This document shows positions 1 through 64,000 of a DNA stretch of 64,000 nt, piece after piece (the stretch's first letter is position 1; the number at the start of each line of letters is the position of its first letter). Location of the stretch: contig CANRKE010000001.1 of assembly GCA_947631135.1 (NCBI GenBank), positions 8,475 to 72,474 on the forward strand, in the 5' to 3' direction. Position numbers and translations under genes: made by a program. A model generated the notes under the pieces. It ran no database searches. It saw nothing but the letters and a program-made list of their open reading frames with translations, and was not told the DNA's origin. Source of the stretch: an uncultured Bacilli bacterium. Its GTDB lineage: Bacteria > Bacillota_I > Bacilli_A > RF39 > UBA660.

Positions 1-65
1 TTTGTTGGCTCATATAAAGAAATGGATAACATTATATTATTATTTACAAATGATTTAATAACTTT

Positions 66-443
66 CTAATCTAGTTTATCTATCAATAAACCATTTGATA
101 CAACAACGATTTTTGTGTTTGGTAATATTTTTCTTGAAATGTTTAATAGTTCTGGAAAATTAGGATGCAACAATGGTTTACCGCCTAAAATTCTAAAATA
201 ATAAACATTAAATTTTTGTGATATTAACTTTATATCATGTTCGTAATCAGTTAAATTTACATAGTTATTATCATAAATATTTGAAAAATGTGCACATCCT
301 TTACAATTTAAATTACAATGGTCAACAACATTTGTTTCCAAATAATTTAAAAATGGTAATGATAAATTAATTGAATCTATATAGTTATTTAACTTTTTAA
401 TTTGTAATTTTATACATTTTATTTTACTATTTGTAATTATCAA
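66..443 (-). CDS. Radical SAM activating-enzyme-like protein (NrdG/PflA-type); short at 125 aa, possibly C-terminally truncated
   Basis: CxxxCxxC cluster (CNLNCKGC). 'FRILGGKPLLHPNFPELL...IVVVSNG' aligns with NrdG 'ISLSGGDPLHPQNVPDIL...IWVWTGY'. ORF ends after ~125 aa and the remaining 65 nt to the window edge show no obvious continuation. Confidence 0.45.
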   Translation of the reverse strand: MIITNSKIKCIKLQIKKLNNYIDSINLSLPFLNYLETNVVDHCNLNCKGCAHFSNIYDNNYVNLTDYEHDIKLISQKFNVYYFRILGGKPLLHPNFPELLNISRKILPNTKIVVVSNGLLIDKLD

Positions 444-511
444 ATCTGTGAATATTATATATTGTTATATTGGGAAAAATATGATAAAATTATGGTCGGA
501 GATGATATTAA

Positions 512-1567
512 ATGCACGAATGTTTATTATGTGAAAGAGATATGAAAAAATCAAAAAATGAATTTGGTAATGGGTGTATAAATAATATATATAAATTTTT
601 AGATATAGAAAAGCCTACAAGGGGAAAGGATAAAGAATTATTTTTATATAAAAACATTATGAAAAAAACAAACATTTATAAAATTAATAAGGAACAGAAA
701 ATATGGTTAGCTGATAGATATTTAACATATCAATATTTAGATAAATTAACATATGGAAACTTTGAAAAATTAAAAAAACAGATAAACGAAGATATTGAAA
801 ATGTTGATAAAACAGAAAAATTTGATGAAATGATTACATCTAAAAAGATCAAATTAAAAGAAGCATATGATATATACAAAAAAGAAACAAAATTTAAAAC
901 TAATCTTGCTAAGATAGAAAATAATGAATATAAAGAAGAGGAAAATATAAAATTATTAATAACTGGTTTTAGTTATATATTCAATATATATAAAAATCAA
1001 TATGAAAAGAATTCATTTAAGGCGATGCAATATGTGTTTTGGCAAACAGTAATTGAAGTTGGAAGAAGATATTTTAATTATAAATTGGCAGCAGAATTAT
1101 TACAACATTCTTTAAAGAAAGATCCAAAAGACTTTATTATAAAAGACAAAAAAATAATAAATATGATAATTAGTGATCAAAACTTTAAAAAAAAGATAAA
1201 AGAAATTTTAGATAAGTATAATAAAAAACAAAATTTTTATATATCACAAGGAAAAGAGTCTATGTCATTTAAAAATAACGATTTATATTTTGCAATTCAT
1301 AAGGCTAATATTGAAATGAGCGCAAAAAAAAATGAGGATTCAAGTTGGGAAGCAAATATTACTTTAAGTGATACTTTTGATTTTACTAAATTTAAATCAC
1401 CGTTTGATTATTACTTTGATGCAAATAATATTCCAAAAAGCATATTGTCTAGTACATTATATAATTTAGCATTTATTTCACAAAAATTAGGAGTAATTAA
1501 GGAATATAACGTTATTGTAAAACTTACAATAAAAATACAAAAAAATGGTGAAATTGAAATGTTTTAA
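512..1567 (+). CDS. Hypothetical lysine-rich protein
   Basis: Long intact ORF; no recognisable motifs. Confidence 0.45.
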   Translation: MHECLLCERDMKKSKNEFGNGCINNIYKFLDIEKPTRGKDKELFLYKNIMKKTNIYKINKEQKIWLADRYLTYQYLDKLTYGNFEKLKKQINEDIENVDKTEKFDEMITSKKIKLKEAYDIYKKETKFKTNLAKIENNEYKEEENIKLLITGFSYIFNIYKNQYEKNSFKAMQYVFWQTVIEVGRRYFNYKLAAELLQHSLKKDPKDFIIKDKKIINMIISDQNFKKKIKEILDKYNKKQNFYISQGKESMSFKNNDLYFAIHKANIEMSAKKNEDSSWEANITLSDTFDFTKFKSPFDYYFDANNIPKSILSSTLYNLAFISQKLGVIKEYNVIVKLTIKIQKNGEIEMF

Positions 1568-1570
1568 GAG

Positions 1571-2068
1571 GTGATGTTAGTAATGAAAAAAATATTAAAA
1601 AGAGCTTTTTTTATTATATTACTTTTGATAATAATATATATAGTATACTTACATACTCTTTATGATTATAATTTTTATTCATCACTAATTGAAATTCCTA
1701 TACCAATGTTTGCAAAGATGGAGGAAAAGGACACACATGGTGGATTTCATGGAGATGGGGAATCATTAGTAAAAATATATTTTTCGAACAAACAAGCAGA
1801 AAAATTTATAAAAAAAATTAAAAACAATACTCATTGGAGTACTTTACCAATTGATGAAATATTACAAAATTGTATAAACAATAATAGTATAGAAGGTATG
1901 TCTGTACCTCTTGTAGAAAATGGATATTGGTTCTTTTTAGATAGACATAGCAATGCAACAAATAAATATGATTATAATGATATGTTCAATAGAGCTTCTT
2001 CAAATTATTCTGTTGCTATATTTGATAAAGAATCTAATATACTCTATATTTATTCATTAGATACATAA
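1571..2068 (+). CDS. Hypothetical membrane-anchored protein with N-terminal TM helix
   Basis: Hydrophobic N-terminus (FFIILLLIIIYIVYL). Start 4 nt after the stop of the upstream ORF. Confidence 0.45.
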   Translation: MMLVMKKILKRAFFIILLLIIIYIVYLHTLYDYNFYSSLIEIPIPMFAKMEEKDTHGGFHGDGESLVKIYFSNKQAEKFIKKIKNNTHWSTLPIDEILQNCINNNSIEGMSVPLVENGYWFFLDRHSNATNKYDYNDMFNRASSNYSVAIFDKESNILYIYSLDT

Positions 2069-2110
2069 ATAAAAGGACAATATGTTAATTTTAAAATTTA
2101 TAATTACTAC

Positions 2111-2134
2111 AAAAAAAAGAACTCACGCGAGTTC
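2111..2134 (-). terminator. Intrinsic terminator downstream of rplQ (end of S10-spc-alpha cluster)
   Basis: Hairpin GAACUC-ACGC-GAGUUC, followed on the minus strand by a U8 run (plus-strand A8 at 2111-2118). Confidence 0.5.
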
Positions 2135-2144
2135 AATTTATATA

Positions 2145-2543
2145 TTATTCAGCTGTTTCAGTAGTTTCTTTCTTACTTTTTTTATCTTCTTTAGCGTCTT
2201 CTTCAACTAATTCTAAAATTACAACTAGAGCATCATCTCCACGTCTTTCAGATAATTTTAAAATTCTAGTATATCCACCATTTCTGTTTTTATATCTAAC
2301 AGCTAAATCATTGAATAATTTATTTACAACTTCTTTATCATTATGTAAAAATGCAAGTGCTTTACGACGAGCAACTAAGCTTCCATCTTTTGCATAACTA
2401 ATCATTTTATCAACAAATTTTCTTGTTTCTTTTGCTCTTGTTTCAGTAGTTTTTATTTTTTCAAGCATAATAACATCTTTTACTTGTGAAGCTAGCATAC
2501 TTCTTCTATGTTTGCAAGTTCTTCCTAATTTTCTATATGCCAT
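2145..2543 (-). CDS. rplQ: 50S ribosomal protein L17
   Basis: Typical L17 sequence and position after rpoA. Confidence 0.95.
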
Positions 2544-2560
2544 TTAAAATACCTCCTTTA

Positions 2561-3526
2561 TTAATCTTCGTCTTTAAATTTAAGACCCATACCTTTAATT
2601 TTATCAATAACTTCTTTTAATGATTTTTTACCTAAATTACGTATTTTAACCATTTCAGATTCTTTCTTAGCAATAATATCTTGAACAGTAAGTAGTGATG
2701 CACGTTTTAAACAGTTATAAGCACGAACAGAGAAATCTAAATCTTCAATTGGTGTTTGTAATGTTTTTAATCTTGGATCTTCTACTTTTTCGTTCATTAA
2801 TCCTCTTTCATCACCAATATTGTCTATTGATGCAGTGATTTCAAAATGTTCACATAATATTCTTGATGCAAGAGAAATTGCTTCTTCTGGTTTAATTGAA
2901 CCATTTGTCCATACATTTAATATTAATTTATCAAAATTTTCATTTTGACCAACACGAGCTGGTTCAACATCATAACTTATTCTTTCTATTGGTGAATAAA
3001 GAGAATCTATTGCAATTACTCCAGCTTTAACATTTCCAAGTAATTTCTTTTGTTCATCACATTTTACATATCCACGTCCATTACCGATAGTACATTCCAT
3101 AACAAGACTACCACCATCACATACGTGAGCAATTACTTTATCCTTATTAATTATTTCAATATCAGGATCACATTCAAAATCAGATGCTAATACTTCTTTT
3201 TCAGAAGAAATATTTAATTTAATAACATGTTCTTCTGAATCATTTTCTGAATGATTTTTAATTACAACATCTTTAAGATTTAAGATGATTGTAGTTACAT
3301 CTTCATAAACTCCTTCAATTGTTTGGAATTCATGTTGAACTCCTTCAATTTTTACACTAGTTATCGCACTACCTGGTAATGATGATAACATAACTCTTCT
3401 TAGTGCATTTCCTAATGTATTACCGAATCCTCTTTCAAGAGGTTCCATTTCAAATTTTCCATAAAAATTATTTTCTACGTATTCACTTACTTTGTAATCA
3501 GGTTTTTCAAATCTAACTTTCAACAC
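2561..3526 (-). CDS. rpoA: DNA-directed RNA polymerase alpha subunit
   Basis: Typical RpoA N-terminus (MLKVRFEKP...) and C-terminal domain; position in the alpha operon. Confidence 0.95.
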   Translation of the reverse strand: MLKVRFEKPDYKVSEYVENNFYGKFEMEPLERGFGNTLGNALRRVMLSSLPGSAITSVKIEGVQHEFQTIEGVYEDVTTIILNLKDVVIKNHSENDSEEHVIKLNISSEKEVLASDFECDPDIEIINKDKVIAHVCDGGSLVMECTIGNGRGYVKCDEQKKLLGNVKAGVIAIDSLYSPIERISYDVEPARVGQNENFDKLILNVWTNGSIKPEEAISLASRILCEHFEITASIDNIGDERGLMNEKVEDPRLKTLQTPIEDLDFSVRAYNCLKRASLLTVQDIIAKKESEMVKIRNLGKKSLKEVIDKIKGMGLKFKDED

Positions 3527-3543
3527 CTAACACACTCCCTTTC

Positions 3544-3930
3544 TTAGTTACGAGGACGTTTTGGTGGACGGCAACCATTGTGTGGTACTGGTGTTACATC
3601 TGTTATAGAAATTATTTCTAAACCAGCTGCTTGTAATGATCTTATTGCATATTCACGTCCAGGTCCTAATCCTTTAACTTCAACTGAAACTTTTTTCATT
3701 CCATTATCAACAGCAGTTTTTCCTGCAGCTTCTGCTGCTTGTCCTGCTGCATATGGAGTACTTTTTTTACTTCCTTTAAATCCTAAAGTACCAGCAGATG
3801 CCCAACATATTGCGTTTCCTTCCATATCAGTAATAGTTACTATGGAATTATTATATGTTGAATAAATATGTGCCATACCTTCAGGTATATTTTTCTTAAC
3901 TTTACGTTTTCTCAACTTAACTTTAGCCAT
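3544..3930 (-). CDS. rpsK: 30S ribosomal protein S11
   Basis: Sequence homology and synteny. Confidence 0.95.
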
Positions 3931-3945
3931 AATATAACCTCCTTA

Positions 3946-4320
3946 TTATTTTTTCTTATTAGCTACAATTTTCTTAGAACCACGTCTATTTTTCCAACTT
4001 CTACAATTACGTCCTGTTCTTTGACCTCTACAAGGTAATCCTTTAATATGACGAGTACCTCTATAAGATTTTATTTCCATTTGAGTCTTAATATCCGTAC
4101 TTACTTGTCTTCTTAAATCACCTTCAATTGTATAATTGGATACTTCATTACGAATTTTATTTAATTCGTCTTCACTTAAATCTTTTACTCTTCTTTGTCC
4201 TTCTATTCCAGCTTGTTCACATATTTTCTTTGCAGTACTTCTACCTATACCAAATATATAAGTTAATGATATACAAACTGCTTTATTATCTGGAATATCT
4301 ACACCTTTTATACGTGCCAT
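3946..4320 (-). CDS. rpsM: 30S ribosomal protein S13
   Basis: [10 protein letters not shown]... N-terminus; synteny. Confidence 0.95.
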
Positions 4321-4338
4321 AATCTTTCCTTACCTCCA

Positions 4339-4467
<129 letters not shown>

Positions 4468-4683
4468 TTACTTTCTATAGGTTATACGCCCACGTGTTAA
4501 ATCATATATTGATAATTCTACAAGCACTGTATCGCCTGGTAAAATACGAATGTAATTCATTCTTATTTTACCAGAAACGTGAGCTTCTATTATGTGCTTG
4601 TTTTCAAGTTCAACTTTAAATTTTCCTCCTGGTAATACTTCAATTACTTTACCTTCCATTTCAATTACATCATTTTTAGCCAT
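4468..4683 (-). CDS. infA: Translation initiation factor IF-1
   Basis: [15 protein letters not shown]... ATG at 4683 with an AGGAGA RBS 10 nt upstream. The track's upstream GTG start would overlap that RBS. Confidence 0.9.
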
Positions 4684-4688
4684 TAAAC

Positions 4689-5438
4689 TCACTCTCCTGT
4701 TAAAATTTCATATCCATCTTTAGTAACAACAACTGTATGTTCATAATGAGCAGATGGTTTATGATCCATCGTTATTACTGTCCAATCATTATCACTAACA
4801 TAGACATTTCTTCTTCCTAAATTAAGCATAGGTTCAACTGCAATTACCATTCCTTCCTTTAGAACTGGTCCTTTATAGTTTGAAACAAAGTTAGGAACTT
4901 CAGGATCTTCATGTACATCAGTACCAACACCATGTCCTACTAATTCTCTTACTATACTTAAATTATATGAATTTGCACAATCTTCTATTGCTTTTGAAAT
5001 ATCACAAATTCTATTACCTGGTTTTATAGCTGATAATCCTTTATATAATGATTCTTCTGTACCTTTCATAAGTCTTTTAATATCATCACTTGGATTATCT
5101 CCAATATAATATGTCCAGGCAGAATCTCCATGATATCCCTTATAACATGCACCAATATCAATCGATACAATATCACCATCTTTTAACTTTCGATTATCTG
5201 GTATTCCATGAACTACTTCATCATTGATAGATATACATAAAGTATTTGGAAATCCATCATAATTAAGAAACGATGGAGTAGCTCCTCTTTTTATTATGTA
5301 ATCATAAGCGAGTTTATCAAGCTCTAATGAGGAAATACCTGGTTTTAAATATTGTTGTAAGTATTTGTGAGTATCGTAAACTATTCTACCAGCAATTTTT
5401 AAAAGTTTTATTTCATCTGGTGATTTAATAGTAATCAT
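4689..5438 (-). CDS. map: Methionine aminopeptidase type I
   Basis: MetAP motifs. Start placed at [10 protein letters not shown] so that it no longer overlaps the adk stop at 5443. Confidence 0.9.
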
Positions 5439-5442
5439 TATA

Positions 5443-6096
5443 TCACTTCCCAATAATATTTTCAATTGATGAAAATACTTCTTTGATAGATTTTCCACTA
5501 TCTATTTTATATAATAAATTTTTATCTTTATAATATTTTATTAATGGTTCAGTAGTAGCAACGTAAGTATTATATCTTTCTTTGAAAGTTTCTTCATTAT
5601 CGTCGCTTCTTTGATATATTTCATTACCACAATCATCACAAATACCATCTGTTTTTGGTTTTAATGCATCTAAATATTTACTATATATTTTTCCACATTT
5701 TTTACATTGTAATCTACCACAAGATCTCTTCATTGCAGTATCATAATCAACATCTAGATGAAATACATAATTAATTTTGTTATTTAATTTTTCCAATATA
5801 TCATCTAATTTTTCTGCTTGATTTATATTTCTTGGAAATCCATCAAATATAAATCCTTCACCCTTATTATCCTTTTCTATTCTTTTTTCTAGTACAGGTA
5901 TTACTATTGAATCATCAACTAAAACACCTTTAACTTGCATATCATGAATTTTTTTACCTAACTCACTACCTGTTTTAACTTCTTCTCTAAGTAAATCACC
6001 TGTAGATATTTTATTCAAATGATATTTTTTTTCTAATAATTCTGCTTGGGTTCCTTTACCAGCAGCAGGAGCTGCAATAAAAATTATATTTTTCAT
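5443..6096 (-). CDS. adk: Adenylate kinase
   Basis: P-loop GKGTQ; zinc-finger-type LID (CKKCG...CDDCG). Confidence 0.95.
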   Translation of the reverse strand: MKNIIFIAAPAAGKGTQAELLEKKYHLNKISTGDLLREEVKTGSELGKKIHDMQVKGVLVDDSIVIPVLEKRIEKDNKGEGFIFDGFPRNINQAEKLDDILEKLNNKINYVFHLDVDYDTAMKRSCGRLQCKKCGKIYSKYLDALKPKTDGICDDCGNEIYQRSDDNEETFKERYNTYVATTEPLIKYYKDKNLLYKIDSGKSIKEVFSSIENIIGK

Positions 6097-7373
6097 TACG
6101 CTTTATGTCTCCTTACATATTTACTTTTTTTATAACTTCTACTTATTAGCGAACTTTCTAATTGCTTATATGTTTCAAGTGCAACACCAACTACGATTAA
6201 TAATCCTGTACCACCTATAGTAACACTTGATGGTAAACTAGATAAATTTGTAAATATTATTGGTAATCCAGCAATAATTGCTAGGAAAATTGCACCTGTA
6301 ACAGTTAATCTTGACAATACTTGTTTTATATACTTACATGTATCTTTTCCTGGTTTAATTCCTGGTATGTATCCACCATTTTTTTGTAAATCTTCTGATA
6401 ATTGTTCAGGGTTAATTTGTAAAAATACATAGAAATAAGCAAAGAACAATATCAAAAATATATATATTACAAAACCAACTGGTGTATTATAATTCAAATA
6501 TTTACTAACTATCAATGTAAATGTATCATTTTTAACAAATTGAGCTATTGTTGCAGGTATTGCTAATAAACTTGATGCAAATATTACTGGTATAACTCCA
6601 GCAGAGTTAAGTCTTAATGGCATATATGATCTTGCTGCACCCATTGCATTAGTTGATTTATTAGCATATTGAATAGGTAATCTTCTTTCAGCTTCTTGAA
6701 CGAATATTATACCAACAACAACTAGTAAATATATTGCAATGAATATTAAGTAAGATACACCACCTAAGAATATTTTTTGAACTGTATCAAATTTTACTAA
6801 TTCATTAAATGCTTCAATGAACATTGATGGAATACTTGCAAGAATACCAGCCATAATGATTAGTGATATACCATTACCAACTCCTTTTTGAGTTATTTGA
6901 TCACCTAACCATAATAGGAAAGCTGTTCCTGCTGTCATTATAGTTGCAACACGTAAATATTCTAGTGCACTTGCATTTTTTAAAAACGCAAACGAATATG
7001 CAATTCCTTGAATAAATGCCATTGCAATACCAACATATCTTGTAATTTGATTTAGTTTTTGTCTACCAGTATAACCTTGTTTTTTTAATTCCGTAAAATA
7101 TGGAATTATATCCATTGTTAATAACTCAATAATAATTGATGCAGTAATATATGGCATAACACCTAATGCAAATACTGAAAATTGTTTAAGTGCTCCACCA
7201 CCCATTGCATTGATAAGTTCTAGAAATCCTAAATTATCAGTTAAATTTTCTGTACCAGGTATACGTATTGTTGTACCAACTTTAAATACAAACAATATCG
7301 CTAATGTGAAAAGTAATCTTTTTCTTAAATCCTTATTAGAAGGTTTAAATATTTGCTTGATTTCAGCAAACAT
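6096..7373 (-). CDS. secY: Preprotein translocase subunit SecY
   Basis: 10-TM protein with SecY signature; synteny. Confidence 0.95.
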   Translation of the reverse strand: MFAEIKQIFKPSNKDLRKRLLFTLAILFVFKVGTTIRIPGTENLTDNLGFLELINAMGGGALKQFSVFALGVMPYITASIIIELLTMDIIPYFTELKKQGYTGRQKLNQITRYVGIAMAFIQGIAYSFAFLKNASALEYLRVATIMTAGTAFLLWLGDQITQKGVGNGISLIIMAGILASIPSMFIEAFNELVKFDTVQKIFLGGVSYLIFIAIYLLVVVGIIFVQEAERRLPIQYANKSTNAMGAARSYMPLRLNSAGVIPVIFASSLLAIPATIAQFVKNDTFTLIVSKYLNYNTPVGFVIYIFLILFFAYFYVFLQINPEQLSEDLQKNGGYIPGIKPGKDTCKYIKQVLSRLTVTGAIFLAIIAGLPIIFTNLSSLPSSVTIGGTGLLIVVGVALETYKQLESSLISRSYKKSKYVRRHKA

Positions 7374-7374
7374 A

Positions 7375-7818
7375 TTAAATCACCTCGATTTTTCCACCTG
7401 AATTTTCAACTTTTTCTAAAGCTTTTTTGCTATATTTATGTGCTTTGATAGTCAATTTTTTTTCTAATTCTCCAGTTGCTAATACTTTAATACCACTTAA
7501 TTCTTTTTTAACAATTCCTTTTTCAATTAACATTTCTGGAGTAACTACATCTCCATCGTTAAATACATTTAAATCACTTAAATTAACAGTTGCATATACT
7601 TTTTTAAATCTTGCATTGCTAAATCCTCTTTTTGGTAAACGTCTGAATAATGGTAATTGTCCACCTTCAAATCCTGGACGAACTCCACCACCACTACGTG
7701 CGTTTTGTCCTTTATGTCCTTTACCACTAGTTTTTCCTAATCCACTACCTGGACCACGTCCAACTATTTTTCTTCTATGTGTAGATCCTTCCATAGGATG
7801 CATTTCATGTAATTTCAT
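7375..7818 (-). CDS. rplO: 50S ribosomal protein L15
   Basis: Homology and synteny; directly abuts rpsE, with no intervening L30 gene. Confidence 0.95.
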
Positions 7819-7819
7819 A

Positions 7820-8332
7820 TTATCCTAATATCTCCTCTACTGTTTTACCTCTTAATTTAGCAATATGTTCAGCACTTCTTTGAGAAGCTAATGCATTTAT
7901 TGTTGATTGTGCCATATTTATTTTTGTATTTGAACCAAGTGATTTAGAAACAACATCTTTAACACCAGCAAGATCTAATACTGAACGAACTGGTCCACCA
8001 GCTATAACTCCAGTACCTTCTTTAGCAGGTTTAATTAATACTCTTGATGCTCCACTTCTACCAATTGCTTCGTGTGAAATTGTTCTGTTATCTACAAGTG
8101 ATATTTGAATTATATTTTTTGTTGCATTTTGACTAGCTTTCTTTATTGCATCAGGAACTTCATTTGCTTTACCAGTACCTAATCCAACTTTCCCTTTTCT
8201 ATCTCCAACAGCAACAACTGCACTAAATCTAAAATTACGTCCACCTTTAGTAACTTTAGTTATACGTCTAACAGCTATTACTTCTTCGTCATATATCTTC
8301 TTTGGTGGGTTATATTTTTTTCTTTCCATCAT
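7820..8332 (-). CDS. rpsE: 30S ribosomal protein S5
   Basis: Homology and synteny. Confidence 0.95.
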
Positions 8333-8342
8333 TACCCTCCTT

Positions 8343-8705
8343 CTAAAATTCTAATCCATTTTCACGTGCAGCATCAGCAAGTGCTTTTACACGTCCATGA
8401 TATAGGTATCCACCTCTATCAAATACTACTTTTTTAATTTTTAATTTTTTAGCTTTTTCAGCTATATCTTTTCCAACAACTTTAGCTGCTTCAATATTTG
8501 AACCTTTAGCAATTTTTAATGATTTATCCAATGATGAAGCACTAGCTAATGTAATACCTTTTACATCATCTATAATTTGTACTGAGATATTAGTGTTTGA
8601 ACGGAATACATTTAGTCTAGGTATTTCACTAGTACCAGATAAATTCTTTCTAACTCTTCTATGTCTCATTTTACGTGCTTCATTACGAGATACCTTATTT
8701 ATCAT
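8343..8705 (-). CDS. rplR: 50S ribosomal protein L18
   Basis: Homology and synteny. Confidence 0.95.
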
Positions 8706-8725
8706 AACTCTATCTCTCCTTTACC

Positions 8726-9265
8726 CTATTTTGAAGCTTTCTTTCCTTCTTTACGACGGATTATTTCATTTTTGTATTTTATTCCTTTTCCTTTATAAGG
8801 TTCAGGTGGTCTTATTCCACGAATCTTAGCTGCATATTCACCAACTTCTTGTTTGTCAATACCACTAATTTTAATTTCAGTATTACTAATACCTTCAACT
8901 TTTAAACTGCTTGGTATTTCTATTTCAACAGGATGTGAGAAACCAGCTTTGATTGCTAATTTATTTCCTTTTAATTGGAAATTATAACCAACACCTACTA
9001 TTTCTAAAGATTTATCGAAACCTTTACTAACACCGTCTATCATATTTTTAATATTTGCATTAGTTGTACCATGCATTTGTTTAGAAGTTTTAATGTCATT
9101 TTTACGTGTTGTATAAACTTTTCCTTCTTCAACTTTAACATCTATACAATTTGCAATATTTAAACTAAGTTCACCTTTTGGACCTTTAACTGTTAATGTA
9201 TTATTTTCTATATTAACACTTACACCTTCAGGTATACTCAACACTCTATTTCCTATACGACTCAT
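8726..9265 (-). CDS. rplF: 50S ribosomal protein L6
   Basis: Homology and synteny. Confidence 0.95.
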   Translation of the reverse strand: MSRIGNRVLSIPEGVSVNIENNTLTVKGPKGELSLNIANCIDVKVEEGKVYTTRKNDIKTSKQMHGTTNANIKNMIDGVSKGFDKSLEIVGVGYNFQLKGNKLAIKAGFSHPVEIEIPSSLKVEGISNTEIKISGIDKQEVGEYAAKIRGIRPPEPYKGKGIKYKNEIIRRKEGKKASK

Positions 9266-9286
9266 CAGGACACCTCCTCTTATCGT

Positions 9287-9688
9287 CTACCATACGTAAG
9301 CCAGTACTTCTCCACCAATATTTTCTAAACGTGCTTGTTTATCAGTCATTATTCCTTTTGATGTAGATATTATAGCAATACCTAAACCATTTAAAACTCT
9401 TGGAATTTCATCTGATTTAACATATACACGTAGTCCTGGTTTAGAAATACGCTTAAGTCCAGTAATTACTCTTTCTTTATTTTGTCCATATTTAAGTGAT
9501 AATACTATCATGTCATCTTGATTATCGTGTTTTTCTATTTTGTAATCTATTATATATCCTTCTTCTTTAAGAATATTTGCAATTTGAATTTTTATTTTAG
9601 AAGCTGGAACTTCTACTTTTTTATATCGCATAATGTTTGCATTACGTATTCTTGTAAGCATATCTGCGATTGGATCAGTTAATACCAT
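9287..9688 (-). CDS. rpsH: 30S ribosomal protein S8
   Basis: Homology and synteny. Confidence 0.95.
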
Positions 9689-9708
9689 AATAATCCTCCC
9701 TTCACTTA

Positions 9709-9894
9709 TTACCAGCTAGACTTTTTAACACCAGGAATTTGTCCCTTAGATGCTAATTCTCTAAAGCAAATACGACATAATTTAAATTTGCTCATAACAG
9801 CATGTGGTCTTCCACATCTTTCACATCTTGTGTATTCACGAACTTTATATTTTGGCTTTCTTTGAGCTTTTATAATCATACTTTTTTTTGCCAT
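9709..9894 (-). CDS. rpsN: 30S ribosomal protein S14, type Z (zinc-binding, 61 aa)
   Basis: CxxC...CxxC motif; 61 aa; synteny. Confidence 0.9.
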
Positions 9895-9916
9895 CTATTT
9901 TTCCTCCTTAATAAGA

Positions 9917-10456
9917 CTACTTCTTAAAAGGAATTCCAATTCCATTTAATAAGTCAAATGCTTCTTCATCAGTCTTAGCTGTTGTAACGATTACTATATC
10001 CATACCACGTACTTTAACAACATCGTCAAATACAATTTCAGAAAATATTAATTGTTCTTTAATTCCTAATGTATAATTACCACGTCCATCAAAACTTTTT
10101 CTAGATACTCCTCTAAAATCCTTAACACGAGGAAGAGAAATACTAATTAGTTTTTCAAGGAAATTATACATATTATCTCCACGTAAAGTTACTTTGCATC
10201 CGATTGCTTGACCTTCTCTTACTTTAAATCCAGCTATTGATTTTTTAGCTCTAGTTATAATTGGTTTTTGACCTGTAATCAATGCTAGATCATGCACTGC
10301 TGCATCAATTAATTTTGAATTTGTTGTAGCGTCACCTACACCCATATTAACGACAATTTTTTCTATTTTAGGAACTTCCATAACTGATGAATAGTTATGT
10401 TTTTCTTTTAAACTAGGAACAATCTCATTTAAATATTTTTCTTTTAGGCGGTTCAT
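9917..10456 (-). CDS. rplE: 50S ribosomal protein L5
   Basis: Homology and synteny. Confidence 0.95.
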
Positions 10457-10475
10457 AAATTACCCTCCTTCTTTC

Positions 10476-10784
10476 CTATGCTAATTTTGAATTAGATTTT
10501 TTTGTTACTCTTACTTTTTTACCATCTTTATCTAATTCTTTTCCAATTCTTGTTCTTTTATTTTCTTTTGGATCATAGATCATTACATTAGATGCATGTA
10601 TAGGTGCTTCTACTTCTACTTTTCCACCTTCTACACCAGCTCTAGGTTTAATATGTTTTGTAACCATATTAATTCCTTCGACAACTACTTTGTTGTTGCG
10701 TCTATCTGTAGCGATTATTTTTCCAACTTTATTTTTATCTTTACCAGCAATAACAATAACTTTGTCATCTTTTTTTAAGTACAT
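10476..10784 (-). CDS. rplX: 50S ribosomal protein L24
   Basis: Homology and synteny. Confidence 0.95.
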   Translation of the reverse strand: MYLKKDDKVIVIAGKDKNKVGKIIATDRRNNKVVVEGINMVTKHIKPRAGVEGGKVEVEAPIHASNVMIYDPKENKRTRIGKELDKDGKKVRVTKKSNSKLA

Positions 10785-10805
10785 ATTTTTTTCCTCCTTT
10801 TAAGG

Positions 10806-11174
10806 CTAAATTACTTCTTTTGCAAGAGATACAATTCTCATGAAGTCTTTATCCCTAAGTTCACGAGCTACTGGACCTAAAACACGTGTTCCTACTGGAG
10901 ATTTATCATCTTTAATAATAACGCATGCATTATCATCAAATTTGATATAACTTCCATCTTTACGTCTTGCTCCAGCTTTGCTTCTTACAACTACTGCTTT
11001 AACAACTTTTCCTTTTCCAATTGTTCCACCTGGGATAGCTTTTTTTACAGTTCCTACAACTATATCACCAATACCTCCAGTTTTAACTTTACTTCCTCCT
11101 AATACACGGATAACCATAAGTTCTTTTGCACCAGAGTTATCAGCAACTTTTAATATACTTTGTTGTTGAATCAT
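10806..11174 (-). CDS. rplN: 50S ribosomal protein L14
   Basis: [18 protein letters not shown]...; synteny. Confidence 0.95.
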
Positions 11175-11204
11175 TCCTGTAATCCTCCTTCCAGCTAATA
11201 CCTA

Positions 11205-11462
11205 TTATAATATTACTGCTTTTTCAATTACTTCTACTAATTCATATCTTTTAGTTTTAGATAATGGTCTTGTAAAAGCAATTCTTACTCTGTCACCAAT
11301 GTTTGCTTCATTGTTTTCGTCATGTGCAGCATACTTTTTAGAATATTTTACTCTTTTTCCATATTTTGGATCTTTTTTATATGTTTCAACTAATACTGAT
11401 ATTGTTTTATCACTTTTGTTGCTTACGACAGTTCCAATTAATTCACGTCTTTTTCTTTCCAT
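11205..11462 (-). CDS. rpsQ: 30S ribosomal protein S17
   Basis: Homology and synteny. Confidence 0.95.
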
Positions 11463-11468
11463 AAACGC

Positions 11469-11672
11469 CTAGTCCTCCCTTTCTTCAAGTTCACGTTCTC
11501 TTAATATAGTTTTTAAACGTGCAACTGTTTTTCTTAATTCTTTAATTCTTGAAGGTTTTTCTAATGTACCGTTCGCTTTTTGGAAACGTAAATTAAACAA
11601 TTCTTCTGTGCATTCTGAAATTTTCTTATTTATTTCTTCAGTGGTTAAATTTCTAATTTCATTAACCTTCAT
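11469..11672 (-). CDS. rpmC: 50S ribosomal protein L29
   Basis: Start trimmed to [14 protein letters not shown], matching the L29 N-terminus; the longer track ORF overlaps rplP. Confidence 0.9.
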
Positions 11673-11673
11673 A

Positions 11674-12093
11674 TTACTCACCACCATTTTCCTTTTTAAC
11701 AAATTTACATTTGATTGGTAGTTTATGGCTTGCAAGTCTTAAGGCTTCACGTGCAACTTCTTCGCTGACTTCATCAATTTCAAACATGATTTTACCTTCT
11801 TTGACTACTGCAACCCATTCTTCTACATTACCTTTACCTTTACCCATACGAGTTTCTAATGGTTGTTTTGTAAGAGCAAGGTGTGGAAATATATTAATCC
11901 AAACTTTACCACCACGTTTCATGTAACGAGTCATGGCAATACGAGCTGCTTCTATTTGTCTTCCTGTTATCCATGCCCCTTCTTTTGCCATAAGACCATA
12001 TGAACCAAAATGTAATTCTGTATTACCTTTTGCTTTACCTTCATAACTTAATCTATGTGGCTTTCTGTATTTAGTTCTTTTTGGCATTAACAT
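11674..12093 (-). CDS. rplP: 50S ribosomal protein L16
   Basis: Start trimmed to [11 protein letters not shown], the conserved L16 N-terminus. This leaves a ~23-nt overlap with the rpsC 3' end. Confidence 0.9.
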
Positions 12094-12748
12094 TTTTATT
12101 ACCTCCCTTATTTTCTTTTGAAGGAAGTATTTCACCTTTGTAAATCCATACCTTTACACCAATTTTACCATAAGTAGTATCAGCTTCACTTATTGCATAA
12201 TCTATATCAGCTCTAAGTGTGTGTAGAGGTGTATTACCTTCTGAGTAACCTTCACTACGAGCCATATCAGCTCCACCTAAACGTCCTGAAACTAAAGTTT
12301 TAATTCCTTTTGCTCCAGCTTTCATAGTGTTTCTAATTGCTCTTTTTTGAGCATTTCTAAATGAAACTCTGTTTTCGATTTGATGAGCTATATTATCAGC
12401 AACTAATTTAGCAACCAAATCAGGTTTTTTAATTTCCATAATAGAAATTGTAATATTTTCATTGACTAACTTACTTAATTCATTTTTAAGTTTTTCAACA
12501 TCTTCTCCACCATGTCCAATTATGACACCAGGTTTTGATGTATTTATAGTCACTTCGCATGATTTTTCATTTCTTTCAATAATAATTGAAGCAACACCAG
12601 CATCTTTTAATTTTTTATCTAAATATTTACGAATTTTAATATCGTTATTTAAATATTTAGCAAAATCTTTTTTAGATGCATACCATTTAGACTCCCAATC
12701 TTTATTGATACCAATTCTAAATCCATTTGGATTGACTTTTTGTCCCAT
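12071..12748 (-). CDS. rpsC: 30S ribosomal protein S3
   Basis: KH domain; [11 protein letters not shown]...; synteny. Confidence 0.95.
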
Positions 12749-12760
12749 TAGTATACCTCC

Positions 12761-13108
12761 TTATTTTGTTTTATAACCTACAACTATAGTTATATGACTT
12801 GTTCTTTTATCATGACGATCAATATGACTTCTTGAACCAAATCTAATTCTTTTTAGAACAGGTCCACAATCAACATATGCTTCTTTAACATATAATTTTG
12901 ATACGTCCATTCCTAAATTGTTATCTGCATTTGCAACAGCAGAAGTTAACACTTTTTTAATTATTCTTGATGATTTTTTATTTTTATTATCCAATATTTG
13001 TTCTGCTTCACTAACACTTTTACCACGAATTAAATCGATAACTAAACGTGTTTTTCTAGGAGCAGTTAATATAGTTTTTGCACTTGCTTTTGCGTCCATT
13101 ATAAGCAT
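12761..13108 (-). CDS. rplV: 50S ribosomal protein L22
   Basis: Homology and synteny. Confidence 0.95.
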   Translation of the reverse strand: MLIMDAKASAKTILTAPRKTRLVIDLIRGKSVSEAEQILDNKNKKSSRIIKKVLTSAVANADNNLGMDVSKLYVKEAYVDCGPVLKRIRFGSRSHIDRHDKRTSHITIVVGYKTK

Positions 13109-13117
13109 CCTCCCTAA

Positions 13118-13390
13118 CTATTTTTTATTTTTGTCATCGCCATGTCCACCAAATTTACGTGTTGGAGAGAATTCACCTAGTTTATGTCCTACCATATCTT
13201 CAGTTACATATACAGGTATAAATTCTTTACCATTATGTACCGCAAATGTGTGACCAACAAATTCAGGATAAATTGTTGAACGGCGTGACCATGTTTTAAT
13301 TACTTGTTTTTTCCCAGATTCGTTCATTTCATTGACTCTTTTTAGTAATTTTTTAAATACATAAGGTCCTTTTTTTAAACTTCTTGCCAT
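13118..13390 (-). CDS. rpsS: 30S ribosomal protein S19
   Basis: Homology and synteny. Confidence 0.95.
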
Positions 13391-13407
13391 ACTTTACTCA
13401 TCCTTTC

Positions 13408-14241
13408 CTATTTTTTCTTACGGCGACTAACTATCAATTTGTCAGAAGCTTTATTTTTCTTACGAGTTTTATAACCAAGTGCTGGTTTACCCCAAGGAGT
13501 AAGAGGTCCTTTTCTCCCGATTGGAGCTCTACCTTCACCACCACCATGAGGGTGATCATTAGGGTTCATAACAGAACCACGTACTGTTGGTCTAACACCC
13601 ATGTGACGTTTACGTCCTGCTTTTCCTACATGTACTAGTTCGTGATCAAGATTTCCTACACCACCAATAGTTGCATAACATGTTCCAAGTATTAATCTTG
13701 TTTCTCCACTTTCTAGTCTTACCATAACGTATTTATCTTCACGTCCTAGTATTTGAGCACTTGCTCCTGCACTACGTGCGATTTGTCCACCTTTTCCTGG
13801 TTTTAATTCAATATTATGAATTATAGTACCAACAGGAATATTTGATAGTGGTAATGCATTACCTATTTTGATATCTGCATTTTCGCCACTCATTATTTTG
13901 TCTCCTACCTTTAATCCGTTAGGAGCTATTATGTATCTTTTTTCTCCATCTACATATTTTATTAAAGCAATGTTAGCTGTTCTATTTGGATCGTATTCAA
14001 TAGATGAGACAACACCTTCAATATTTAATTTATTTCTTTTGAAATCAATTACACGATATTTTCTTTTTGCCCCACCACCTTGGTGACGAACAGTAATTCT
14101 ACCTTGGTTATTACGACCTGCATTTTTGTTTAATGATACTACTAGACTTTTTTCAGGAGTTGATTTTGTTATTTCATCATTAATCAGTCTACTCATTCCA
14201 CGAGTACCATTAGTAATTGGTTTTAATTTTCTAACTGGCAT
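13408..14241 (-). CDS. rplB: 50S ribosomal protein L2
   Basis: Homology and synteny. Confidence 0.95.
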
Positions 14242-14262
14242 AATTATCCTCCTTGTCTAACA

Positions 14263-14547
14263 TTAGTCGAAATTAATTTCATTACCTTCGGCTAATTTAA
14301 CAATTGCTTTTTTGTATTTTGAAGTTTTATATGGTGTTCTACCATATCTTTTATTTTTAGGTTTAACGTTTATAGTGTTTACTTCACTAACTTTAACGTT
14401 AAATATTTTTTCAATAGCTTGTTTTATTTCAATTTTATTTGCTTTTGTACTAACTTTAAAAGTATATGAATTTTCTTGATCTTTTAAGTTTGTACTTTTT
14501 TCTGTTACTATTGGAGCAATAATGATATTTCTATAATGATTCATCAT
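14263..14547 (-). CDS. rplW: 50S ribosomal protein L23
   Basis: Homology and synteny. Confidence 0.9.
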
Positions 14548-15173
14548 TATTTAAGCACCTCCTCAATTTGTTTAATTGCATCTTTTTCAACTAACATAAT
14601 ATCTGAATTTACGATGTCTAATGTATTTATTTCATCTGGTAATAATATTAATACATTTGTTAAATTTCTAGATGCTAATATTAATTTTTCATCTAATTCT
14701 GATACTACTATTAATAGTTTTTTATCTGCTAATTTTAAATCCTCTAATATTTTAACGAAGTCTTTAGTTTTACCACTTTCACATTTTATACTATCAATTG
14801 CAAATAATTCTTTATCAGTATATTTATATGATAGTGCAGAAAGTAAAGCTAATCTTCTTTCTTTTTTGTTCATTTTTTTCTTGTAACTTCTTGGTGTAGG
14901 TCCAAATACTGTTGCTCCACCTCTAAATTGTGTAGCACGTATACTACCTTGTCTTGCACGACCTGTTTCTTTTTGACGCCATGGTTTTCTTCCACCACCG
15001 CTTATTTCACTACGTCCTTTAGTTTTTGCTGTTCCTTGTCTTAGACTTGCTAATGAAAGTACTAAATGATTATGTAATACTGCATCATTTTTTTCTATAT
15101 TCCAAATTTTATCATCAATGCTTATGCTTTCTAATGTTTCACCTTTTTGATTTAAAAGAGATATTTTACTCAT
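14547..15173 (-). CDS. rplD: 50S ribosomal protein L4
   Basis: Homology and synteny. Confidence 0.95.
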
Positions 15174-15192
15174 TCAAATTCCTCCTTATTTA

Positions 15193-15903
15193 TTATGCTT
15201 CAGTATTTTGTTCTACTGGTTCTGTATTAGAATCGGCATTATATGATACTAATTCATTTGGAACATTTTTATTACCTTCATTTTTAACAGCAGTTTTAAT
15301 CATAACTAAAGACTTTTTAGCACCTGGAACATTACCTTTTATAAGTAAGCATCCATTTTCCATATCTACACTTACAACTTCCAAATTTTGGATTGTAACT
15401 GTTTCTACACCCATGTGTCCTGGTAATTTCTTACCTTTGAATACACGCATTGGTCTCATTGTTCCCATTGAACCTGGTCTTCTATGATAGTGAGATCCAT
15501 GTCCCATAGGTCCACGACTTTGGTTGTGGCGTTTAATAACACCTTGGAACCCTTTACCTTTTGTAGTTCCTGTAACATCAACTATTTCACCAGCTTCAAA
15601 TAAATCAGCATGTAATTCTTGACCTAGTTCATAGTTTGTAATGTCTACACCTCTAAACTCTCTTAAGAAGCGCTTAGGTGTAGTGTTTGCTTTTTTGAGA
15701 TGACCCATTTTAGCCTTATTAGATAGAACTTCTCTTTGATCATCAAAAGCTAGTTGTATTGATTCATATCCATCGTTTTCAATTGTTTTTATTTGTGATA
15801 CAACGTTAGTACCAACATAAACAACTGTAACAGGAATCAATTTACCATCTTTGTTGAAAACTTGAGTCATTCCAATCTTACGACCTAAGATTCCTTTTTT
15901 CAT
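15193..15903 (-). CDS. rplC: 50S ribosomal protein L3
   Basis: Homology and synteny. Confidence 0.95.
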
Positions 15904-15917
15904 TTTTCTTCCTCCTA

Positions 15918-16229
15918 TTATTTATTTATTATTTTTATTTCAACACCGCTTGGTAAATCCAAATGAGCTAACGCATCAATTGTTTCTTTACTTGGGTTAT
16001 TGATGTCAATTAATCTTTTGTGAGTACGCATTTCAAATTGTTCACGACTATCTTTGTCTTTGTGTACAGCACGTAATATTGTATATTTTTGAATTTCAGT
16101 TGGTAGTGGGATTGGCCCGCTAACTAAGCCACCAGTTCTTTTTACTGTTTCAACTATTTTGATAGCAGCTTTATCTAAAATTCTGTGATCATAAGCTTTT
16201 AGCTTAATTCTTACTTTTGTACTTGACAT
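15918..16229 (-). CDS. rpsJ: 30S ribosomal protein S10
   Basis: First gene of the S10 operon; homology. Confidence 0.95.
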
Positions 16230-16392
16230 TTCTTATCCTCCCCTCGCCTATATCTTGTATAGACTAGCTCCGAGCAAAAACCTGTACTTTTTCGGTAAGT
16301 AAATTATCAACTTAACCTGGAGTATCAGCAACCTTGCACATCCTCGCCGTCAAACATTAATAAGTATAACATAAAAATCCCTTAAAAATCAA
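16230..16392 (-). promoter_or_regulatory. Putative S10-operon promoter and GC-enriched structured 5' leader (~115 nt)
   Basis: On the minus strand: TTGATT-18 nt-TATACT around 16363-16392. The leader (16230-16345) is markedly GC-richer than its surroundings and has complementary segments GGCGAGGA...AGGCGAGGGGAGGA flanking the RBS. Confidence 0.3.
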
Positions 16393-16641
16393 GAAAAAAT
16401 TAAATATTTTTTTAAAAAATTTGTCTATACATAATATAATTATATTTAATTTAAAAAATTATAGTATTATTTTATTTTTAATTTATTGATTTGCTTATAT
16501 AATATATTTATTTTGTTTTAATGTATATTTTTAATATTTATACACAAAAAAGACATAATTCGACAAATTATTATTTACTAATAGATTATAATATTAGTAT
16601 AATTTAAAGGCTTCACTAAAAATTTAAGGAGGAATAGTTAT

Positions 16642-16716
16642 ATGTATATTGATATGATTGAAGATGATGATCTAGAATTTTTTAATGAGTATATTCATAG
16701 ATCAAGTATTTACTAA
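16642..16716 (+). CDS. Small ORF (24 aa, MYIDMIEDDDLEFFNEYIHRSSIY) with a strong RBS; speculative
   Basis: Perfect AAGGAGG 9 nt upstream of the ATG; followed by a hairpin and T-run (16716-16750) that also terminates the convergent gpmI. Confidence 0.2.
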   Translation: MYIDMIEDDDLEFFNEYIHRSSIY

Positions 16717-16737
16717 AAAAATATAAGTTGTGGTAGC

Positions 16738-18255
16738 TTATATTTTTTGTTTTTTATTTATAATTATATTTCCTGTCATTTCACTAGGTATTTCTATATT
16801 ATTAATACTAAATAATGATGGAATTATATCTGCAAGTATTCCATTTTTTACTTCATATATTGTACTACATACTATTAATGGAACTTTATTAGTTGTATGA
16901 GCTGTATATGGATTATCATCTTGGTCTAACATATATTCACTATTTCCATGATCAGCTGTTATTACTAACAATCCTTTTTTTTCTTGAACTTTATTATATA
17001 TTTTTCCTATGCATTTATCTACTGCTTCAACAGCCTTTATAGTTGCGTCTAACACACCCGTATGTCCTACCATATCACAGTTTGCAAAGTTTAATATTAT
17101 ATAATCATATGTTTCGTTATCCATTTCTTTAATTAATACATCTGTTATTTCATATGCACTCATCTCTGGCTTTAAATCATATGTTTTTACTTTTGGTGAA
17201 TCAATTAATATTTTCTTTTCTCCTTCGTAATCTATTGTTTTATTTCCATCAAAGAAGTATGTTACATGATTATATTTTTCTGTTTCAGCAATTCTCAATT
17301 GTTTTAATCCACACTTTTCAGCCCAACTTCCAAACGTATTTTCTAAATTTTCAAGTTTAAATGCTGGGGTACTAATTACCGTATCTCTTACTCCCATCAT
17401 AGTTACAACTTTTATATTATTAAATTTTTGAGTTTGAAATTCATTAAATTTTGGATTAGTAATAGCTGTTAATATTTGATTTGCTCTATCACTTCTAAAG
17501 TTAAAGAATATTAATCCATCTCCGTCTTTTATTATACCTTGTTTATCAAAAAGTGCAGGTAAAATAAACTCATCATAAGTTTCACTATTAAACGATGTAT
17601 CTATATATTCTAATATATTTTGATTAGTGGAATTTTTTCCATTTATTACAGTATCATAATATAATTTTATTCTATCCCATCTGTTATCTCTATCCATCGC
17701 ATAATATCTTCCTGATATAGATGCTATCTTACCTATTTGTAATTCTTCTATTTTTGAGTTTAATAGTGTGATATATTTTTTTGCTTCACTTGGTAACGTA
17801 TCTCTCCCATCTGTTATTGCATGTATGTATACATTTTTAATATTATTAATTTTACATAATTCAAGAAGAGCATATAAGTGATTTATATGTGAATGAACTC
17901 CTCCATCACTTAATAGACCCATTAAATGGATTGCTCCATTAGTTTTTTTTGCATGTTCAATTACACTTAATAATTCTTTATTACTAAAAAATTCTTTACT
18001 TTCTATTTTTTTATTAATTAAAACAAGTGGTTGATATACTATTCTTCCTGCTCCTATATTTAAATGTCCCACTTCACTATTTCCCATTTGACCATCAGGT
18101 AATCCTACATAATGACTACTTGCTTCTAAAAAAGCCATAGGAAAATTTTTCATAAACGTATCTAGGTTTGGTGTTGATGCAAGTTTTATTGCATTTCCTT
18201 TTTCTTCTTCTCTATATCCGAATCCATCTAGGATTGCTAAAACAATAGGTTTCAT
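16738..18255 (-). CDS. gpmI: 2,3-bisphosphoglycerate-independent phosphoglycerate mutase
   Basis: Typical iPGM N-terminus MKPIVLAILDGFGYR and metal-binding residues; ~505 aa. Confidence 0.9.
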   Translation of the reverse strand: MKPIVLAILDGFGYREEEKGNAIKLASTPNLDTFMKNFPMAFLEASSHYVGLPDGQMGNSEVGHLNIGAGRIVYQPLVLINKKIESKEFFSNKELLSVIEHAKKTNGAIHLMGLLSDGGVHSHINHLYALLELCKINNIKNVYIHAITDGRDTLPSEAKKYITLLNSKIEELQIGKIASISGRYYAMDRDNRWDRIKLYYDTVINGKNSTNQNILEYIDTSFNSETYDEFILPALFDKQGIIKDGDGLIFFNFRSDRANQILTAITNPKFNEFQTQKFNNIKVVTMMGVRDTVISTPAFKLENLENTFGSWAEKCGLKQLRIAETEKYNHVTYFFDGNKTIDYEGEKKILIDSPKVKTYDLKPEMSAYEITDVLIKEMDNETYDYIILNFANCDMVGHTGVLDATIKAVEAVDKCIGKIYNKVQEKKGLLVITADHGNSEYMLDQDDNPYTAHTTNKVPLIVCSTIYEVKNGILADIIPSLFSINNIEIPSEMTGNIIINKKQKI

Positions 18256-18259
18256 TATA

Positions 18260-19540
18260 TCATTCTCCTTTTTTTATACAGTGTAATGCATATATTGGTA
18301 TATTTATAATATTTCCATTTTTACTAAAATTATCAAATGTAAAATTATAAGCTTTATTTATATTATTATCTTTTGTAAATTGTGTTATATTTTTTGCTTT
18401 CTTTCTTCTTTCTATATCTATTGGTATTATTTCACCTTGCATATTTTGTATTACAAATGGAACGTTTGCTTTACCTTCACTTTCATAATAGTATACAGGA
18501 TATCCGTTTTCATACAATGTTGATGCTATATAATTTTGTAGTAGTGCATTTAAATGTTTTTGCCATTTTTTATCTAATATATTTTCATAGTCTATGCCAT
18601 ATAAACTAGCAAGTATTCCACTATCATTAATAAATAGTTTGAAACTTGTATCATCTGCAGCAGAAGATATACTTCTACTTATTTTTTTAACTTTTAAGCA
18701 TTTTATATATATTTCATGTTTTTTCATCCAATCAATAGGTCCTTTATATTCACTTTGTCTTGCACCCTTTTTAATAGTACCATATTGAAATTTTTTGTTT
18801 GATTTAAAAAGTTGTTTAGGTAAAGATGTAAATGTTGATAATATTTTTTGTTGGTTACCATCATAATTTTTAAAAATATAGTTATTAATATTTTTAATTA
18901 TTTCATGTTGTTCAAGCAGTACCTTAGACATATCATTAGTATCTAAATATGTTTTTACAACTTTTGGATATCCTCCTATTATTAGATATTTTGTAAAATA
19001 TTCAAGAGCTAAATCATGATATCTAAATTTTTTATCTTTTTTATAACTTTCTTGTATGAATTGCGCAAGTCCCGGTTGTTTATTAACTACTAGGAATTCT
19101 TCAAAATTCATTTTATACATTTTATGGAAAGTTATTTTACCTACATATGATGTATTATTAGTTGGTAAATTTATAGAATTACATATAGATATTACACTAT
19201 AATTATTTTTTGAATCCTTAAATCTTAATAATACTGGTATTAATTTATCATAAGCTTCAGCATTATCAAATATTATTAATGTATCTAAATTATTTATATC
19301 TTTATTATATAATAGACATAACTTTTCAAATAGTCTATCTATATTCATTTCTTTATTTAATAAATTTATTACTAGTGGATTATATTCTAGGTTTATGTAT
19401 ATGTATTGTTCATATTTTTCTTTTCCAAATTTGATTGTTGAATAACTTTTACCAACCATTGTAGAACCAGATAATATTATTGGATTCTTATCTTTTTGTT
19501 TCTTCCATTCTGCAAAATATTTGTCGATTTTTCGTTCCAT
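18260..19540 (-). CDS. AAA+ superfamily ATPase (COG1373/DUF4143-type)
   Basis: Degenerate Walker A GSTMVGKS and Walker B-like IIFDNAE; length and architecture typical of the DUF4143 ATPase family. Paralog of the ORF at 34747-36006. Confidence 0.55.
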   Translation of the reverse strand: MERKIDKYFAEWKKQKDKNPIILSGSTMVGKSYSTIKFGKEKYEQYIYINLEYNPLVINLLNKEMNIDRLFEKLCLLYNKDINNLDTLIIFDNAEAYDKLIPVLLRFKDSKNNYSVISICNSINLPTNNTSYVGKITFHKMYKMNFEEFLVVNKQPGLAQFIQESYKKDKKFRYHDLALEYFTKYLIIGGYPKVVKTYLDTNDMSKVLLEQHEIIKNINNYIFKNYDGNQQKILSTFTSLPKQLFKSNKKFQYGTIKKGARQSEYKGPIDWMKKHEIYIKCLKVKKISRSISSAADDTSFKLFINDSGILASLYGIDYENILDKKWQKHLNALLQNYIASTLYENGYPVYYYESEGKANVPFVIQNMQGEIIPIDIERRKKAKNITQFTKDNNINKAYNFTFDNFSKNGNIINIPIYALHCIKKGE

Positions 19541-19689
19541 AAAGTGTTACCTCCTAACAATTATCTACCTTTATTATAGTTATTTTGCATTTTTAAGTCA
19601 ATAATTTTATATGAATTTTTTAACGTATTAAAAAAATAAATAAGTTTTTGTTCTTATTTATTTTTAGATTATATTAATATTTATGTTTT

Positions 19690-19938
19690 TCATTTGTAAT
19701 GCTTAGTTTTTCCTACTTCGTCTGTTGCTATCGCAATTGCATTATCTAAGAAATTATTTATACTATCTTTATATACCAATAAAACTTTCTTTGTTGTTTC
19801 TATTACTTCTGATGGATCTATTCCTAAAAATTCAGAAATAGATTCTGTTGAAAAATATTTATCATCTATATATCCTAATTTTAATGATATAATTACTGCT
19901 TCTTTAATTGATCTATCATAAATTTTAAAAAAATACAA
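19690..19938 (-). CDS. Small HTH protein resembling a sigma-70 region-4 fragment
   Basis: 82 aa; ...ISEFLGIDPSEVIETTKK... HTH-like; immediately downstream of the sigma factor gene. Confidence 0.35.
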   Translation of the reverse strand: MYFFKIYDRSIKEAVIISLKLGYIDDKYFSTESISEFLGIDPSEVIETTKKVLLVYKDSINNFLDNAIAIATDEVGKTKHYK

Positions 19939-19950
19939 TTTTCAAATTAA

Positions 19951-21735
19951 TTAAATTTTTAATGATTTCTTTTTTGCAAATTTATTTAATAATCTTTTCA
20001 TTTTAGGAACTAATAACCCATAAAATTTGTAAATTTGGTCCTTGGTTAGTTTAGTAGATATTGGATTATTTAAATCTTTTCCATATCGAATTGCGATCAA
20101 ATCTTTTTCTTCTTCATTTAATGTTGTTAACATTTCATCTATTTCTTCTTTACTATAATCTTTAAAAAATTCATATATTGTCCTTGTTTTTTTCTTTTTC
20201 TTGTTTCCATTATTTTGCACTTGCAAATATTTTTTTTGTTGTTTTTCTTTGATGTTTTGTTCTCTAAATCTTTCTATATTTTGTCTCATCTTTTCAGGAT
20301 ATTCCGTACATTCAATTAGTTGTTCTATATATTTAGAATTTCTAATTCTATTTAATGTCCTTGCTTCTTGTTGTTGTATACTCTGTCTTGTTAGTTTGTA
20401 TTTATTTGCAATTTCTTCATAAGTCATTGGTCTTTTGTTATTATAACCAATTCTCAATAATAGTATCTCAATTTCTTTAGGCTTTAAGTGGCATTTTTCA
20501 AGTAAACTATATGTTTGTAAGTGTAAATTATGAGTTATAACTATTTCTTCTGGATTTTTATTATCAGATTGGATAATGTCATTAATTTCCCTATTATTCT
20601 CGTTTCCAATTAATGTATCTATACTTATAGTATCACTTTGAAGTTTATGTAATTTCGTTGCTTCTGATACTGATATACTCATTTCATTTGCTATTTCATT
20701 TATTGTGGGAGTTCTACCTAATTGATCTTCTAATTTTGTTATTGTTTTTTTATATATGCCAAGTTTTTGATATATATAATCAGGTATTCTTATATTTCTT
20801 GCTTTATTAGCAATAGCTCTTGTCATTGCTTGTCTTATCCAATGAATTGCATAAGTTGAAAATTTATAACCTTTATTTACATTGTATTTATCTACTGCTG
20901 TCATTAGTCCTATATTTCCTTCTTGTATAAGATCCAAAAAGGATAATCCCCTATCTGTGTATTTTTTAGCAATACTAACAACTAATTTTAGATTGCTTTC
21001 GATAAATAAATTTTTTGCTTTTTTATCGCCATTTGCTATTCTTGTAGCAAGATCTTTTTCTTGTTGAATAGATAATATTGGATATTTACCTATTTCATTT
21101 AAATATAATTTAATACTATCATTCAATATTAACTCTTTTACTTTGCTATCGTCTAAATCTTCATTTTCTTTAATTTCAATATTGTTTAACATGCAATAAG
21201 CATCTATTGATAACACTAATATATTGTCATCAAATATCTTTTCTACTTTTCCTAAAATTATTTGGTTTCTATAATTTTTAAAGATTAACTCTATTGTTTT
21301 ATTAAACGCATTATTTTTGTTTATTAAATCAATTAATAAATCTGGATCTATAATATAATTATAGGTTCCTAAAAATTCGTTAAACTTATTAATATTTTTA
21401 AAAGATTCTTTATAATTGTTAACATCTATAAAATTTTTATTAATATAATTGTTTAATACATCAAATGATGTTTCTGATTTACTCATTAATTTTTTAACTT
21501 TCTTTGATATCTGTAATTCTATTTTATTTTTTATAAAATCTATATAATCTACATCCCCCTTATATACTAGTTTCGAATTACTTATTTCTTTCATTACTAA
21601 TTCATAAAAATCATTATCATTTATTTCAATATAACTAAATGTAGAATATATATCATTAATAATTGGTAATAATATATTATATATTTTTTTAGAATCTAAT
21701 TGCTTAATGTTATTATAATTAAGATTCATACACAT
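19951..21735 (-). CDS. RNA polymerase sigma-70 family factor, RpoD/SigA-like, atypically long (594 aa)
   Basis: Region 1.2 (KLYLNEIGKYPILS), region 2 (DLIQEGNIGLMTAVDKYNVNKGYKFSTYAIHWIRQAMTRAIANKARNIRIP), region 3 and region 4 (MTYEEIANKYKLTRQSIQQQEARTLNRIR) all recognisable. Flanked by ~190-aa N-terminal and ~130-aa C-terminal extensions. Confidence 0.8.
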   Translation of the reverse strand: MCMNLNYNNIKQLDSKKIYNILLPIINDIYSTFSYIEINDNDFYELVMKEISNSKLVYKGDVDYIDFIKNKIELQISKKVKKLMSKSETSFDVLNNYINKNFIDVNNYKESFKNINKFNEFLGTYNYIIDPDLLIDLINKNNAFNKTIELIFKNYRNQIILGKVEKIFDDNILVLSIDAYCMLNNIEIKENEDLDDSKVKELILNDSIKLYLNEIGKYPILSIQQEKDLATRIANGDKKAKNLFIESNLKLVVSIAKKYTDRGLSFLDLIQEGNIGLMTAVDKYNVNKGYKFSTYAIHWIRQAMTRAIANKARNIRIPDYIYQKLGIYKKTITKLEDQLGRTPTINEIANEMSISVSEATKLHKLQSDTISIDTLIGNENNREINDIIQSDNKNPEEIVITHNLHLQTYSLLEKCHLKPKEIEILLLRIGYNNKRPMTYEEIANKYKLTRQSIQQQEARTLNRIRNSKYIEQLIECTEYPEKMRQNIERFREQNIKEKQQKKYLQVQNNGNKKKKKTRTIYEFFKDYSKEEIDEMLTTLNEEEKDLIAIRYGKDLNNPISTKLTKDQIYKFYGLLVPKMKRLLNKFAKKKSLKI

Positions 21736-21833
21736 ACTCCTATTCTAAATTGAATATTAACTTTTATAATTTTTGATTTCTATTCTATCATCTTTAATTT
21801 TCTAAGTCAATAATAGCAAAGTTTCTTTAATAT

Positions 21834-22415
21834 TTATTTACATTTTTTTATCAAATATAGTTCTTTATTTTGAGATGAAATTGAATCATGCAACATTTTA
21901 TATTCATCTCTACTTGCACTATTTACTGCATTTAATAACATTTTATAAAATTCTAAAGTTGTTTTATATTTTTTACTTCTTATATCTATACATGTTCCTA
22001 TATATTTATCTTGATTGAATGTATGTAAGTTAACTAAACTACTTGATATATCACGAGCTATTATTACATCAAAATCATTTATTGATGGAGTGTTTTCTTT
22101 TTTATTAATCAAATATTCAGGTATATAAATATTATTACTATTTAAATACCCATAAGAACCAATAATTCCATATTTAGATAGTTCATTATTATTAACTTTT
22201 TCTGATAATAAAAATTGATTATATTTCTTTAAGTATAATGACATAGATGTTTGAACACCTTGTACTAATTCTAATATTTTATTATAATTTTCTGGTTTAA
22301 ATCCATATAATTTTATATATTCTAAAAAAATCATAGTATTATATTCTTCGTTATTTAAATCTTTATTATTCATAAAATCAAAACCTCCTAATTTATAGCA
22401 TTTAAAAAGTAGCAA
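21834..22415 (-). CDS. Hypothetical protein
   Basis: Intact ORF; no recognisable motifs; start ambiguous (possibly MNNKDL). Confidence 0.4.
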   Translation of the reverse strand: MLLFKCYKLGGFDFMNNKDLNNEEYNTMIFLEYIKLYGFKPENYNKILELVQGVQTSMSLYLKKYNQFLLSEKVNNNELSKYGIIGSYGYLNSNNIYIPEYLINKKENTPSINDFDVIIARDISSSLVNLHTFNQDKYIGTCIDIRSKKYKTTLEFYKMLLNAVNSASRDEYKMLHDSISSQNKELYLIKKCK

Positions 22416-22423
22416 GGGCTACT

Positions 22424-22636
22424 TTATTTTTCTTCTGTTTTAAATCCATATTTTTTATTAAATTTTTCAATACGTCCAGCTTTAGTACCTCTGTTTTGTT
22501 TTCCTGTATAGAATGGATGACAATTAGAACATACTTCAATTACCATATTATCTGTTGTAGATTTTACATTAAAAGTTGATCCACAAGCACAAGTAACTGT
22601 ACAATCTTTGTATTCTGGATGAATCCCTTTTTTCAT
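22424..22636 (-). CDS. rpmE: 50S ribosomal protein L31
   Basis: [11 protein letters not shown]-terminus and CxxC...CxxC; the longer track ORF start is not supported. Confidence 0.9.
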
Positions 22637-22696
22637 ATTAATATCTCTCCTTCCGCCATGACTAATTTTTAGCCATAGAAATTCCATTGCGTTACT

Positions 22697-22725
22697 ATTG
22701 TAACAATAAATAATGATTTTGACAA
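22697..22725 (-). promoter_or_regulatory. Sigma-A-type promoter for rpmE
   Basis: Minus strand TTGTCA-17 nt-TACAAT. Confidence 0.4.
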
Positions 22726-22757
22726 GCAAATATTTGATTTTTTTCTTATTTTTTGCA

Positions 22758-23492
22758 TTATTTTATCTTATCAATGATTAAATTCGCTATTTGTTTATAA
22801 CCTTCTGTTGATGGATGTATATCTTTATAATTAGGAAGAAATCCAGGATTTTCTATAAATACTTCATATATATTAACGTATTCAGCATCATATTTAAGTG
22901 CTAATTTTTCCATATAATCATTAATATATACAAATGATTGTGATAAATCTCTTACATTTTCACTAGATCTATTTATATATGGATTATAATATCCAATTAA
23001 TATTAGTTTACCTTTAAAATATTTAGTTAATTCATCTAATAACTCATCATAGTCTTTAATAACTTCATCAATATATTTATTTATTTCATCTGTGTCAGTA
23101 TCTAATATATTATTATCTGTTTTATAAAATATATCATTACTTCCTATTGATAGTGTAACTAAATTACTTCTTCTTAATATAGTTTTAATTCCCTCATGAT
23201 TTTTACCTATCTTTATTTTTTTATTTAGTGTTATATCATTAAGTACATCAGTTATTCTGTAACCTTCTTGTGCAAAATCTTTTGTATAAAATTTTAATTT
23301 ATTATTATCTTCTAAATAATCTTTAACATAATCAGAATATCCATATCCAATACTTTTATATGGTGTTTTACCAAGAGCTAATGAATCTCCTAATGAAATA
23401 TATATTAATTTATTACTTTTAAATAGACAATACATTATAAATATAATAATACATAAAAAGAAAAAGAATATTATTTTTTTTAGTTTTTTCAT
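22758..23492 (-). CDS. SGNH/GDSL-family lipase/acylhydrolase, membrane-anchored
   Basis: N-terminal TM helix followed by the [10 protein letters not shown] block I motif. Confidence 0.7.
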
Positions 23493-23537
23493 AAATTATC
23501 ACTCCAATAAAAAAAGTAAAGAATAAACTTTACTTAA

Positions 23538-24806
23538 TTATATTTCTTCTAAACTTATTTTAGCACCTACATTACTTAATTTATCTATAATTTTTTCATA
23601 TCCTCTCAATATGTGTTCTACGTTTTCAATTGTTGTTGTTCCTTTAGCAATTAATCCTGCTAATATAAGACATGCACCTGCTCTTAAATCTGTTGCAACA
23701 ACCTTTTTACCAATTAATGGAGTAGGTCCTTTTATTAAAGCAACTTTATCATTAACTGTAATATTAGCTCCCATTTTGTTTAAATACTCAACATTCATAA
23801 ATCTATTTTCCCAAACTGTTTCTTCAACTGAACTAGTACCTTTACATTGTGTTAAAAGTGTAGTTAATGGTTGTTGTAAGTCAGTAGGAAATCCTGGATA
23901 AACTAAAGTTTTTATATTTGCACTTTTTAATTTATCACATTTACTTACTATTACATAATCACTACCTATTTCTATTGGTACACCTATTTCTGATAATTTA
24001 GATGTTAATGATTCAACATGATCGGGTATAATATTATTTATTTTTAATTTATCACCCATTAAAGCTCCAGCTATTATATATGTACCAGCTTCTATTCTGT
24101 CAGGTATAACTTCATGGAATGAACTTTTTAATTTTTTTACACCTTCAATTTTTATTTCACTAGTACCAGCACCTGTTATTTTCGCACCCATTGTATTTAG
24201 GAAAGTTGCTACATTAACTATCTCTGGTTCTTTAGCTGCGTTTTCTATAATTGTTGTACCATTTGCAAGTGTTCCTGCTAACATTATATTTATTGTTGCT
24301 CCTACACTTGCTATATCTAAATAAATATTTGTTCCTTTTAATTCATCTGCTTCTACAATATATTTGTTTCCATCAACTGATACTTTTGCTCCTAATCTTT
24401 CAAATCCTTTTAAATGTAGATTAATAGGTCTTTCTCCTATTTTGCACCCACCAGGAAAATACATTTCTACTTTTTTATATTTAGAAAGTAAAGCTCCCAT
24501 AAAATAGTAAGATGCTCTTAATTTCTTTGATATTTCCTCAGGTATTTCTTTATTTTCTATTCCTGTAGAATCAATAGTCATCGTATCTTCACTAAGATTA
24601 ACTTTTGCACCTAAATACTCTAAAATTTCTATTAAAGAAGTTCTATCTGATATTTGTGGTACATTAAAGATTGTAGCAGTTCCACTACATAATATAGCCG
24701 CAGGTATTAATGCAACCGCACTATTTTTAGCTCCCCCTATGTTAATTGTTCCAGAAAGTGTATGGCCTCCCTCAACTATTATTTTTTTCAATTTTATCAA
24801 CTCCAA
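23538..24806 (-). CDS. murA: UDP-N-acetylglucosamine 1-carboxyvinyltransferase
   Basis: Strong homology along its length (KNSAVALIPA, catalytic Cys region). Confidence 0.9.
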   Translation of the reverse strand: MELIKLKKIIVEGGHTLSGTINIGGAKNSAVALIPAAILCSGTATIFNVPQISDRTSLIEILEYLGAKVNLSEDTMTIDSTGIENKEIPEEISKKLRASYYFMGALLSKYKKVEMYFPGGCKIGERPINLHLKGFERLGAKVSVDGNKYIVEADELKGTNIYLDIASVGATINIMLAGTLANGTTIIENAAKEPEIVNVATFLNTMGAKITGAGTSEIKIEGVKKLKSSFHEVIPDRIEAGTYIIAGALMGDKLKINNIIPDHVESLTSKLSEIGVPIEIGSDYVIVSKCDKLKSANIKTLVYPGFPTDLQQPLTTLLTQCKGTSSVEETVWENRFMNVEYLNKMGANITVNDKVALIKGPTPLIGKKVVATDLRAGACLILAGLIAKGTTTIENVEHILRGYEKIIDKLSNVGAKISLEEI

Positions 24807-25033
24807 TTAAATTATAACATATAAAGTTCTAATTCTATTATATTTATATTATATTTTTGTCTTTTTGACATTAAATAATTAATAATTTATATATTATTAT
24901 AAAATTGAAATTTTTTCAATAACTTTTAATTATTATTTTCATAATTATTATGCGTTTTATGAAGAATTGTGATTATCTATAAAATGATAAAATTTGAATT
25001 GAAATATTTTGATAGTAATATATTTATTAAACA

Positions 25034-25822
25034 TCATCTGAATGTTATTATTCCTTGATCTAGTAATATATACGAAATAAATGAAAGAAGTGTATAGTTA
25101 TTATTTTCTTTATAAATTTTTTCTTCTTTTTCAAATACATCTATATTTATATTTTTTATATCATCTATATTAAAATTATCAATTCCTAAATTTTTTAATT
25201 GCTTAATCATTTCTAATGTAGCTCTTTGAATTTTATATTTATCTATTAAATTAATATTATAATTATTGGATTTGACATAATTTTTTATATTTTCATTAAC
25301 AATTTTTTTATCTTTTTCAAAACATGATATAGTATAAGCTTCAGTACATGGGTAGCTCAATAATAATCCATTTTCAAATTCATCATTACAATATGAATTA
25401 TTTAATTTTTTTAATAATTTTCTTACTATATTTACTTTATTTGATTTATTATCTCTATCACAAATATAATACACAGGAATATTTTTGATATCTAATGAAT
25501 ATTTTTCATAAAGCATTTTATATAATTCATTTCTATATTTATCATCATCTATAATTGAACCAATGTTTGAATTTTTAGTATTTATTATTATAACCCTCTG
25601 ATTATTATTATCTTTTATAACAAATTCATTATATTCTTTAAATTCATTTTGATTTCTACTTTTAGTAACTAATTTATAATGTAGTAATTTTCTAAATATT
25701 TGATTGAATAAAGAAAATTCATAACTAGCCCCCTCAACAACTAAAACAATTGTATTAATTTTCTTCTTTATGTTAATCTTTAAAGATTTTATTGTATCTT
25801 GGAATTCCATCAAATACTCCAT
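25034..25822 (-). CDS. TOPRIM-like (RloB/AbiLii/AriB-like) protein, partner of the upstream ATPase
   Basis: N-terminal IVLVVEGASYE (conserved Toprim Glu) and downstream YYICDRDNK (DxD). Overlaps the ATPase gene by ~50 nt (operon). Confidence 0.5.
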   Translation of the reverse strand: MEYLMEFQDTIKSLKINIKKKINTIVLVVEGASYEFSLFNQIFRKLLHYKLVTKSRNQNEFKEYNEFVIKDNNNQRVIIINTKNSNIGSIIDDDKYRNELYKMLYEKYSLDIKNIPVYYICDRDNKSNKVNIVRKLLKKLNNSYCNDEFENGLLLSYPCTEAYTISCFEKDKKIVNENIKNYVKSNNYNINLIDKYKIQRATLEMIKQLKNLGIDNFNIDDIKNINIDVFEKEEKIYKENNNYTLLSFISYILLDQGIITFR

Positions 25823-26924
25823 TTAAATACATTTTTTGAGTATTTTGTGCTTCTCTAGGCATTTCATCTGAAAATCTTTTTAGTGTACTACCTTTTTTTC
25901 CTTTAAAAGATACAGAGTATACTTGATCAGGTCTAATTATTGTATTATTTAATATGTTAGTTGAATGAGATGTAAAAAATATTTGAGAATTATTTGAATA
26001 ATGATTAAAATATTTAATAAGACACTCTTCTAGTTCGTTATGAAAACCACTACTAAACTCATCTAGAATAATCATACAATCTTTTTTTATTGCATGAAGA
26101 AATATAGGTAAAAGATTAATTAGGGTATTATTTCCAATGGATTCAAAAACTTCTGGTATATAAATATCAGTACCTTCCTTTAAGAAAGAAATAAATTTAT
26201 TATCCTTTGATTGAGCATTAAAAGATTCATTTTTATTTGGTGTTTTTGAATCATATGCAATCTTTTGTTTATAATTTATTTTATCAAAAAAATTATTTAT
26301 TTCGTCAGTACCTATTTCTTCTAAATATTCGTGTGCTAAAAGTTTATTATTATTGTAATTAAAAATTTGTCTTGTATAGCAATTTATGTATATAGAATTT
26401 TTTAAAAATTCAAACCATTTAAGTAATAATTTATCATCATAAAAATGTGTATCAAAATATATTCTTCTTAAGAACAACAATTTATCCGATAAATTATCAA
26501 AATTCTTTTTTTCATCATAATTAAACTCTGCACTATTTCCAACTCTATTAATTATTGTTTTATTATTAAATGTTAATTTTTCTTTTGTAATTTTATTAAT
26601 TGTAAATTCTATTTCATAATCTATATTTGCATCATCAACAATGAAAAAATATTTTAAACTATAATTTTCTTTTTTTGTATAAAAACTTTTATTATACATA
26701 AAATTTATCTCATTATTACTAAATAATAGATCTAAAAGAAAAGTAATTGCTTTTAAAATTTGAGTTTTCCCTGATGCATTTTCTCCTACAAAAAGAGCTC
26801 CTTTTAAAATTCTATTTGCACCTACATTTTCTTTTTCTAGAAATTTATAATTTGTTGCTGAAAAATCAATTTCTGTTTCATTAATGAAAGTTGTAAAATT
26901 ATTTAAAATTATTTTTTCTAACAT
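25773..26924 (-). CDS. AAA_21/ABC-type ATPase (OLD-family-like; AbiLi/AriA-like)
   Basis: Walker A GENASGKTQILKAI; Walker B MIILDEFSSGFH; H-loop-like FFTSHS. Confidence 0.65.
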   Translation of the reverse strand: MLEKIILNNFTTFINETEIDFSATNYKFLEKENVGANRILKGALFVGENASGKTQILKAITFLLDLLFSNNEINFMYNKSFYTKKENYSLKYFFIVDDANIDYEIEFTINKITKEKLTFNNKTIINRVGNSAEFNYDEKKNFDNLSDKLLFLRRIYFDTHFYDDKLLLKWFEFLKNSIYINCYTRQIFNYNNNKLLAHEYLEEIGTDEINNFFDKINYKQKIAYDSKTPNKNESFNAQSKDNKFISFLKEGTDIYIPEVFESIGNNTLINLLPIFLHAIKKDCMIILDEFSSGFHNELEECLIKYFNHYSNNSQIFFTSHSTNILNNTIIRPDQVYSVSFKGKKGSTLKRFSDEMPREAQNTQKMYLNGVFDGIPRYNKIFKD

Positions 26925-26947
26925 TTTATCTCCTCCTTAATAACATT

Positions 26948-27019
26948 ATAACACATTAATGTAAAAAAATTACATTTATAATTAAAAAAATGTAATTTTT
27001 TTACACCAACATGTGTTAT
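26948..27019. terminator. Large imperfect palindrome (~30-nt arms): likely bidirectional terminator or operator
   Basis: ATAACACATTAATGTAAAAAAATTACATTT ... AAATGTAATTTTTTTACACCAACATGTGTTAT; lies between the mntP 3' end and the ATPase gene start. Confidence 0.4.
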
Positions 27020-27043
27020 GCGATTTAATAATAGTAATTATTT

Positions 27044-27580
27044 TTATTTTATAAAAAAGTATATACCTAATAAAATTAATACAATTCCTCCAATTATTCC
27101 TGCTGTTCTTCCATATTTATCTGATAATTTATTGCCTAACTTAACTCCCATATAGGTGAACAAAAAACTACATACGCTAAATGATGAGAGAGCAAATAAA
27201 ATATTATCTGTCATTAAATTTAATCCTAATCCTGTAGAAAATGAATCTAAACTAACAGAAAAAGCAAATAGTAACATACCACCAAAACTTAATAAAAATC
27301 TTTTTTCTTCATTTTTTATTGAACTTATAATCATATCAATACCAATTATAGATAATATCATAAGTAGTATATATTTACTATCTACTATTATATGTTCTAT
27401 TATTACATTTCCTATATTAAGACCTATAAATGGCATTATAAAATGAAATATACCAACAATAATTGATAATGTATAAACTTGTTTTTTTGTAACATTCATA
27501 GTACCAAAACATAGTGATAATGAAAAAGTATCCATCGATAAAGAAACAGCTAATAATAAAATTGTTAGTAACTCTTGCAT
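27044..27580 (-). CDS. mntP: Manganese efflux pump MntP family (DUF204)
   Basis: Multi-TM protein with LSMDTFSLSL motif; start at MQELLT. Confidence 0.6.
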   Translation of the reverse strand: MQELLTILLLAVSLSMDTFSLSLCFGTMNVTKKQVYTLSIIVGIFHFIMPFIGLNIGNVIIEHIIVDSKYILLMILSIIGIDMIISSIKNEEKRFLLSFGGMLLFAFSVSLDSFSTGLGLNLMTDNILFALSSFSVCSFLFTYMGVKLGNKLSDKYGRTAGIIGGIVLILLGIYFFIK

Positions 27581-27626
27581 ATAAGTGCCTCCTAACAAAT
27601 TTTATTATTAAATTCTAAAATTTATA

Positions 27627-28154
27627 CTAAAAATATTTTTCAATAAGTTCCTTAGTAAAAAACTTATATTCTACTTCATCACTTTCTTCTGCTTCAATTA
27701 AGCATAATGGTGGGAATAATACACACCAAAAGTTTTCACCTTCACCTTTTCCTATTGTTATTTTTAATGATTCATAATTTCCCTTATTATATTTAACTCC
27801 CTTATATGTTTTCTCAGGAAAATAATTATAGCCATAATTTATTTTATATGTACTTACATATTCTTTTTCAGCAAATATTCTTTCAACACTTTTATTTAAA
27901 ACATCAATATTATCTTTTATAATTTGTCTAGATTCTGTAATTGATTTACTATCTTTAAGTAATTCATATAAACTTTTTTGAACTTCGTTTGATACACTAT
28001 ATTTTACGTTTTGATCATAAGCAGAATTACTGTTTGCAATTACTCTAAACCTTATTGCTTCTTTTGGTATTACTACCTCTCCTGCTTCTACATTTTTATT
28101 TATTCCAAATATAATTAATAAACATATTGGAATTAGTATAAATAATTTTTTCAT
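27627..28154 (-). CDS. spoIIR: Stage II sporulation protein R
   Basis: Signal peptide; IRFRVIANSNS and GEGENFWCVLFPPLCL match B. subtilis SpoIIR (IRLRILANSDS; GDGANWWCVLFPPLCF). Confidence 0.8.
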   Translation of the reverse strand: MKKLFILIPICLLIIFGINKNVEAGEVVIPKEAIRFRVIANSNSAYDQNVKYSVSNEVQKSLYELLKDSKSITESRQIIKDNIDVLNKSVERIFAEKEYVSTYKINYGYNYFPEKTYKGVKYNKGNYESLKITIGKGEGENFWCVLFPPLCLIEAEESDEVEYKFFTKELIEKYF

Positions 28155-28208
28155 ATAAATACACTAACCTTTCTCTTACAATATAATATTGGTTAGTGTA
28201 TATAATTT

Positions 28209-28931
28209 TTATTCACAATTATTAAAAATAAATATAAATCTATCTTTTTTTTCCATATCTTTTTTAGTTATTATATGACTATTAGGAAAATATTTAAGAG
28301 CTATTTTTTTTACTTCATCTTTTTGTTTATAACCTATTTCAAAAGCTATTAAACTTTTTCTATTAAGTATTCTACTAGCTTTTTTCAGTATTTCTTCATA
28401 ATAATATAATCCATTATTGTCTGCATAAAGAGCAAGGTGTGGTTCATTATTTTTAACTATATCCATTATTTCTTTATCATCGTGTGAAATGTATGGAGGA
28501 TTACTTATTAATATATCAACTTTACCATTAAATTTATCAAATAGATTACAATTGATAAATTCTATTTCTGCATTATTTCTTTTAGCATTTTTCATTGCTA
28601 CTTCAATTGCTTCTTTACTAATATCAGTTGCATATACCCTAGATATTATTTCTTTTTTTAGTGTAATTGCTATACAGCCACTGCCAGTTCCTACATCTAT
28701 TATTATAGGATTATTAAAGTATTTATTTGCAAATAATATAGTATATGATACTAGTTCTTCAGTTTCAAATCTTGGAATTAATACATTTTTATTTACAATG
28801 AAATTGTAATTATAAAAATCTACGTTTCCTACAATATATTGTACTGGTTCTCCACTTTTAAGACGTATATAAGCATTTTCAAGTTGATTTTTATCTTCTA
28901 TATATTTTTCTAGATATTCTTTTGCTTCCAT
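28209..28931 (-). CDS. prmC: Release factor glutamine N5-methyltransferase
   Basis: DVGTGSGCIA and NPPY motifs; adjacent to prfA. Confidence 0.85.
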   Translation of the reverse strand: MEAKEYLEKYIEDKNQLENAYIRLKSGEPVQYIVGNVDFYNYNFIVNKNVLIPRFETEELVSYTILFANKYFNNPIIIDVGTGSGCIAITLKKEIISRVYATDISKEAIEVAMKNAKRNNAEIEFINCNLFDKFNGKVDILISNPPYISHDDKEIMDIVKNNEPHLALYADNNGLYYYEEILKKASRILNRKSLIAFEIGYKQKDEVKKIALKYFPNSHIITKKDMEKKDRFIFIFNNCE

Positions 28932-28936
28932 ATTTA

Positions 28937-29992
28937 TTAATTTCCACTTAATTTTCTTTTTTGATCTTCTGTTATTAAGGCATCAATAACTTTATCAATA
29001 TCTCCTTGCATTATTCTATCTAATGTATTAAGTGTAAATCCTATTCTGTGATCTGTTACTCTATTTTGTGGATAATTATATGTTCTTATTTTTTCTGATC
29101 TATCACCAGTTCCTATTTTACTTCTTCTTTCATCACCAAGTTCTTTATCTCTTTCTTGTTGTTTTAAATCATATAATCTTGCTTGTAATATTTTTATTGC
29201 TTTTTCTTTATTTTTTATTTGACTTCTTTCAGTTTGTGAATATACAACTATCCCTGTTGGAATATGAGTAAGTCTTACTGCTGAATCTGTTGTATTAACT
29301 CCTTGTCCACCACAACCACTACTTCTAGTTATATCTATTCTTACATCATTCATATCAAGATCTGCATCTACTTCTTCTACTTCGGGCATAACTAGTACGG
29401 TTGCTGTTGAAGTATGTACTCTTCCTTGTGTTTCTGTTGAAGGTACTCTTTGTACTCTGTGTGCTCCACTTTCATATTTTAATTTTGAGTATACATTGTC
29501 CCCTTTAACCATAAAACTAATTTGAGAGTAACCACCTGCAGGTGAATGTTCTTCTTCAATTATATCTATTTTCCAGTTTTCTTTTTCTGCTAATTTTTTG
29601 TACATATCAAATAAATCACCAGCAAATATGTTTGCTTCATCTCCACCAGCTGCACCTCTTATTTCTACTATAACGTTCTTATCATCATTTGGATCTTTTG
29701 GAATTAGTAATATTTCTAAGTTTTGTTCTATTTTTGTTTTTTCTGCATTTAATTTTTCTAATTCTTCTTTTCCTAATGATGCTAAGTCATCATCTTTTAA
29801 CATTTCTTTTGCAGCTTCTATGTCTTCTAAAACTTGCTTGTATTTATTGTATTCTTCAACTGTTTCTTCTAATCCTGATTGCTCCTTTGATAGTTTTTTT
29901 GATTTTTCTATATCCATAATTATATCTTGATGTGTTAATAATTCGGAAATTTCGTTGTATCTTTTTTCTATTGTATCAAGTCTTTCTATCAT
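28937..29992 (-). CDS. prfA: Peptide chain release factor 1
   Basis: GGQ motif region (SSGCGGQGVNTTDSAVRLTH); RF-1 length. Confidence 0.95.
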   Translation of the reverse strand: MIERLDTIEKRYNEISELLTHQDIIMDIEKSKKLSKEQSGLEETVEEYNKYKQVLEDIEAAKEMLKDDDLASLGKEELEKLNAEKTKIEQNLEILLIPKDPNDDKNVIVEIRGAAGGDEANIFAGDLFDMYKKLAEKENWKIDIIEEEHSPAGGYSQISFMVKGDNVYSKLKYESGAHRVQRVPSTETQGRVHTSTATVLVMPEVEEVDADLDMNDVRIDITRSSGCGGQGVNTTDSAVRLTHIPTGIVVYSQTERSQIKNKEKAIKILQARLYDLKQQERDKELGDERRSKIGTGDRSEKIRTYNYPQNRVTDHRIGFTLNTLDRIMQGDIDKVIDALITEDQKRKLSGN

Positions 29993-30003
29993 AAGACTCC
30001 CTC

Positions 30004-30441
30004 CTATTCTATTTCACTATCATCATCGTCTGATATAACTACTAAATCTTCAATATCATCTTCTTCGTAATCATCATCGCTTTCGTCTGAATAGTCGTCT
30101 TCTTCCTCTTCATCTTTTACTTCATCATCACTATCATCTTCTAAATCAAGTGAATCCATATCTTCATCATCTTCATTTATTTTAATTTTATTAGAATGCT
30201 TTTCTTTAACATCCCAAAATCCTGATGGAAGTGAATAAAATCTTTTATCTGTTGTAAGTGTTGTAAAAAAGTCCCCAATAAGTTCCATCATTTCTTCTTC
30301 ACCAATTTCTAACATTTTACATACCTTTTTAAATAATGTTAGAGTTTTCATTTGTCTATCTTCTTTTTTTAATATTTCATATGCAATATCTGTATATGAT
30401 AATTGTTCCAATTCTTCTTTACTCATTTTAAATATATTCAT
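30004..30441 (-). CDS. rpoE: RNA polymerase delta subunit
   Basis: HARE-HTH N-terminal domain (FFTTLTTDKRFYSLPSGFWDVK, cf. B. subtilis [22 protein letters not shown]) plus a poly-acidic C-terminal tail. Confidence 0.8.
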   Translation of the reverse strand: MNIFKMSKEELEQLSYTDIAYEILKKEDRQMKTLTLFKKVCKMLEIGEEEMMELIGDFFTTLTTDKRFYSLPSGFWDVKEKHSNKIKINEDDEDMDSLDLEDDSDDEVKDEEEEDDYSDESDDDYEEDDIEDLVVISDDDDSEIE

Positions 30442-30452
30442 TTCTATTCCTC

Positions 30453-32060
30453 CTACATTTTATTTGGTGCACTAACACCTATTAAATTAAGTGCATCTTC
30501 AAGTATTATATTTATCGCACTTAGAAGTGTTATTCTTTCACTAGAATATTCATAATCTTCTGTAATTATTTTTTCTTGTGCGTAATAACTGTGAAATAAA
30601 CTTGCTAGTTCATATATATAATTTGTTATCATATGAGGTAATCTTTTTTCTGCACTTACTTTTATTGTTTCCTTATAATAATATAGCTTTTTCATGATAT
30701 AATATGCGTAAGTATTATCAATAGTTCTAAAAGTTTTTGATAGTCCAATATTTTTTTCTTTAGCACTTTTAAGTATTGAGCATATTCTTGCATGTGCATA
30801 TTGTATATAATATACTGGATTCTCATTATTTTTTTGTGTTGCTACATCTACATCTATATCCATTTGTGTATCTAAACTTTTAGTAACATAAAAATATCTT
30901 AAAGCATCTTTGCCTATCATTTTTTCTAAATCTTTAATAGTAATTGAATTACCTGTTCTTTTACTCATTTTAAATTCTTTACCATCTTTTATTAACCTAA
31001 CCATTTGTAATATTTTTATTTCTAGTTTTTCACTTTTATTATTTAATATTTCCATACTAGATTTTAATCTATTAATGTATCCATGATGATCAGAACCTAA
31101 AACATCAATTATTATATCATATCCTCTTTGATATTTATCATTATGATATGCTATATCTGGTAAAAAATATGTATATGTTCCATCTGTTTTTATTAAAACT
31201 CTATCTTTGTCATCATAATAATCAGTTGTCTTTAGAAAAAGTGCTCCCTCTTTTTCATATGTTTTATTACTATTTTTTAATATATTTAATACATTATCTA
31301 TTTTATTAGCATCATATAATGATTGTTCACTAGTCCATACATCAAATTCTATATTGATATCTTTTAAATCTTTCTTTATTTTATTTAATAATATATTTAA
31401 TCCCTCTTTTTTAAAATAATTTATATCTCTATCTAATAATGTATCATTATATTTTTCTTTTAATTGTTGTGCTATTTCTATTATTTCTTTTCCATGATAT
31501 CCGTCTTCTGGTAAATTACTATCAAGACCAAGTAATTCTTTATATCTTTCTTTTATAGATATACCTAGATTATTCATTTGATTTCCTGCATCATTTATAT
31601 AATATTCACGAGTTACATCATATCCAGCTTTCTTCATTATATTTGCAAGACTTGATCCATAGCACGCCCCTCTTGCATGTCCTAAATGTAATATTCCTGT
31701 TGGATTTGCACTTACATATTCTAAATTTACTTTAATATTGTTTTTATCCATTTTAGCATAATTCTCTTTTTTATCTATAATTTCTAATATATTATTATAT
31801 AGATAATCTTTTTTTAGAAAAAAGTTGATAAATCCAGGTGGAGCTATTTCTATTTTTTCTATGTTTTCATCAATTATACTTTCTTTTAATGTTTGGGCAA
31901 TATCCATTGGATTTTTTCCTAACACTTTTGATTTTTTTAAGCATATATTGCTAGAATAATCTCCGTTTTTATCATTTGCTGGTACTTCTAAATTAACTTC
32001 ATCTATGTTTAATGAAAGTATTTTAGCAATTTTTTCTTTTATTATTTCCTCTATTTTCAC
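30453..32060 (-). CDS. argS: Arginine--tRNA ligase
   Basis: HLGH variant of the HIGH motif, KMSK-like MSKR, DALR-type anticodon-binding C-terminus. Confidence 0.95.
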   Translation of the reverse strand: MKIEEIIKEKIAKILSLNIDEVNLEVPANDKNGDYSSNICLKKSKVLGKNPMDIAQTLKESIIDENIEKIEIAPPGFINFFLKKDYLYNNILEIIDKKENYAKMDKNNIKVNLEYVSANPTGILHLGHARGACYGSSLANIMKKAGYDVTREYYINDAGNQMNNLGISIKERYKELLGLDSNLPEDGYHGKEIIEIAQQLKEKYNDTLLDRDINYFKKEGLNILLNKIKKDLKDINIEFDVWTSEQSLYDANKIDNVLNILKNSNKTYEKEGALFLKTTDYYDDKDRVLIKTDGTYTYFLPDIAYHNDKYQRGYDIIIDVLGSDHHGYINRLKSSMEILNNKSEKLEIKILQMVRLIKDGKEFKMSKRTGNSITIKDLEKMIGKDALRYFYVTKSLDTQMDIDVDVATQKNNENPVYYIQYAHARICSILKSAKEKNIGLSKTFRTIDNTYAYYIMKKLYYYKETIKVSAEKRLPHMITNYIYELASLFHSYYAQEKIITEDYEYSSERITLLSAINIILEDALNLIGVSAPNKM

Positions 32061-32422
32061 TCTATCACCTCATATTCTAGATGTAGAATACTTTTACAGT
32101 TTTCAAGCATAAAATTTACATCGATAGTATTATCTTTTATTTTGATACTTTTTGTCAATACATTTATGTAAATTTTTACATTATTTTTAATTATTTTGTA
32201 ATATGACTCATTATTTTTTGCTTTAACAAACACATATTTTAATATTGTTTCTTTATTTTTTTTATTAAATACTAATCTATCTTTATTAATATTAATAATA
32301 AATTCATCATTATTATGTTTATATTTTATTATGTTATTCTTTATTATTCCTTTACTTGATATTTCAATTTTTTCTTTTCCCATACCATTAATAAAATATC
32401 CACTTATATTAATATTTTTCAT
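32057..32422 (-). CDS. DUF1934 (YwiB-like) protein
   Basis: Small beta-rich protein immediately upstream of and overlapping argS, as in Bacilli ywiB-argS. Confidence 0.55.
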   Translation of the reverse strand: MKNINISGYFINGMGKEKIEISSKGIIKNNIIKYKHNNDEFIININKDRLVFNKKNKETILKYVFVKAKNNESYYKIIKNNVKIYINVLTKSIKIKDNTIDVNFMLENCKSILHLEYEVIE

Positions 32423-32525
32423 AAACTTCCCTCATTTGCTGATTAATTATAACACAGCATAAAATTATAATCAATTACTTATAAAAATAATACTCAAAAA
32501 ATTGAGTATCATTTTAAAATTAAAT

Positions 32526-34103
32526 TCATTCAATGTTTGCTTTTATAACATATGGTGTAGATTTTTCCCCGTTTCCTTGGGTAAATAACGTGTCAGCACG
32601 TAGATTTAAGACTGGAACAACACCTTCTGAATAGTAATTATTATTATAGTCTATACATCCGTTTATGTATGTACCAAATTCATGTGCACTACTATCATTA
32701 GAAAAATATGGTGACATAAGCCATCTATATGAAACAATTCCGTATAAATAATATTTTTGGTTTAAAATCTGATAATTTCCTCCTGCAAATACTGTTTCAT
32801 CTGCTGATAATAAACCTATTTTTAAATCATATTCTCCTCCGTAAGTTTTGTTGGTATTTGGACACATAAATGTTGGAGTATTTATTGTTCTTATTCTATT
32901 ATATGCACCATAATATATAAAATTTTCATTTGTATTGGATACTGATGTATCGTTACAATATCTTGTACTTGCTAGTACTTTATCATATGGAATCATATTT
33001 GTTTCATACCAATTATCTAAATATTCTTTTATTGTTGAAGAATCTCCATCTTGAATGTTTGGCTTACTATTATTGTATGTATACCCTACATATTTTTCTG
33101 AATTAGATGTTTCATTAAATTCACTATAACCAATTGCTCCATCTGCAACTATTCTTATTGTTCCATCTCCATTTATTCTTACTATCCTAAATAGCATATC
33201 TTCTCCTGGTTTTGCTCCTACCTCTTTTATATCTGCTTTACATTCTTCGACTGATTTATAACCATAATTTGTTGAATAATTTCGTTCACATACTTCTTCT
33301 ACATCAATTCTTTTTGTATATATATAACTTTTATTAGGTATTGTATAACATGGTTGTGCATCGCTAGGCCATTTTAATCCTTCTATTTTAACATAATTGT
33401 CTTCCACTGCTCCTCTAAAATAATATGTTTCTCCACCATCGTCTATATCTTGTATTAATCCTTCATCAGTCTTTGATATTTCATTGAAATTTGTTTTTTT
33501 ATTATTTATTGGATTATTATTCTTTATTATTTTAGATAGTAATTCTGGTTGCTTTTTTTGATGCCCTACTACTGTTATTTTTCCAGAAAATGTTTTATTC
33601 ATCATATCCGATTGATCTAATCCATTTTCACTTATCCATATATATAATTCATAACTTTTATTTCCTTTACTTGATATCTCTTGGTTATTTGCAAGTAATA
33701 ATTTATTATCTAACACATTTCTAAAGTTTCCATTATTTATTTTTTCTTCGCTCGAATATAATGCCCACTTAAATTCTAAATCTGCTAATTCAGGAGGTAA
33801 TATAATATCTGTTATATTAATATCTACATATGCTTTAGCTGTTCCTGTATTGTTTACTTTAAAACTTATCTTGCTAGCTTTTTCTTTTATATCTTTATCA
33901 TATATTGGTTGTATATTACTTAAATTTACTGTATTTAAATTATCATTTTCATAATTAATTAATAAAGTCCCAGCTTCAACTGAATTTTTATTTGTTGCTT
34001 TATTTGCAGATATATATGCATATGTTATACTTATCAATAGTAATATTATCGCAATTATTGTTGTTATTATTGTTTTTACCTTTCTTATATTTTTCTTTTC
34101 CAT
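32526..34103 (-). CDS. Hypothetical secreted/membrane-anchored surface protein (525 aa)
   Basis: N-terminal signal-anchor helix; Cys-containing, aromatic-rich extracytoplasmic domain; no family recognised. Confidence 0.5.
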   Translation of the reverse strand: MEKKNIRKVKTIITTIIAIILLLISITYAYISANKATNKNSVEAGTLLINYENDNLNTVNLSNIQPIYDKDIKEKASKISFKVNNTGTAKAYVDINITDIILPPELADLEFKWALYSSEEKINNGNFRNVLDNKLLLANNQEISSKGNKSYELYIWISENGLDQSDMMNKTFSGKITVVGHQKKQPELLSKIIKNNNPINNKKTNFNEISKTDEGLIQDIDDGGETYYFRGAVEDNYVKIEGLKWPSDAQPCYTIPNKSYIYTKRIDVEEVCERNYSTNYGYKSVEECKADIKEVGAKPGEDMLFRIVRINGDGTIRIVADGAIGYSEFNETSNSEKYVGYTYNNSKPNIQDGDSSTIKEYLDNWYETNMIPYDKVLASTRYCNDTSVSNTNENFIYYGAYNRIRTINTPTFMCPNTNKTYGGEYDLKIGLLSADETVFAGGNYQILNQKYYLYGIVSYRWLMSPYFSNDSSAHEFGTYINGCIDYNNNYYSEGVVPVLNLRADTLFTQGNGEKSTPYVIKANIE

Positions 34104-34320
34104 AACAATATCCTCTCAATAATATCAAAAAGCCTACCTAAAAATTTAGGTAAGCTTAAGGCTTATAAGAATATATCTATTTACCCCCCCCATAGCGAAC
34201 ATATGTTTGTACATGTTTCTTTATGGAGAGGGCTTACCTTTTCTATTACAATTTAATACTATCAGATTTTTGGAGAAAGTGCAATATATTTTGCAAAATA
34301 TTTTTATGATTTTTTACAAT
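34104..34320 (-). promoter_or_regulatory. Putative promoter plus structured leader RNA with terminator/antiterminator (attenuator or riboswitch-like) upstream of the 525-aa gene
   Basis: Minus-strand RNA has an 11-bp stem CCCUCUCCAUA/UAUGGGGGGGG. A 13-bp terminator hairpin AAGCUUACCUAAA-UU-UUUAGGUAGGCUU with a U-tract follows, immediately before the GAGAGGA RBS. Upstream AGGUAAGC can pair with the terminator 5' arm GCUUACCU. Candidate promoter TTGCAC-17-TAGTAT lies upstream. Confidence 0.35.
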
Positions 34321-34402
34321 ACTTTACATTAAATTTGATAAAAATTATTGAATTAATTTATTATTATTATATAATTAAAGTATAAGGAGAGTTGGTATTT
34401 TT

Positions 34403-34720
34403 ATGTATGTAGATTTAATAATTTTTATTGCTTTAATTGTATTTGTAATTATATATTCAAAACATTTTCAGACTTATATATTTGGTATAGGTGCGATAGA
34501 TATATTTTTTAGAGTATTAGCATTTTTAAAGAATAATATTCCAATAAAAGGTATTAAAGGATATATTAGTGGATATGTTCCTGAATCTATAAGTGAAGTT
34601 ATAAATAAATATACAGATGGAACTATAAGTCTTTTACTTATTTGGGCTTATGTTATTATTATGATAATATTCTTATATTTTGTTATAAGAATATTTATAA
34701 AAAGAAAAAGAATAGGATAA
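34403..34720 (+). CDS. Small hypothetical membrane protein (2 predicted TM helices)
   Basis: Hydrophobic segments at both ends; GGAG RBS upstream. Confidence 0.4.
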   Translation: MYVDLIIFIALIVFVIIYSKHFQTYIFGIGAIDIFFRVLAFLKNNIPIKGIKGYISGYVPESISEVINKYTDGTISLLLIWAYVIIMIIFLYFVIRIFIKRKRIG

Positions 34721-34746
34721 AATTGATTTACTAACAATTAGTATAA

Positions 34747-36006
34747 TCAATTTTTTAATGTACCAATAGATACGACATAAACACCATCATCTCTTTTATA
34801 TGAATAATTTGCTCCTGTTAATACCATTAAAAATGATGGTTCTCCACATTTTTTAGTATCTACTCTTTCTTTAAATTTAATAAGATTTTTTGCAGCTTCA
34901 TCAATATAACCTGCACCTAACTTTATTTCAATTGCTCCCCATTTGCCATTTTCTAACCTTAAAATAGCATCTACTTCAAAGTCTTTTTCATCTCTATAAA
35001 ATGATATTTCTCCACCATAACTTTGAGAATATATTTTTAAATCTCTAATACATAATGATTCAAATAAAAATCCAAAAGTCTTTAAATCATTAATTAAGTC
35101 GCTTGGACTAATATTAAGAATTGCAGTAGCTATAGATGGGTCAACAAAATATTTTTTAGGTTTAGTTCTCATTGCATATTTACTTCTTAAATTTAAATTA
35201 GTTGCTCTTACATTTTCTATTACAAATAATTTTTCTAATGTGTTCATATAATCATTTAATGTTGGTCTAGATATTTTACTATCAAACATATTATTAACAT
35301 CATCACTAATTGTAGTATTAGATACTTGAGTTGATATATTTCGCGCTAATGATCTTAATAAACTTTGCATTTTTTCTGGATTTCTTTCTATACCATCTAT
35401 ATATTTTATATCTTCATGAATTAATGATTTAACGTATTCTTTTGAAAATCTATATTTTGAATCACTCTTTACTTCTATTGAAGCAGGCCAGCCTCCTCTT
35501 ACAATTGCGCTAGCAATATCTTCTAATTTTAATTTTGATACTCCACTAATATCTTTTCCCATAAAAATATCTTCAAGTGATATTTCGCCAGTAGATTCAC
35601 CTGATTCATATAAACTCATAGTTCTCATAAGCACTCTAGAAATTCTCCCTGTTCCAGTATGCATTGTTTCACCCTCACTTGGCTTTGCAGATCCTGTTAA
35701 AATATATTGACCTTTTAATCTTGAATGATCTACATCAGTTCTAATAGCATCCCAAACAACTGGATACATTTGCCATTCATCAAACAATCTAGGTTTATCT
35801 CCATTTAAAAATAATGATGGTTTAGTATTTTTTATTTCTTCATATTCAGCTTTTCTGTCAGGATTTTGAAATTCAATTACACTCTTTGAATGAAAAGCAC
35901 CAGTTGTTGATTTACCACACCATTTGCACCCTTCTATTAATACTGCACCCATTACTTCCATAAGTTCATTTATTTCTTTATCTATAACTCTTGGAATATA
36001 TTTCAT
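34747..36006 (-). CDS. AAA+ superfamily ATPase (COG1373/DUF4143-type)
   Basis: Walker A GCKWCGKST and Walker B-like RLFDEWQ; start set at MKYIPRV. Paralog of 18260-19540. Confidence 0.6.
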   Translation of the reverse strand: MKYIPRVIDKEINELMEVMGAVLIEGCKWCGKSTTGAFHSKSVIEFQNPDRKAEYEEIKNTKPSLFLNGDKPRLFDEWQMYPVVWDAIRTDVDHSRLKGQYILTGSAKPSEGETMHTGTGRISRVLMRTMSLYESGESTGEISLEDIFMGKDISGVSKLKLEDIASAIVRGGWPASIEVKSDSKYRFSKEYVKSLIHEDIKYIDGIERNPEKMQSLLRSLARNISTQVSNTTISDDVNNMFDSKISRPTLNDYMNTLEKLFVIENVRATNLNLRSKYAMRTKPKKYFVDPSIATAILNISPSDLINDLKTFGFLFESLCIRDLKIYSQSYGGEISFYRDEKDFEVDAILRLENGKWGAIEIKLGAGYIDEAAKNLIKFKERVDTKKCGEPSFLMVLTGANYSYKRDDGVYVVSIGTLKN

Positions 36007-36232
36007 ATAACATTCTCCTCTCAAAATAATTATAACACATTTTACAAAAAAAGCAAATATCATTTTACATTTTAAGCAATTTTTGTTTTACAAAAAAAGC
36101 AAGTTATAAATATAGATTTTAAAATACTTATTATCTATATTTATAATTTATTTTTAAATTTTAAAATTTTAATATATTACTTATAATTTTTTATTTTTAT
36201 GAAAATACTAACATTAGAAATAAGGTGATATA

Positions 36233-38197
36233 TTGAAAATTTTTAATTTTTTTATAAAAACATTTATAATATCTTTTATATCAATTATATTTATTCATGT
36301 AGTATTATATACATGGGCTTATTTTACTCCTAAAATTAATATATCATCGGCAAATAATATTAGTATATACGATAAAGATGAAAATATTATATTTACAGGA
36401 AATAATGAAAAAGAATGGGTAAGTATTAAAGATATAAATAAAAATTTAATTAATGCAACTGTTAGTGTAGAAGATAAAAATTATTATAGACATTTAGGAT
36501 TTGATTATGCAAGAATAATAAAGGCAATGTTTTTAAATATTAAAAATATTAAAATAGTACAAGGAGCATCTTCCATAACACAACAATATGCTAGAAATCT
36601 ATATTTATCAATGGATAAAACATGGGTAAGAAAATTAAATGAGGCATGGATAACAATGGAATTAGAAATGCATTATACTAAAGATGAAATACTAGAAGGA
36701 TATTTAAATTCTATTAATTATGGTCAAGGTGTATATGGAATAGAAAATGCTAGTAAATTTTATTTTGATAAAAATGCTAAAGATTTAAATTTAGCTGAAG
36801 CAAGTATGCTTGCTGGTATACCTAATTCTCCATCAAATTATTCACCTCTATCTGATGAGTATACTGCAAAAAAAAGACAGAGAGTTGTACTTAATTCAAT
36901 GGTTAATAATGGATATATTACAAAAAAAGAAATGGAAGAAGCTTTTAATACTCAACTCACATATATAGGTAAAAAAGATAAGTATAATTTATCTACATTA
37001 ATGTATTATCAAGATGCAGTAACTCATGAACTTGAAAATATTAAATCTATTCCTAAATCATTAATATCAACTGGAGGTCTTAAAATATATACTGCATTAG
37101 ATATATCTGCACAAACAAATATGGAAGAAGCTATCAAAAATAATACACAAGAAAATTTAGAAGCACAAATAAGTAGTGTGATGATGAATCCTGAAAATGG
37201 AGAAATAATAGCTCTTGCAGGTGGTACTGATTATTCAAAAAGTCAATATAATAGAGCAATAAGTTCAAAAAGACAAGTAGGTTCTACAATGAAGCCATTT
37301 TTATATTATGGTGCACTTAATAATGGATTTACATCATCTACAACATTTTTATCATCTCCTACTACTTTTACATTTGATAGTGATAAAACTTATTCACCAA
37401 AAAATTTCGGAGAAAGATATGCTGAAAAAGAAATATCTTTAGCTAGTGCGATAGCTTTTTCTGATAATATATATGCAGTAAAAACACATATGTTTTTAGG
37501 AGAAGATATATTGGTACAAACTGCTAAAGATGTTGGAATAGATGAAGAATTAGAAGCTTTACCATCACTACCTCTTGGAACTATAGAAATAAATTTAACT
37601 GATTTTGTTGGTGCTTATGGCTCTCTTGCTAATTTAGGATATAGAGTTGAACCACATTTAATAAGAAAAATACTAGATAAAAATGGTAATGTATTATATG
37701 AAAGTAAAAATGAAAAAAGTAAAGTATTAAATTCTAGTATAGTATTTATATTAAATGAATTGTTGTCAAATACTTATAGTTATGACTTTTTAGATTATAC
37801 TACACCTACTCTACTTAGTATATCATCTAAATTAAAAAATAAATATGCAGTTAAATCAGGAAGTACAAATACTGATTCATTAACTATTGGATATAATAAA
37901 AATATAGTTTTAGGAATTTGGTATGGATATGATGATAATAGAGATTTATCAAATAAAGACTCTACAGTAAGTAAAAATGTTTGGGCTGATACTATAGAAA
38001 GTTATTTTACTAATAATGAAGCATCTTGGTATGATTTACCAGAAGATGTAGTATCTGTTTTAGTAAATCCTATAAGTGGTAAATTAGCAACTGATGAAGA
38101 TAAGAAAAAACATATATTTTATTATTTAAAGGGAAGTGAACCTACAATAGATAATTTTGATGATTTAATTAAAGATTTTTCTGTTAATGAAGAATAA
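36233..38197 (+). CDS. Class A penicillin-binding protein (transglycosylase/transpeptidase)
   Basis: Transglycosylase motif GASSITQQYARN; transpeptidase motifs STMKPF (SxxK), FSDN (SxN) and KSGST (KTG-like). TTG start with an AAGGTGA RBS. Confidence 0.85.
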   Translation: MKIFNFFIKTFIISFISIIFIHVVLYTWAYFTPKINISSANNISIYDKDENIIFTGNNEKEWVSIKDINKNLINATVSVEDKNYYRHLGFDYARIIKAMFLNIKNIKIVQGASSITQQYARNLYLSMDKTWVRKLNEAWITMELEMHYTKDEILEGYLNSINYGQGVYGIENASKFYFDKNAKDLNLAEASMLAGIPNSPSNYSPLSDEYTAKKRQRVVLNSMVNNGYITKKEMEEAFNTQLTYIGKKDKYNLSTLMYYQDAVTHELENIKSIPKSLISTGGLKIYTALDISAQTNMEEAIKNNTQENLEAQISSVMMNPENGEIIALAGGTDYSKSQYNRAISSKRQVGSTMKPFLYYGALNNGFTSSTTFLSSPTTFTFDSDKTYSPKNFGERYAEKEISLASAIAFSDNIYAVKTHMFLGEDILVQTAKDVGIDEELEALPSLPLGTIEINLTDFVGAYGSLANLGYRVEPHLIRKILDKNGNVLYESKNEKSKVLNSSIVFILNELLSNTYSYDFLDYTTPTLLSISSKLKNKYAVKSGSTNTDSLTIGYNKNIVLGIWYGYDDNRDLSNKDSTVSKNVWADTIESYFTNNEASWYDLPEDVVSVLVNPISGKLATDEDKKKHIFYYLKGSEPTIDNFDDLIKDFSVNEE

Positions 38198-38214
38198 AAA
38201 TTGTAAATATTACT

Positions 38215-39417
38215 TTATTTATCTTTTAATATTAATTCATTTAATTTATTAATTTGACTATTTAATAAAGTACATAGTTTATTAATTTTTTTATCACTTA
38301 TTTTAGTTAAATATTGATATTGATGTAATAAATTATCAAACCAATCTATTATACCATCTAACTTACTTACATCTATTCTTTTCAAATCTTTTACTACTTT
38401 TATTATTTCATCAAAAGGTTTTATTTCATAAAACATTCTTCCATTACCTGAAATATGTATTTCTTCATCATCATAATATTCAATACTTAAACTTTGTCCA
38501 TTATCAAAAATTGGAGCTATATCAATCCATTTTAAAGTATTAACATCTCTAATAATACCAAAATTATTTAAATGTCTATCTTCGTTCATAATAATAAAAT
38601 CTAAAATATACATATTCTCTACTTTTTCGCGAGCATCTTTAATATTCTGTTCTTCTAACTTTTTAATATATTCTTCATAATAATTTATATTATCATATCT
38701 TTTCATATCATTTATTATTTGATAACATGTAACAAATTCTGTATCTTTAGTTATAAAACAAGGACATTTAGATACAACTTTTTCTTTATATATATCTATT
38801 GTATATTCTACGTGATCAAATCCTAATCTTCTACATATTTCACTAGCTAATACTTCATTAAATGGTTGTAGAATTTCATTTTTATAACCACCTTTCAACA
38901 AATACCTTGTATCTTTATCAATAATCCAAGCTTTTTTTAACATTCCATCTGTAGTGTTATTAGGAGTTTTTAAAGAAGATGCTTTTGTTATTATCCCACT
39001 ATTAGTTGATAAAGATGCTTCCATAAATTCTGCATAATCAAAATCATGATCAAAAAAATTAATATCATTATAGGAAATGTTACTATCATAAGGTTTTAAC
39101 CAATATTGATCAGATAAAGATAGACCAAAAGCTTTATCTAAAAGTTCATAAGGGGCTGTTATATTTAATCTATGTAATAATAAATCTAATTTATCACGCC
39201 ATGTTGGGATTCCTCTTCCTTTAAACCATTCACTTAAATTAGTTATAAAATTTATATCATTAATATTTTTTTCTATATAAAAACTTTTTAAAATATATGG
39301 TGCATAATTAATATTTTTTATTTCATATATTTTATCAAAAAACTTTGAAGTTTCATTATATTCGGCAATTAAAATTTCTACATTTTTGTTCATAAGTATA
39401 CATTTCATAAAAAACAC
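38215..39417 (-). CDS. HipA-like serine/threonine kinase family protein
   Basis: MNEDRHLNNFGII...WIDIAPIFDNGQSL parallels the HipA catalytic loop (D-x-HxKNFS) and the downstream L-APAYDL motif. Confidence 0.55.
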   Translation of the reverse strand: MFFMKCILMNKNVEILIAEYNETSKFFDKIYEIKNINYAPYILKSFYIEKNINDINFITNLSEWFKGRGIPTWRDKLDLLLHRLNITAPYELLDKAFGLSLSDQYWLKPYDSNISYNDINFFDHDFDYAEFMEASLSTNSGIITKASSLKTPNNTTDGMLKKAWIIDKDTRYLLKGGYKNEILQPFNEVLASEICRRLGFDHVEYTIDIYKEKVVSKCPCFITKDTEFVTCYQIINDMKRYDNINYYEEYIKKLEEQNIKDAREKVENMYILDFIIMNEDRHLNNFGIIRDVNTLKWIDIAPIFDNGQSLSIEYYDDEEIHISGNGRMFYEIKPFDEIIKVVKDLKRIDVSKLDGIIDWFDNLLHQYQYLTKISDKKINKLCTLLNSQINKLNELILKDK

Positions 39418-39552
39418 CTCATTAGTAAATATTTATATTATTATTGTATCAAATTTCATTTATAAAGTCTTTAAAATATTAAAAAATATATATTAAATTA
39501 AAAAAGACTATTTCAAAACTAATCATTTAATTTTGAGATAGTCTATTTACTT

Positions 39553-41238
39553 TTATCTTTTAAAATTAATAACTATTTGATAAAGATTACCTAAATCTTG
39601 TTCATTTATTTCAATTCCATAACCATTTCCTTGTAAATTCATTATTGTATTTCTTATAACAGCAACTGCTCCTGTAATATCTTGTTGCATTATCATTGAT
39701 TGTGATGATGGATTATCATTTACTTGAGGTTCTTGCATTTGTTGAGGTTGTTGTTGATTATACATGTTCATATCTGCATTGTTTTGTTGCATATTTTGTT
39801 GAGGTTGCATATACATTTGTTGATTGTTCATCATATTATTTTGATTGATATTTTGATCATAATTTGGTTGTTGATAATTATTCATAGGATTATTTTGCAT
39901 CATATTATTATCCATTTGATTATTCATAGGGTTTTGTTGAACTGTTTGATTCATATTATTCATAACAGGTTGTTGCATTTGTTGTTGTTCCATATTATTG
40001 CCTTGTTGCATTCCATAATTATTCATACCATTATTTGGCATATTTTGTTGCATTTGTTGAGGTTGCATATTACCCATATTTTGTGCTTGCATATTTTGTT
40101 GCTGCATATCATTCATATTATTATCTTGCATTTGTGGGTTTTCATCAGGTAATGAACTTTCTGTAAAATTACTTATATCTTGATTATTTTGTTCACTTTC
40201 TGCTTCTTGTGCTTCTTCGGGAGCAGGTATATTTGGCATTTGCATATCATTATTTTGTTCCATATTTTGGTTATTCATATCTACTTGATTGTTAGTATTC
40301 ATTTGTTGATCTTGCACAAATTGTGTTGGAGTTGGAGAAAATGAAGAATCAAAATTCATATTAGCTGCTTGATTATCATAGTTAAAAAATCTTGATGGTT
40401 CTTGTACTTGTGCATTATTAACTACTTGTTCATTTATATATGCTCCATTTTGTTGACTACTATTTATATTTATTTGGTCGTAATCTGGTATATTTGGTAT
40501 ACCACTATTAGCAGTAAAATTATCTATTACTGGACTATTATTTTCATTCATATTATCACCCTTTTTATTATCATCATCATCTGAAAAATCTAATATTTCT
40601 TCAGTTTGTTCCAAATTACTATTATTATCAATTAAATCTTTTATATATTTATCAGTTTCTCTTACTGTCATTCTTTTTTCTATGATTTTATTTAATGTAT
40701 CATTTTGCATATCATGATCTTTTAATCTCAATAAACTTCTTGCATGTCTTTCACTAATTTTATTATCTAAAACAGCTTGTTGTGCTTCATTTGATAGATT
40801 TAATAATCTAAGTTTATTTGATATTGTAGATTGTCCCTTACCTATTTTTTTAGCAAGTTCTTCTTGTTTGATTTGTCCTAATCCTAATATTTGTTGGTAA
40901 GACTTTGCTTCTTCTATAGCAGTTAAATCTCTTCTTTGTACATTTTCAATCAAAGCAATTTCTGCTGATGAAGAATCATCTAATTCCATAACAATTGCAG
41001 GAACGGACATCAAACCTATCATACATGCTGCTTTATATCTCCTTTCACCTGCAATTATTTCAAACTTGTCTCCCAACTTTCTTAAAACTAATGGTTGTAT
41101 TATACCATATTGTCTAATCGATTCGGCAAGCTCATTTAATAATTCTGGGTCAAAGTTTTTTCTAGGTTGAAATCTGTTCGGTATTATGTTGTTAACTGAA
41201 ACATTTTCTATTTTCATTTTACTATAGTCAATGTTCAT
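39553..41238 (-). CDS. ParB/Spo0J/Noc-family protein with a long Q/N/M-rich low-complexity insert
   Basis: ParB N-terminal domain (IIPNRFQPRKNFDPELLNELAESIRQYGIIQPLVLRK...IIAGERRYKAA) and HTH, then ~280 aa dominated by Q, N and M, then a short C-terminal domain. Follows rsmG, as noc/spo0J do in Firmicutes. Confidence 0.75.
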   Translation of the reverse strand: MNIDYSKMKIENVSVNNIIPNRFQPRKNFDPELLNELAESIRQYGIIQPLVLRKLGDKFEIIAGERRYKAACMIGLMSVPAIVMELDDSSSAEIALIENVQRRDLTAIEEAKSYQQILGLGQIKQEELAKKIGKGQSTISNKLRLLNLSNEAQQAVLDNKISERHARSLLRLKDHDMQNDTLNKIIEKRMTVRETDKYIKDLIDNNSNLEQTEEILDFSDDDDNKKGDNMNENNSPVIDNFTANSGIPNIPDYDQININSSQQNGAYINEQVVNNAQVQEPSRFFNYDNQAANMNFDSSFSPTPTQFVQDQQMNTNNQVDMNNQNMEQNNDMQMPNIPAPEEAQEAESEQNNQDISNFTESSLPDENPQMQDNNMNDMQQQNMQAQNMGNMQPQQMQQNMPNNGMNNYGMQQGNNMEQQQMQQPVMNNMNQTVQQNPMNNQMDNNMMQNNPMNNYQQPNYDQNINQNNMMNNQQMYMQPQQNMQQNNADMNMYNQQQPQQMQEPQVNDNPSSQSMIMQQDITGAVAVIRNTIMNLQGNGYGIEINEQDLGNLYQIVINFKR

Positions 41239-41289
41239 AAGGACCCCTCCCTATTCGATTATTATAAGTATATCCTATTTTTCAACTAA

Positions 41290-41994
41290 TTACAATGGAT
41301 TTTTTTTAATTTTATCAAATTTTCTTGGATATTTACTATTAGTATTTTTAATTTTTTTAATTTTAACTATTGATCTATAACTATTTTCTATTGGTAAATA
41401 AAAGTCAATTATTTCTTCTAGTTTACAGTCTAATAGATTAATTGCATTTTTACTATTTTCTATTTCTTCTTTAACATTTCCTTTAAGTGCGATAAAATAT
41501 CCATCTAACTTTACCATATTAATAGATAATTCTAAAAGAATATTTAATTTAGCAACAGCACGTGATGTTACAACATCATATTCATTAATATGTTTTATTG
41601 AAAATTCTTCAATTCTATCATGTATAGTTTCAACATTATTAATATTTATTTTATTTATTACTATATTTAAAAAATCTATTCTTTTTCTTAATGAATCAAC
41701 TAATGTTACTTTTATATCAGGAAAAAATATAGCAATTACAAGTCCTGGAAAACCTGCTCCTGTACCTATATCACAAATAGTATTTACTTTATTTAAATTA
41801 ATTGCTTTTACAATAGTTAAACTATCATAAAAATGTTTTAAATATACTTCTTTTTCTACAGTTATACCTGTTAAATTCATAACTTTATTATAATCAATTA
41901 ACAAATTATAATAAATATTTAATTTATCTAATTCTTCTTCTGTTACATCGATATTCAACTTTTCTAATTCTAAAATAAATTCATCTCTATTCAT
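41290..41994 (-). CDS. rsmG: 16S rRNA (guanine527-N7)-methyltransferase
   Basis: SAM-binding DIGTGAGFPG; synteny with mnmG. Confidence 0.9.
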   Translation of the reverse strand: MNRDEFILELEKLNIDVTEEELDKLNIYYNLLIDYNKVMNLTGITVEKEVYLKHFYDSLTIVKAINLNKVNTICDIGTGAGFPGLVIAIFFPDIKVTLVDSLRKRIDFLNIVINKININNVETIHDRIEEFSIKHINEYDVVTSRAVAKLNILLELSINMVKLDGYFIALKGNVKEEIENSKNAINLLDCKLEEIIDFYLPIENSYRSIVKIKKIKNTNSKYPRKFDKIKKNPL

Positions 41995-43849
41995 GTTTAC
42001 CTCTTCTTTTTAAATATATAAGTAATATAGATATATCTGCAGGGTTTACACCACTTATTCTTGATGCTTGTCCTATAGATTTTGGTTTAACATTTATTAA
42101 TTTTTGTCTAGCTTCACTAGCTAAGTTTTTAACATTATTATAATCTATATCTTCTGGTATTAATTTTTCATCTTGTTCTCTCATTTTTTTAGCTTCTTTT
42201 ATTTCTTTATTTATATATCCTTCATATTTAATATTAGTAGATGTAATATCTAATATTTCATCGCTAAAATTTAATGGTATAAAAAATTTTAAATCTTCTA
42301 TTTTTATTTCTGGTCTTTTTAAAAGTTCATAAAGTGTAATTCCATCACTAATTTTGGAACTATTTTTAGATTGTAAATAATTATTGTTTTTATCAGTAAC
42401 ACCTATTTTTTTATTTTTTAATATTTCTATACATTCATTTATTTGTTGCTTTTTTAATAAAAATTGTTCATATCTCTTATCATCAACTAATCCTATTTCA
42501 TGACCATATTCTCTAAGTCTTAAATCAGCATTATCATGTCTTAATAGTAATCTAAATTCTGCTCTACTAGTTAGTAATCTATATGGTTCTTTAGTACCTT
42601 TTGTTACTAAATCATCTATAAGTACACCTATATAGGCTTCATCTCTTCGTAATATTAATGGTTCTTTATTTTGTAATTTTCTACTTGCGTTAATACCAGC
42701 AATTAATCCTTGTGCAGCTGCTTCTTCATATCCACTTGTACCATTTATTTGTCCTGCTGTAAATAAATTTTCTATTATTTTAGTTTCTAAAGAATAATTT
42801 ATTTGTAATGGATCTATTGCATCATATTCTATTGCATATGCATATTTAAGTATTTTTACATTTTCTAATCCCTCAATGCTGTGTACCATACGTTCTTGCA
42901 CATCTCTTGGCATACTTGTTGAAAAGCCTTGTAAATATATATCGTCATAAAACAAACTTTCTGGTTCTAAAAATAATTGATGTCTAGATTTATCAGAAAA
43001 TCTTACTACTTTATCTTCTATTGAAGGACAATATCTAGGACCTATTCCAGTTGCATATCCTCCGTACATTGCTGATTTTTCTAAGTTATCTCTTATTATT
43101 TGATGTGTTAATTCATTTGTATAAACTAAATAACAAGGTACTTGTTTATTTACATCATAAAATATTTTATTATCGAAACTAAATGTTAATTCTTGATTAT
43201 CCCCATCTTCTCTTTGTGCTTTTTCATAATCTATACTATTTCTATCAAGACGTGGAGGTGTACCTGTTTTTAATCTTTGAATATTAAATCCTAAATCTTT
43301 TAATCTATCACTTAAAAAGTTAGATGGTCTTTGATTATTTGGTCCACTTCTTGTTCTTTCACTACCAACTAAAATATCTGCTTTTAAATATGTTCCAGTA
43401 GTTAATATTACTATTTTACTTTTAATTTCTTCTCCATTTTCTAGTTTTACACCACAAACTTTTTTATCTTCTATTATTAAATCTTCTACTATATCTTCTT
43501 TTATTGTTAGATTTTTACAATTTTTTAATGTTTCTTGCATAGTTTTTGGATAAGTGATTTTGTCTGCTTGAGCTCTTAAACTTCTTACTGCAGGACCCTT
43601 TGATGAATTAAGTAATTTAATTTGTATATGGCTTTTATCTGCACATCTTCCCATTTCACCACCTAATGCATCTATTTCTCTTACAACTATTCCTTTCGCA
43701 CTTCCACCTATCGATGGATTGCATGGCATATCTGCAATATTATTTATATTTCCTGTAATTAATAATGTATTATTGTTAAGTCGTGCACTAGATAATGCAG
43801 CTTCACATCCTGCATGTCCTCCTCCTACTACTATAATATCATATAACAT
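41987..43849 (-). CDS. mnmG: tRNA uridine 5-carboxymethylaminomethyl modification enzyme MnmG
   Basis: FAD-binding N-terminus VVGGGHAGCEAA; ~620 aa. Confidence 0.95.
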   Translation of the reverse strand: MLYDIIVVGGGHAGCEAALSSARLNNNTLLITGNINNIADMPCNPSIGGSAKGIVVREIDALGGEMGRCADKSHIQIKLLNSSKGPAVRSLRAQADKITYPKTMQETLKNCKNLTIKEDIVEDLIIEDKKVCGVKLENGEEIKSKIVILTTGTYLKADILVGSERTRSGPNNQRPSNFLSDRLKDLGFNIQRLKTGTPPRLDRNSIDYEKAQREDGDNQELTFSFDNKIFYDVNKQVPCYLVYTNELTHQIIRDNLEKSAMYGGYATGIGPRYCPSIEDKVVRFSDKSRHQLFLEPESLFYDDIYLQGFSTSMPRDVQERMVHSIEGLENVKILKYAYAIEYDAIDPLQINYSLETKIIENLFTAGQINGTSGYEEAAAQGLIAGINASRKLQNKEPLILRRDEAYIGVLIDDLVTKGTKEPYRLLTSRAEFRLLLRHDNADLRLREYGHEIGLVDDKRYEQFLLKKQQINECIEILKNKKIGVTDKNNNYLQSKNSSKISDGITLYELLKRPEIKIEDLKFFIPLNFSDEILDITSTNIKYEGYINKEIKEAKKMREQDEKLIPEDIDYNNVKNLASEARQKLINVKPKSIGQASRISGVNPADISILLIYLKRRGKHE

Positions 43850-43927
43850 TGTACCACTTCCCTGCTTTTATATTCTATCACAATTTTTATATTTTTTTTC
43901 TATAAACTAAAAGAAAATGATAATTAA

Positions 43928-45274
43928 TCATTTACCTAAACAAAAATTTTCAAACATTTTATCAATCAATTCATCATTATAGTTATCTCCTGTTATTTCA
44001 CCTAATAAATTCCATATTTCTTTTATATCTATTTCAATCATATCAATAGGTATATCTTGTGTTATGGTGTTGTCTACTTTATCTATTATATTAGAACATT
44101 TATTTAATAAACTAATAGTTCTTGCACTTGATAAAAATGTTAAATCTTCATCTGTTATTTTTTCTAAATCAAATACTTTTAATATTTTTGATTTTAATTT
44201 ATCAATGCCTTTTTCTGTTAATGTATTTCCATATACTATATTATCAATATTATCAATATCTATCTTTTTATCTAAATCATCTTTATTAATAAATATTATT
44301 CTTATTTTATCTTTAGTTATATCTAATAATTCTTTATCATATTCTGTTAATTTTTCATTACCATTCAAAACTATTATTGCTAAATCTATATTATTTAAAA
44401 TATCTAAACTTTTTTTAACACCAATTTGTTCAATAACATCATCTGTTTTTCTAATTCCTGCTGTATCATATAGATTAATGACAATATCATCTATTTTACA
44501 TGTTGCTTCTACTATATCTCTTGTTGTTCCTTCAATATTTGTTACAATCGCTTTATCTTCTTCAATCAATCTATTAAGCAAACTACTTTTTCCTACATTT
44601 GGTCTTCCAAATATACCTACTTTTATTCCCTCTTTAATAAGCATATTGTTTTTAGATTTTTTTAATATATAATTAATTTTATTTCTAAAATTCTTTATAT
44701 TTTCTTTTATTAAATTATGTGTTATTTCTACTTCATCAGTATATTCTGGATAATCAATATTAACTTCTATATTAGATAATATAAGTGCAATCTCATCTCT
44801 TAATTCTCTTATAGTATTTGATATTTTTTTCTCAATTCCATTTATTGCCATTTTTCTTGTAAGTTCTGTCTTTGAATTTATTAAATCGGAAATAGCTTCA
44901 GCTTCTAAAAGATCTATTCTTCCATTTAAATATGCTCTTTTTGTAAATTCTCCTGGTTGTGCTAATCTAGCTCCATTATCTAACAATAATTGTAATACCT
45001 TATTTGTTGTTGCATATCCACCATGACAATTGATTTCAACAATATCTTCTTTTGTATATGTTTTAGGTGCTAAAAATACACTAACTAACACTTCATCAAT
45101 TTTCTCGTTATTATCAATAATATATCCATAAGTTATAGTATGACTTTGTTTACTTTTTAAATCGTTAGAAAAAATTTTGTCAACTAAATCAACTGAACCT
45201 GCTCCACTTACTCTTACTATTGATATAGCTCCAACTGATAATGATGTTGAAATACTTGCAATAATATCTTCCAT
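43928..45274 (-). CDS. mnmE: tRNA modification GTPase MnmE
   Basis: G-domain GRPNVGKSSL; C-terminal CxGK. Confidence 0.95.
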   Translation of the reverse strand: MEDIIASISTSLSVGAISIVRVSGAGSVDLVDKIFSNDLKSKQSHTITYGYIIDNNEKIDEVLVSVFLAPKTYTKEDIVEINCHGGYATTNKVLQLLLDNGARLAQPGEFTKRAYLNGRIDLLEAEAISDLINSKTELTRKMAINGIEKKISNTIRELRDEIALILSNIEVNIDYPEYTDEVEITHNLIKENIKNFRNKINYILKKSKNNMLIKEGIKVGIFGRPNVGKSSLLNRLIEEDKAIVTNIEGTTRDIVEATCKIDDIVINLYDTAGIRKTDDVIEQIGVKKSLDILNNIDLAIIVLNGNEKLTEYDKELLDITKDKIRIIFINKDDLDKKIDIDNIDNIVYGNTLTEKGIDKLKSKILKVFDLEKITDEDLTFLSSARTISLLNKCSNIIDKVDNTITQDIPIDMIEIDIKEIWNLLGEITGDNYNDELIDKMFENFCLGK

Positions 45275-45277
45275 TAT

Positions 45278-45874
45278 TTACTTCCTTTTTATTTCAATAT
45301 ATCTATTAGGTTCTTCTCCATAACTAGTAGATGTTACTTTATCATTTTCTCCTACTACATCATGTACAATTTTTCTTTGATATGAATTCATAGAATCTAA
45401 TTTATATGGAACTCCTGTACGTATTACTTCTCTTATAAGTTTCTTTACGTTTCTTCTTAGTTTTTCATCTATATTCTTTTGGTAAGAACCAATATCCATT
45501 TTTATACTTATATCAATGAATTGTTTTATATATGCATACATTAATATCTTCAATGATTTTAGCACATCACCATTTTTACCTATTATTATTTTGTTTTCCT
45601 TTGAATCAACATCTATAAATATCATATCACTTTCATATTTAACATCTATGTTTGCTTCAATTTCCATTGCACTCAATATATTTGATAGCTTTTCTTTGAT
45701 ATCATCTAATATTTCATCTATTTTATAAACTATTATTTCACATTTTTTACTTAAAATACCATCTTTTTTATAATTTACTTTATAAACTATGTCTTTTCTA
45801 TCAATATTTAAATCTGATAATGCATTTGCTAGTGCAAGTTCTTCTGTTTTATCTTTATATATATAATTTTTCAT
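45278..45874 (-). CDS. Jag/KhpB-like KH-R3H RNA-binding protein
   Basis: Position between yidC and mnmE; C-terminal R3H-like KIVHDVVGE. Confidence 0.7.
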   Translation of the reverse strand: MKNYIYKDKTEELALANALSDLNIDRKDIVYKVNYKKDGILSKKCEIIVYKIDEILDDIKEKLSNILSAMEIEANIDVKYESDMIFIDVDSKENKIIIGKNGDVLKSLKILMYAYIKQFIDISIKMDIGSYQKNIDEKLRRNVKKLIREVIRTGVPYKLDSMNSYQRKIVHDVVGENDKVTSTSYGEEPNRYIEIKRK

Positions 45875-46800
45875 TTTCTCTTCTTCTCCCTCTTAACCAT
45901 CAAATTTTGGAAAATAGTAAATAGGGATGATGCAATCCAATATAGTGCGATTGCTGTTGGTAATGAGAAAGATGCTACTGTTATAAATATAATTAAAAAT
46001 CTTGTCATAAATTTCATTTGTTGTTCTTGTTCTGGTGATGCTGCTGTTTGATTTAATTTAAATGAAAAATATGTAGTTCCAATTATAAGTACTAATAATA
46101 TAAGATATATATAATGTCCTTTAGTAAGTGCGACTATTGGTGTTGTACCAAGATCTAATGTTAAAAACTTACCTTCAAATAGTGCTGGTATTCTGTTTAC
46201 TGCTTCTAAGAATGCAAAGAATACTGGAATTTGTAGAAATGAGAATAAGCACCCACTCATAGGATTTATGTTGTACTTTTTATATACTGCTAATGTTTCT
46301 TGAGTTTTCATCATCATTACATCTTTATCATCTTGTGGTTTATTTGCATATTTTCTTTCTATTTTATCTATTTCTGGTTGTGCTTTCTTTATATATTCAG
46401 ATTGTAGTGCTGTTTTTTTAGTAATTGGATATGTTACTAATCTTATTAATAAACTTACTATTATTATTGATAACCCATAATTTTTAATAAGTAATCCAAT
46501 CTTTATTATGCACCATGCAAGTGGCTTTACAAAAATTGATGTCCATAATCCCTCATATCCACCTGAATTTATTTTAAAATCTTTACATGCAACTAATTTG
46601 TCAACATTAACATCGTTTTCTTTGTAAAGTTTTATTACATCTTCGTTTGTTGGTCTACAAAGTATATTTTCATATAATGTTTGTCCTGTTTCTTTATAAG
46701 TTATTACTTTCTTATCTTTTCCCACTAATGTTTTAGTACAACCTGTAGTAAGAAATAATACACCTATTAATAAAATTATTATTTTTTTATATTTTTTCAT
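45871..46800 (-). CDS. yidC: Membrane protein insertase YidC/SpoIIIJ (lipoprotein type)
   Basis: Lipobox LTTGC; multi-TM; synteny rnpA-yidC-jag. Confidence 0.9.
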   Translation of the reverse strand: MKKYKKIIILLIGVLFLTTGCTKTLVGKDKKVITYKETGQTLYENILCRPTNEDVIKLYKENDVNVDKLVACKDFKINSGGYEGLWTSIFVKPLAWCIIKIGLLIKNYGLSIIIVSLLIRLVTYPITKKTALQSEYIKKAQPEIDKIERKYANKPQDDKDVMMMKTQETLAVYKKYNINPMSGCLFSFLQIPVFFAFLEAVNRIPALFEGKFLTLDLGTTPIVALTKGHYIYLILLVLIIGTTYFSFKLNQTAASPEQEQQMKFMTRFLIIFITVASFSLPTAIALYWIASSLFTIFQNLMVKREKKRK

Positions 46801-47135
46801 TATTTCATCTCCATCTTTTTTATTAAGGATAATATTTTTTCTTCTTTATATTTGAATTTTTTTAATTCGTTTCCCTTTCTTATCATTATAATATATTCTT
46901 TATCATTTGGAAATAGTTTTTTATATTTATGAATAATATTTTTTGTTTGTCTTTTAAGTTTGTTTCTAAGAACTGCATTCCCTATTTTTTTTGGTACTGA
47001 TATTCCAAATTTTTTAACATCACTATCTATATAATATATAGTGTAGATATCATTACTTATATATATTTGATTTTTTATTATTTCTTGAAATCTTTTATTT
47101 TCTTTTATAATATCTTCTTTATTCATAAGTATCAC
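46800..47135 (-). CDS. rnpA: Ribonuclease P protein component
   Basis: Basic ~110-aa protein immediately downstream of rpmH. Confidence 0.85.
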   Translation of the reverse strand: MILMNKEDIIKENKRFQEIIKNQIYISNDIYTIYYIDSDVKKFGISVPKKIGNAVLRNKLKRQTKNIIHKYKKLFPNDKEYIIMIRKGNELKKFKYKEEKILSLIKKMEMK

Positions 47136-47145
47136 CTACCGTTAG

Positions 47146-47169
47146 AAAAAAAACCACTATTTATAGTGG
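47146..47169 (-). terminator. Intrinsic terminator/attenuator between rpmH and rnpA
   Basis: Minus-strand hairpin CCACUAUAAAUAGUGG followed by a U8-9 run. Confidence 0.45.
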
Positions 47170-47180
47170 ATTAATACTCA

Positions 47181-47303
47181 TTACTTACAAAGTCTTTTAC
47201 GTCCTTTTCTTCTTCTACTAGATAAAATTTTAGATTCAGCACGTTTCATAAAACCATGTTTCTTTTTCATTTTTCTATTGTTTGGTTGATAAGTTCTTTT
47301 CAT
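47181..47303 (-). CDS. rpmH: 50S ribosomal protein L34
   Basis: Hand-translated MKRTYQPNNRKMKKKHGFMKRAESKILSSRRRKGRKRLCK; not in the ORF track (<60 aa). Confidence 0.85.
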   Translation of the reverse strand: MKRTYQPNNRKMKKKHGFMKRAESKILSSRRRKGRKRLCK

Positions 47304-47454
47304 TTTAACACCTCCAAGCATATATTCTATTTTTTCTTTCGCATATATAATTATAAAGAAATATATTTTTTTGTCAATATTTTTTATAAACTTTTCTTAA
47401 GTCAATAATAAAAATTTTATAATTTTATTACATTTTTTTTAATTTATTATTAAA

Positions 47455-48378
47455 CTAATAATATATAGTTATTGTATGATGAGTTTTACTTTTTTTATTT
47501 TTCTTTCCCATACACCATATTAAATTATCTAATTCAACAGAATTTATAATTATATTTTTTTCTTTTAGTTTTTCTTTTATTATTTCAATTACATATAACA
47601 TGTTAGCTCTAATTTCTATTTCCATTTCACTATCATGTAATAATTCTACTTCATTATCGACAATATCTTCTAATGCATCATTGTATACTAAAATACCATA
47701 ATCTCTGAATGTTCTTGGTATTCCATAATCAGCACACCCACTTAAGTTATTTACATTTTTTAAATTATTATTAATTGTTTCTGATAAATAATATAAATCA
47801 TTTGTAAGTAAAATTGCACGTTTATTAAAGTGTATTATTTTGTTTTTATAAAAAGACTTATCGTCAAAACTTTTAAAGTTATTTGTAATATAATTTAATA
47901 AATCTATATCTTTTTTTATAGAAAATATTTCATTATAAAAATTCTTATTATCATAAATATAATTTATTGTTTCAATAAAATTATTATATCTCTCATTTAA
48001 TAATGGAATTTTTCCTTCAACAGAATTAAAAATATTTTCAAATTGTTTTTTATTAATTGAATGTAAATATTCTATATTTAAAAATTTTGAATTACTTTCT
48101 ACTTTTTTTATTATTGAATAAAATAAAGCATTTGATCCACTCATAATTTCATGATTATATTCTATTTTCCATTTTGGTTTTTTCCAAAAGCAAAAATTCA
48201 TAGATTCTATTATAAAAGCTAGTAATATCCATTCTTTCTCACTTAATTTAATATTTAAATCTTTTGACCAATGTTTATAATTAATTTCTTTTAAGTTATT
48301 TATAAAGTCATTAATCTTATTATTATTGATTTTAACATATTTACTATTTTTTACTACATATTCAAATTCATCTTTCAT
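47455..48378 (-). CDS. Queuosine-salvage family protein (DUF2419/Qng1-like nucleotide N-glycosylase)
   Basis: CADYGIPRTFRDYGILVYN...SEMEIEIRANMLYVIE parallels the Qng1 signature ADYRVPQLLRALGALRYS...EEQEIRAASILAVE. N-terminal MNFCFWKK parallels LNFSFWSD. Confidence 0.6.
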   Translation of the reverse strand: MKDEFEYVVKNSKYVKINNNKINDFINNLKEINYKHWSKDLNIKLSEKEWILLAFIIESMNFCFWKKPKWKIEYNHEIMSGSNALFYSIIKKVESNSKFLNIEYLHSINKKQFENIFNSVEGKIPLLNERYNNFIETINYIYDNKNFYNEIFSIKKDIDLLNYITNNFKSFDDKSFYKNKIIHFNKRAILLTNDLYYLSETINNNLKNVNNLSGCADYGIPRTFRDYGILVYNDALEDIVDNEVELLHDSEMEIEIRANMLYVIEIIKEKLKEKNIIINSVELDNLIWCMGKKNKKSKTHHTITIYY

Positions 48379-48381
48379 ATA

Positions 48382-48936
48382 CTATTCCTTTCTTAATAAT
48401 AATTTTTTACTTTTTATAATATTGTTTATTTGTAACATTGTATTGTCAATAGAATTATTATTATCAACAATATAAATTTTATCATATTTTTTATATAATT
48501 GTAAATAAACATTGTTTTCATAATTATAAAAATCTTCATCAAAAATAAAATTATTTCTTTTTTGTAATCTTTCTTTAATTTTATATTTGCTTACTTTTAA
48601 ATATATAGTGTGTGGATGAAATATATTTATAGATAATATTTCATCGGCTGTTTCTTGTATTGTTTTTTTTAGTTGATAATTTAACCTAATTATAGTTGTA
48701 TAAAAGAATCTATCAAATATATAATTACCATTATTACATTCATATATATTGGCTTCATGTCCTATTATATAAATTTTTTTTTGTAACTCTGCATTACAAG
48801 TTCTGGCAAATTCTATATATTTTCTATACCAATCAGGGATAGATGTTCTAGGAATAATATTATATTCTTTTGATATATGTTTAATTAATGTTGATTTGCC
48901 AGATCCATTACTTCCTTCTAAAACTAATATTGACAT
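48382..48936 (-). CDS. P-loop nucleoside/nucleotide kinase (deoxynucleoside kinase / thymidylate kinase-like)
   Basis: Walker A VLEGSNGSGKSTL and a DRF(F)Y motif resembling the TMPK/dNK DR(Y/H) motif; 184 aa. Confidence 0.6.
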   Translation of the reverse strand: MSILVLEGSNGSGKSTLIKHISKEYNIIPRTSIPDWYRKYIEFARTCNAELQKKIYIIGHEANIYECNNGNYIFDRFFYTTIIRLNYQLKKTIQETADEILSINIFHPHTIYLKVSKYKIKERLQKRNNFIFDEDFYNYENNVYLQLYKKYDKIYIVDNNNSIDNTMLQINNIIKSKKLLLRKE

Positions 48937-50945
48937 TATATTTTCCTCATTACTAATACATGTTTTTGTGAATTATTTCTTGTTTTAATTTTAATATCAT
49001 GAGAATTTCCTATATCATAATCCCAAAAATTCCTATTTATGATTTCTAGTATATCATTTAATTCAAAAAACATTTGATTAAAATCATATTCTTTAATTAT
49101 TTGATTTTTATAATACAACTTATAAACTGTTTGTTCTTTCGCACTTTTAATATCATAATGACGTTGAATAACTAATTTATATTTTTCATCGACATATAAT
49201 TCTTTGTAAAAATTTGTATCCACACTTTCTCTCCATATTTTATTAAAACAGTCAAATACTATTATTCCGTTTTTTCTTAATATTAAATATATTTTATTTA
49301 ACATTTTACTTAATTCTTCTTTATTGCTATAGCAGTTATATAGGCTATATGCATAATCAAAAAGATAATTAAAATTGTGCATCAAAAAATCATCTTTTAT
49401 ATAAATAAAATCTTTTTCATTACCAATAAATTGATAAGATTCATAATCTATACCTACTATGTCATTATATCCTGCCTTTTTTAATTGATTTGCTATTCTT
49501 CCATATCCACACATGATGTCTAGTATTTTACCATTTTTATTTGAAAAGATTTTTGAAAGAAAATCTATTTCTTTTATAGTATAATTTGACATTGCTTTCG
49601 ATGTGTAATTGTGATATGTACCTAATTCATTAAAAGATTTTCTATCTTTGATTATATTAACGTTCATTTTTTCATTATCTAATTGATCAGCAAATAAACT
49701 ATTATTTATATTGTTTTGATTTAATATTATTTTAATTTCTTGCTTTTGAATCATACTTAAGAAATTAGTGCATATTATAATATAATTTTTAAATAATTCA
49801 TAGTTTAATTCATTTATATTTCTTTTTAAATCATTAATAATTGCAATTATTATACTTGTTTTACTGTAGTTTTCTATATTTGGTAAGTATAAATCATTTG
49901 TACCATAAACCACAATTTTATTAAGTATATTTTTTTCATTGTATTTTTGATTATTTGTATTCGATAATAGAATATATCCAAAAAATTTTCCTAATGCATC
50001 AATTAAATATTGTCTATCATATTCATTATTTTGCATTTTTAAAATATATTCTTTAAATATCATACTTTGCTTTTTATTATTGATAAAATTAAATGGATTA
50101 CTTTTGTAGGTAGTATTAAATTCTGTAGAAAGTATGATTGGAAGTTGAGATTTAACTGTTTTTTTTCTGCCATATATGATACCAAATTGATTAAATTCGT
50201 TTATTAGTTTTTCTTTTAAATATGATGGAAAATATATATTATTAGCAAATAAGTTCAAATAATTATTGGAATCTATATTATTTTTTTTAAAAAAATTATG
50301 AATATTAATTATAAATTCTTTCCTAAGTTTATTAAATTCAAGTCTATCATAATTTATATTAAAACCTTTTAATATTGAATCAGCTAATATTCCTAGATAT
50401 ATATTGTCATTTTTTTCAATATGTGAAAAATCTAGATGAATATAATGATCTTTACCATCTTCTGTTATAAACGATGGCGAAATAAAGTTAACTGTAATTC
50501 TTGAATTGTCAGTTCCGTAAGCAAAAAATAAGCTAGTATTTCTATCATGTGATATTTTTTTAATTATTATTTCTTTATTTAATTCACAAATATTTTTAAT
50601 AAGTTTTTTAGATACTAGATTTATAGTGCTTTTTATACTATTATATATACCATTTAGTCTTATAATATCTATTTCCCCAGCAAATAATAATTTTAGATCC
50701 AAGTCAAGATATTTTTTTTCAAAATTAAAGTTAGTTGTTTTTAAAAATTCTATTATTTTTTCTATATCTTTTTGATTTTCATATATAATCATGAAATCAA
50801 AATCTCCAATTTTATTTTTATTATTATACTTTATAGAATCGTAAGCAAATCCTCCACCTGTTACAAATGATGCATTGATATTATTATCTTTTAACAATAA
50901 ATTAATTTCTTTACAAAAATTACTTCCTACATTTCTGTAATTCAT
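48936..50945 (-). CDS. Two-domain protein: N-terminal polymerase-beta-type nucleotidyltransferase-like domain fused to a C-terminal class I SAM-dependent methyltransferase
   Basis: N-terminus VTGGGFAYDSIKYNNKNKIGDFDFMII (hG[GS]-x(n)-DhDh). C-terminus ILDIMCGYGR (motif I), VGIDYES (post-I acidic), LRKNGIIVFD (motif III). Confidence 0.55.
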   Translation of the reverse strand: MNYRNVGSNFCKEINLLLKDNNINASFVTGGGFAYDSIKYNNKNKIGDFDFMIIYENQKDIEKIIEFLKTTNFNFEKKYLDLDLKLLFAGEIDIIRLNGIYNSIKSTINLVSKKLIKNICELNKEIIIKKISHDRNTSLFFAYGTDNSRITVNFISPSFITEDGKDHYIHLDFSHIEKNDNIYLGILADSILKGFNINYDRLEFNKLRKEFIINIHNFFKKNNIDSNNYLNLFANNIYFPSYLKEKLINEFNQFGIIYGRKKTVKSQLPIILSTEFNTTYKSNPFNFINNKKQSMIFKEYILKMQNNEYDRQYLIDALGKFFGYILLSNTNNQKYNEKNILNKIVVYGTNDLYLPNIENYSKTSIIIAIINDLKRNINELNYELFKNYIIICTNFLSMIQKQEIKIILNQNNINNSLFADQLDNEKMNVNIIKDRKSFNELGTYHNYTSKAMSNYTIKEIDFLSKIFSNKNGKILDIMCGYGRIANQLKKAGYNDIVGIDYESYQFIGNEKDFIYIKDDFLMHNFNYLFDYAYSLYNCYSNKEELSKMLNKIYLILRKNGIIVFDCFNKIWRESVDTNFYKELYVDEKYKLVIQRHYDIKSAKEQTVYKLYYKNQIIKEYDFNQMFFELNDILEIINRNFWDYDIGNSHDIKIKTRNNSQKHVLVMRKI

Positions 50946-50958
50946 ATTTTTTCCTCCT

Positions 50959-51798
50959 TTATTTTCTTAAATACATAGTACATACGTTATTTTTTGTCAT
51001 TACTTTACTCCTAGAATACATAGTTTCCATTGGTAAATAAACACCATTTTCTTGTTTTTTAATATAATCGGAAATAATATTATATATGGTGTATAGTTTA
51101 TCATTTCTTTTTTTTATTTCTTTATTGGACCAATTCATTTTCTTATAAAACTCAATATTATTTTTATAAAAATTATAATAATTTTTGTCTTTATTTAAAT
51201 TATCAGAAATATATCCAATAGTATATTTTGAATCATTATAAATATCAGATAAAAATATTATTTCTGTTTCATCAAAATTTTTGGATGCTTTTTCTTTAAA
51301 TTTTTTTTCATGAGTATTCAATTCTTTTTTCCAATTAGGATTTAGGTCATAATTAGTATTTTCTAAAAATATATTAGCTAAAGTTATTTTAAAGTTTACT
51401 GGTATCTTTTCTTGTTGAAATAAATTTTTTATTTCTTTTAGTATATTTAATCGTTTAGAATTATTTTCACCTATATAATCTTTATATCCAGTATTCGTAT
51501 ATCCTGGACAAAAAATTGCATTAAAGTTGATAATAGAATTATTAATTATATAATATATAAAAGATGTTAAATCTTTTTTAGTATTATACTTATAATCAAA
51601 GTAACAATTTAATTTATTAATTATGTTCCATAAATAATTTATGTTGTTTATATCTACATTTATTAATTGTTTTTCAATAGAGGCATCACCGTTTTTTATT
51701 AATCCAGTAATTATAGATTTAATTATTTTTGTGTTTTCAGCAGTATGTACTATATTTAATTTATTAAATATATAATTATAATCAAACATTTTAATCAC
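50959..51798 (-). CDS. Hypothetical protein (279 aa), operon member
   Basis: Intact ORF tightly packed between the flanking genes; no family recognised. Confidence 0.5.
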   Translation of the reverse strand: MIKMFDYNYIFNKLNIVHTAENTKIIKSIITGLIKNGDASIEKQLINVDINNINYLWNIINKLNCYFDYKYNTKKDLTSFIYYIINNSIINFNAIFCPGYTNTGYKDYIGENNSKRLNILKEIKNLFQQEKIPVNFKITLANIFLENTNYDLNPNWKKELNTHEKKFKEKASKNFDETEIIFLSDIYNDSKYTIGYISDNLNKDKNYYNFYKNNIEFYKKMNWSNKEIKKRNDKLYTIYNIISDYIKKQENGVYLPMETMYSRSKVMTKNNVCTMYLRK

Positions 51799-51865
51799 AA
51801 ATTCCTTTCATTTTATTCAAAATATACATAATTATAAAAAGCATTTATTTTTTCAACATAATTTT

Positions 51866-52669
51866 CTACTTTAGTCTTTTATCTAACTTTTTTTCATTAT
51901 TAATGATACCATGTGCATATACATTATGTTCATGAATTGACTCATAATTAATAAGTTCTGCTTCTATTTTATTATTATATTTTTCAGCAACAGCTAAAAG
52001 TAAATCTCTTATTAAATCTTCTGAAAATTTTGGATTTTCATAAGCTAATTCTGTAATATATTTTTCATCTGTTCTTTTAACTGTACTATATACATTAGAA
52101 CTAAATGACTTTTCCATTATATTGATAATTTCTTCTAAATTAATTTTTTCATAATTCTCGTGTAATATTATTGTTGCCTTACATTTTTGATTATGTGCCC
52201 CGTATTTCGATATGTCTTTGGAACAAGGACATAACATTGTTCCTATAATAGAAATTGATAAACTTTTTTTATTAATATCATTTATTTTGGAATTGTTTAT
52301 TTTCAAATTAACAGTAAAATAAGAATTTTTCTTTGAAATTGGTGAAATTCTTTTTAAAATAATATCAAAATCCATAGTTAATGACATATTGTTAGTTTCC
52401 GTTCTTTTTATTGTAGTATTTATAATTTCATTAATATCTTCAAGTGATATAATTTTATCACACAAATAGTCATTTAATACTTCAATAATTCTGCTTAAAT
52501 GTGCTCCACGAGAATTTTTTTCAAGTGAAACGTTACTAGATATATTACAGATTGAATGATACAATTTATTATTTATAGATAGTGTAATAGGTAATTTGTA
52601 ATCACAAATTCCAATATTACTTATAAAAATATTTCTATCATCTTTTTCATTTTGCAAATCTTTAAGCAT
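51866..52669 (-). CDS. GTP cyclohydrolase FolE2/MptA family (GTP cyclohydrolase I type 2)
   Basis: Matches three FolE2 signatures: RGAHLSR (G-x-H-M/L-SR), MLCPCSKDISKYGAHNQK (CPCSKEIS...GAHNQR) and C-terminal ESIHEHNVYA (ESIH-x-H-x-A-x-A). Confidence 0.7.
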   Translation of the reverse strand: MLKDLQNEKDDRNIFISNIGICDYKLPITLSINNKLYHSICNISSNVSLEKNSRGAHLSRIIEVLNDYLCDKIISLEDINEIINTTIKRTETNNMSLTMDFDIILKRISPISKKNSYFTVNLKINNSKINDINKKSLSISIIGTMLCPCSKDISKYGAHNQKCKATIILHENYEKINLEEIINIMEKSFSSNVYSTVKRTDEKYITELAYENPKFSEDLIRDLLLAVAEKYNNKIEAELINYESIHEHNVYAHGIINNEKKLDKRLK

Positions 52670-53519
52670 TTTTTAACACCTCTTCTATTTTTAATATATT
52701 CTCCTTATTTTTTAAAGCATCTATCCATTTTAAACTATTGTTCTCTATATAATCTCTATTTAAAATTTTCTTTTCATATAAATATACATCTTTCAACAAA
52801 TTATATATAATACAATATTTAAATAATAAATGTATATTGTTTTTTTCTTCTTTTTCAAGTTTAATATTATTATTAAAGTAATTTGAAATAAATACTTTTA
52901 TATTATCAATATCATAATTTTTATTTTTTATAAAAAACCACATAATTACTCTTATTATATCAATAAGTCTATTTCCAATATAAACGTTACCAAAATCAAT
53001 TAGAAATATTTTATTATTATTAATTATAATATTTTCCTTTTTTATATCTGAATGAACGATACATTTTGAAAGAGCATCAAGATTTATGTTTTGAATTTCT
53101 TTAAATATTTTATTTATAAAATTTAAATCTTTAGATAAATATTTAGATCTTATTGCTACACTATAATATTGGTTTAATTTGTTTAGTGATTCTTCATTTT
53201 CTTTATGTTTTTTTATTTTTTCATTAAGAGGTATAGAGTGAAGTTTTTTCAATAATAATGCCAAATTTTTAAAAAATGATTTATCAAAAGTATTAGGATT
53301 ATTTCCATATATATATTTTAATATCATTACATTTTTTGAATTAAAAATAAATTTTGAAATTAATTTAGGACTCTCAAAATCATATTTTTTAAGATATTTT
53401 AAAATCTTAATTTCAAAGCTATTATCAATTTCACTCATTCTAATTATATATTTTTGTTTTCTTATTGTAAAAATGTATACATCATTTATGTTATTATTTT
53501 TAATTTTTTCTAAATTCAC
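52662..53519 (-). CDS. Protein-kinase-like fold phosphotransferase (APH/choline kinase/CotS family small-molecule kinase)
   Basis: Brenner motif VHSDIKKEN (HxDxxxxN) and LIDFGN (DFG-like). 8-nt overlap with the downstream FolE2 gene. Confidence 0.6.
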   Translation of the reverse strand: MNLEKIKNNNINDVYIFTIRKQKYIIRMSEIDNSFEIKILKYLKKYDFESPKLISKFIFNSKNVMILKYIYGNNPNTFDKSFFKNLALLLKKLHSIPLNEKIKKHKENEESLNKLNQYYSVAIRSKYLSKDLNFINKIFKEIQNINLDALSKCIVHSDIKKENIIINNNKIFLIDFGNVYIGNRLIDIIRVIMWFFIKNKNYDIDNIKVFISNYFNNNIKLEKEEKNNIHLLFKYCIIYNLLKDVYLYEKKILNRDYIENNSLKWIDALKNKENILKIEEVLKNA

Positions 53520-53575
53520 ATATATTCCCCCTTTTTCTAAAACTTTAGTATATTATTCCAAGAAATCGCTAATTA

Positions 53576-53604
53576 TTCTATTACTTTTACAATTAAATGT
53601 CAAT
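53576..53604 (-). promoter_or_regulatory. Candidate promoter of the six-gene island operon
   Basis: Minus strand TTGACA-17 nt-TAGAAT, ~50 nt upstream of the first gene's AGGGGG RBS. Confidence 0.35.
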
Positions 53605-53708
53605 AGAATACATATTTTTTATAAATTTTTCAGGATAAATTCATGAAATAAATTTATTTGTTATAAATAATTACTAAAAACGTACATAGAAAAACATCTA
53701 TAAAATAT

Positions 53709-53737
53709 TTGCTTTTATGTTACAAATATTGTATAAT
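53709..53737 (+). promoter_or_regulatory. Candidate promoter for the 192-aa gene
   Basis: TTGCTT-17 nt-TATAAT. Confidence 0.35.
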
Positions 53738-53898
53738 AAGTGCTGAAAGGAAAAATTTGTTAGAAAAATAATATTTTAATTAAAAATAAATCGTTCAGTA
53801 AATGATTTATTTAAGATTAGTGTGATGTAATTGATAAAATATAAATTTCATTTTTTAATAATTTTAATATAGTAAAAGTATTAGGAGGTTATAATTTT

Positions 53899-54477
53899 AT
53901 GAAAAAAATAGATTTAGATGAATTCGATGATTCAAATATGTTTGCTAATGATACTATTGAAAATTTAAAAAAAGATTGTAAGAACGGTTTTCAATTATTA
54001 AAAATAATAATCGATGGAAAGCCAAAAAATATTAATCCTCTAACAGAAATACCAGAACCTCAAATGAGATTGTTTGGCTTTTCTGATGCTTTTAATAGTG
54101 TATATTTTGAAACTGAAGAAGAATTAATTGAATGGGCAAAAGAACATAATAGAGATTCTGATAGTATACGCGTAATGGATTATTTAGGAACAGTTGCTGG
54201 TCGTAGTGATGTAATTAGAGTAAAATATCCAGGTGGAAAAGATTTATTATTTACTCATTGTGATGAAGATGGATATGGAATATACAATTATAACAGAAGC
54301 AATTATAGAGGCGAATTTATATGGGAATATAGTTACGGAAGCATTAGTGATATGTACAAAGAATTTAGAGATAGAGGTATTGTGTTTGAAAATGATATCT
54401 ATGCAAAAATTGAAGAAAGTAAAAAAGAATTATTTAAAAAGATTAAAGAAATAAATAAAAAACATTTTAACAAATAA
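53899..54477 (+). CDS. Hypothetical protein (192 aa) adjacent to oriC
   Basis: Intact ORF with GGAGG RBS; no recognisable family. Confidence 0.5.
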   Translation: MKKIDLDEFDDSNMFANDTIENLKKDCKNGFQLLKIIIDGKPKNINPLTEIPEPQMRLFGFSDAFNSVYFETEEELIEWAKEHNRDSDSIRVMDYLGTVAGRSDVIRVKYPGGKDLLFTHCDEDGYGIYNYNRSNYRGEFIWEYSYGSISDMYKEFRDRGIVFENDIYAKIEESKKELFKKIKEINKKHFNK

Positions 54478-54619
54478 TAATTCTTAAATTAATTATAAGA
54501 TGCTTAACTTAAAAAGTATCTTTTTTATTTGATTAATATTTAATTTATAAAATAGTTAATATTACTTTTCCCAGGAAATAAATTTTACTATATGGGGAAA
54601 TAATAATATTTTCCATAAA

Positions 54620-54825
54620 AAATATTTCCCACAGGTATGTGGAAAAAATTGTGGAAAACTAACCCTTATAAAATATGGATAAACTTTAGTTTTCCACAGT
54701 TATCCACAGGCATGTGCAAAAAAAGTTAACAAGTGTGTAAACTTTTTCCACAGGATTGTGCATAACTTATATTTCCCAGTAAAAAATAAGATTTTTTCCT
54801 GTTGAAAACTTTGTGGAAAAAAATT
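54620..54825. promoter_or_regulatory. oriC DnaA-box cluster upstream of dnaA
   Basis: TTATCCACA at 54700-54708. TTTTCCACA variants on either strand at 54638-54646, 54650-54658, 54690-54698, 54744-54752 and 54812-54820. TTTCCCACA at 54625-54633. Confidence 0.7.
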
Positions 54826-54910
54826 TTATTAAATTTGCCAATATATCTTTTTTTTTGTCGATATTTAGTTTAAAATAATTAGTAAGAGATGTAGTAAGGG
54901 AGGTGGGTAT

Positions 54911-56269
54911 ATGAATGTTAATAGTATTTGGAATAATTTTTTGGAGAACATTAAATTACAAATTACAAATCTATCTTATGAAACTTGGTTTAAGAATACT
55001 AAGTTATTAGAAATTAAAGATGGTGTAGCTAAGATAGTTGTTGAAACTTATGTACATAAAAAACATTTACTTGAAAACTATACTGATTTAATAATTGATA
55101 CTTTAAATCAAGTAACTGGTACAAACTTTTATATTGAATTTATATTGGAAGATGAACTAAATAATGAGAATGCAGAAATAGATGTAGATTTAATTGGTGT
55201 ACCTAATAGTAAGAATAGAATAGAATCAAATCTAAATTCCAAATATGATTTTGATTCATTCATTGTTGGTGAAAGTAATAGATTTGCACATGCTGCTGCT
55301 TTATCTGTTGCGGAAAATCCTGGTAAGATGTATAATCCATTATTTATATATGGAAAGAGTGGTTTAGGTAAAACTCATTTAATGCATGCGATTGGAAATT
55401 ATATCGATGCTAATTCTTCAAAAACTGTTTTATATGTTACTAGTGATCAATTTATTAATGATTTTGTTGAAATTAATAAAAAAGATAAAAATGATAATAA
55501 TTATGATTATGTTGAATATTTTAAAAATAAATATAGAAATATAGATGTATTAATTATTGATGATATACAATTTTTAGGAAGTGCAGCTCAAACTCAACAA
55601 GAATTTTTCCACACTTTTAATAAATTGTATGACGATAATAAACAGATTATAATATCATCAGATAGATCACCAGACGATTTAAAAATTCTAGAAGATAGAT
55701 TAAGAACAAGATTTGGTTGGGGATTATCAGTTAATATTTTTCCACCTGATTTTGAACTAAGAAAAAATATATTAGTTAAAAAAATATCTGCTCAGGGAGT
55801 TAATAGTAAAATACCAAATGACGTTATTGAATATATTGCGAATAATTGTCAATCAGATGTTAGACAATTAGAGGGAGCTATAACAAGATTATTTGCATAT
55901 GCAACTATGATGAACGGAAGTGATATAACTTTAGAACTTGCAATAGAAGCTTTAAAAGATCATCTTCATAAATCAATAGGAGAAAAAAATAGTGTTAATA
56001 GAATACAAAGAATAGTATCTGATTATTATCATGTTACTGTTGAAGATTTAAAAAGTAAGAAAAGAAGTACACAAATTGCTTTTCCAAGACAAATAGCAAT
56101 GTATTTAACAAGAGTTCTTACTAATGAGTCTTTTCCTAAAATAGGAATTGAGTTTGGTGGAAGAGATCATTCAACAGTTATGCACTCAATAGATAAAATA
56201 GAAAAAGAAATAAATAAAAATAGACAATTAAAAAATATTGTTGATAAACTAAAAGAACAAGCAAGATAA
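54911..56269 (+). CDS. dnaA: Chromosomal replication initiator protein DnaA
   Basis: AAA+ Walker A GKSGLGKTHL; C-terminal DNA-binding domain (GGRDHSTVMHS). Confidence 0.95.
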   Translation: MNVNSIWNNFLENIKLQITNLSYETWFKNTKLLEIKDGVAKIVVETYVHKKHLLENYTDLIIDTLNQVTGTNFYIEFILEDELNNENAEIDVDLIGVPNSKNRIESNLNSKYDFDSFIVGESNRFAHAAALSVAENPGKMYNPLFIYGKSGLGKTHLMHAIGNYIDANSSKTVLYVTSDQFINDFVEINKKDKNDNNYDYVEYFKNKYRNIDVLIIDDIQFLGSAAQTQQEFFHTFNKLYDDNKQIIISSDRSPDDLKILEDRLRTRFGWGLSVNIFPPDFELRKNILVKKISAQGVNSKIPNDVIEYIANNCQSDVRQLEGAITRLFAYATMMNGSDITLELAIEALKDHLHKSIGEKNSVNRIQRIVSDYYHVTVEDLKSKKRSTQIAFPRQIAMYLTRVLTNESFPKIGIEFGGRDHSTVMHSIDKIEKEINKNRQLKNIVDKLKEQAR

Positions 56270-56278
56270 AAACATATT

Positions 56279-56415
56279 TGTGGAAAAACTAAACTTGTCC
56301 ACATAATTATCCACAACTAAAATTTTTGTTTTTTTCCTAATATATAAGAAAAAAATACAGTTTTCCACAAGTTTCCACAGTAATAATAACAATAATAATA
56401 AATATAATTATATTC
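56279..56415. promoter_or_regulatory. oriC part 2: DnaA boxes plus AT-rich DNA-unwinding element between dnaA and dnaN
   Basis: Boxes TGTGGAAAA (56279-56287), TTGTCCACA (56295-56303), TTATCCACA (56307-56315), TTTTCCACA (56361-56369), GTTTCCACA (56371-56379). Then TAATAATAACAATAATAATAAATATAATTATATT. Confidence 0.7.
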
Positions 56416-56431
56416 AAGGGAGGAATTATTT

Positions 56432-57553
56432 ATGAATTTAAAAATTAAAAAGTCAATATTATTAGAAAATTTATTAAAGGTTGAAAAAGCAATATCAACA
56501 AAAAATATTATACCTGTATTATCTGGTATTAAATTCGATTTAACTAATGATGGATTATATCTAACTGCTAGTGATAATGATATCACAATACAAGCATTTA
56601 TAGATAAAAGTAAAATAGATAATATAGAAAAGTGTGGTAGTGTTGTATTACAAGGAAGATATATTGTAGAAATAGTAAGAAAATTACCTAGTGATGATAT
56701 TTCTATAGTTATGATAGATGAATATAAAGTTTGTATTACTTGTGAGTCTTCTACATTTAATCTTAATGCAATTGACCCTAATGATTTTCCAAAGACAAGT
56801 ATGTCTGATAGTAAAGTAAAATTAGAATTAGATAAAGAAGTATTTAAAAGTATAATAAATCAAACAAGTTTTGCAACTTCTCAACAAGAAACAAGACCTC
56901 TTCTTACAGGTATTAATTTTAAAGTAGAAGAGGATGTTCTAGAAGTTATAGCAACCGACTCATATAGACTAGCTAAGCAATCAATTAAATTAAATCAAGT
57001 ATATAAAGATAGTATAAATATTGTTATACCTTGTAAAAATATATTGGAATTAATGAAAATTCTTAAAGATGATAATGAAATATTACAAATACATATATTT
57101 CAAAATAGAGTATTATTTAAATTTGATAATGTTTTACTACAAAGTAGATTGTTAAGTGGTACTTATCCTGATACTTCAAAACTTATTCCAACAGATTATA
57201 CATTAAAAATTAATGCACCATTAATGCAATTATATGATGTTGTTGATAGAGCTTCATTATTATCTAATGATAAAGAAAAAAATGTAATTAAATTGCAAAC
57301 TAAAAAAGATATTATGACTATATCATCTAATTCTCCTGAAATTGGTAGGGTAGAAGAAAATTTAAATATAGTTAAAGAAGTTGATAATGATATTACTATA
57401 TCTTTTAGTTCTAAATATATGATGGAAGCACTAAGGGCTCTTAAATGTGAAAAAGTTGTAATATTACTTAGTAGTGAAGTAAAACCTATTATATTAAAGA
57501 ATCCTGAAAATGATAATATTGTTCAACTTATTTTACCAATTAGAACATATTAA
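56432..57553 (+). CDS. dnaN: DNA polymerase III beta subunit (sliding clamp)
   Basis: Homology; ~373 aa; synteny. Confidence 0.95.
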   Translation: MNLKIKKSILLENLLKVEKAISTKNIIPVLSGIKFDLTNDGLYLTASDNDITIQAFIDKSKIDNIEKCGSVVLQGRYIVEIVRKLPSDDISIVMIDEYKVCITCESSTFNLNAIDPNDFPKTSMSDSKVKLELDKEVFKSIINQTSFATSQQETRPLLTGINFKVEEDVLEVIATDSYRLAKQSIKLNQVYKDSINIVIPCKNILELMKILKDDNEILQIHIFQNRVLFKFDNVLLQSRLLSGTYPDTSKLIPTDYTLKINAPLMQLYDVVDRASLLSNDKEKNVIKLQTKKDIMTISSNSPEIGRVEENLNIVKEVDNDITISFSSKYMMEALRALKCEKVVILLSSEVKPIILKNPENDNIVQLILPIRTY

Positions 57554-57682
57554 TATAATAAATATATATAAATTTAATAAAGTCGACAATTTGTGATAAA
57601 TTTCGGCTTTTTTATGTGGTAAATTATGTGCATAGACACATTTTTTGTCTATTGTTTGGTTATTTGAAAGGGGGGATATGGT

Positions 57683-58135
57683 ATGTTAAGTTATTATTTA
57701 ATTAATGATGAAACATGTGCTCTTGTTCCTGTTAATGAATATAAAACTAGAATATATGAACTTACTAGAAAATTTGAGGTTTCTCAAAATATTAAAACTA
57801 TAGTTAATGATAGTTGTTTAAAATTTGGTAGTTCTTATAGTGGACGTGCAGCTGCAACTAAATATGCTATTGGTTATACACATAAAGTTCCTATTTGTGT
57901 AAATGAATCAACATTAAATATATTTTTTCCTACTAAATCACCAAGGTTAGAGGATTGTGCATGGATAAGTTATAAAAATATATATATATATGGAAGAAAT
58001 AGTAAAAATTCATTTATAACATTTAGAAATAATGAAACAATACAAGTTGATGTTAGTTATGCTGTTATACAAAATCAATTATTTAGATCTTCTAGATTGG
58101 AATATTATGTCAAAAATACTTTTCCTCGTGTATAA
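57683..58135 (+). CDS. ComK-family competence transcription factor-like protein
   Basis: CLKFGSSYSGRAAATKYAIGYTHKVPICVNESTLNIFFPTKSPRLEDCAWIS aligns with B. subtilis ComK CRFFGSSYAGRKAGTYEVTKISHKPPIMVDPSNQIFLFPTLSSTRPQCGWIS. Confidence 0.7.
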   Translation: MLSYYLINDETCALVPVNEYKTRIYELTRKFEVSQNIKTIVNDSCLKFGSSYSGRAAATKYAIGYTHKVPICVNESTLNIFFPTKSPRLEDCAWISYKNIYIYGRNSKNSFITFRNNETIQVDVSYAVIQNQLFRSSRLEYYVKNTFPRV

Positions 58136-58274
58136 GTAAAAATAATAGTAGAAAAAGTTGGAAAAATTACACTTTTTCTTTTTTTAAGTACCATTTTGTG
58201 GTATAATATTATCATGCGTATAGGTATACTAATATTATCAAAAGGGCGGTTATATAGATGAAAATAGGGAAATT

Positions 58275-61311
<3,037 letters not shown>

Positions 61312-61323
61312 GAGGTTTTAGAT

Positions 61324-63789
61324 ATGTTAGAACATGATAAATTACAATCACAAAATATTGTTGAAGAAATGGAAACATCATTTTTAGATTATTCTATGAG
61401 TGTAATTGTTTCACGTGCACTTCCTGATTTAAGAGATGGATTAAAGCCTGTTCATAGAAGAATTTTGTATTCTATGTATGAGAGTGGGTATACACCTGAT
61501 AAACAATTTAGGAAAAGTGCGAAAACTGTTGGTGAAGTTATGGGTAATTATCACCCTCATGGTGATACTGCTATATATGAATCAATGGTAAGAATGGCAC
61601 AACCATTTAGTTATAGACATATGCTTGTTGATGGACATGGTAATTTTGGTTCAATGGATGGTGATGGTGCAGCAGCAATGCGTTATACTGAAGCAAGATT
61701 ATCTAAAATATCTATGGAATTACTTAGAGATATAAATAAAAATACGGTTGATTTTGAACCTAACTTTGATGGTACTACTAAAGAACCAATTGTTTTACCT
61801 TCTAGATTTCCAAATATTTTAGTTAATGGTACTATGGGTATTGCTGTTGGTATGGCTACTAATATACCACCTCATAATTTAGGTGAAGTAATAGATGGGT
61901 GTGTTGCTTATATTGATAATAATGATATTACTACATCTGAGTTAATGGAATATATTAAAGGACCTGATTTTCCTACTGGAGCTATTATATTAGGTAATAA
62001 TGGTATTAAGAAAGCTTATGAAACAGGTAAGGGTACTATTACTTTACGTGGTAGAGTAGAAATTGTTGAAAAACATGGTAAGAGTATGATTGTTATTACT
62101 GAATTACCTTATCAAGTTAATAAAAAAGTTTTTCAAGAACGTATTGGTGAATTAGTTAGAGATAAAGTAATTGATGGTATAGCTGATTTACATGAAGAAA
62201 CTAATTTGGAAAATGGTATAAAAATAGTTGTTACTCTTAAAAAAGAAGCAAATGCTAATGTCATTTTAAATAATTTATATAAACATACTCAATTACAAAT
62301 GAATTTTGGTATTTCTTTCTTAATGATTGATGAGGGACAACCTAAAACATTGGGATTAAAAGATATTATTTCTAAATATATTGATTTCCAAAGAAGTGTT
62401 ATTGTTAGAAGAACTAAATTTGAATTAGATAAAGCAGAAAAAAGAGCTCATATATTAGAAGGATTAAAGATTGCTCTTGATAATATTGATGAAGTTATCC
62501 ATATAATAAGGGATAGTGAGTCAGATGTTGTTGCTAAAGAAACATTGATTGTTAAATTTAATTTAGATGATGTACAAGCAGAAGCTATCTTGGAAATGAG
62601 ACTTAGAAGACTTACTGGTTTGGAAAGAGATAAAATAGAAAATGAAATTAAACAATTATTAGAATTAATTGAAAATTTAAAAGATATTTTAGCTCATGAT
62701 GAAAAGGTACTTAATATTATTAAAGAAGAATTAATTGATATTAAAAATAAATATGCAGATGATAGAAGAACTCATATTGATATGACAGCTATTGAATATA
62801 TTGAAGATGAATCTTTGATACCTGTTGATAATATTGTTATTACATTAACTGATAATGGATATATAAAAAGAATGCCTGTTGATACTTATAAATCACAACA
62901 CCGTGGTGGTGTAGGTATTAAGGGTATGAGTACTAATGAAGAAGATTATGTTAAATATATTATTTCTGGTACAACTCATGATTATATAATGTTCTTTACT
63001 AATAAAGGTAGAGTTTATAGAATTAAAGGTTATGAAATACCATCATTCTCAAGACAATCTAAAGGATTACCTGTTATTAATCTTTTACCTCTTGATAAAG
63101 ATGAAATAATAAGTAATATATTATCTGTTGAAAAGAATGATGATTGTAAAAATTTATTATTTGTTACAAAGAAAGGTATTGTTAAAAGAACTTCTATAAA
63201 TGAATTTGAAAATATTAGAAATAATGGTAAGATAGCTATTACTTTAAAAGATGATGATGAACTTATTAGTGTTAGAAAAACAAATGGTGATAATTATATT
63301 CTAATTGGTTCTAATCAAGGAAGAATGGTTAGATTTAATGAAAAAGAAGTTAGAGTAATGGGTAGAAGTGCAAGTGGTGTTAGAGGTATTAATATGCCTG
63401 AAGATGCTGTTTGTGTAGGTGCTGAAATTTCTAATAATGCAGATGAAGTATTGATTGTTACAGAAAAAGGTTATGGTAAGAGAACTAATGTTGATGAATT
63501 TAGAGAAACAAGAAGAGGTAGTAAGGGTGTTAAAGCACTAAATATTACTGATAAGAATGGTACAATAGTTGAATTTAAAACTGTTAATAAAGATCAAGAT
63601 TTAATGATTATTACTGATACTGGTATGATTATTAGAGTTTCAATAGATCAAATTTCACTTATGGGTAGAGCAACTCAAGGTGTTAGATTAATTAATCTTA
63701 AAGATGATCAAAAAGTTTCTACTGTAACTGTTGTTAGTAAAGATGAAAAAGATGATGTAGAAGATACTGAAGATGTAAGTACAGAATAA
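61324..63789 (+). CDS. gyrA: DNA gyrase subunit A
   Basis: Catalytic Tyr region ([10 protein letters not shown]), GyrA box-containing C-terminal domain, acidic tail. Confidence 0.95.
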
Positions 63790-63878
63790 TAATTATAAAA
63801 TAGGACTTATTAATAATGAGTTCTATTTTTAATACATAAAATATTACAAAAAAACCATATATAAATATGTATATATAA

Positions 63879-63907
63879 TTGACATACAAAACGCAATGCT
63901 ATATAAT
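63879..63907 (+). promoter_or_regulatory. Consensus sigma-A promoter downstream of gyrA
   Basis: TTGACA-17 nt-TATAAT, perfect hexamers; the downstream target lies beyond the window. Confidence 0.4.
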
Positions 63908-64000
63908 TTAATTAGGTCAAGAAATGAGTGATAGCATGGGAATATATTTAAATCCAGGAAACGAAGATTTTAAAATTAGTATTAATTCAAATATATATGT

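Follow-up and report, generated by a model that had tools for sequence, protein, structure and literature searches.

The P-loop kinase gene and the Qng1/DUF2419-family gene examined here were found to be the last two cistrons of a previously undescribed six-gene operon (47455–53519, minus strand), which occurs only in uncultured gut Bacilli of low GC content. An earlier note on the window (the whole stretch of 64 000 nucleotides that was analysed) had treated the two genes as a unit that would convert queuosine or a related nucleoside to its 5'-monophosphate and then to the free base, but the kinase was found only as gene 5 of the longer operon. The explanation that we favour, tentatively and at slightly less than an even chance, is a GTP-centred nucleotide-tailoring pathway, the chemistry of which we infer, in which Qng1 would release the base at the end and would also serve as a stand-alone salvage enzyme.

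In order of transcription, the operon comprises a protein-kinase/APH-like kinase (gene 1, 285 aa, 52662–53519; PF01636 APH, E 2.5e-14), a FolE2-type GTP cyclohydrolase IB (gene 2, 267 aa, 51866–52669; PF02649, E 7e-65), a protein designated U279 with a predicted HUP/class I aminoacyl-tRNA-synthetase-like Rossmann fold (gene 3, 50959–51798; AF2 model and Foldseek), a fusion of a putative Pol-beta-type nucleotidyltransferase (NTase) with a class I SAM methyltransferase (gene 4, 48936–50945; Pfam, PDB profile search and AF2 model), a thymidylate kinase (TMPK)-like P-loop kinase, PLK (gene 5, 184 aa, 48382–48936; PF02223 and PDB profile search), and a predicted nucleotide N-glycosidase of the Qng1/DUF2419 family (gene 6, 307 aa, 47455–48378; PF10343), all on the minus strand. 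The intergenic gaps from gene 1 to gene 6 were −8, 67, 13, −1 and 3 nt, the negative values representing an 8 nt overlap of genes 1 and 2 and a 1 nt overlap of the gene 5 start codon with the gene 4 stop. The two ORFs of the earlier note were recovered at the positions given there, both on the minus strand, with the kinase gene 3 nt upstream of the Qng1 gene. A promoter-like site (TTGACA-17-TAGAAT, 53575–53603, minus strand), which is a pattern match only, was located by a consensus scan (11/12 matches) ~55 nt upstream of gene 1; the leader is short, and a AAAGGGGG ribosome-binding site precedes the GTG start codon. The scan also marked three promoter-like sites within the kinase gene, at 48421–48449, 48476–48505 and 48689–48716, any of which might act as an internal promoter of Qng1. 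The GC content was 18.9 % in the cassette compared with about 25 % in its flanks. No Rfam riboswitch was detected in the 550 nt leader region of the window operon, even in a relaxed search at E ≤ 5, and riboswitch control (preQ1, THF, guanine or others) was rejected, as no Rfam match was obtained in the region preceding the cassette, either in the window or at 15 related loci.

The product of gene 6 matched PF10343 (Q_salvage) with 155.1 bits (E 3.7e-45; gathering score 25) over model positions 9–285 of 285 in the search that the earlier note had proposed, and it matched the crystallised Qng1 sequences of Sphaerobacter thermophilus (E 1e-32) and human QNG1 (E 5e-19). By HMM and direct sequence match it belongs to the same family as the Qng1/QNG1 proteins of S. 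thermophilus, S. pombe and human (PMC9881137). In the residue numbering of the S. thermophilus enzyme (St), with residue roles as assigned in PMC9881137, the catalytic Asp of the HhH motif (D231) and the ribose-orienting Lys (K199) were conserved between the window protein and each of 23 aligned relatives. The window protein also shared the 7-deazaguanine contacts D298 and W302, with Leu at the aliphatic position 203, the ribose-stacking residues F75 and Y232, and the C-terminal Tyr (...TITIYY), the free carboxylate of which completes the active site, together with its partners E267 and H316. N72 and D207 of the proton relay D69-N72-D207 were kept, and D69 was replaced by Glu throughout the clade, which is a conservative change. 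The earlier assignment was confirmed on these grounds, and the protein can be regarded as a genuine Qng1-family member with a predicted intact catalytic apparatus.

The substrate pocket was less well conserved. Of the aromatic residues that hold the cyclopentenediol (W48, Y93, W94 and W299), W48 alone was kept; Y93, W94 and W299 of St, which correspond to Y, W and Y in human QNG1, were S, N and N in the window clade. The 5'-phosphate pocket of the clade carried the changes R80 to K, K233 to G and Q306 to K, positive charge being kept and redistributed. Because the cyclopentenediol-holding residues of the solved enzymes were changed, queuosine, which the earlier note had proposed along with related modified nucleosides, becomes only a candidate; the altered pocket lowers the case for queuosine 5'-monophosphate (Q-5'MP) as substrate, not that for Qng1 family membership. 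Queuine would be one candidate for the released base, others being another 7-substituted deazaguanine or a pterin-related compound.

The P-loop kinase possesses the Walker A loop GSNGSGKST. It scored 30.7 bits against PF02223 (Thymidylate_kin), barely above the cutoff of 27 and over its C-terminal half only, 18.7 bits against dNK (PF01712), under the cutoff of 27, and 33.7 bits against the NCBIfam equivalog TIGR00041, under the cutoff of 83.25. Profile searches of the PDB gave the TMPKs of Aquifex and Staphylococcus as best matches (TMPKs 7e-11 to 1e-7), with YorR at 1e-6 and dNK at about 0.01; a single-sequence search of the PDB yielded P-loop noise only. Residues E7, G8, K14, S32, R38, R45, D75, R76, R84, R123 and R127 were invariant in the family. 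The P-loop, a DR(F/Y) motif (here DRF, D75 and R76), an Arg-containing LID and the overall length are shared with TMPK and dNK, and both the acceptor and LID regions are Arg-rich. In TMPK, a thymine-binding segment, S/T-x-x-A-Y-Q-G, follows the DRY motif. This segment was missing from the kinase, which has Y-[ST]-T-I-I-R-L-N-Y in its place with R84 invariant; it further differs from TMPK in having Asn (Asn/His in the family) in place of the P-loop Asp, and in the extra invariant residues Arg38, Arg45 and Arg84. The catalytic Glu of dNK/dCK sits in an E-P-V-x-x-W motif, and the equivalent stretch of the kinase family was K-S-[IV]-P-D-W, with Ser32 invariant and no catalytic Glu. Only 26 relatives were found among 5.8 billion proteins, and every genomic context of the family that was examined was the cassette. 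The kinase therefore appears to represent a narrow new TMPK-like family and not an ordinary thymidylate kinase; neither of the two outcomes that the earlier note had named as refuting its proposal was observed. By its sequence it is much closer to nucleoside monophosphate (NMP) kinases of the thymidylate type than to nucleoside kinases. The TMPK-like profile and the lack of the dNK Glu suggest that it may convert NMP to NDP instead of nucleoside to NMP, which is contrary to the nucleoside kinase role given to it in the earlier note.

Among the remaining enzymes, FolE2 is the most securely assigned, as judged from its match to the whole PF02649 model (219.6 bits, cutoff 25) and to structures 2r5r and 3d2o (E 2e-43), with alignment of the CPCSK, GAHNQ and ESIH motifs; its score against the NCBIfam FolE2 model (192 bits) was slightly under the cutoff of 215. 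The gene 1 family carried the invariant motifs HSDIKxEN and IDFGN and was kept in all full cassettes, and its profile search of the PDB returned generic kinase matches only. U279 had no sequence match in Pfam, NCBIfam or the PDB (the last even at E ≤ 10), the weak Pfam matches across 40 members were not consistent, and comparison with BFVD viral structures gave nothing useful. All 86 relatives of U279 likewise lacked Pfam domains. The AF2 model of U279 (pLDDT 94) gave weak Foldseek matches (TM 0.44–0.59) to the isonitrile synthase PIsnA, TyrRS/TrpRS cores and cyclodipeptide synthases, and we therefore consider U279 a new family with a probable HUP/class I aminoacyl-tRNA-synthetase-like fold. 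Its gene lay directly after that of FolE2 in every variant seen. The product of gene 4 consists of an NTase domain (aa 1 to about 445) and a methyltransferase domain (aa about 450–669), the latter with Methyltransf_25/23/11 matches at aa 456–571 and, in PDB profile searches, matches to small-molecule methyltransferases only. Its N-terminal domain was represented by 34 clusters in 1.84 billion proteins, with G31, S37, D48, D50 and D83 invariant, and the first ~125 aa of the AF2 model (pLDDT 88.7) matched Tam41, the SpoT synthetase domain, Cid1, CdnE, LnuA and MenT, which points to a new Pol-beta-type nucleotidyltransferase. A metagenome scan with the NTase-methyltransferase protein identified two loci only.

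The kinase was gene 5 of the conserved operon in all 12 distinct loci that held it. The same six genes were present in the same order at L004/5, L006/7, L008/9, L014, L015, L019, L033, L035/36 and L043, with 45–77 % identity. The operon occupies several different chromosomal sites, and its neighbours (purF/comB, ffh/mazEF, mraY-ftsW or serine recombinases) differed between loci. The close kinase–Qng1 junction, ranging from a gap of +4 nt to an overlap of 17 nt, recurred in every related kinase-holding locus with enough sequence, and the adjacency of the two genes is not due to chance. At L043, the FolE2 and NTase-methyltransferase genes were split, with the kinase and Qng1 genes intact.

Qng1 itself was distributed more widely. 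In a census made with Qng1 as the query (23 loci, on contigs of one genome per species), three loci carried the full cassette, 18 matched Qng1 over 230 residues or more and had no detectable kinase adjoining, and two had Qng1 fragments only, and in the Qng1 tree the proteins of cassette-bearing and cassette-free genomes were interleaved. Two recent deletions could be mapped. L013 differs from L006, to which its flanks are 96–98 % identical, by a 5.2 kb deletion that extends from gene 1 into the kinase gene. At L001, where the Qng1 gene is intact, the adjoining kinase gene has been cut back to residues 72–184 and lacks the P-loop; this deletion lies at the mraY-ftsW site, where L035/36 carries the full cassette. 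Both deletions end inside the kinase gene and leave Qng1 in place. The five upstream genes have therefore been lost repeatedly and Qng1 always retained. As these deletions spare Qng1, it does not depend on the kinase, contrary to the requirement for an upstream kinase assumed in the earlier note. No neighbour (e.g. a transporter or tgt) was shared by the stand-alone Qng1 genes, each of which had a different context. Unrelated genes that merely shared a transcript would likewise be expected to show the frequent loss seen for the module.

Variant operons were found in addition. In L034, a Nudix hydrolase gene stands where Qng1 would be, after the five genes of the module. The distant locus L042 (39–49 % identity) has the order Qng1-FolE2-U279-(GCH II domain protein)-CYTH, with no kinase on the contig, which ends just upstream of Qng1, and this arrangement indicates that Qng1 is tied to FolE2-U279 beyond a single gene order. 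FolE2-U279 was retained as the core in L037 and L040.

The favoured GTP-centred pathway has two layers. The former, that gene 6 encodes a genuine HhH N-glycosidase selected for on its own, is largely shown by the conserved residues and the retention of the gene; the enzyme would act on a ribonucleoside 5'-monophosphate and release its base, which would be guanine-like (7-deazaguanine-type), and where it stands alone it is most simply seen as a base-salvage enzyme. For the latter, we infer that the five genes upstream constitute an accessory module, itself dispensable, that acts on GTP-derived nucleotides. GTP would be consumed by FolE2, with U279 as its putative obligate partner, and the NTase-methyltransferase and the two kinases would tailor a non-canonical nucleotide and determine how far it is phosphorylated. 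A terminal hydrolase would then clear or convert the tailored nucleotide, this being Qng1 in the window, the Nudix enzyme in one variant and the GCH-II-like and CYTH proteins in another; in the case of Qng1, a free base would leave the 5'-monophosphate, by the same logic as in LOG, BlsM and MilB. The P-loop kinase most likely acts on a nucleoside monophosphate and less likely on a nucleoside, which would be the same guanine-like one that Qng1 handles. It would control the NMP pool available to Qng1 and would not be an obligatory feeder of queuine salvage. The known FolE2 product, dihydroneopterin triphosphate, is without an N-glycosidic bond. FolE2 and Qng1 can for this reason not simply work one after the other on a single skeleton, and the functional connection between them is deduced purely from gene linkage. 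A bolder form of the proposal, which we consider distinctly unlikely, is that the cassette is an undescribed route from GTP to a guanine-derived (7-deazaguanine-type) nucleotide without QueD, QueE and QueC. Three new families would take part, namely the HUP-fold FolE2 partner, the Pol-beta NTase-methyltransferase and a TMPK-like kinase dedicated to a modified guanine nucleotide. Qng1 would supply tRNA with the free base, in the way that LOG releases cytokinins, and the genomes with Qng1 only would scavenge the compound made by the cassette carriers.

A second possibility, in line with the proposal of the earlier note, is that the P-loop kinase phosphorylates queuosine (7-deazaguanosine) at the 5' position of the nucleoside and, together with Qng1, would lead from the nucleoside through Q-5'MP to queuine and on to tRNA-guanine transglycosylase, the other four genes being separate or auxiliary and merely co-transcribed. 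Qng1/QNG1 prefers Q-5'MP, and the kinase that produces Q-5'MP is still unidentified (PMC9881137), a vacancy that a kinase clearly distinct from the housekeeping Tmk might fill; the kinase–Qng1 junction is the tightest and most conserved of the operon, the fold common to TMPK and dNK could accommodate a nucleoside acceptor, and genomes without the kinase could draw Q-5'MP from tRNA turnover. This reading is nevertheless unlikely, as an intact kinase and Qng1 were never found on their own, FolE2, U279, the NTase-methyltransferase and the first kinase always being present with them, and as NMP kinases outscored nucleoside kinases by about nine orders of magnitude in profile similarity, with the dNK Glu absent. 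A kinase is absent beside most Qng1 genes of the clade and was destroyed in the two mapped deletions, the Nudix variant L034 has the kinase without Qng1, the L042 contig has Qng1-FolE2-U279 with no kinase up to its end, and the aromatic cyclopentenediol pocket is changed. Loss of these queuine-specific residues, with retention of D298, which reads the 2-amino-4-oxo face, would fit with a pterin (folate-like) pathway. Here FolE2 would form dihydroneopterin triphosphate, the other enzymes would process the pterin, and the last gene would remove or rearrange the phosphorylated side chain (a Nudix enzyme in the manner of NudB/FolQ, or CYTH acting on the triphosphate), the Qng1-like protein having taken on, as its substrate, a pterin or a ring-opened intermediate of GTP with the guanine 2-amino-4-oxo face, and not queuosine. 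FolE2 is the securest assignment and forms with U279 the invariant core, and in L042 a GCH II domain and a CYTH triphosphatase are also present. Nudix enzymes are known dihydroneopterin-triphosphate pyrophosphatases, and one substitutes for Qng1 in L034. The residues for N-glycosidic catalysis and for handling of the ribose are, however, largely retained, as is positive charge in the 5'-phosphate pocket, and this speaks for a genuine nucleotide as the substrate; most genomes hold Qng1 with no FolE2 nearby, homologues of folB, folK, folP and queD were absent from all the cassette variants, and neither a THF nor any other riboswitch was found, so that a pterin pathway appears improbable.

Orphan Qng1 genes were numerous, full cassettes were few and the recent deletions spared Qng1, a pattern that resembles the distribution of an orphan immunity gene, as would result if the five-gene module made a guanosine-analogue antimetabolite and Qng1 (or the Nudix enzyme) destroyed the toxic nucleotide, with module-less genomes keeping Qng1 for protection. 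Kinases, NTases and methyltransferases are typical classes of tailoring and resistance enzymes, and the large serine recombinases, mazEF and Mob remnants that adjoin the cassette, as well as its low GC content relative to the flanks, suggest mobility. We regard such a producer as quite improbable, given that no exporter, known biosynthetic core enzyme or PADLOC match was found, that the cassette was absent from viral contigs, that the host genomes are apparently small (the contig of one relative was 1.3 Mb) and such genomes seldom carry secondary metabolism, and that queuosine salvage explains the retention of Qng1 more simply. It is very improbable that the genes are functionally unrelated, share only a transcript and have left the kinase beside Qng1 by historical accident. 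The module is dispensable and decays, and literature searches returned no known pathway that combines such enzyme types; against this, order, orientation and overlapping or near-abutting junctions were kept across at least five genomic contexts at protein identities of 45–60 %, and the association of Qng1 with FolE2-U279 was re-created in another gene order in L042.

The GTP-centred pathway was compared with systems of known function. Like the 7-deazaguanine clusters (preQ0/queuosine, Dpd and toyocamycin-type), which start with FolE or FolE2, the cassette has a GTP cyclohydrolase I and a linked enzyme predicted to handle a deazaguanine, but it has proteins of new families in place of QueD, QueE, QueC, QueF, TGT and DpdA, homologues of which were found neither in the cassette nor within 10 kb of it at any locus. 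Motif scans for TGT and QueC were negative in the window and in 554 kb of related loci (10 kb flanks), the sole match being MnmA-like. Going by the account of Yuan et al. (2019) given in PMC9881137 and PMC11130926, QueK is a Ca2+-dependent Rossmann-fold nucleoside hydrolase and QueL a radical-SAM lyase. Relative to that account, the shared physiological end would be recovery, in gut bacteria, of a deazaguanine base for tRNA out of precursors of the queuosine type, whereas neither enzyme is present here and the window glycosidase is of the HhH-fold, nucleotide-preferring type, QueK acting on the nucleoside. LOG (cytokinin riboside 5'-monophosphate phosphoribohydrolase), BlsM and MilB are listed as base-releasing nucleotide hydrolases in PMC9881137. 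The logic proposed to be common to these, by analogy and here from gene context alone, is that a base would be built or tailored as the nucleotide and freed by a cluster-encoded NMP N-glycosidase; the three are Rossmann-fold multimers and unrelated to Qng1. The association of Qng1 with FolE2 and new enzymes in an operon was not reported in the literature searched, nothing relevant was found on Qng1-FolE2 clustering or similar GTP-cyclohydrolase clusters, and no queuosine kinase was found in the literature up to 2026.

Three further candidates were rejected. PADLOC gave weak P-loop/kinase-fold matches only (≤34 bits), four of the six proteins having no match at all, which did not support an anti-phage defence system; the cassette was absent from the viral contigs of IMG/VR. 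RNA repair of the Hen1/Pnkp type and phosphocholine activation of the LicA/LicC type were each considered for the set of kinase, NTase and methyltransferase, but both leave FolE2, U279 and Qng1 unexplained and the methyltransferase similarity is generic.

Qng1 is a route to the micronutrient queuine in eukaryotes and some bacteria, and the lack of a known kinase for the formation of Q-5'MP is an acknowledged gap in it. In a group of human and animal gut Bacilli, the gene occurs in a conserved operon with a GTP cyclohydrolase and three families lacking a description in Pfam, the PDB or the literature, and the Qng1 clade of this operon has a remodelled substrate pocket. If the module acts on queuosine-type nucleotides, a kinase and tailoring enzymes dedicated to free deazaguanine nucleotides would be known for the first time, and gut queuine producers and scavengers would have to be counted differently; if it acts on pterins, the Qng1 fold would have been recruited to new chemistry. 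Annotation of the gene pair as 'thymidylate kinase' and 'queuosine salvage protein' would be misleading under either outcome. The near-identical strains of L006 and L013, with and without the module, could serve as a natural knock-out.

The Qng1 homologue (307 aa; window 47455–48378, minus strand) and the P-loop kinase (184 aa, with a Walker A loop; 48382–48936, minus strand) were identified as ORFs separated by 3 nt, which bears out the earlier note in its description of a Qng1/DUF2419-type protein with an adjoining P-loop kinase. The Qng1 homologue scored 155 bits against PF10343 (Q_salvage; gathering score 25), the check proposed in that note, and matched the sequences of two solved structures, Qng1 from Sphaerobacter thermophilus (E 1e-32) and the human enzyme QNG1 (E 5e-19). 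The kinase narrowly passed the Pfam Thymidylate_kin model (30.7 bits; cutoff 27), with dNK sub-threshold. These are the last two genes of a six-gene operon (53519 to 47455, minus strand), and this operon, together with its three undescribed protein families, makes the locus more unusual than was first proposed.

Gene 1 encodes a kinase with a protein-kinase/APH fold (PF01636 match) and invariant HSDIKxEN and IDFGN motifs, and gene 2 a FolE2-type GTP cyclohydrolase IB (PF02649 at 7e-65) which aligns with structures 2r5r and 3d2o at the motifs CPCSK, GAHNQ and ESIH. The product of gene 3 (U279, 279 aa) represents a new family for which no sequence relative was found in Pfam, NCBIfam or the PDB; none of its 86 relatives carried a Pfam domain. 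Its AlphaFold2 model (40 sequences, pLDDT 94) gave weak best Foldseek matches in the PDB: the isonitrile synthase PIsnA (E 1e-3), the catalytic cores of TyrRS and TrpRS (TM on the target reaching 0.59) and cyclodipeptide synthases. The model indicates a HUP/class-I-synthetase-like Rossmann fold, in which the conserved motifs FCPGYTxxGYK and PMETMYSRSKV would, from the secondary-structure map, occupy the position of HUP-type nucleotide-binding loops. Gene 4 encodes a 669-aa fusion of an N-terminal domain without known family to a class I SAM methyltransferase. Among 1.84 billion proteins this N-terminal family accounts for just 34 representative clusters, and its distant members (~450 aa) lack the methyltransferase and have no Pfam match. 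Over its first ~125 residues the domain model (pLDDT 88.7) matches nucleotidyltransferases of the Pol-beta type and the SpoT synthetase domain related to them (Tam41, Cid1, CdnE, LnuA, MenT), and G31, S37, D48, D50 and D83 are invariant, giving the expected G[GS]...DxD...D pattern.

With a profile of the P-loop kinase built from 20 sequences, the best hits were TMPKs (7e-11 for Aquifex, 1e-7 for S. aureus), followed by YorR of B. subtilis at 1e-6; dNKs came up no better than about 0.01. The kinase has a DRF motif, a LID with R123 and R127, and three further invariant arginines (R38, R45 and R84), but lacks the P-loop Asp and thymine-binding S..AYQG stretch of TMPKs as well as the catalytic Glu of dNKs. 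From its sequence it is read as a non-thymidylate NMP-type kinase, for which a nucleoside acceptor is conceivable. In the 2023 structural paper the kinase making Q-5'MP was unidentified (PMC9881137), and full-text searches of the literature up to 2026 found neither a report of a queuosine kinase nor a description of a Qng1–FolE2 cassette.

Only 26 relatives of the kinase were found among 5.8 billion clustered proteins. The six-gene operon is conserved: its order was identical in every readable kinase context (related loci L004/5, L006/7, L008/9, L014, L015, L019, L033, L035/36 and L043), with identities of 45 to 77 % across these loci, whilst the kinase context of L044 was cut at the contig end. 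The neighbours were unrelated between loci (purF/comB, ffh/mazEF, mraY-ftsW or Mob remnants). A large serine recombinase (Resolvase, Recombinase and Zn-ribbon domains) was encoded directly downstream of the cassette in four genomes, 300–450 nt past the Qng1 gene (L008 6771–8333, L014 7209–8861, L015 11232–12875 and L036 14750–16330), which suggests that the cassette lies at or within an integrative element; the window itself has none. Judged by record titles, every host was an uncultured gut 'Bacilli' MAG, the samples being of human, rabbit, rodent and ruminant origin. No IMG/VR viral contig carried the cassette; it was rare in JGI metagenomes, with two loci, and PADLOC did not recognise it.

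An additional large serine recombinase was present upstream in L036 (3549–5198), so that both sides of the cassette are flanked in L035/36; the recombinases were mutually 24–39 % identical, except those of L014 and L015 (92 %). In a single cassette lineage (L004 11489–12193, also L005) a ComB-type 2-phosphosulfolactate phosphatase homologue (PF04029) began ~10 nt after Qng1. In L014 (452–847) a separate 131-aa Nudix gene immediately preceded the cassette; in L035/L036 (about 951–1351) it lay 7 kb upstream.

U279 directly followed FolE2 in every variant operon. The pair stood alone in L040, with transposases on either side, and preceded a GTP-cyclohydrolase-II (GCH-II)-like protein in L037; the distant locus L042 (39–49 % identity, 22.6 % GC) encoded a Qng1-like protein, FolE2, U279, a 509-aa GCH II domain protein and a CYTH (triphosphate tunnel) protein. 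FolE2–U279 is the invariant core, accompanied by Qng1, Nudix or GCH-II/CYTH proteins. The recurrence of Qng1, FolE2 and U279 in the different gene order of L042 is a classical sign of functional coupling, and by this gene linkage Qng1 is functionally tied to the core. In L034 the five module genes were followed by a Nudix hydrolase in the place of Qng1, with a 14-nt overlap, and the slot after the kinase is therefore filled by differing nucleotide-acting hydrolases. The tail (about 4900–6116) of the 6.1-kb metagenome contig of L037 was GC-rich with unrelated ORFs; this contig is probably chimeric, and its GCH-II-like gene may be truncated by the contig join.

The Qng1 homologue has 431 relatives. 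Among 23 Qng1-query loci from one-genome-per-species contigs, with flanks of up to 10 kb, the full cassette was present in three; in 18 Qng1 matched over 230 residues or more and the kinase was undetected in the flanks, and two contained Qng1 fragments only. No conserved neighbour of the stand-alone Qng1 genes was found, and cassette-linked and stand-alone Qng1 sequences were interleaved in a neighbour-joining tree. The flanks of L006 and L013 were 96–98 % identical over 15 kb (tblastx), the difference being a 5.2-kb stretch (L006 5233–10463) that extends from gene 1 to within the kinase gene; of the latter, L013 retained only the final ~100 nt, followed by an intact Qng1. Similarly, L035/36 carried the full cassette after mraY-ftsW, and at the same site L001–L003 possessed only kinase residues 72–184, lacking the start and the P-loop, directly followed by an intact Qng1 at an unchanged distance of 3 nt. 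The kinase and Qng1 were intact in L043, while both FolE2 and the fusion gene were broken there. From these comparisons the five genes upstream form an accessory module under repeated loss, and Qng1 is kept by selection on its own, which contradicts the earlier claim that Qng1 requires this kinase upstream.

In some assemblies the fusion gene, and in L043 FolE2 as well, was split into two or three ORFs (L035 10843–12826; L043 976–1768 and 2610–4620), reflecting either module decay or assembly errors. Both natural deletions left the kinase gene's 3' end in place (about 100 nt in L013, 339 nt in L001). Promoter-like hexamer pairs occur upstream of Qng1 within the kinase coding region (48421–48449, 48476–48505 and 48689–48716, minus strand), although such pairs are common in sequence this AT-rich (106 found versus 97 expected). 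Of the equivalents of these sites, the L013 remnant would keep just the one closest to Qng1 (48421–48449) and the L001 remnant all three, and the retained end may preserve an internal Qng1 promoter.

Residues from the structural paper (PMC9881137) were mapped onto a MAFFT alignment (S. thermophilus numbering). The clade and the window protein keep K199 and D231, the nucleophile or oxocarbenium stabiliser (PMC9881137), the proton-relay residues N72 and D207, the deazaguanine contacts D298 and W302, the ribose contacts F75 and Y232, and E267, H316 and the C-terminal Tyr, whose terminal carboxylate belongs to the active site (PMC9881137). Every clade member, with or without the cassette, carries D69→E, the phosphate-pocket changes K233→G, R80→K and Q306→K, and Y93→S, W94→N and W299→N in the queuine cyclopentenediol pocket, where human QNG1 has Y, W and Y. 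Qng1 genuinely belongs to the family, has a changed pocket and is retained without the module. By alignment it should still act as an N-glycosidase on a guanine-like ribonucleoside 5'-phosphate; the pocket for the 7-substituent is wider and polar, so that Q-5'MP is a plausible but unproven substrate. A survey published in 2024 examined Qng1 neighbourhoods for transporters only and noted one, adjoining a qng1 gene, that unexpectedly carries preQ0/preQ1, not Q, in line with other substrates for Qng1 subfamilies. A motif scan of the window and of 554 kb from related loci detected no TGT motif.

We propose that the module works on nucleotides derived from GTP. A non-canonical guanine-type nucleotide would be tailored or activated by the two kinases and the nucleotidyltransferase-methyltransferase, and converted or cleared by the terminal hydrolase; Qng1 in this position would free the base from the 5'-monophosphate, and the P-loop kinase would govern the NMP/NDP (or nucleoside/NMP) balance of the compound. 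The chief weakness of this pathway is chemical: the product of FolE2 has no glycosidic bond, and FolE2 and Qng1 would therefore have to stand on converging branches and not in line. Two-step salvage of queuosine by genes 5 and 6, from nucleoside to NMP to base, as the earlier note had read the pair, is partly supported by the gene pair and by family membership, but the obligate kinase did not stand, and this reading leaves unexplained why FolE2 and U279 invariably accompany the kinase, why that kinase resembles TMPKs and why it is dispensable; we consider such salvage unlikely. A pterin pathway is less likely still and a producer/immunity system is improbable, whilst mere co-transcription of the genes is very improbable.

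The window is a chromosome segment of ~25 % GC at the replication origin, with dnaA, dnaN, recF, gyrB and gyrA from 54.9 kb (plus strand), rpmH, rnpA, yidC, jag, mnmE, mnmG and rsmG below 47.3 kb (minus strand), and a switch in GC skew sign near 54 kb. The six co-oriented cassette genes (18.9 % GC; intergenic gaps of −8, 67, 13, −1 and 3 nt) separate the origin region from rpmH; upstream of them are a promoter-like site and a short leader in which no Rfam element was found. A 192-aa ORF without Pfam match (53899–54477, plus strand), divergent from the cassette, lies between its promoter region and dnaA, with a terminator-like hairpin just downstream (54625–54646, minus strand). A ComK-family competence regulator (PF06338, E 5e-39; 57683–58135, plus strand) is encoded between dnaN and recF, where the canonical origin region of Bacillus subtilis has a small yaaA/rlbA gene. 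Also origin-proximal are a HipA_C-like kinase of toxin type (38215–39417, minus strand) and a DUF4143/AAA_14 ATPase (34747–36063, minus strand), near a long ParB (561 aa; 39553–41238). The sole Rfam match in the window at gathering score was an L31-Firmicutes ribosomal-protein leader (RF03156, 38.4 bits; 22647–22678, minus strand).

Follow-up and report, generated by a model that had tools for sequence, protein, structure and literature searches.

The window, by which we mean the whole 64,000-nucleotide stretch of DNA from an uncultured Bacilli bacterium that was analysed, carries a six-gene operon in the order APH-type kinase, FolE2, an orphan 279-aa protein (U279), a fusion protein, a dTMP-kinase-like kinase and a Qng1-like N-glycosidase; all coordinates given below lie on the reverse strand. 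Adjacent genes overlap or are separated by gaps of 1-67 nt, and the operon has one good promoter and no internal terminator. This promoter, a sigma-70 candidate by consensus match only (TTGACA-17-TAGAAT, 53575..53603, 11/12), lies ~55 nt 5' of the first gene; no Rfam element was found in the operon leader. The cassette is located between rpmH-rnpA and dnaA, with a GC content of 0.18-0.19 as compared with 0.22-0.26.

The first gene (52662..53519, 285 aa) encodes an APH-family small-molecule kinase (Pfam APH, 2.5e-14) and overlaps by 8 nt the second (51866..52669, 267 aa), which encodes FolE2, or GTP cyclohydrolase IB (Pfam GCHY-1, 7e-65). The latter scores 192 bits with NCBIfam FolE2, short of the equivalog cut-off of 215, and has the CPCSK...GAHNQ motif. 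U279, the product of gene 3 (50959..51798), probably has its true start at 51789, which gives a protein of 276 aa; it has 86 homologs, shows the motifs FCPGYT..GYK, FLEN, NPNW, RNDKL and LPMExMYxR, and has no PDB or Pfam match, a search with the whole family included, nor does any of the 86 homologs carry a Pfam domain on its U279-homologous part. Downstream of the fusion gene, gene 5 (48382..48936, 184 aa) encodes a dTMP-kinase-like P-loop (d)NMP kinase (Pfam Thymidylate_kin, 3e-7; NCBIfam dTMP kinase, 2.8e-8, below cut-off) in which a P-loop, GSNGSGKST, and a DRF motif can be seen. Gene 6 (47455..48378) encodes a Qng1-like (DUF2419/Q_salvage) nucleotide N-glycosidase (Pfam Q_salvage, 3.7e-45; StQng1 in the PDB, 1e-32).

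The fusion gene itself, gene 4 of the operon (48936..50945), is a complete open reading frame of 669 codons in the ORF list, in which a nucleotidyltransferase-like module precedes a SAM methyltransferase. An AGGAGG Shine-Dalgarno sequence lies 8 nt 5' of its ATG at 50945, and its stop codon shares bases with the ATG of gene 5 (TAATG), which suggests translational coupling of the two genes. Among 49 homologs, ~45 are full length; these have 662-687 aa, are collinear from M1 to the C-terminus and show 38-80% identity. The AlphaFold model of the full-length protein has a pLDDT of 92 and a pTM of 0.87, and that of residues 1-435 by themselves a pLDDT of 90.8. An earlier note, made from the DNA sequence, had proposed a nucleotidyltransferase-like N-terminus joined to a class I SAM methyltransferase, and AlphaFold and Foldseek analysis bears this out for the methyltransferase and, with weak E-values, for the N-terminus. 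The protein is very probably a real two-domain enzyme, with both predicted active sites conserved in its sequence.

Residues ~436-669 (48939..49640) were assigned to a SAM-dependent methyltransferase of class I, capped by a beta-sheet, on the basis of Foldseek and phmmer matches, near-threshold Pfam matches and motifs. Motif I reads ILD476-IMC-G480-Y-G482-R, with D476, G480 and G482 invariant, and the acidic post-I residue D500 (VGID500) is likewise invariant, in line with the motifs noted earlier; together with the Rossmann-like fold, motif I and the acidic end of strand 2 are those of class I. The top Foldseek match in the PDB is CypM (E 9e-13, TM on target 0.72), and further matches include CcbJ, PsmD, TylM1/DesVI, KedS8, CalS10 and GNMT/GSMT (TM on target 0.6-0.73); E-values against small-molecule methyltransferases range from 1e-12 to 1e-8, and phmmer matched the domain to 1wzn. 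Pfam scores fall just short of their cut-offs (Methyltransf_25, 26.2 vs 27 bits; Methyltransf_23, 24.8 vs 27; Methyltransf_11, 21.1 vs 21.2), and two relatives, P0139 and P0140, exceed the Pfam methyltransferase cut-off at 33.4 and 31 bits. By its predicted structure, this domain belongs to the small-molecule type of class I SAM methyltransferases, represented by TylM1, CypM, CcbJ and GNMT. TylM1, DesVI, CalS10 and KedS8 are NDP-aminosugar N-methyltransferases, and several members of the TylM1/CcbJ/CypM/GNMT group act on nucleotide-linked substrates. These enzymes share the Rossmann core and beta cap with the window protein, but identity is 10-18%, the window protein has an unusual CGYGR in motif I, and none of them is fused to a nucleotidyltransferase module. 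Four cap residues (R572, R595, R656 and K661) are invariant in the sequences compared; such basic residues would suit an anionic, phosphate-bearing substrate, a weak inference.

The first ~125 residues (50571..50945) resemble a pol-beta-type nucleotidyltransferase core in the models, in Foldseek matches and in their pattern of invariant residues. According to the models, the core consists of helix 3-20, strand 25-28, a GGG loop at 30-32, strand 48-55 carrying D48 and D50, and strands 94-101 and 104-112, the last of these carrying K105. The motif reads V-T-G30-G31-G32-F-A-Y ... G47-D48-F-D50-F-M-I: G30-G31-G32, between strand 25-28 and helix 31-34, forms the hG[GS] loop of the pol-beta fold, and D48-F-D50-F, which opens strand 48-55, forms the [DE]h[DE]h metal pair, both Asp being invariant in all clades. 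The GG...DFDF signature reported earlier is therefore present; G31, G32, D48 and D50 are unchanged in 24 relatives with identity down to 15%, and G30 is conserved in at least 90% of the same relatives. The core residues invariant in all clades are G31, G32, Y35, S37, Y40, D48, D50 and K105. One candidate for the third carboxylate is D93, just where strand 94-101 begins; it is conserved without exception in the fused clade only, its equivalent being Ser in stand-alone relatives and Glu or Gln in a kinase-fused clade; D83 (conserved at 90% or more) and D189 (invariant) are alternative candidates.

We found no match to residues 1-435 by sequence or HMM search in Pfam, NCBIfam or the PDB, and a superfamily profile of the core compared with PDB, Pfam and NCBIfam HMMs found no known nucleotidyltransferase. 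Foldseek matches of the core in the PDB, over ~106-144 columns, are to Tam41, SpoT/Rel, Cid1/URT1, CD-NTases, GrpB and ANT(2'')/ANT(4'), and those in BFVD are to CCA/tRNA nucleotidyltransferases, a poly(A) polymerase head and RelA/SpoT. In both structure libraries, the confident local matches and nearly all of the named ones are thus nucleotidyltransferases of the pol-beta superfamily, although E-values (best 0.011 in the PDB and 0.0055 in BFVD; range 0.005-1) are individually below statistical significance and TM on query is ~0.2, as just ~120 of 435 residues align. An N-terminus of some other fold, named earlier as the finding that would count against a fusion, is accordingly not what these two libraries indicate, weak as the E-values are. 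The top PDB match of the N-terminal model, Tam41 (7ecd, 6ig4; E 0.011, probability 1.0, 119 columns), the mitochondrial and Firmicutes CDP-diacylglycerol synthase, likewise combines a nucleotidyltransferase core of the pol-beta type with an additional domain behind it, and it transfers an NMP onto a phosphomonoester to give an NDP-linked product, the type of reaction that we propose for the module. However, the alignment is confined to the core of ~120 residues (TM on query 0.20), the sequences show no similarity, the extension of 310 aa in the window protein is unrelated as far as the tools tell, and Tam41 has neither a methyltransferase nor a FolE2 context. ANT(2'')/ANT(4') and GrpB-type proteins are small-molecule nucleotidyltransferase folds, and the pairing of the module with an APH-family kinase gene is a further likeness to them; but the matches are weak (E 0.4-1.3), the window locus has no resistance context, and the fusion protein, with its methyltransferase domain, greatly exceeds them in size.

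Residues 126-435 (49641..50570) form a beta-rich and helical extension, recognized from a confident model, stand-alone homologs and conserved residues. A beta-rich subdomain (127-184) bears H133, R135-N-T and H167/H170/D172; the helix that follows carries the invariant G185...D189, and a helical domain (204-410) contains the motifs MQNNEYDRQY and VYGxND. Across the extension, D189 is invariant and G185, F233 and F239 are invariant or nearly so. Since stand-alone homologs span profile positions 1-~420, the extension belongs to one module with the core, and it is presumably the acceptor-binding part of that module. An unrecognised middle region, as described in the earlier note, thus stands in that it has no family match, but it covers ~310 aa (~126-435) rather than ~250 and is not a separate set of domains. 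Residues 1-435 are a single autonomous module, hitherto undescribed, and we consider it likely that this N-terminal module is a catalytic one of the pol-beta nucleotidyltransferase superfamily.

A profile of residues 1-435 searched against 1.84 billion proteins returned only 39 cluster representatives, among them stand-alone module proteins of 390-479 aa, whose alignments span positions 1-~420 of the profile. Distant lineages have the module as a gene by itself, and in three of the four such lineages with enough flanking DNA there is a separate homologous methyltransferase gene. At three loci (L012, L024 and L017) this gene lies inside the module operon, which answers the earlier suggestion to look for the two activities as split genes; the split methyltransferases match the fusion domain at BLAST E-values of 3e-6 and 1e-6 and have a CGxGR motif I and the cap residues in common with it. 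No methyltransferase was found within 10 kb of the module at L022, which points to an independent function of the module. A third clade (L018/L019) joins the module to a C-terminal half that carries an APH/choline-kinase-like catalytic loop (GDNHAGNILV...IDYEYAG), whose Pfam APH matches (E 1e-3 and 8e-3) are below threshold; in the window operon APH is a separate gene.

Two types of module operon can be distinguished. FolE2 lies at most two genes from the module both in Type A (the window, L001-L010 and L020) and in Type B (L012, L013, L022/L023 and L024), so that the FolE2-module pairing recurs in differing genomic surroundings, whereas there is no FolE2 near the module at the stand-alone locus L017 or in the kinase-fused clade (L018/L019). 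FolE2 and a nucleotide kinase adjoin the module in most lineages, and module operons contain a dTMP-kinase-like or NDK-like gene plus a NUDIX or Qng1-like hydrolase. The Type A set comprises an APH kinase, syntenic throughout, an NMP kinase (gene 5 of the window, syntenic also in L020), U279 and a Qng1-like or NUDIX hydrolase; a U279 homolog lies immediately 5' of the fusion gene in L020 and L021. The Type B set comprises NDK, the orphan U380 and NUDIX, sometimes with genes for a PEP-mutase-like protein (motif ENKx5NS) and an Ldh_2 dehydrogenase. The flanks of Type A cassettes are mostly housekeeping genes, and these cassettes persist at 38-80% identity across a lineage whose genomes appear small and AT-rich. 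The fusion gene serves as the signature of a very rare operon whose starting enzyme is a GTP cyclohydrolase, and the description 'nucleoside-metabolism operon' given to it earlier is imprecise: the constant partner is FolE2, and the remaining genes code for kinases, a nucleotide hydrolase and an orphan protein.

Given the weak fold E-values, the lack of a sequence profile tying the N-terminus to known nucleotidyltransferases and a third carboxylate that varies between clades, the protein could be a plain methyltransferase whose N-terminal region looks like a nucleotidyltransferase but serves, without catalysis, as a scaffold or to bind the substrate. We regard this as highly improbable, as the GG, DxD, K105 and D189 residues are unchanged at only 15-20% identity, a pattern typical of active sites and not of scaffolds, and as the module occurs as a stand-alone gene without a methyltransferase domain and, at L022, with no methyltransferase seen within 10 kb. 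Were both domains active on nucleic acid, the protein could be a terminal nucleotidyltransferase coupled to a methyltransferase, comparable to the Pnkp/Hen1 repair enzymes or to tailing enzymes; the nucleic-acid end suggested earlier as a possible target would be of this kind. The presence of Cid1/URT1 uridylyltransferases, CCA-adding enzymes and poly(A) polymerase heads among the fold matches and of a P-loop kinase as neighbour is in keeping with such a role, but the long CCA-enzyme alignments are poor (rmsd ~20 A, probability <0.15), the methyltransferase matches small-molecule N- and C-methyltransferases and not RNA 2'-O or base enzymes, there is no RNA-binding domain and no ligase or phosphatase partner, and the conserved partners (FolE2, APH kinase, NDK, NUDIX and Qng1-like protein) are small-molecule enzymes. 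End modification of the Hen1 type is therefore disfavoured, and we consider it very improbable.

A role in nucleotide signalling or phage defence would have a CD-NTase- or Rel-like module make a signal or toxic nucleotide from GTP or a derivative, with the methyltransferase, kinases and hydrolases tailoring or detoxifying it. CD-NTases, cGAS-like receptors and Rel/SpoT synthetases are indeed among the fold matches (CdnD and CdnG at E 0.17-1), the cassette occupies varied genomic sites, its window copy, of lower GC, being inserted between rpmH-rnpA and dnaA, and defence-type genes occur nearby: an MmeI-like restriction-modification enzyme at L012 and large AAA_11/AAA_12/MTES_1575 helicases at L022 and L024, all beside Type B operons, and MazEF and patatin after the cassette at L001. 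The dTMP-kinase-like protein also weakly matches two PADLOC candidate-defence kinases (6e-9 and 8e-9). Nevertheless, PADLOC models match none of the module (fused or stand-alone), U279, U380 and FolE2 except through generic domains, the conserved set has no recognisable effector (nuclease, pore, TIR, SIR2, etc.), Type A cassettes are kept among housekeeping genes in apparently small genomes, and the methyltransferase is of a metabolite-tailoring type; this explanation is improbable. Salvage of queuosine or another 7-deazaguanine, in which a kinase makes Q-5'-monophosphate, the Qng1-like enzyme frees queuine and the fusion nucleotidylates and methylates a 7-deazaguanine nucleoside or nucleotide, draws on gene 6, which, unlike the fusion, is a clear homolog of the queuosine-5'-monophosphate N-glycosidase Qng1/QNG1. 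FolE opens de novo 7-deazaguanine synthesis as its first enzyme, and the Qng1-like protein keeps its catalytic, ribose-binding and guanine-face residues intact (K199, D207, D231, Y232, N72, F75, D298, W302 and the C-terminal Tyr). The substrate of Qng1 is a 5'-monophosphate supplied by a kinase yet to be identified (PMC9881137), and the operon has two kinases. In every cassette copy, however, three of the four aromatics of the queuine pocket (W48, Y93, W94 and W299) give way to small polar or acidic residues (Y93S, W94N/E and W299N/S), and the gene is dispensable, being exchanged for NUDIX in L020, undetected in L010 and missing from every Type B operon. As, moreover, no QueC, QueD, QueE, TGT or preQ1 riboswitch adjoins the cassette, queuosine salvage is unlikely. 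The N-glycosidic bond on which a Qng1-like enzyme acts is absent in pterins, so that a guanine-type nucleotide fits this enzyme better than does a pterin, a point against the pathway proposed below.

The reading that we prefer, and put forward tentatively, is that the fusion may be a bifunctional small-molecule enzyme central to a co-transcribed six-gene operon starting from GTP. That it acts on a small molecule derived from FolE2 activity is rather probable; FolE2 presence could also mean merely shared regulation or GTP use. In the pathway that we envisage, FolE2 would convert GTP to dihydroneopterin triphosphate or a close relative, and the APH-type kinase and/or a pyrophosphatase would set the phosphorylation state of the intermediate. 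By analogy with Tam41, CofC and Fom1, the module would then move an NMP from an NTP to a phosphate or hydroxyl, and the fused methyltransferase would methylate the nucleotide-tagged product; this order, with methylation second, is plausible but, as a specific sequence, less likely than not. The dTMP-kinase-like kinase, or NDK elsewhere, would recycle the released NMP or supply the NTP, and the terminal hydrolase (Qng1-like here, NUDIX in other lineages) would remove or degrade the nucleotide part. Such use of a nucleotide handle has a functional analogy in Fom1/Fom3/FomD (fosfomycin) and CofC/CofD (F420), where a phosph(on)ate receives an NMP, methylation or transfer of the tagged molecule follows and the nucleotide comes off later; the PEP-mutase-like and Ldh_2 genes of Type B operons add to this likeness. 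There is, however, no homology to the window fusion: the nucleotidyltransferases Fom1 and CofC differ from it in fold, and Fom3 belongs to the radical-SAM enzymes. The orphans U279 (window) and U380 (Type B) have no assignable role, which implies that key chemistry is missing from the model.

Known routes onward from the product of GTP cyclohydrolase I are few: they lead to folate, to biopterin and further pterins, to queuosine and the other 7-deazapurines, and to methanopterin. In two operon layouts that differ greatly, FolE2 is coupled to an unannotated enzyme of nucleotidyltransferase fold, a dedicated methyltransferase, nucleotide kinases, a nucleotide hydrolase and two orphan families, and this conserved gene set offers a concrete lead, open to test, towards a new metabolite or cofactor derived from GTP. 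The fusion gene is probably a marker of an uncharacterised pathway to a GTP-derived, methylated metabolite; more specifically, it is possible that the FolE2-nucleotidyltransferase-methyltransferase sets encode an undescribed route from GTP to a methylated, nucleotide-conjugated metabolite or cofactor of pterin or guanine type. The analysis gives a first structural and functional handle on a protein family that has no Pfam or NCBIfam model, brings to light a Qng1 subfamily with a remodelled specificity pocket, and offers a candidate partner-kinase context for Qng1-like enzymes. If the proposed pathway exists, residues 1-435 would represent a catalytic family new to the nucleotidyltransferase fold and devoted to the chemistry of this pathway. 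Carriers include uncultured Bacilli of the human and animal gut whose genomes are apparently small and AT-rich, in which an unused 6-kb operon is unlikely to persist, and the gut Bacilli that bear the cassette would then have retained its product, which would make this molecule important to their physiology.

The open reading frame at 48936-50945 (minus strand) encodes a protein of 669 residues, is preceded by an AGGAGG Shine-Dalgarno sequence 8 nt upstream of its ATG, and ends in a TAA stop codon that shares bases with the start codon (ATG) of the gene that follows. Among 5.8 billion proteins only 49 relatives turned up; about 45 of them are collinear proteins of 662-687 aa with 38-80% identity. 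Almost all of the relatives derive from metagenomes of the gut or from MAGs labelled Bacilli, Firmicutes, Erysipelotrichaceae, 'Tenericutes' or Clostridium sp. CAG:417, and no protein of the family has a product name in its source record. Two partial homologs (P0044 and P0049) bear precomputed Pfam domains, DNA methylase (PF00145) or helicase (PF00271); as their contigs are short or single, they may owe this to chimeric assembly and not to true fusion. The earlier note had read the protein as a nucleotidyltransferase-like domain fused to a class I methyltransferase. In the homolog alignment the motifs on which it relied are invariant at both the N-terminus (G30-G32...D48-x-D50) and the C-terminus (D476/G480/G482 and D500); the fusion is real, has two conserved catalytic domains, and its architecture was essentially correctly read.

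A full-length AlphaFold model built with a 28-sequence alignment reached a pLDDT of 92 and a pTM of 0.87, and its Foldseek matches in the PDB come mostly from the C-terminal ~235 residues. This domain matches CypM, CcbJ, PsmD/SgMT, TylM1/DesVI, KedS8, CalS10 and glycine/sarcosine N-methyltransferases (E 1e-12 to 1e-8, TM-score on target 0.6-0.73), which points to a small-molecule methyltransferase with a beta-sheet cap. Residues 1-435 modelled alone gave a pLDDT of 90.8. The best Foldseek match of the N-terminal model in the PDB (E 0.011) is below significance; its confident local matches, over ~106-144 columns, are to Tam41, SpoT/Rel synthetase, Cid1/URT1, CD-NTases, NF90, GrpB and ANT(2'')/ANT(4'), all of them pol-beta-superfamily nucleotidyltransferases, and where the alignments are long and of low probability (a cGAS-like receptor, CCA-adding enzymes, FAM46) the partners are again nucleotidyltransferases. 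A viral structure library agrees, with matches to CCA/tRNA nucleotidyltransferases, poly(A) polymerase head domains and RelA/SpoT proteins. In the predicted core (residues 1-~125) the GGG loop follows strand 1, and D48 and D50 lie on strand 2, as in the nucleotidyltransferase fold. Given these matches and this topology, we accept such a fold as likely for the modelled N-terminus, and do so with good confidence.

No sequence profile in the Pfam and PDB searches linked the core to a known nucleotidyltransferase. When the whole protein was scanned with Pfam and NCBIfam, residues 1-435 had no match, and for 12 family members the Pfam hits at E up to 10 were only scattered noise. Searches of PDB sequences yielded nothing meaningful, whether the query was residues 1-435, a 12-sequence profile or a superfamily profile of the core built from 18 sequences. 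Candidates for a third carboxylate are D93 (invariant in the fused clade only), D83 (at least 90% conserved) and D189 (invariant across all clades). Residues ~126-435, modelled as a beta-rich subdomain and a helical domain, resemble nothing known.

Searching 1.84 billion cluster representatives with a profile of residues 1-435 retrieved 39 proteins in three groups: methyltransferase fusions with identity down to 35% (P0139, P0140); stand-alone proteins that span the entire module in 390-479 aa (E 1e-33 to 1e-15); and three long proteins of 714-917 aa with an APH/choline-kinase-like catalytic loop in the C-terminal half. The N-terminal 435 residues are thus an autonomous, extremely rare module. 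Ten residues (G31, G32, Y35, S37, Y40, D48, D50, K105, D189 and F239) are invariant in all three groups, a sequence pattern that points to an active site and not a scaffold. In the third clade (L018 6521-9274; P0166, P0168, P0170), in which the module is joined to the kinase-like half, Pfam APH matches are sub-threshold and pairwise BLAST of the window APH protein against P0168 and P0170 gave nothing significant, so that the 'APH-like' reading rests on those matches and the catalytic-loop motif only. P0166 and P0170 have apparent signal or lipoprotein-type leaders, and the neighbouring genes in this clade encode a HIT-family protein at L018 and an NDK at L014; FolE2 is not nearby.

In the window, six closely spaced genes lie on one strand (47455-53519, minus strand) behind one good promoter-like site, with the fusion in fourth place: an APH-family kinase, FolE2 (GTP cyclohydrolase IB), the orphan protein U279, the fusion, a dTMP-kinase-like kinase and a Qng1-like N-glycosidase. 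From this operon layout the fusion is predicted to be co-transcribed with FolE2. No riboswitch or leader was found 5' of the operon by Rfam, at the gathering threshold window-wide or at E<=1 over 53400-54000; the one Rfam match at gathering score in the window is an L31-Firmicutes ribosomal protein leader at 22647-22678 (minus strand, 38.4 bits). The order of the first five genes is kept in 10 of 10 related loci with the fused gene, in differing genomic surroundings, and the Qng1-like gene follows in nine, all but L010, where no copy was detected. A more distant relative with 35% identity (L020) keeps the APH, FolE2, U279-homolog, fusion and kinase genes and ends in a NUDIX gene, not Qng1. In L006, a gene for a ComB-type 2-phosphosulfolactate phosphatase (8854-9558; Pfam 1.3e-45) starts 4 nt past the Qng1-like gene; it is missing from the corresponding position in the window.

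U279 (50959-51798, minus strand; the NCBI protein P0050 begins three codons later, giving 276 aa) lies directly upstream of the fusion in every case, including L020 (35% identity) and L021. Searched alone or as a family, it matches nothing in Pfam, NCBIfam or the PDB, and none of its 86 homologs has a Pfam domain on the homologous part; the motifs FCPGY..GYK, FLEN, RNDxL and LPxExMYxR are invariant. Comparison by hhalign found no link among U279, U380 (the orphan protein of loci with a stand-alone module), the APH kinase and the kinase-like half of the third-clade proteins.

Loci with a stand-alone module show the same association in other arrangements. An eight-gene operon encoding Ldh_2, a PEP-mutase-like protein, a methyltransferase, FolE2, NDK, the module, U380 and a NUDIX protein is kept in two unrelated genomic contexts (L012 3964-10968 and L024 5887-12910). 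Its PEP-mutase-like protein carries ENKx5NS, one residue away from the PepM signature, EDKx5NS, and the operon gives a hint that the product of that lineage contains a phosphonate or hydroxy-acid moiety. L022/L023 have FolE2, an NDK-like protein, the module, U380 and NUDIX; short contigs carry FolE2-module (L013) or NDK-module-U380 (L015/L016); and L017 has the module, U380 and a methyltransferase (5385-6791) with an N-terminal NDK-like domain of ~220 aa (ILIKPEG..., NFIHAPDN), a further fusion joining members of one gene set. The split methyltransferases are homologous to the C-terminal domain in the window, with which they share an unusual CGxGR motif I and cap residues. The two halves therefore do occur as separate genes, as the earlier note had proposed to check. 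Across distant lineages the recurrent associates of the module are FolE2, a kinase and a hydrolase that handle nucleotides and, in most lineages, a methyltransferase.

The Qng1-like protein (47455-48378, minus strand) raises the possibility that the cassette serves queuosine salvage. Its homology to Qng1 is genuine, and all the StQng1 residues for catalysis and for binding ribose and guanine are kept; however, the queuine-pocket aromatics are replaced in every cassette copy (Y93 by S, W94 by N or E, W299 by N or S) and the gene set can do without Qng1, and we consider this reading improbable. To judge from these residues, the cassette proteins form a subfamily of their own, whose substrate is probably another guanine-type nucleotide.

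A defence or signalling system would fit the genomic setting in part. The window is strongly AT-rich (GC 0.18-0.32) and includes the replication origin region; the cassette and a divergent ORF (47455-54477) lie between rpmH-rnpA, encoded with mnmE, jag and yidC on the minus strand, and the dnaA/oriC region, with GC of 0.18-0.19 against 0.22-0.26 in the flanks. As rnpA is near none of the ten related loci, the cassette occupies different sites in different genomes. The divergent ORF (53899-54477, plus strand, 192 aa), between the cassette promoter and the origin region, has no Pfam or NCBIfam match, and several DnaA-box-like repeats of the TGTGGATAA / TTTTCCACA type at ~54500-54900, upstream of dnaA (start 54911, plus strand), presumably mark oriC. 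Variable location and low GC, together with some neighbours (an MmeI-like restriction-modification enzyme, large helicases, MazEF, patatin), would suit defence; against this, flanks of loci with the fused gene are mostly housekeeping genes and neither a defence model nor an effector was found, PADLOC returning only generic kinase, methyltransferase and NUDIX matches for the window cassette and one operon with a stand-alone module. This explanation, too, has little probability. Beside the small-molecule methyltransferase matches and the active-site pattern of the module, it is unlikely that the fusion is an RNA-end modifying enzyme or a plain methyltransferase with a scaffold domain.

We moderately favour the view that the fusion is a bifunctional enzyme and works in a small-molecule pathway linked to FolE2. 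In one such scheme, FolE2 would make dihydroneopterin triphosphate, or a related compound, from GTP, and a kinase or pyrophosphatase would fix the phosphate state of this intermediate. The module would move an NMP onto this intermediate or a co-substrate, in the manner of Tam41, CofC and Fom1, which transfer NMP to phospho(no)-esters; the methyltransferase would then act on the nucleotide-tagged molecule, the terminal hydrolase would take the nucleotide off, and the kinases would return NMP to NTP. The fused architecture suggests that product may be channelled between the two sites. Some of the nearest methyltransferase relatives use NDP-linked substrates, an analogy that would slightly favour the scheme, and the invariant basic cap residues R572, R595, R656 and K661 could suit a phosphate-bearing substrate. 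Against it, two orphan proteins have no place in the scheme, and the Qng1-like enzyme cuts an N-glycosidic bond, which pterins lack; this specific order, nucleotidylation of a FolE2-derived intermediate followed by methylation, is accordingly tentative.

The fold classes of the fusion are already known. Pfam, NCBIfam, PADLOC, the PDB and the searched literature contain no description of the 435-residue module, of a methyltransferase fused to it, of its coupling to FolE2 or of the accompanying orphan families; full-text searches gave no account of the gene set, and there is a real chance that the pathway behind the fusion is new as well. Beyond what the earlier note had remarked on, the chief interest is a conserved, extremely rare gene set built on FolE2 and the module.

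Follow-up and report, generated by a model that had tools for sequence, protein, structure and literature searches.

A FolE2-type GTP cyclohydrolase in a conserved operon of gut Firmicutes points to a dedicated pathway from GTP

Does a FolE2-type GTP cyclohydrolase whose gene overlaps that of a protein-kinase-like protein serve general folate supply, or a pathway of its own? The question arose from a locus in a stretch of DNA of 64,000 nucleotides (the window), where the FolE2-type protein, here FolE2L, is encoded by the second of six genes (Table 1). A dedicated and undescribed pathway from GTP, encoded in an operon conserved among gut Firmicutes, is well supported, and its product is most likely a modified guanine- or pterin-type compound derived from GTP. 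A search of the literature for this combination of genes found no description of the cluster.

The original prediction of a six-gene operon is borne out by the arrangement of the genes, which are co-directional on the minus strand and separated by gaps of, in order, -8, 76, 13, -1 and 3 nt, with no terminator-like sites found within the operon. The promoter-like site upstream of the kinase gene agrees with the consensus at 11 of 12 positions; it is the top site 5' of the operon and the sole strong one, as a consensus match alone, of a kind equally frequent in shuffled sequence of the same AT-rich DNA. The two overlapping reading frames are genuine, both products have Pfam matches, the kinase carries the HSDIKKEN and IDFGN motifs, and the predicted 8-nt overlap, ATGCTTAA, is present. 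Its polarity had been given the wrong way round, however: rather than the FolE2 stop overlapping the kinase start, the kinase gene is the upstream one and its stop lies over the start of FolE2L. Genes 4 and 5 have one base in common.

Table 1. Features of the operon, in window positions
Feature	Position	Strand	Remarks
Promoter-like site, TTGACA-17-TAGAAT	53575..53603	-	about 55 nt 5' of the kinase start
Gene 1, APH/protein-kinase-like kinase, 285 aa	52662..53519	-	GTG start; GGGGG ribosome-binding site
Gene 2, FolE2L, 267 aa	51866..52669	-	Pfam GCHY-1/FolE2 (PF02649)
Gene 3, U279, 276 aa	50959..51789	-	unannotated family; likely ATG start at 51789
Gene 4, residues 1-440, NTD	49626..50945	-	nucleotidyltransferase-like domain; unannotated family
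Gene 4, residues ~441-669, class I SAM methyltransferase	48936..49625	-	Pfam Methyltransf_25/23/11
Gene 5, dTMP-kinase-like P-loop kinase, 184 aa	48382..48936	-	Walker A; Pfam Thymidylate_kin
Gene 6, Qng1/DUF2419-like nucleotide N-glycosidase, 307 aa	47455..48378	-	Pfam Q_salvage

FolE2L matches its Pfam family at E = 7e-65 (219.6 bits, cut-off 25) over residues 2-252 of 267 and aligns end to end with the FolE2 structures 3D2O and 2R5R; with FolE2 proteins (PF02649; 3D2O, 2R5R, 8G6C) it has full-length homology, at 37-42% identity, and the same metal-binding and catalytic residues. The Cys, His and Glu metal ligands of FolE2 and its catalytic Glu and His are named in PMC11573665, and FolE2L keeps the ligands C147, H159 and E202 and likewise E243, H246 and H248; the first five of these, equivalent to C154, H166, E208, E250 and H253 of the B. 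pseudomallei enzyme, reach at least 90% conservation within its clade. Judged by these residues, FolE2L belongs to the FolE2 family and has its catalytic site intact, albeit in a separate clade: the cluster-linked sequences are monophyletic and apart from canonical FolE2 in an NJ tree, and differ from it by six fixed substitutions (T58A, M60L, F63I, L196V, V215S and A250V, N. gonorrhoeae numbering). Those adjoining the GxHxSR and ExxHxH motifs suggest an altered specificity. Only about half of the members retain the second Cys of the CPC motif and N160. The score against the NCBIfam FolE2 equivalog NF010200 (192.4 bits) is under the cut-off of 215, and that against the MptA equivalog TIGR00294 (134.8 bits) is under the cut-off of 220. 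MptA, the GTP cyclohydrolase IV of the methanopterin pathway, is likewise a FolE2-family enzyme that serves one cofactor pathway and not folate; unlike MptA, FolE2L scores closer to FolE2 and is accompanied neither by MptB nor by any other methanopterin gene.

Comparison of the 17 non-redundant loci in which the cluster is conserved shows the FolE2L clade always within one of three related gene sets, nearly always followed by U279. Seven non-redundant loci, all from uncultured Bacilli of the gut and with protein identities of only 50-74%, have the gene order of variant A; all six genes are present in identical order in L001, L006, L007, L010 and others, and five of the six in L003 and L020, while an overlap of 4-23 nt between the kinase and FolE2L genes is found throughout variant A. 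Variant B consists of FolE2L, U279, a GTP-cyclohydrolase-II-like protein (GCHII-like) and a CYTH protein; variant C comprises FolE2L, an NDK-like protein, NTD, a 380-residue protein (U380) and a Nudix protein. Profile-profile comparison gave no homology of the GCHII-like protein with either NTD or U380, nor of U380 with U279. The kinase had been cast as the key coupled partner of FolE2; yet its gene occurs in 7/17 loci, all of variant A, whereas U279 directly follows FolE2L in 15/17 and is the constant partner in variants A and B. Kinases are missing from 10 of the loci and the Qng1-like gene from eight. Flanking genes, housekeeping ones for the most part, vary between loci. In L003 and L005 a TGT gene is found some 9 kb upstream of the cluster, and a GmrSD, UvrD-like or MmeI-type gene lies close to some loci. 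L001 carries an additional ComB-like phosphatase gene, and L025 an additional Ldh_2 and a PEP-mutase-like gene.

This distribution bears directly on whether FolE2L is a common FolE2, independent of zinc, that supplies folate or queuosine and has come to lie beside unrelated genes by accident. Relatives of FolE2L are automatically annotated as "GTP cyclohydrolase I FolE2" and the active site is intact, as such a reading would have it; we nevertheless give it hardly any weight, because gene order and overlapping frames conserved across distant species are not a coincidence, because the clade stands apart from canonical FolE2, and because the equivalog score falls below its cut-off. A Zur box (TCGTAATNATTACGA, up to three mismatches) is likewise wanting upstream of the operon, matches across the window being those of chance. 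Folate or queDEC genes were not detected among the window ORFs scanned or in the 10-kb flanks of the examined loci. A Rfam search of the 46-56 kb region of the window at a permissive E-value threshold returned no riboswitch or other element, and in 16 related loci nothing in the sequence upstream of the cluster reached the Rfam gathering threshold. No partner in the operon is a folate, queuosine-biosynthesis or zinc-sparing paralogue. FolE2L thus differs from FolE2 in having neither a Zur box nor adjoining folate or queuosine genes, and in its constant place in a U279-type cluster. The proposal that the product of FolE2L enters a dedicated pathway, in preference to general folate supply, is also supported by the 17 conserved loci and by the separate clade.

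Two of the families in the operon are unannotated. U279, whose longest ORF begins at a GTG at 51798, upstream of the likely start, has no match in Pfam, NCBIfam or PADLOC, nor in a sequence search of the PDB, and only 86 homologues were found among 5.8 billion proteins. These share the invariant motifs FCPGY..GYK, FLEN, RNDKL and LPME.MY.R, and the AF2 model (pLDDT 93.5) has a predicted fold that distantly resembles the Rossmann domains of class-I aaRS, IsnA/PvcA and CDPS (TM ~0.46). The second is NTD, which forms a 669-residue fusion with the methyltransferase in gene 4 and has only 38 representatives among 1.8 billion proteins. Its signature GGG(F/Y)AYDS...GD(F/Y)D(F/Y)M and an invariant D93 suggest a Pol-beta-type nucleotidyltransferase; Pfam and a PDB sequence search gave no match, a single weak match to ANT(2'') was seen, and a metagenome scan returned close variant-A copies only. 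The structure search with the 669-residue model was swamped by the methyltransferase domain, so that the fold of NTD was not identified, and matches of this model to giant-virus capping enzymes, at rmsd 18-23 Å, were set aside as not evidence. Stand-alone copies of NTD adjoin FolE2L and an NDK-like gene, and in the rare proteins P0287 and P0289 NTD is joined to a C-terminal region whose match to APH is weak and under the threshold. Relatives of U279 and NTD alike are absent from 2.9 million viral contigs. The methyltransferase domain (AF2 model, pLDDT 91.6) has its best structural matches in CypM, CcbJ, TylM1 and GNMT (E = 1e-12 to 1e-8), all of them small-molecule N- or C-methyltransferases, and an orthologous stand-alone methyltransferase adjoins FolE2L in L013, L016 and L021 (E = 1e-55 to 1e-63).

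The gene 1 product is likely a small-molecule kinase, from its match to Pfam APH (PF01636; E = 2.5e-14, 54 bits, cut-off 23.2). Its DxKxxN and DFG motifs, at residue 156 (HSDIKKEN) and residue 174 (IDFGN), are of the protein-kinase type, the match to Pfam Pkinase (E = 2e-4) covers residues 150-178 only, and among solved structures the APH(2'') enzymes come nearest (E ~1e-3). The P-loop kinase of gene 5 has the Walker A sequence GSNGSGKST and a marginal match to Pfam Thymidylate_kin (30.7 bits, cut-off 27); its score against the dTMP kinase equivalog TIGR00041, 33.7 bits, is far under the cut-off of 83, and a PDB sequence search gave weak matches at the level of Walker A only.

An anti-phage defence or DNA-modification island making a modified nucleotide might be read from the weak matches of this P-loop protein to the PADLOC candidates PDC-M51B and VakA (E ~1e-8), and from the GmrSD, UvrD-like or MmeI-type genes near some loci. 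We consider such an island most improbable: PADLOC has no match for FolE2L, U279, the NTD-methyltransferase or the Qng1-like protein and returns only weak generic kinase or P-loop matches for the two kinases, the families of U279 and NTD do not occur in the viral contigs, the cluster carries no inserting enzyme of the DpdA/TGT type, and the differing flanks are for the most part housekeeping genes.

The last gene of the operon raises the possibility of a link to queuosine. Its product matches Pfam Q_salvage (PF10343) at E = 3.7e-45 (155 bits) and the StQng1 structures at E = 1e-32, and Qng1 is a queuosine-5'-phosphate N-glycosidase (PMC9881137). As in Qng1, and within the same fold family, the nucleophile Asp, the helix-hairpin-helix Lys, the ribose-stacking Phe and Tyr, the base-face Asp and the C-terminal Tyr carboxylate are kept (conserved residues are N72, F75, K199, D207, D231, Y232, D298, W302 and the C-terminal Tyr). 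Unlike in Qng1, the pocket that takes up the queuine side chain is no longer aromatic but lined by Ser and by small or polar residues (Y93 to S, W94 to N, W299 to N, P46 to K, H53 to N), a pattern found in 9/9 cluster-linked copies, with Ser in place of Y93 in all nine; among the phosphate ligands, K233 has disappeared, with Gly there in most copies, and R80 has become Lys or an uncharged residue. From these changes in pocket and phosphate ligands, the substrate is probably a guanine-like nucleotide other than queuosine phosphate. In a queuosine-related role, one of the kinases would phosphorylate salvaged queuosine, the Qng1-like enzyme would free queuine for TGT and FolE2L would feed preQ0. 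The Q_salvage match, the TGT gene upstream of two loci and the observation that the queuosine 5'-phosphate used by Qng1 is made by an unidentified kinase (PMC9881137) are what speaks for such a role. It is nonetheless very unlikely, given the replacement of all five pocket residues in every cluster copy, the lack of queD, queE, queC, queF and a preQ1 riboswitch in the window operon and examined loci, and the loci that do without the Qng1-like gene (8/17) or the kinases (10/17).

The fold of Qng1 is nearest to the 8-oxoguanine glycosylases Ogg1 and AGOG (PMC9881137), and the pocket near position 7/8 is now polar in the cluster copies, which would suit the clean-up or recycling of damaged guanine nucleotides (8-oxo-, formamidopyrimidine- or N7-methyl-). 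Kinases together with Nudix and CYTH proteins would then adjust the number of phosphates, ring opening would fall to FolE2L and the GCHII-like protein, and the Qng1-like enzyme would remove the base; the Nudix proteins score best against the MutT and RppH models, though under their cut-offs, and the cluster is located among housekeeping genes. A degradative route would not be expected to include three sorts of kinase besides a methyltransferase and a nucleotidyltransferase, however, U279 and NTD are left unexplained, and tight coupling with a fused NTD-methyltransferase gives the clusters a biosynthetic look, so that we regard clean-up as unlikely.

Attack on C8 of GTP and opening of its imidazole ring is the first chemical step in all GTP cyclohydrolases. 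The reading we prefer, at a probability of roughly 45%, is that the six genes form one operon for an undescribed pathway that starts with GTP, in which ring opening is followed by release of a base; we infer both its product and the order of its steps. FolE2L would attack C8 of GTP and open the imidazole ring, its product would be processed by U279 as a Rossmann-type enzyme, and the methyltransferase domain would add a methyl group. The phosphate or nucleotide state would be handled by the kinase, NTD and the P-loop kinase, a task that CYTH, Nudix or NDK-like proteins may take over in other species. The Qng1-like hydrolase would finally cut the N-glycosidic bond of a guanine-like 5'-nucleotide, not queuosine phosphate, and so release a free modified base and ribose 5-phosphate. 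In favour of this reading are the conserved cluster, the constancy of U279, the separate clade with its intact active site, the altered pocket of the Qng1-like protein, the absence of a Zur box, riboswitch or folate and queDEC genes in the regions searched, and the precedent of 8-azaguanine; the accessory CYTH, GCHII-like, Nudix and NDK-like genes, too, act on nucleotides. Against it, all FolE2-family enzymes characterised so far, to our knowledge, proceed to the Amadori rearrangement and make a pterin, which has no N-glycosidic bond for Qng1-like cleavage, and the conserved active site of FolE2L shows no sign of stopping when the ring is opened. Kinases and phosphohydrolases are opposite in direction and do not all fit into any one linear pathway, and the Qng1-like gene may be peripheral, given its absence from eight loci.

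The logic of such a pathway would parallel the biosynthesis of 8-azaguanine, in which the ring is opened and rebuilt and the base is freed by a monophosphate nucleosidase. In the ptn/8-azg cluster of Streptomyces, a cyclohydrolase and an NMP nucleosidase yield a free base analogue (PMC7674941), and the plan held in common would be a GTP-cyclohydrolase homologue acting on GTP, conversion of triphosphate to monophosphate, and a nucleosidase that frees a guanine analogue. The two systems differ in their parts: the 8-azaguanine cyclohydrolase is of the FolE (GCH-I) type whereas that of the operon is of the FolE2 type, the nucleosidase belongs to another family than the Qng1-like protein, the nitric oxide synthase and radical-SAM enzyme of the Streptomyces cluster are both absent from the operon, and kinases, NTD, methyltransferase and U279 are absent from the Streptomyces cluster.

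The most serious competitor, which we consider possible but rather unlikely, is a route by way of pterins. FolE2L would make 7,8-dihydroneopterin triphosphate, to be tailored into a methylated and possibly phosphorylated or nucleotide-linked pterin with a role as cofactor or signal; U279 would act on the side chain, CYTH and Nudix proteins would trim the triphosphate, the kinase and NTD would re-activate a hydroxyl, and the Qng1-like protein would have a side activity. In its catalytic residues FolE2L does not differ from enzymes that produce dihydroneopterin triphosphate, CYTH and Nudix proteins act on tri- and diphosphates like that of the FolE2 product, and an APH-type kinase beside a nucleotidyltransferase, as well as the joined NTD/APH-like proteins, would fit phosphorylation and then nucleotidylation of a hydroxyl. 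The ComB-like, Ldh_2 and PEP-mutase-like families, found in L001 or L025, participate in archaeal coenzyme side-chain synthesis and would also agree with a pterin. What lowers our estimate is that PTPS, FolB, FolK, DHPS and sepiapterin/pteridine reductase occur in none of the 17 loci, that pterins do not offer the N-ribosyl 5'-phosphate with a guanine-like face on which the Qng1-like enzyme depends, and that the substitutions beside the two FolE2L motifs suggest an altered specificity.

A more elaborate version of the base-release scheme has the ring edited, and is in our estimate unlikely, less so than clean-up. FolE2L would remove C8, U279 would add a substituent in the manner of an ATP-dependent ligase, and in some species the GCHII-like protein would reclose the ring; after methylation, the Qng1 paralogue would free a new guanine-analogue base that, in abundant uncultured Bacilli of the gut, enters tRNA via TGT or is released as an antimetabolite or micronutrient.

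The toxoflavin operon (toxABCDE) and riboflavin-type GCHII pathways likewise combine a GTP cyclohydrolase with a small-molecule N-methyltransferase, and variant B clusters share a GCHII-like protein with the riboflavin type. ToxA is among the weak matches of the methyltransferase, but its similarity is not significant (E = 0.15 or weaker). Unlike these systems, however, the clusters contain no RibD-, ToxC- or ToxD-like genes, and unlike RibA the GCHII-like protein, which keeps the zinc cysteines, has lost R94, Y105 and R128.

Taken at face value, the automatic annotation of FolE2 as a folate or queuosine enzyme hides a separate pathway that is widespread in uncultured Bacilli of the human and animal gut; one member of the clade was found on 148 contigs and another on 332. 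The unannotated families U279 and NTD, and the Qng1 paralogue with its changed pocket, are candidates for enzymology, and the product, once identified, could turn out to be a new metabolite that the gut microbiome derives from GTP; queuine, a related micronutrient, passes from gut bacteria to the host. One protein, P0072, appeared to be a kinase-FolE2 fusion, and was rejected as such: it joins kinase residues 1-253 to FolE2L residues 79-262 and is probably an artefact of assembly or deletion. The exact sequence of the window FolE2L has no record in the contig index.

Comparison of the gene set around FolE2L, the FolE2-like GTP cyclohydrolase, across related genomes lends strong support to the original prediction that it serves a dedicated pathway rather than general folate supply; judging from gene content and sequence, we put the probability of this reading at about 80%. 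Gene neighbourhoods, a search across 185,579 species genomes using a profile of U279 (the unannotated gene-3 protein) and the mapping of families over 17 non-redundant loci revealed three architectures. Variant A (the window, L001, L003, L006, L007, L010, L020) has the order kinase, FolE2L, U279, a methyltransferase with a nucleotidyltransferase-like N-terminal domain (NTD), P-loop kinase and then a Qng1-like gene, of the queuosine-5'-phosphate N-glycosidase family; L003 has a Nudix gene in place of the last, the L020 locus yielded no Qng1-like gene, and in L010 (Clostridium sp. CAG:417) a CYTH gene lies upstream of the kinase. Variant B (L013-L018, L021-L023) may open with a stand-alone methyltransferase and continues with FolE2L, U279, a 510-aa GTP-cyclohydrolase-II-like (GCHII-like) protein, a 210-aa protein and, in some loci, a Qng1-like gene; its methyltransferase and the C-terminus of the variant-A 669-aa protein are orthologous (E = 1e-55 to 1e-63), and the 210-aa protein, with ExExR at its N-terminus, meets the Pfam threshold for CYTH. 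Variant C (L025, L027, L036-L039) combines FolE2L with a divergent NDK-like protein, a stand-alone NTD homologue, a 380-aa unknown protein and a Nudix protein.

FolE2L is present in all 17 mapped loci, NTD and/or methyltransferase in 11, Qng1-like and CYTH proteins in nine each, the GCHII-like protein in eight and the P-loop protein in seven. The kinase had been singled out as the coupled partner of FolE2L, but it occurs in only 7 of the 17 loci as against 15 for U279, and it is U279 that is the constant partner in variants A and B. The clusters were found in uncultured gut Bacilli, “Tenericutes” and Erysipelotrichaceae MAGs, Ca. Aphodocola, Bacterium D16-56 and Fusibacter sp. JL216-2. The flanking genes vary, from rpoC-rpsL-fusA-tuf (L022) to rplU-rpmA (L003), purF (L001) and rpmH with dnaA (window); the unit has therefore been mobile over evolutionary time and is kept together by function.

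The ORF listing of the window gives six minus-strand ORFs in the operon region, separated in gene order by -8, 76, 13, -1 and 3 nt.

Features of the window, with positions in the 64,000-nt stretch
Feature	Position	Strand	Basis or remark
Gene 1, kinase, 285 aa	53519..52662	minus	APH, E = 2.5e-14
Gene 2, FolE2L, 267 aa	52669..51866	minus	GCHY-1/FolE2, 219.6 bits
Gene 3, U279, 279 or 276 aa	51798 or 51789..50959	minus	without family match
Gene 4, 669-aa protein	50945..48936	minus	C-terminal third SAM methyltransferase
Gene 5, P-loop protein, 184 aa	48936..48382	minus	marginal dTMP-kinase match
Gene 6, Qng1-like protein, 307 aa	48378..47455	minus	Q_salvage, E = 3.7e-45
rpmH	47181..47303	minus
YidC, RnpA	window		translations read
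dnaA, dnaN, recF, gyrB, gyrA	window		position and translation
Candidate MnmG, MnmE, Jag	window ORFs		expected positions and lengths
ORF, 192 aa	53899..54477	plus	unannotated
DnaA-box-like clusters	54638-54820; 56239-56369		eight sites upstream of dnaA; five between dnaA and dnaN
Terminator-like hairpin	54646..54625		two inverted DnaA-box-like sequences
AAA_14 + DUF4143 ATPase genes	18260-19540; 34747-36063		paralogous, two copies
AAA_21 (AbiEii-type) ATPase	25773..26924
HipA-like kinase	38215..39417
ParB homologue, 561 aa	39553-41238		ParB_N and HTH within first ~200 residues only
ORFs of 525, 262, 193 and 351 aa	32526-34103; 25034-25822; 21834-22415; 512-1567		no Pfam match at E <= 1e-5

The junction of the first two genes reads ...GAGGTGTTAAAAAATGCTTAAAG..., from which the predicted 8-nt overlap is real; its polarity is the reverse of that proposed, the kinase being the upstream gene, with the FolE2L ATG starting 8 nt before the end of the kinase stop codon (TAA) and preceded by a GAGGTG ribosome-binding site. 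No terminator-like hairpin was found inside the operon, and a promoter-like TTGACA-17-TAGAAT lies ~55 nt upstream of the kinase; such matches are no commoner in this AT-rich DNA than in shuffled sequence, and the site is therefore only a plausible candidate for the operon promoter. There is no Zur-box match upstream of the operon, and neither the scanned ORFs of the window nor the examined locus flanks showed a folate or queuosine biosynthesis gene, both as expected of a dedicated pathway; plain folate supply is a less likely role. Rfam searches found nothing in the window operon region at a permissive threshold, and nothing upstream of the clusters in 16 related loci reached the gathering threshold. 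Directly downstream of the variant-B cluster of L015, before an unrelated 271-aa gene, is a SAM riboswitch (L015:6358-6441).

FolE2L scores 192.4 against the NCBIfam FolE2 equivalog, below the cut-off of 215, and aligns over its full length with Neisseria gonorrhoeae FolE2. At 40-74% identity every homologue is an unnamed protein from metagenomes; canonical FolE2 proteins with names start to appear at about 36-42%. In a crude neighbour-joining tree of 128 sequences, calculated without support values, all variant-A and variant-B FolE2L form one clade and canonical FolE2, including the gonococcal enzyme, another. Six positions in or beside the GxHxSR, FxED and ExxHxH motifs tell these clades apart (T58A, M60L, F63I, L196V, V215S, A250V; gonococcal numbering). 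In Burkholderia pseudomallei FolE2 the metal ligands are Cys154, His166 and Glu208, and Glu250 and His253 are catalytic (PMC11573665); the window protein has the equivalents C147, H159, E202, E243 and H246, which are conserved in at least 90% of the clade. This unchanged active site favours the main rival reading, in which the FolE2L product is ordinary dihydroneopterin triphosphate and the operon builds a tailored pterin from it, but the clusters hold no known pterin enzyme and do include a Qng1 paralogue, and we consider it somewhat less likely than the route set out below. A FolE2 41% identical to the window protein (P0088) belongs to a different cluster (L024:4351-8762) with PTPS, two radical-SAM enzymes, AMP-binding enzymes, carrier proteins and BtrH_N domains; this appears to be a separate use of FolE2, probably in secondary metabolism, and marks the limit of the present system. 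P0072, annotated as a FolE2 and APH two-domain protein on a 2.3-kb JGI contig, was rejected as a natural fusion: its sequence runs from kinase residues 1-253 straight into FolE2L residues 79-262, and has the look of a chimera produced by deletion or assembly.

Besides its APH domain the kinase has a short Pkinase match in Pfam and both the HSDIKKEN and IDFGN motifs; the closest solved structures are APH(2'') enzymes (E about 1e-3). The dTMP-kinase match of the P-loop protein is marginal in Pfam. U279 has no family match in Pfam, NCBIfam or PADLOC, and anti-phage defence is a less likely role for the cluster. Only 86 homologues were found among 5.8 billion proteins, with the invariant motifs FCPGY..GYK, FLEN, RNDKL.T.Y and LPME.MY.R. 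The AF2 model is confident (pLDDT 93.5); its best PDB matches, which are weak (TM about 0.46, E = 7e-4), are isonitrile synthases IsnA/PvcA, TyrRS/TrpRS catalytic domains and cyclodipeptide synthases, and point to a class-I-aaRS-like Rossmann fold without close relative. In the 669-aa protein a generic SAM methyltransferase match (Pfam, NCBIfam) is confined to the C-terminal third, which resembles the small-molecule N-/C-methyltransferases CypM, CcbJ, TylM1, DesVI and GNMT. The NTD carries the GGG...DxD...D signature typical of Pol-beta nucleotidyltransferases, has no match among PDB sequences and only 38 representatives among 1.8 billion proteins, two of which (P0287, P0289) match APH weakly, below threshold, in the C-terminal region. 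The GCHII-like protein retains the three RibA zinc cysteines; Gln, Glu/Leu and Ala align with what we take to be R94, Y105 and R128 of E. coli RibA, replacements that make a standard GTP cyclohydrolase II unlikely. About 300 C-terminal residues of this family (e.g., L023:9656-11209) are of unassigned fold, and its gene always adjoins that of the divergent CYTH protein.

We aligned the Qng1-like protein with S. thermophilus Qng1 and interpreted it from the structural study (PMC9881137), in which D231 is the nucleophile and D298 recognises the base. All nine cluster-linked copies share one pattern: N72, F75, K199, D207, D231, Y232, D298, W302 and the C-terminal Tyr are kept; in the queuine pocket Y93 is Ser (9/9), W94 is N, E, V, D, Q or M and W299 is N, S or G; among the phosphate ligands, most copies have Gly at K233, and R80 is Lys in six, Asn or Ser in three. 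These copies form a distinct subfamily, whose substrate is probably a guanine-like 5'-nucleotide other than queuosine phosphate. Queuosine salvage is a less likely function of the cluster; a TGT gene lies 9 kb from it in L003 and L005.

Three observations constrain the mechanism that we infer: the accessory proteins all act on nucleotides or phosphates (nucleotide clean-up being a less likely reading of the cluster), a methyltransferase is common to the variants, and a Qng1-like enzyme requires an N-ribosyl 5'-phosphate with a guanine-like face. A pterin lacks the N-ribosyl bond that this enzyme needs, which slightly favours a route that retains the ribose. In such a route FolE2L would open the imidazole ring, U279 would modify the ring, perhaps joined in variant B by the GCHII-like zinc enzyme, the methyltransferase would methylate the product, Nudix or CYTH would trim the triphosphate and the Qng1 paralogue would free the base. 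The 8-azaguanine pathway offers a precedent, a GTP-cyclohydrolase homologue and a monophosphate nucleosidase there yielding a free base analogue (PMC7674941). A literature search found no description of this gene combination; we class the cluster as a GTP-cyclohydrolase-initiated small-molecule pathway, a known kind of pathway; two of its protein families lack annotation, and two further members belong to known families but have been re-tooled.

The window comes from around the replication origin of a low-GC Firmicute that forms spores, and also encodes SpoIIR, MurA, a class A penicillin-binding protein (PBP), RF1, ArgRS, ParB and RsmG. The operon sits at the cumulative GC-skew minimum (~54 kb), with rpmH on one side and, on the other, the DnaA-box cluster that precedes dnaA. 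In Firmicutes rpmH and dnaA are usually adjacent at oriC; here the operon and the 192-aa ORF separate them (47181-54910). Operon GC is about 19% versus 22-25% in the surroundings, which suggests an insertion beside the origin. DnaA-box-like sites (TTATCCACA, <=1 mismatch; 41 window-wide versus 24 expected by chance) form two clusters that look like a bipartite oriC. The AAA_14 + DUF4143 pair and the nearby AAA_21 and HipA-like genes are dispersed between housekeeping genes and may serve in defence or as toxin-antitoxin systems. About 360 C-terminal residues of the ParB homologue are without family match. At other loci, a ComB-like 2-phosphosulfolactate phosphatase flanks the cluster in L001 (L001:15135-15833), and an Ldh_2 dehydrogenase and a PEP-mutase-like gene flank that of L025 (L025:3964-5903).
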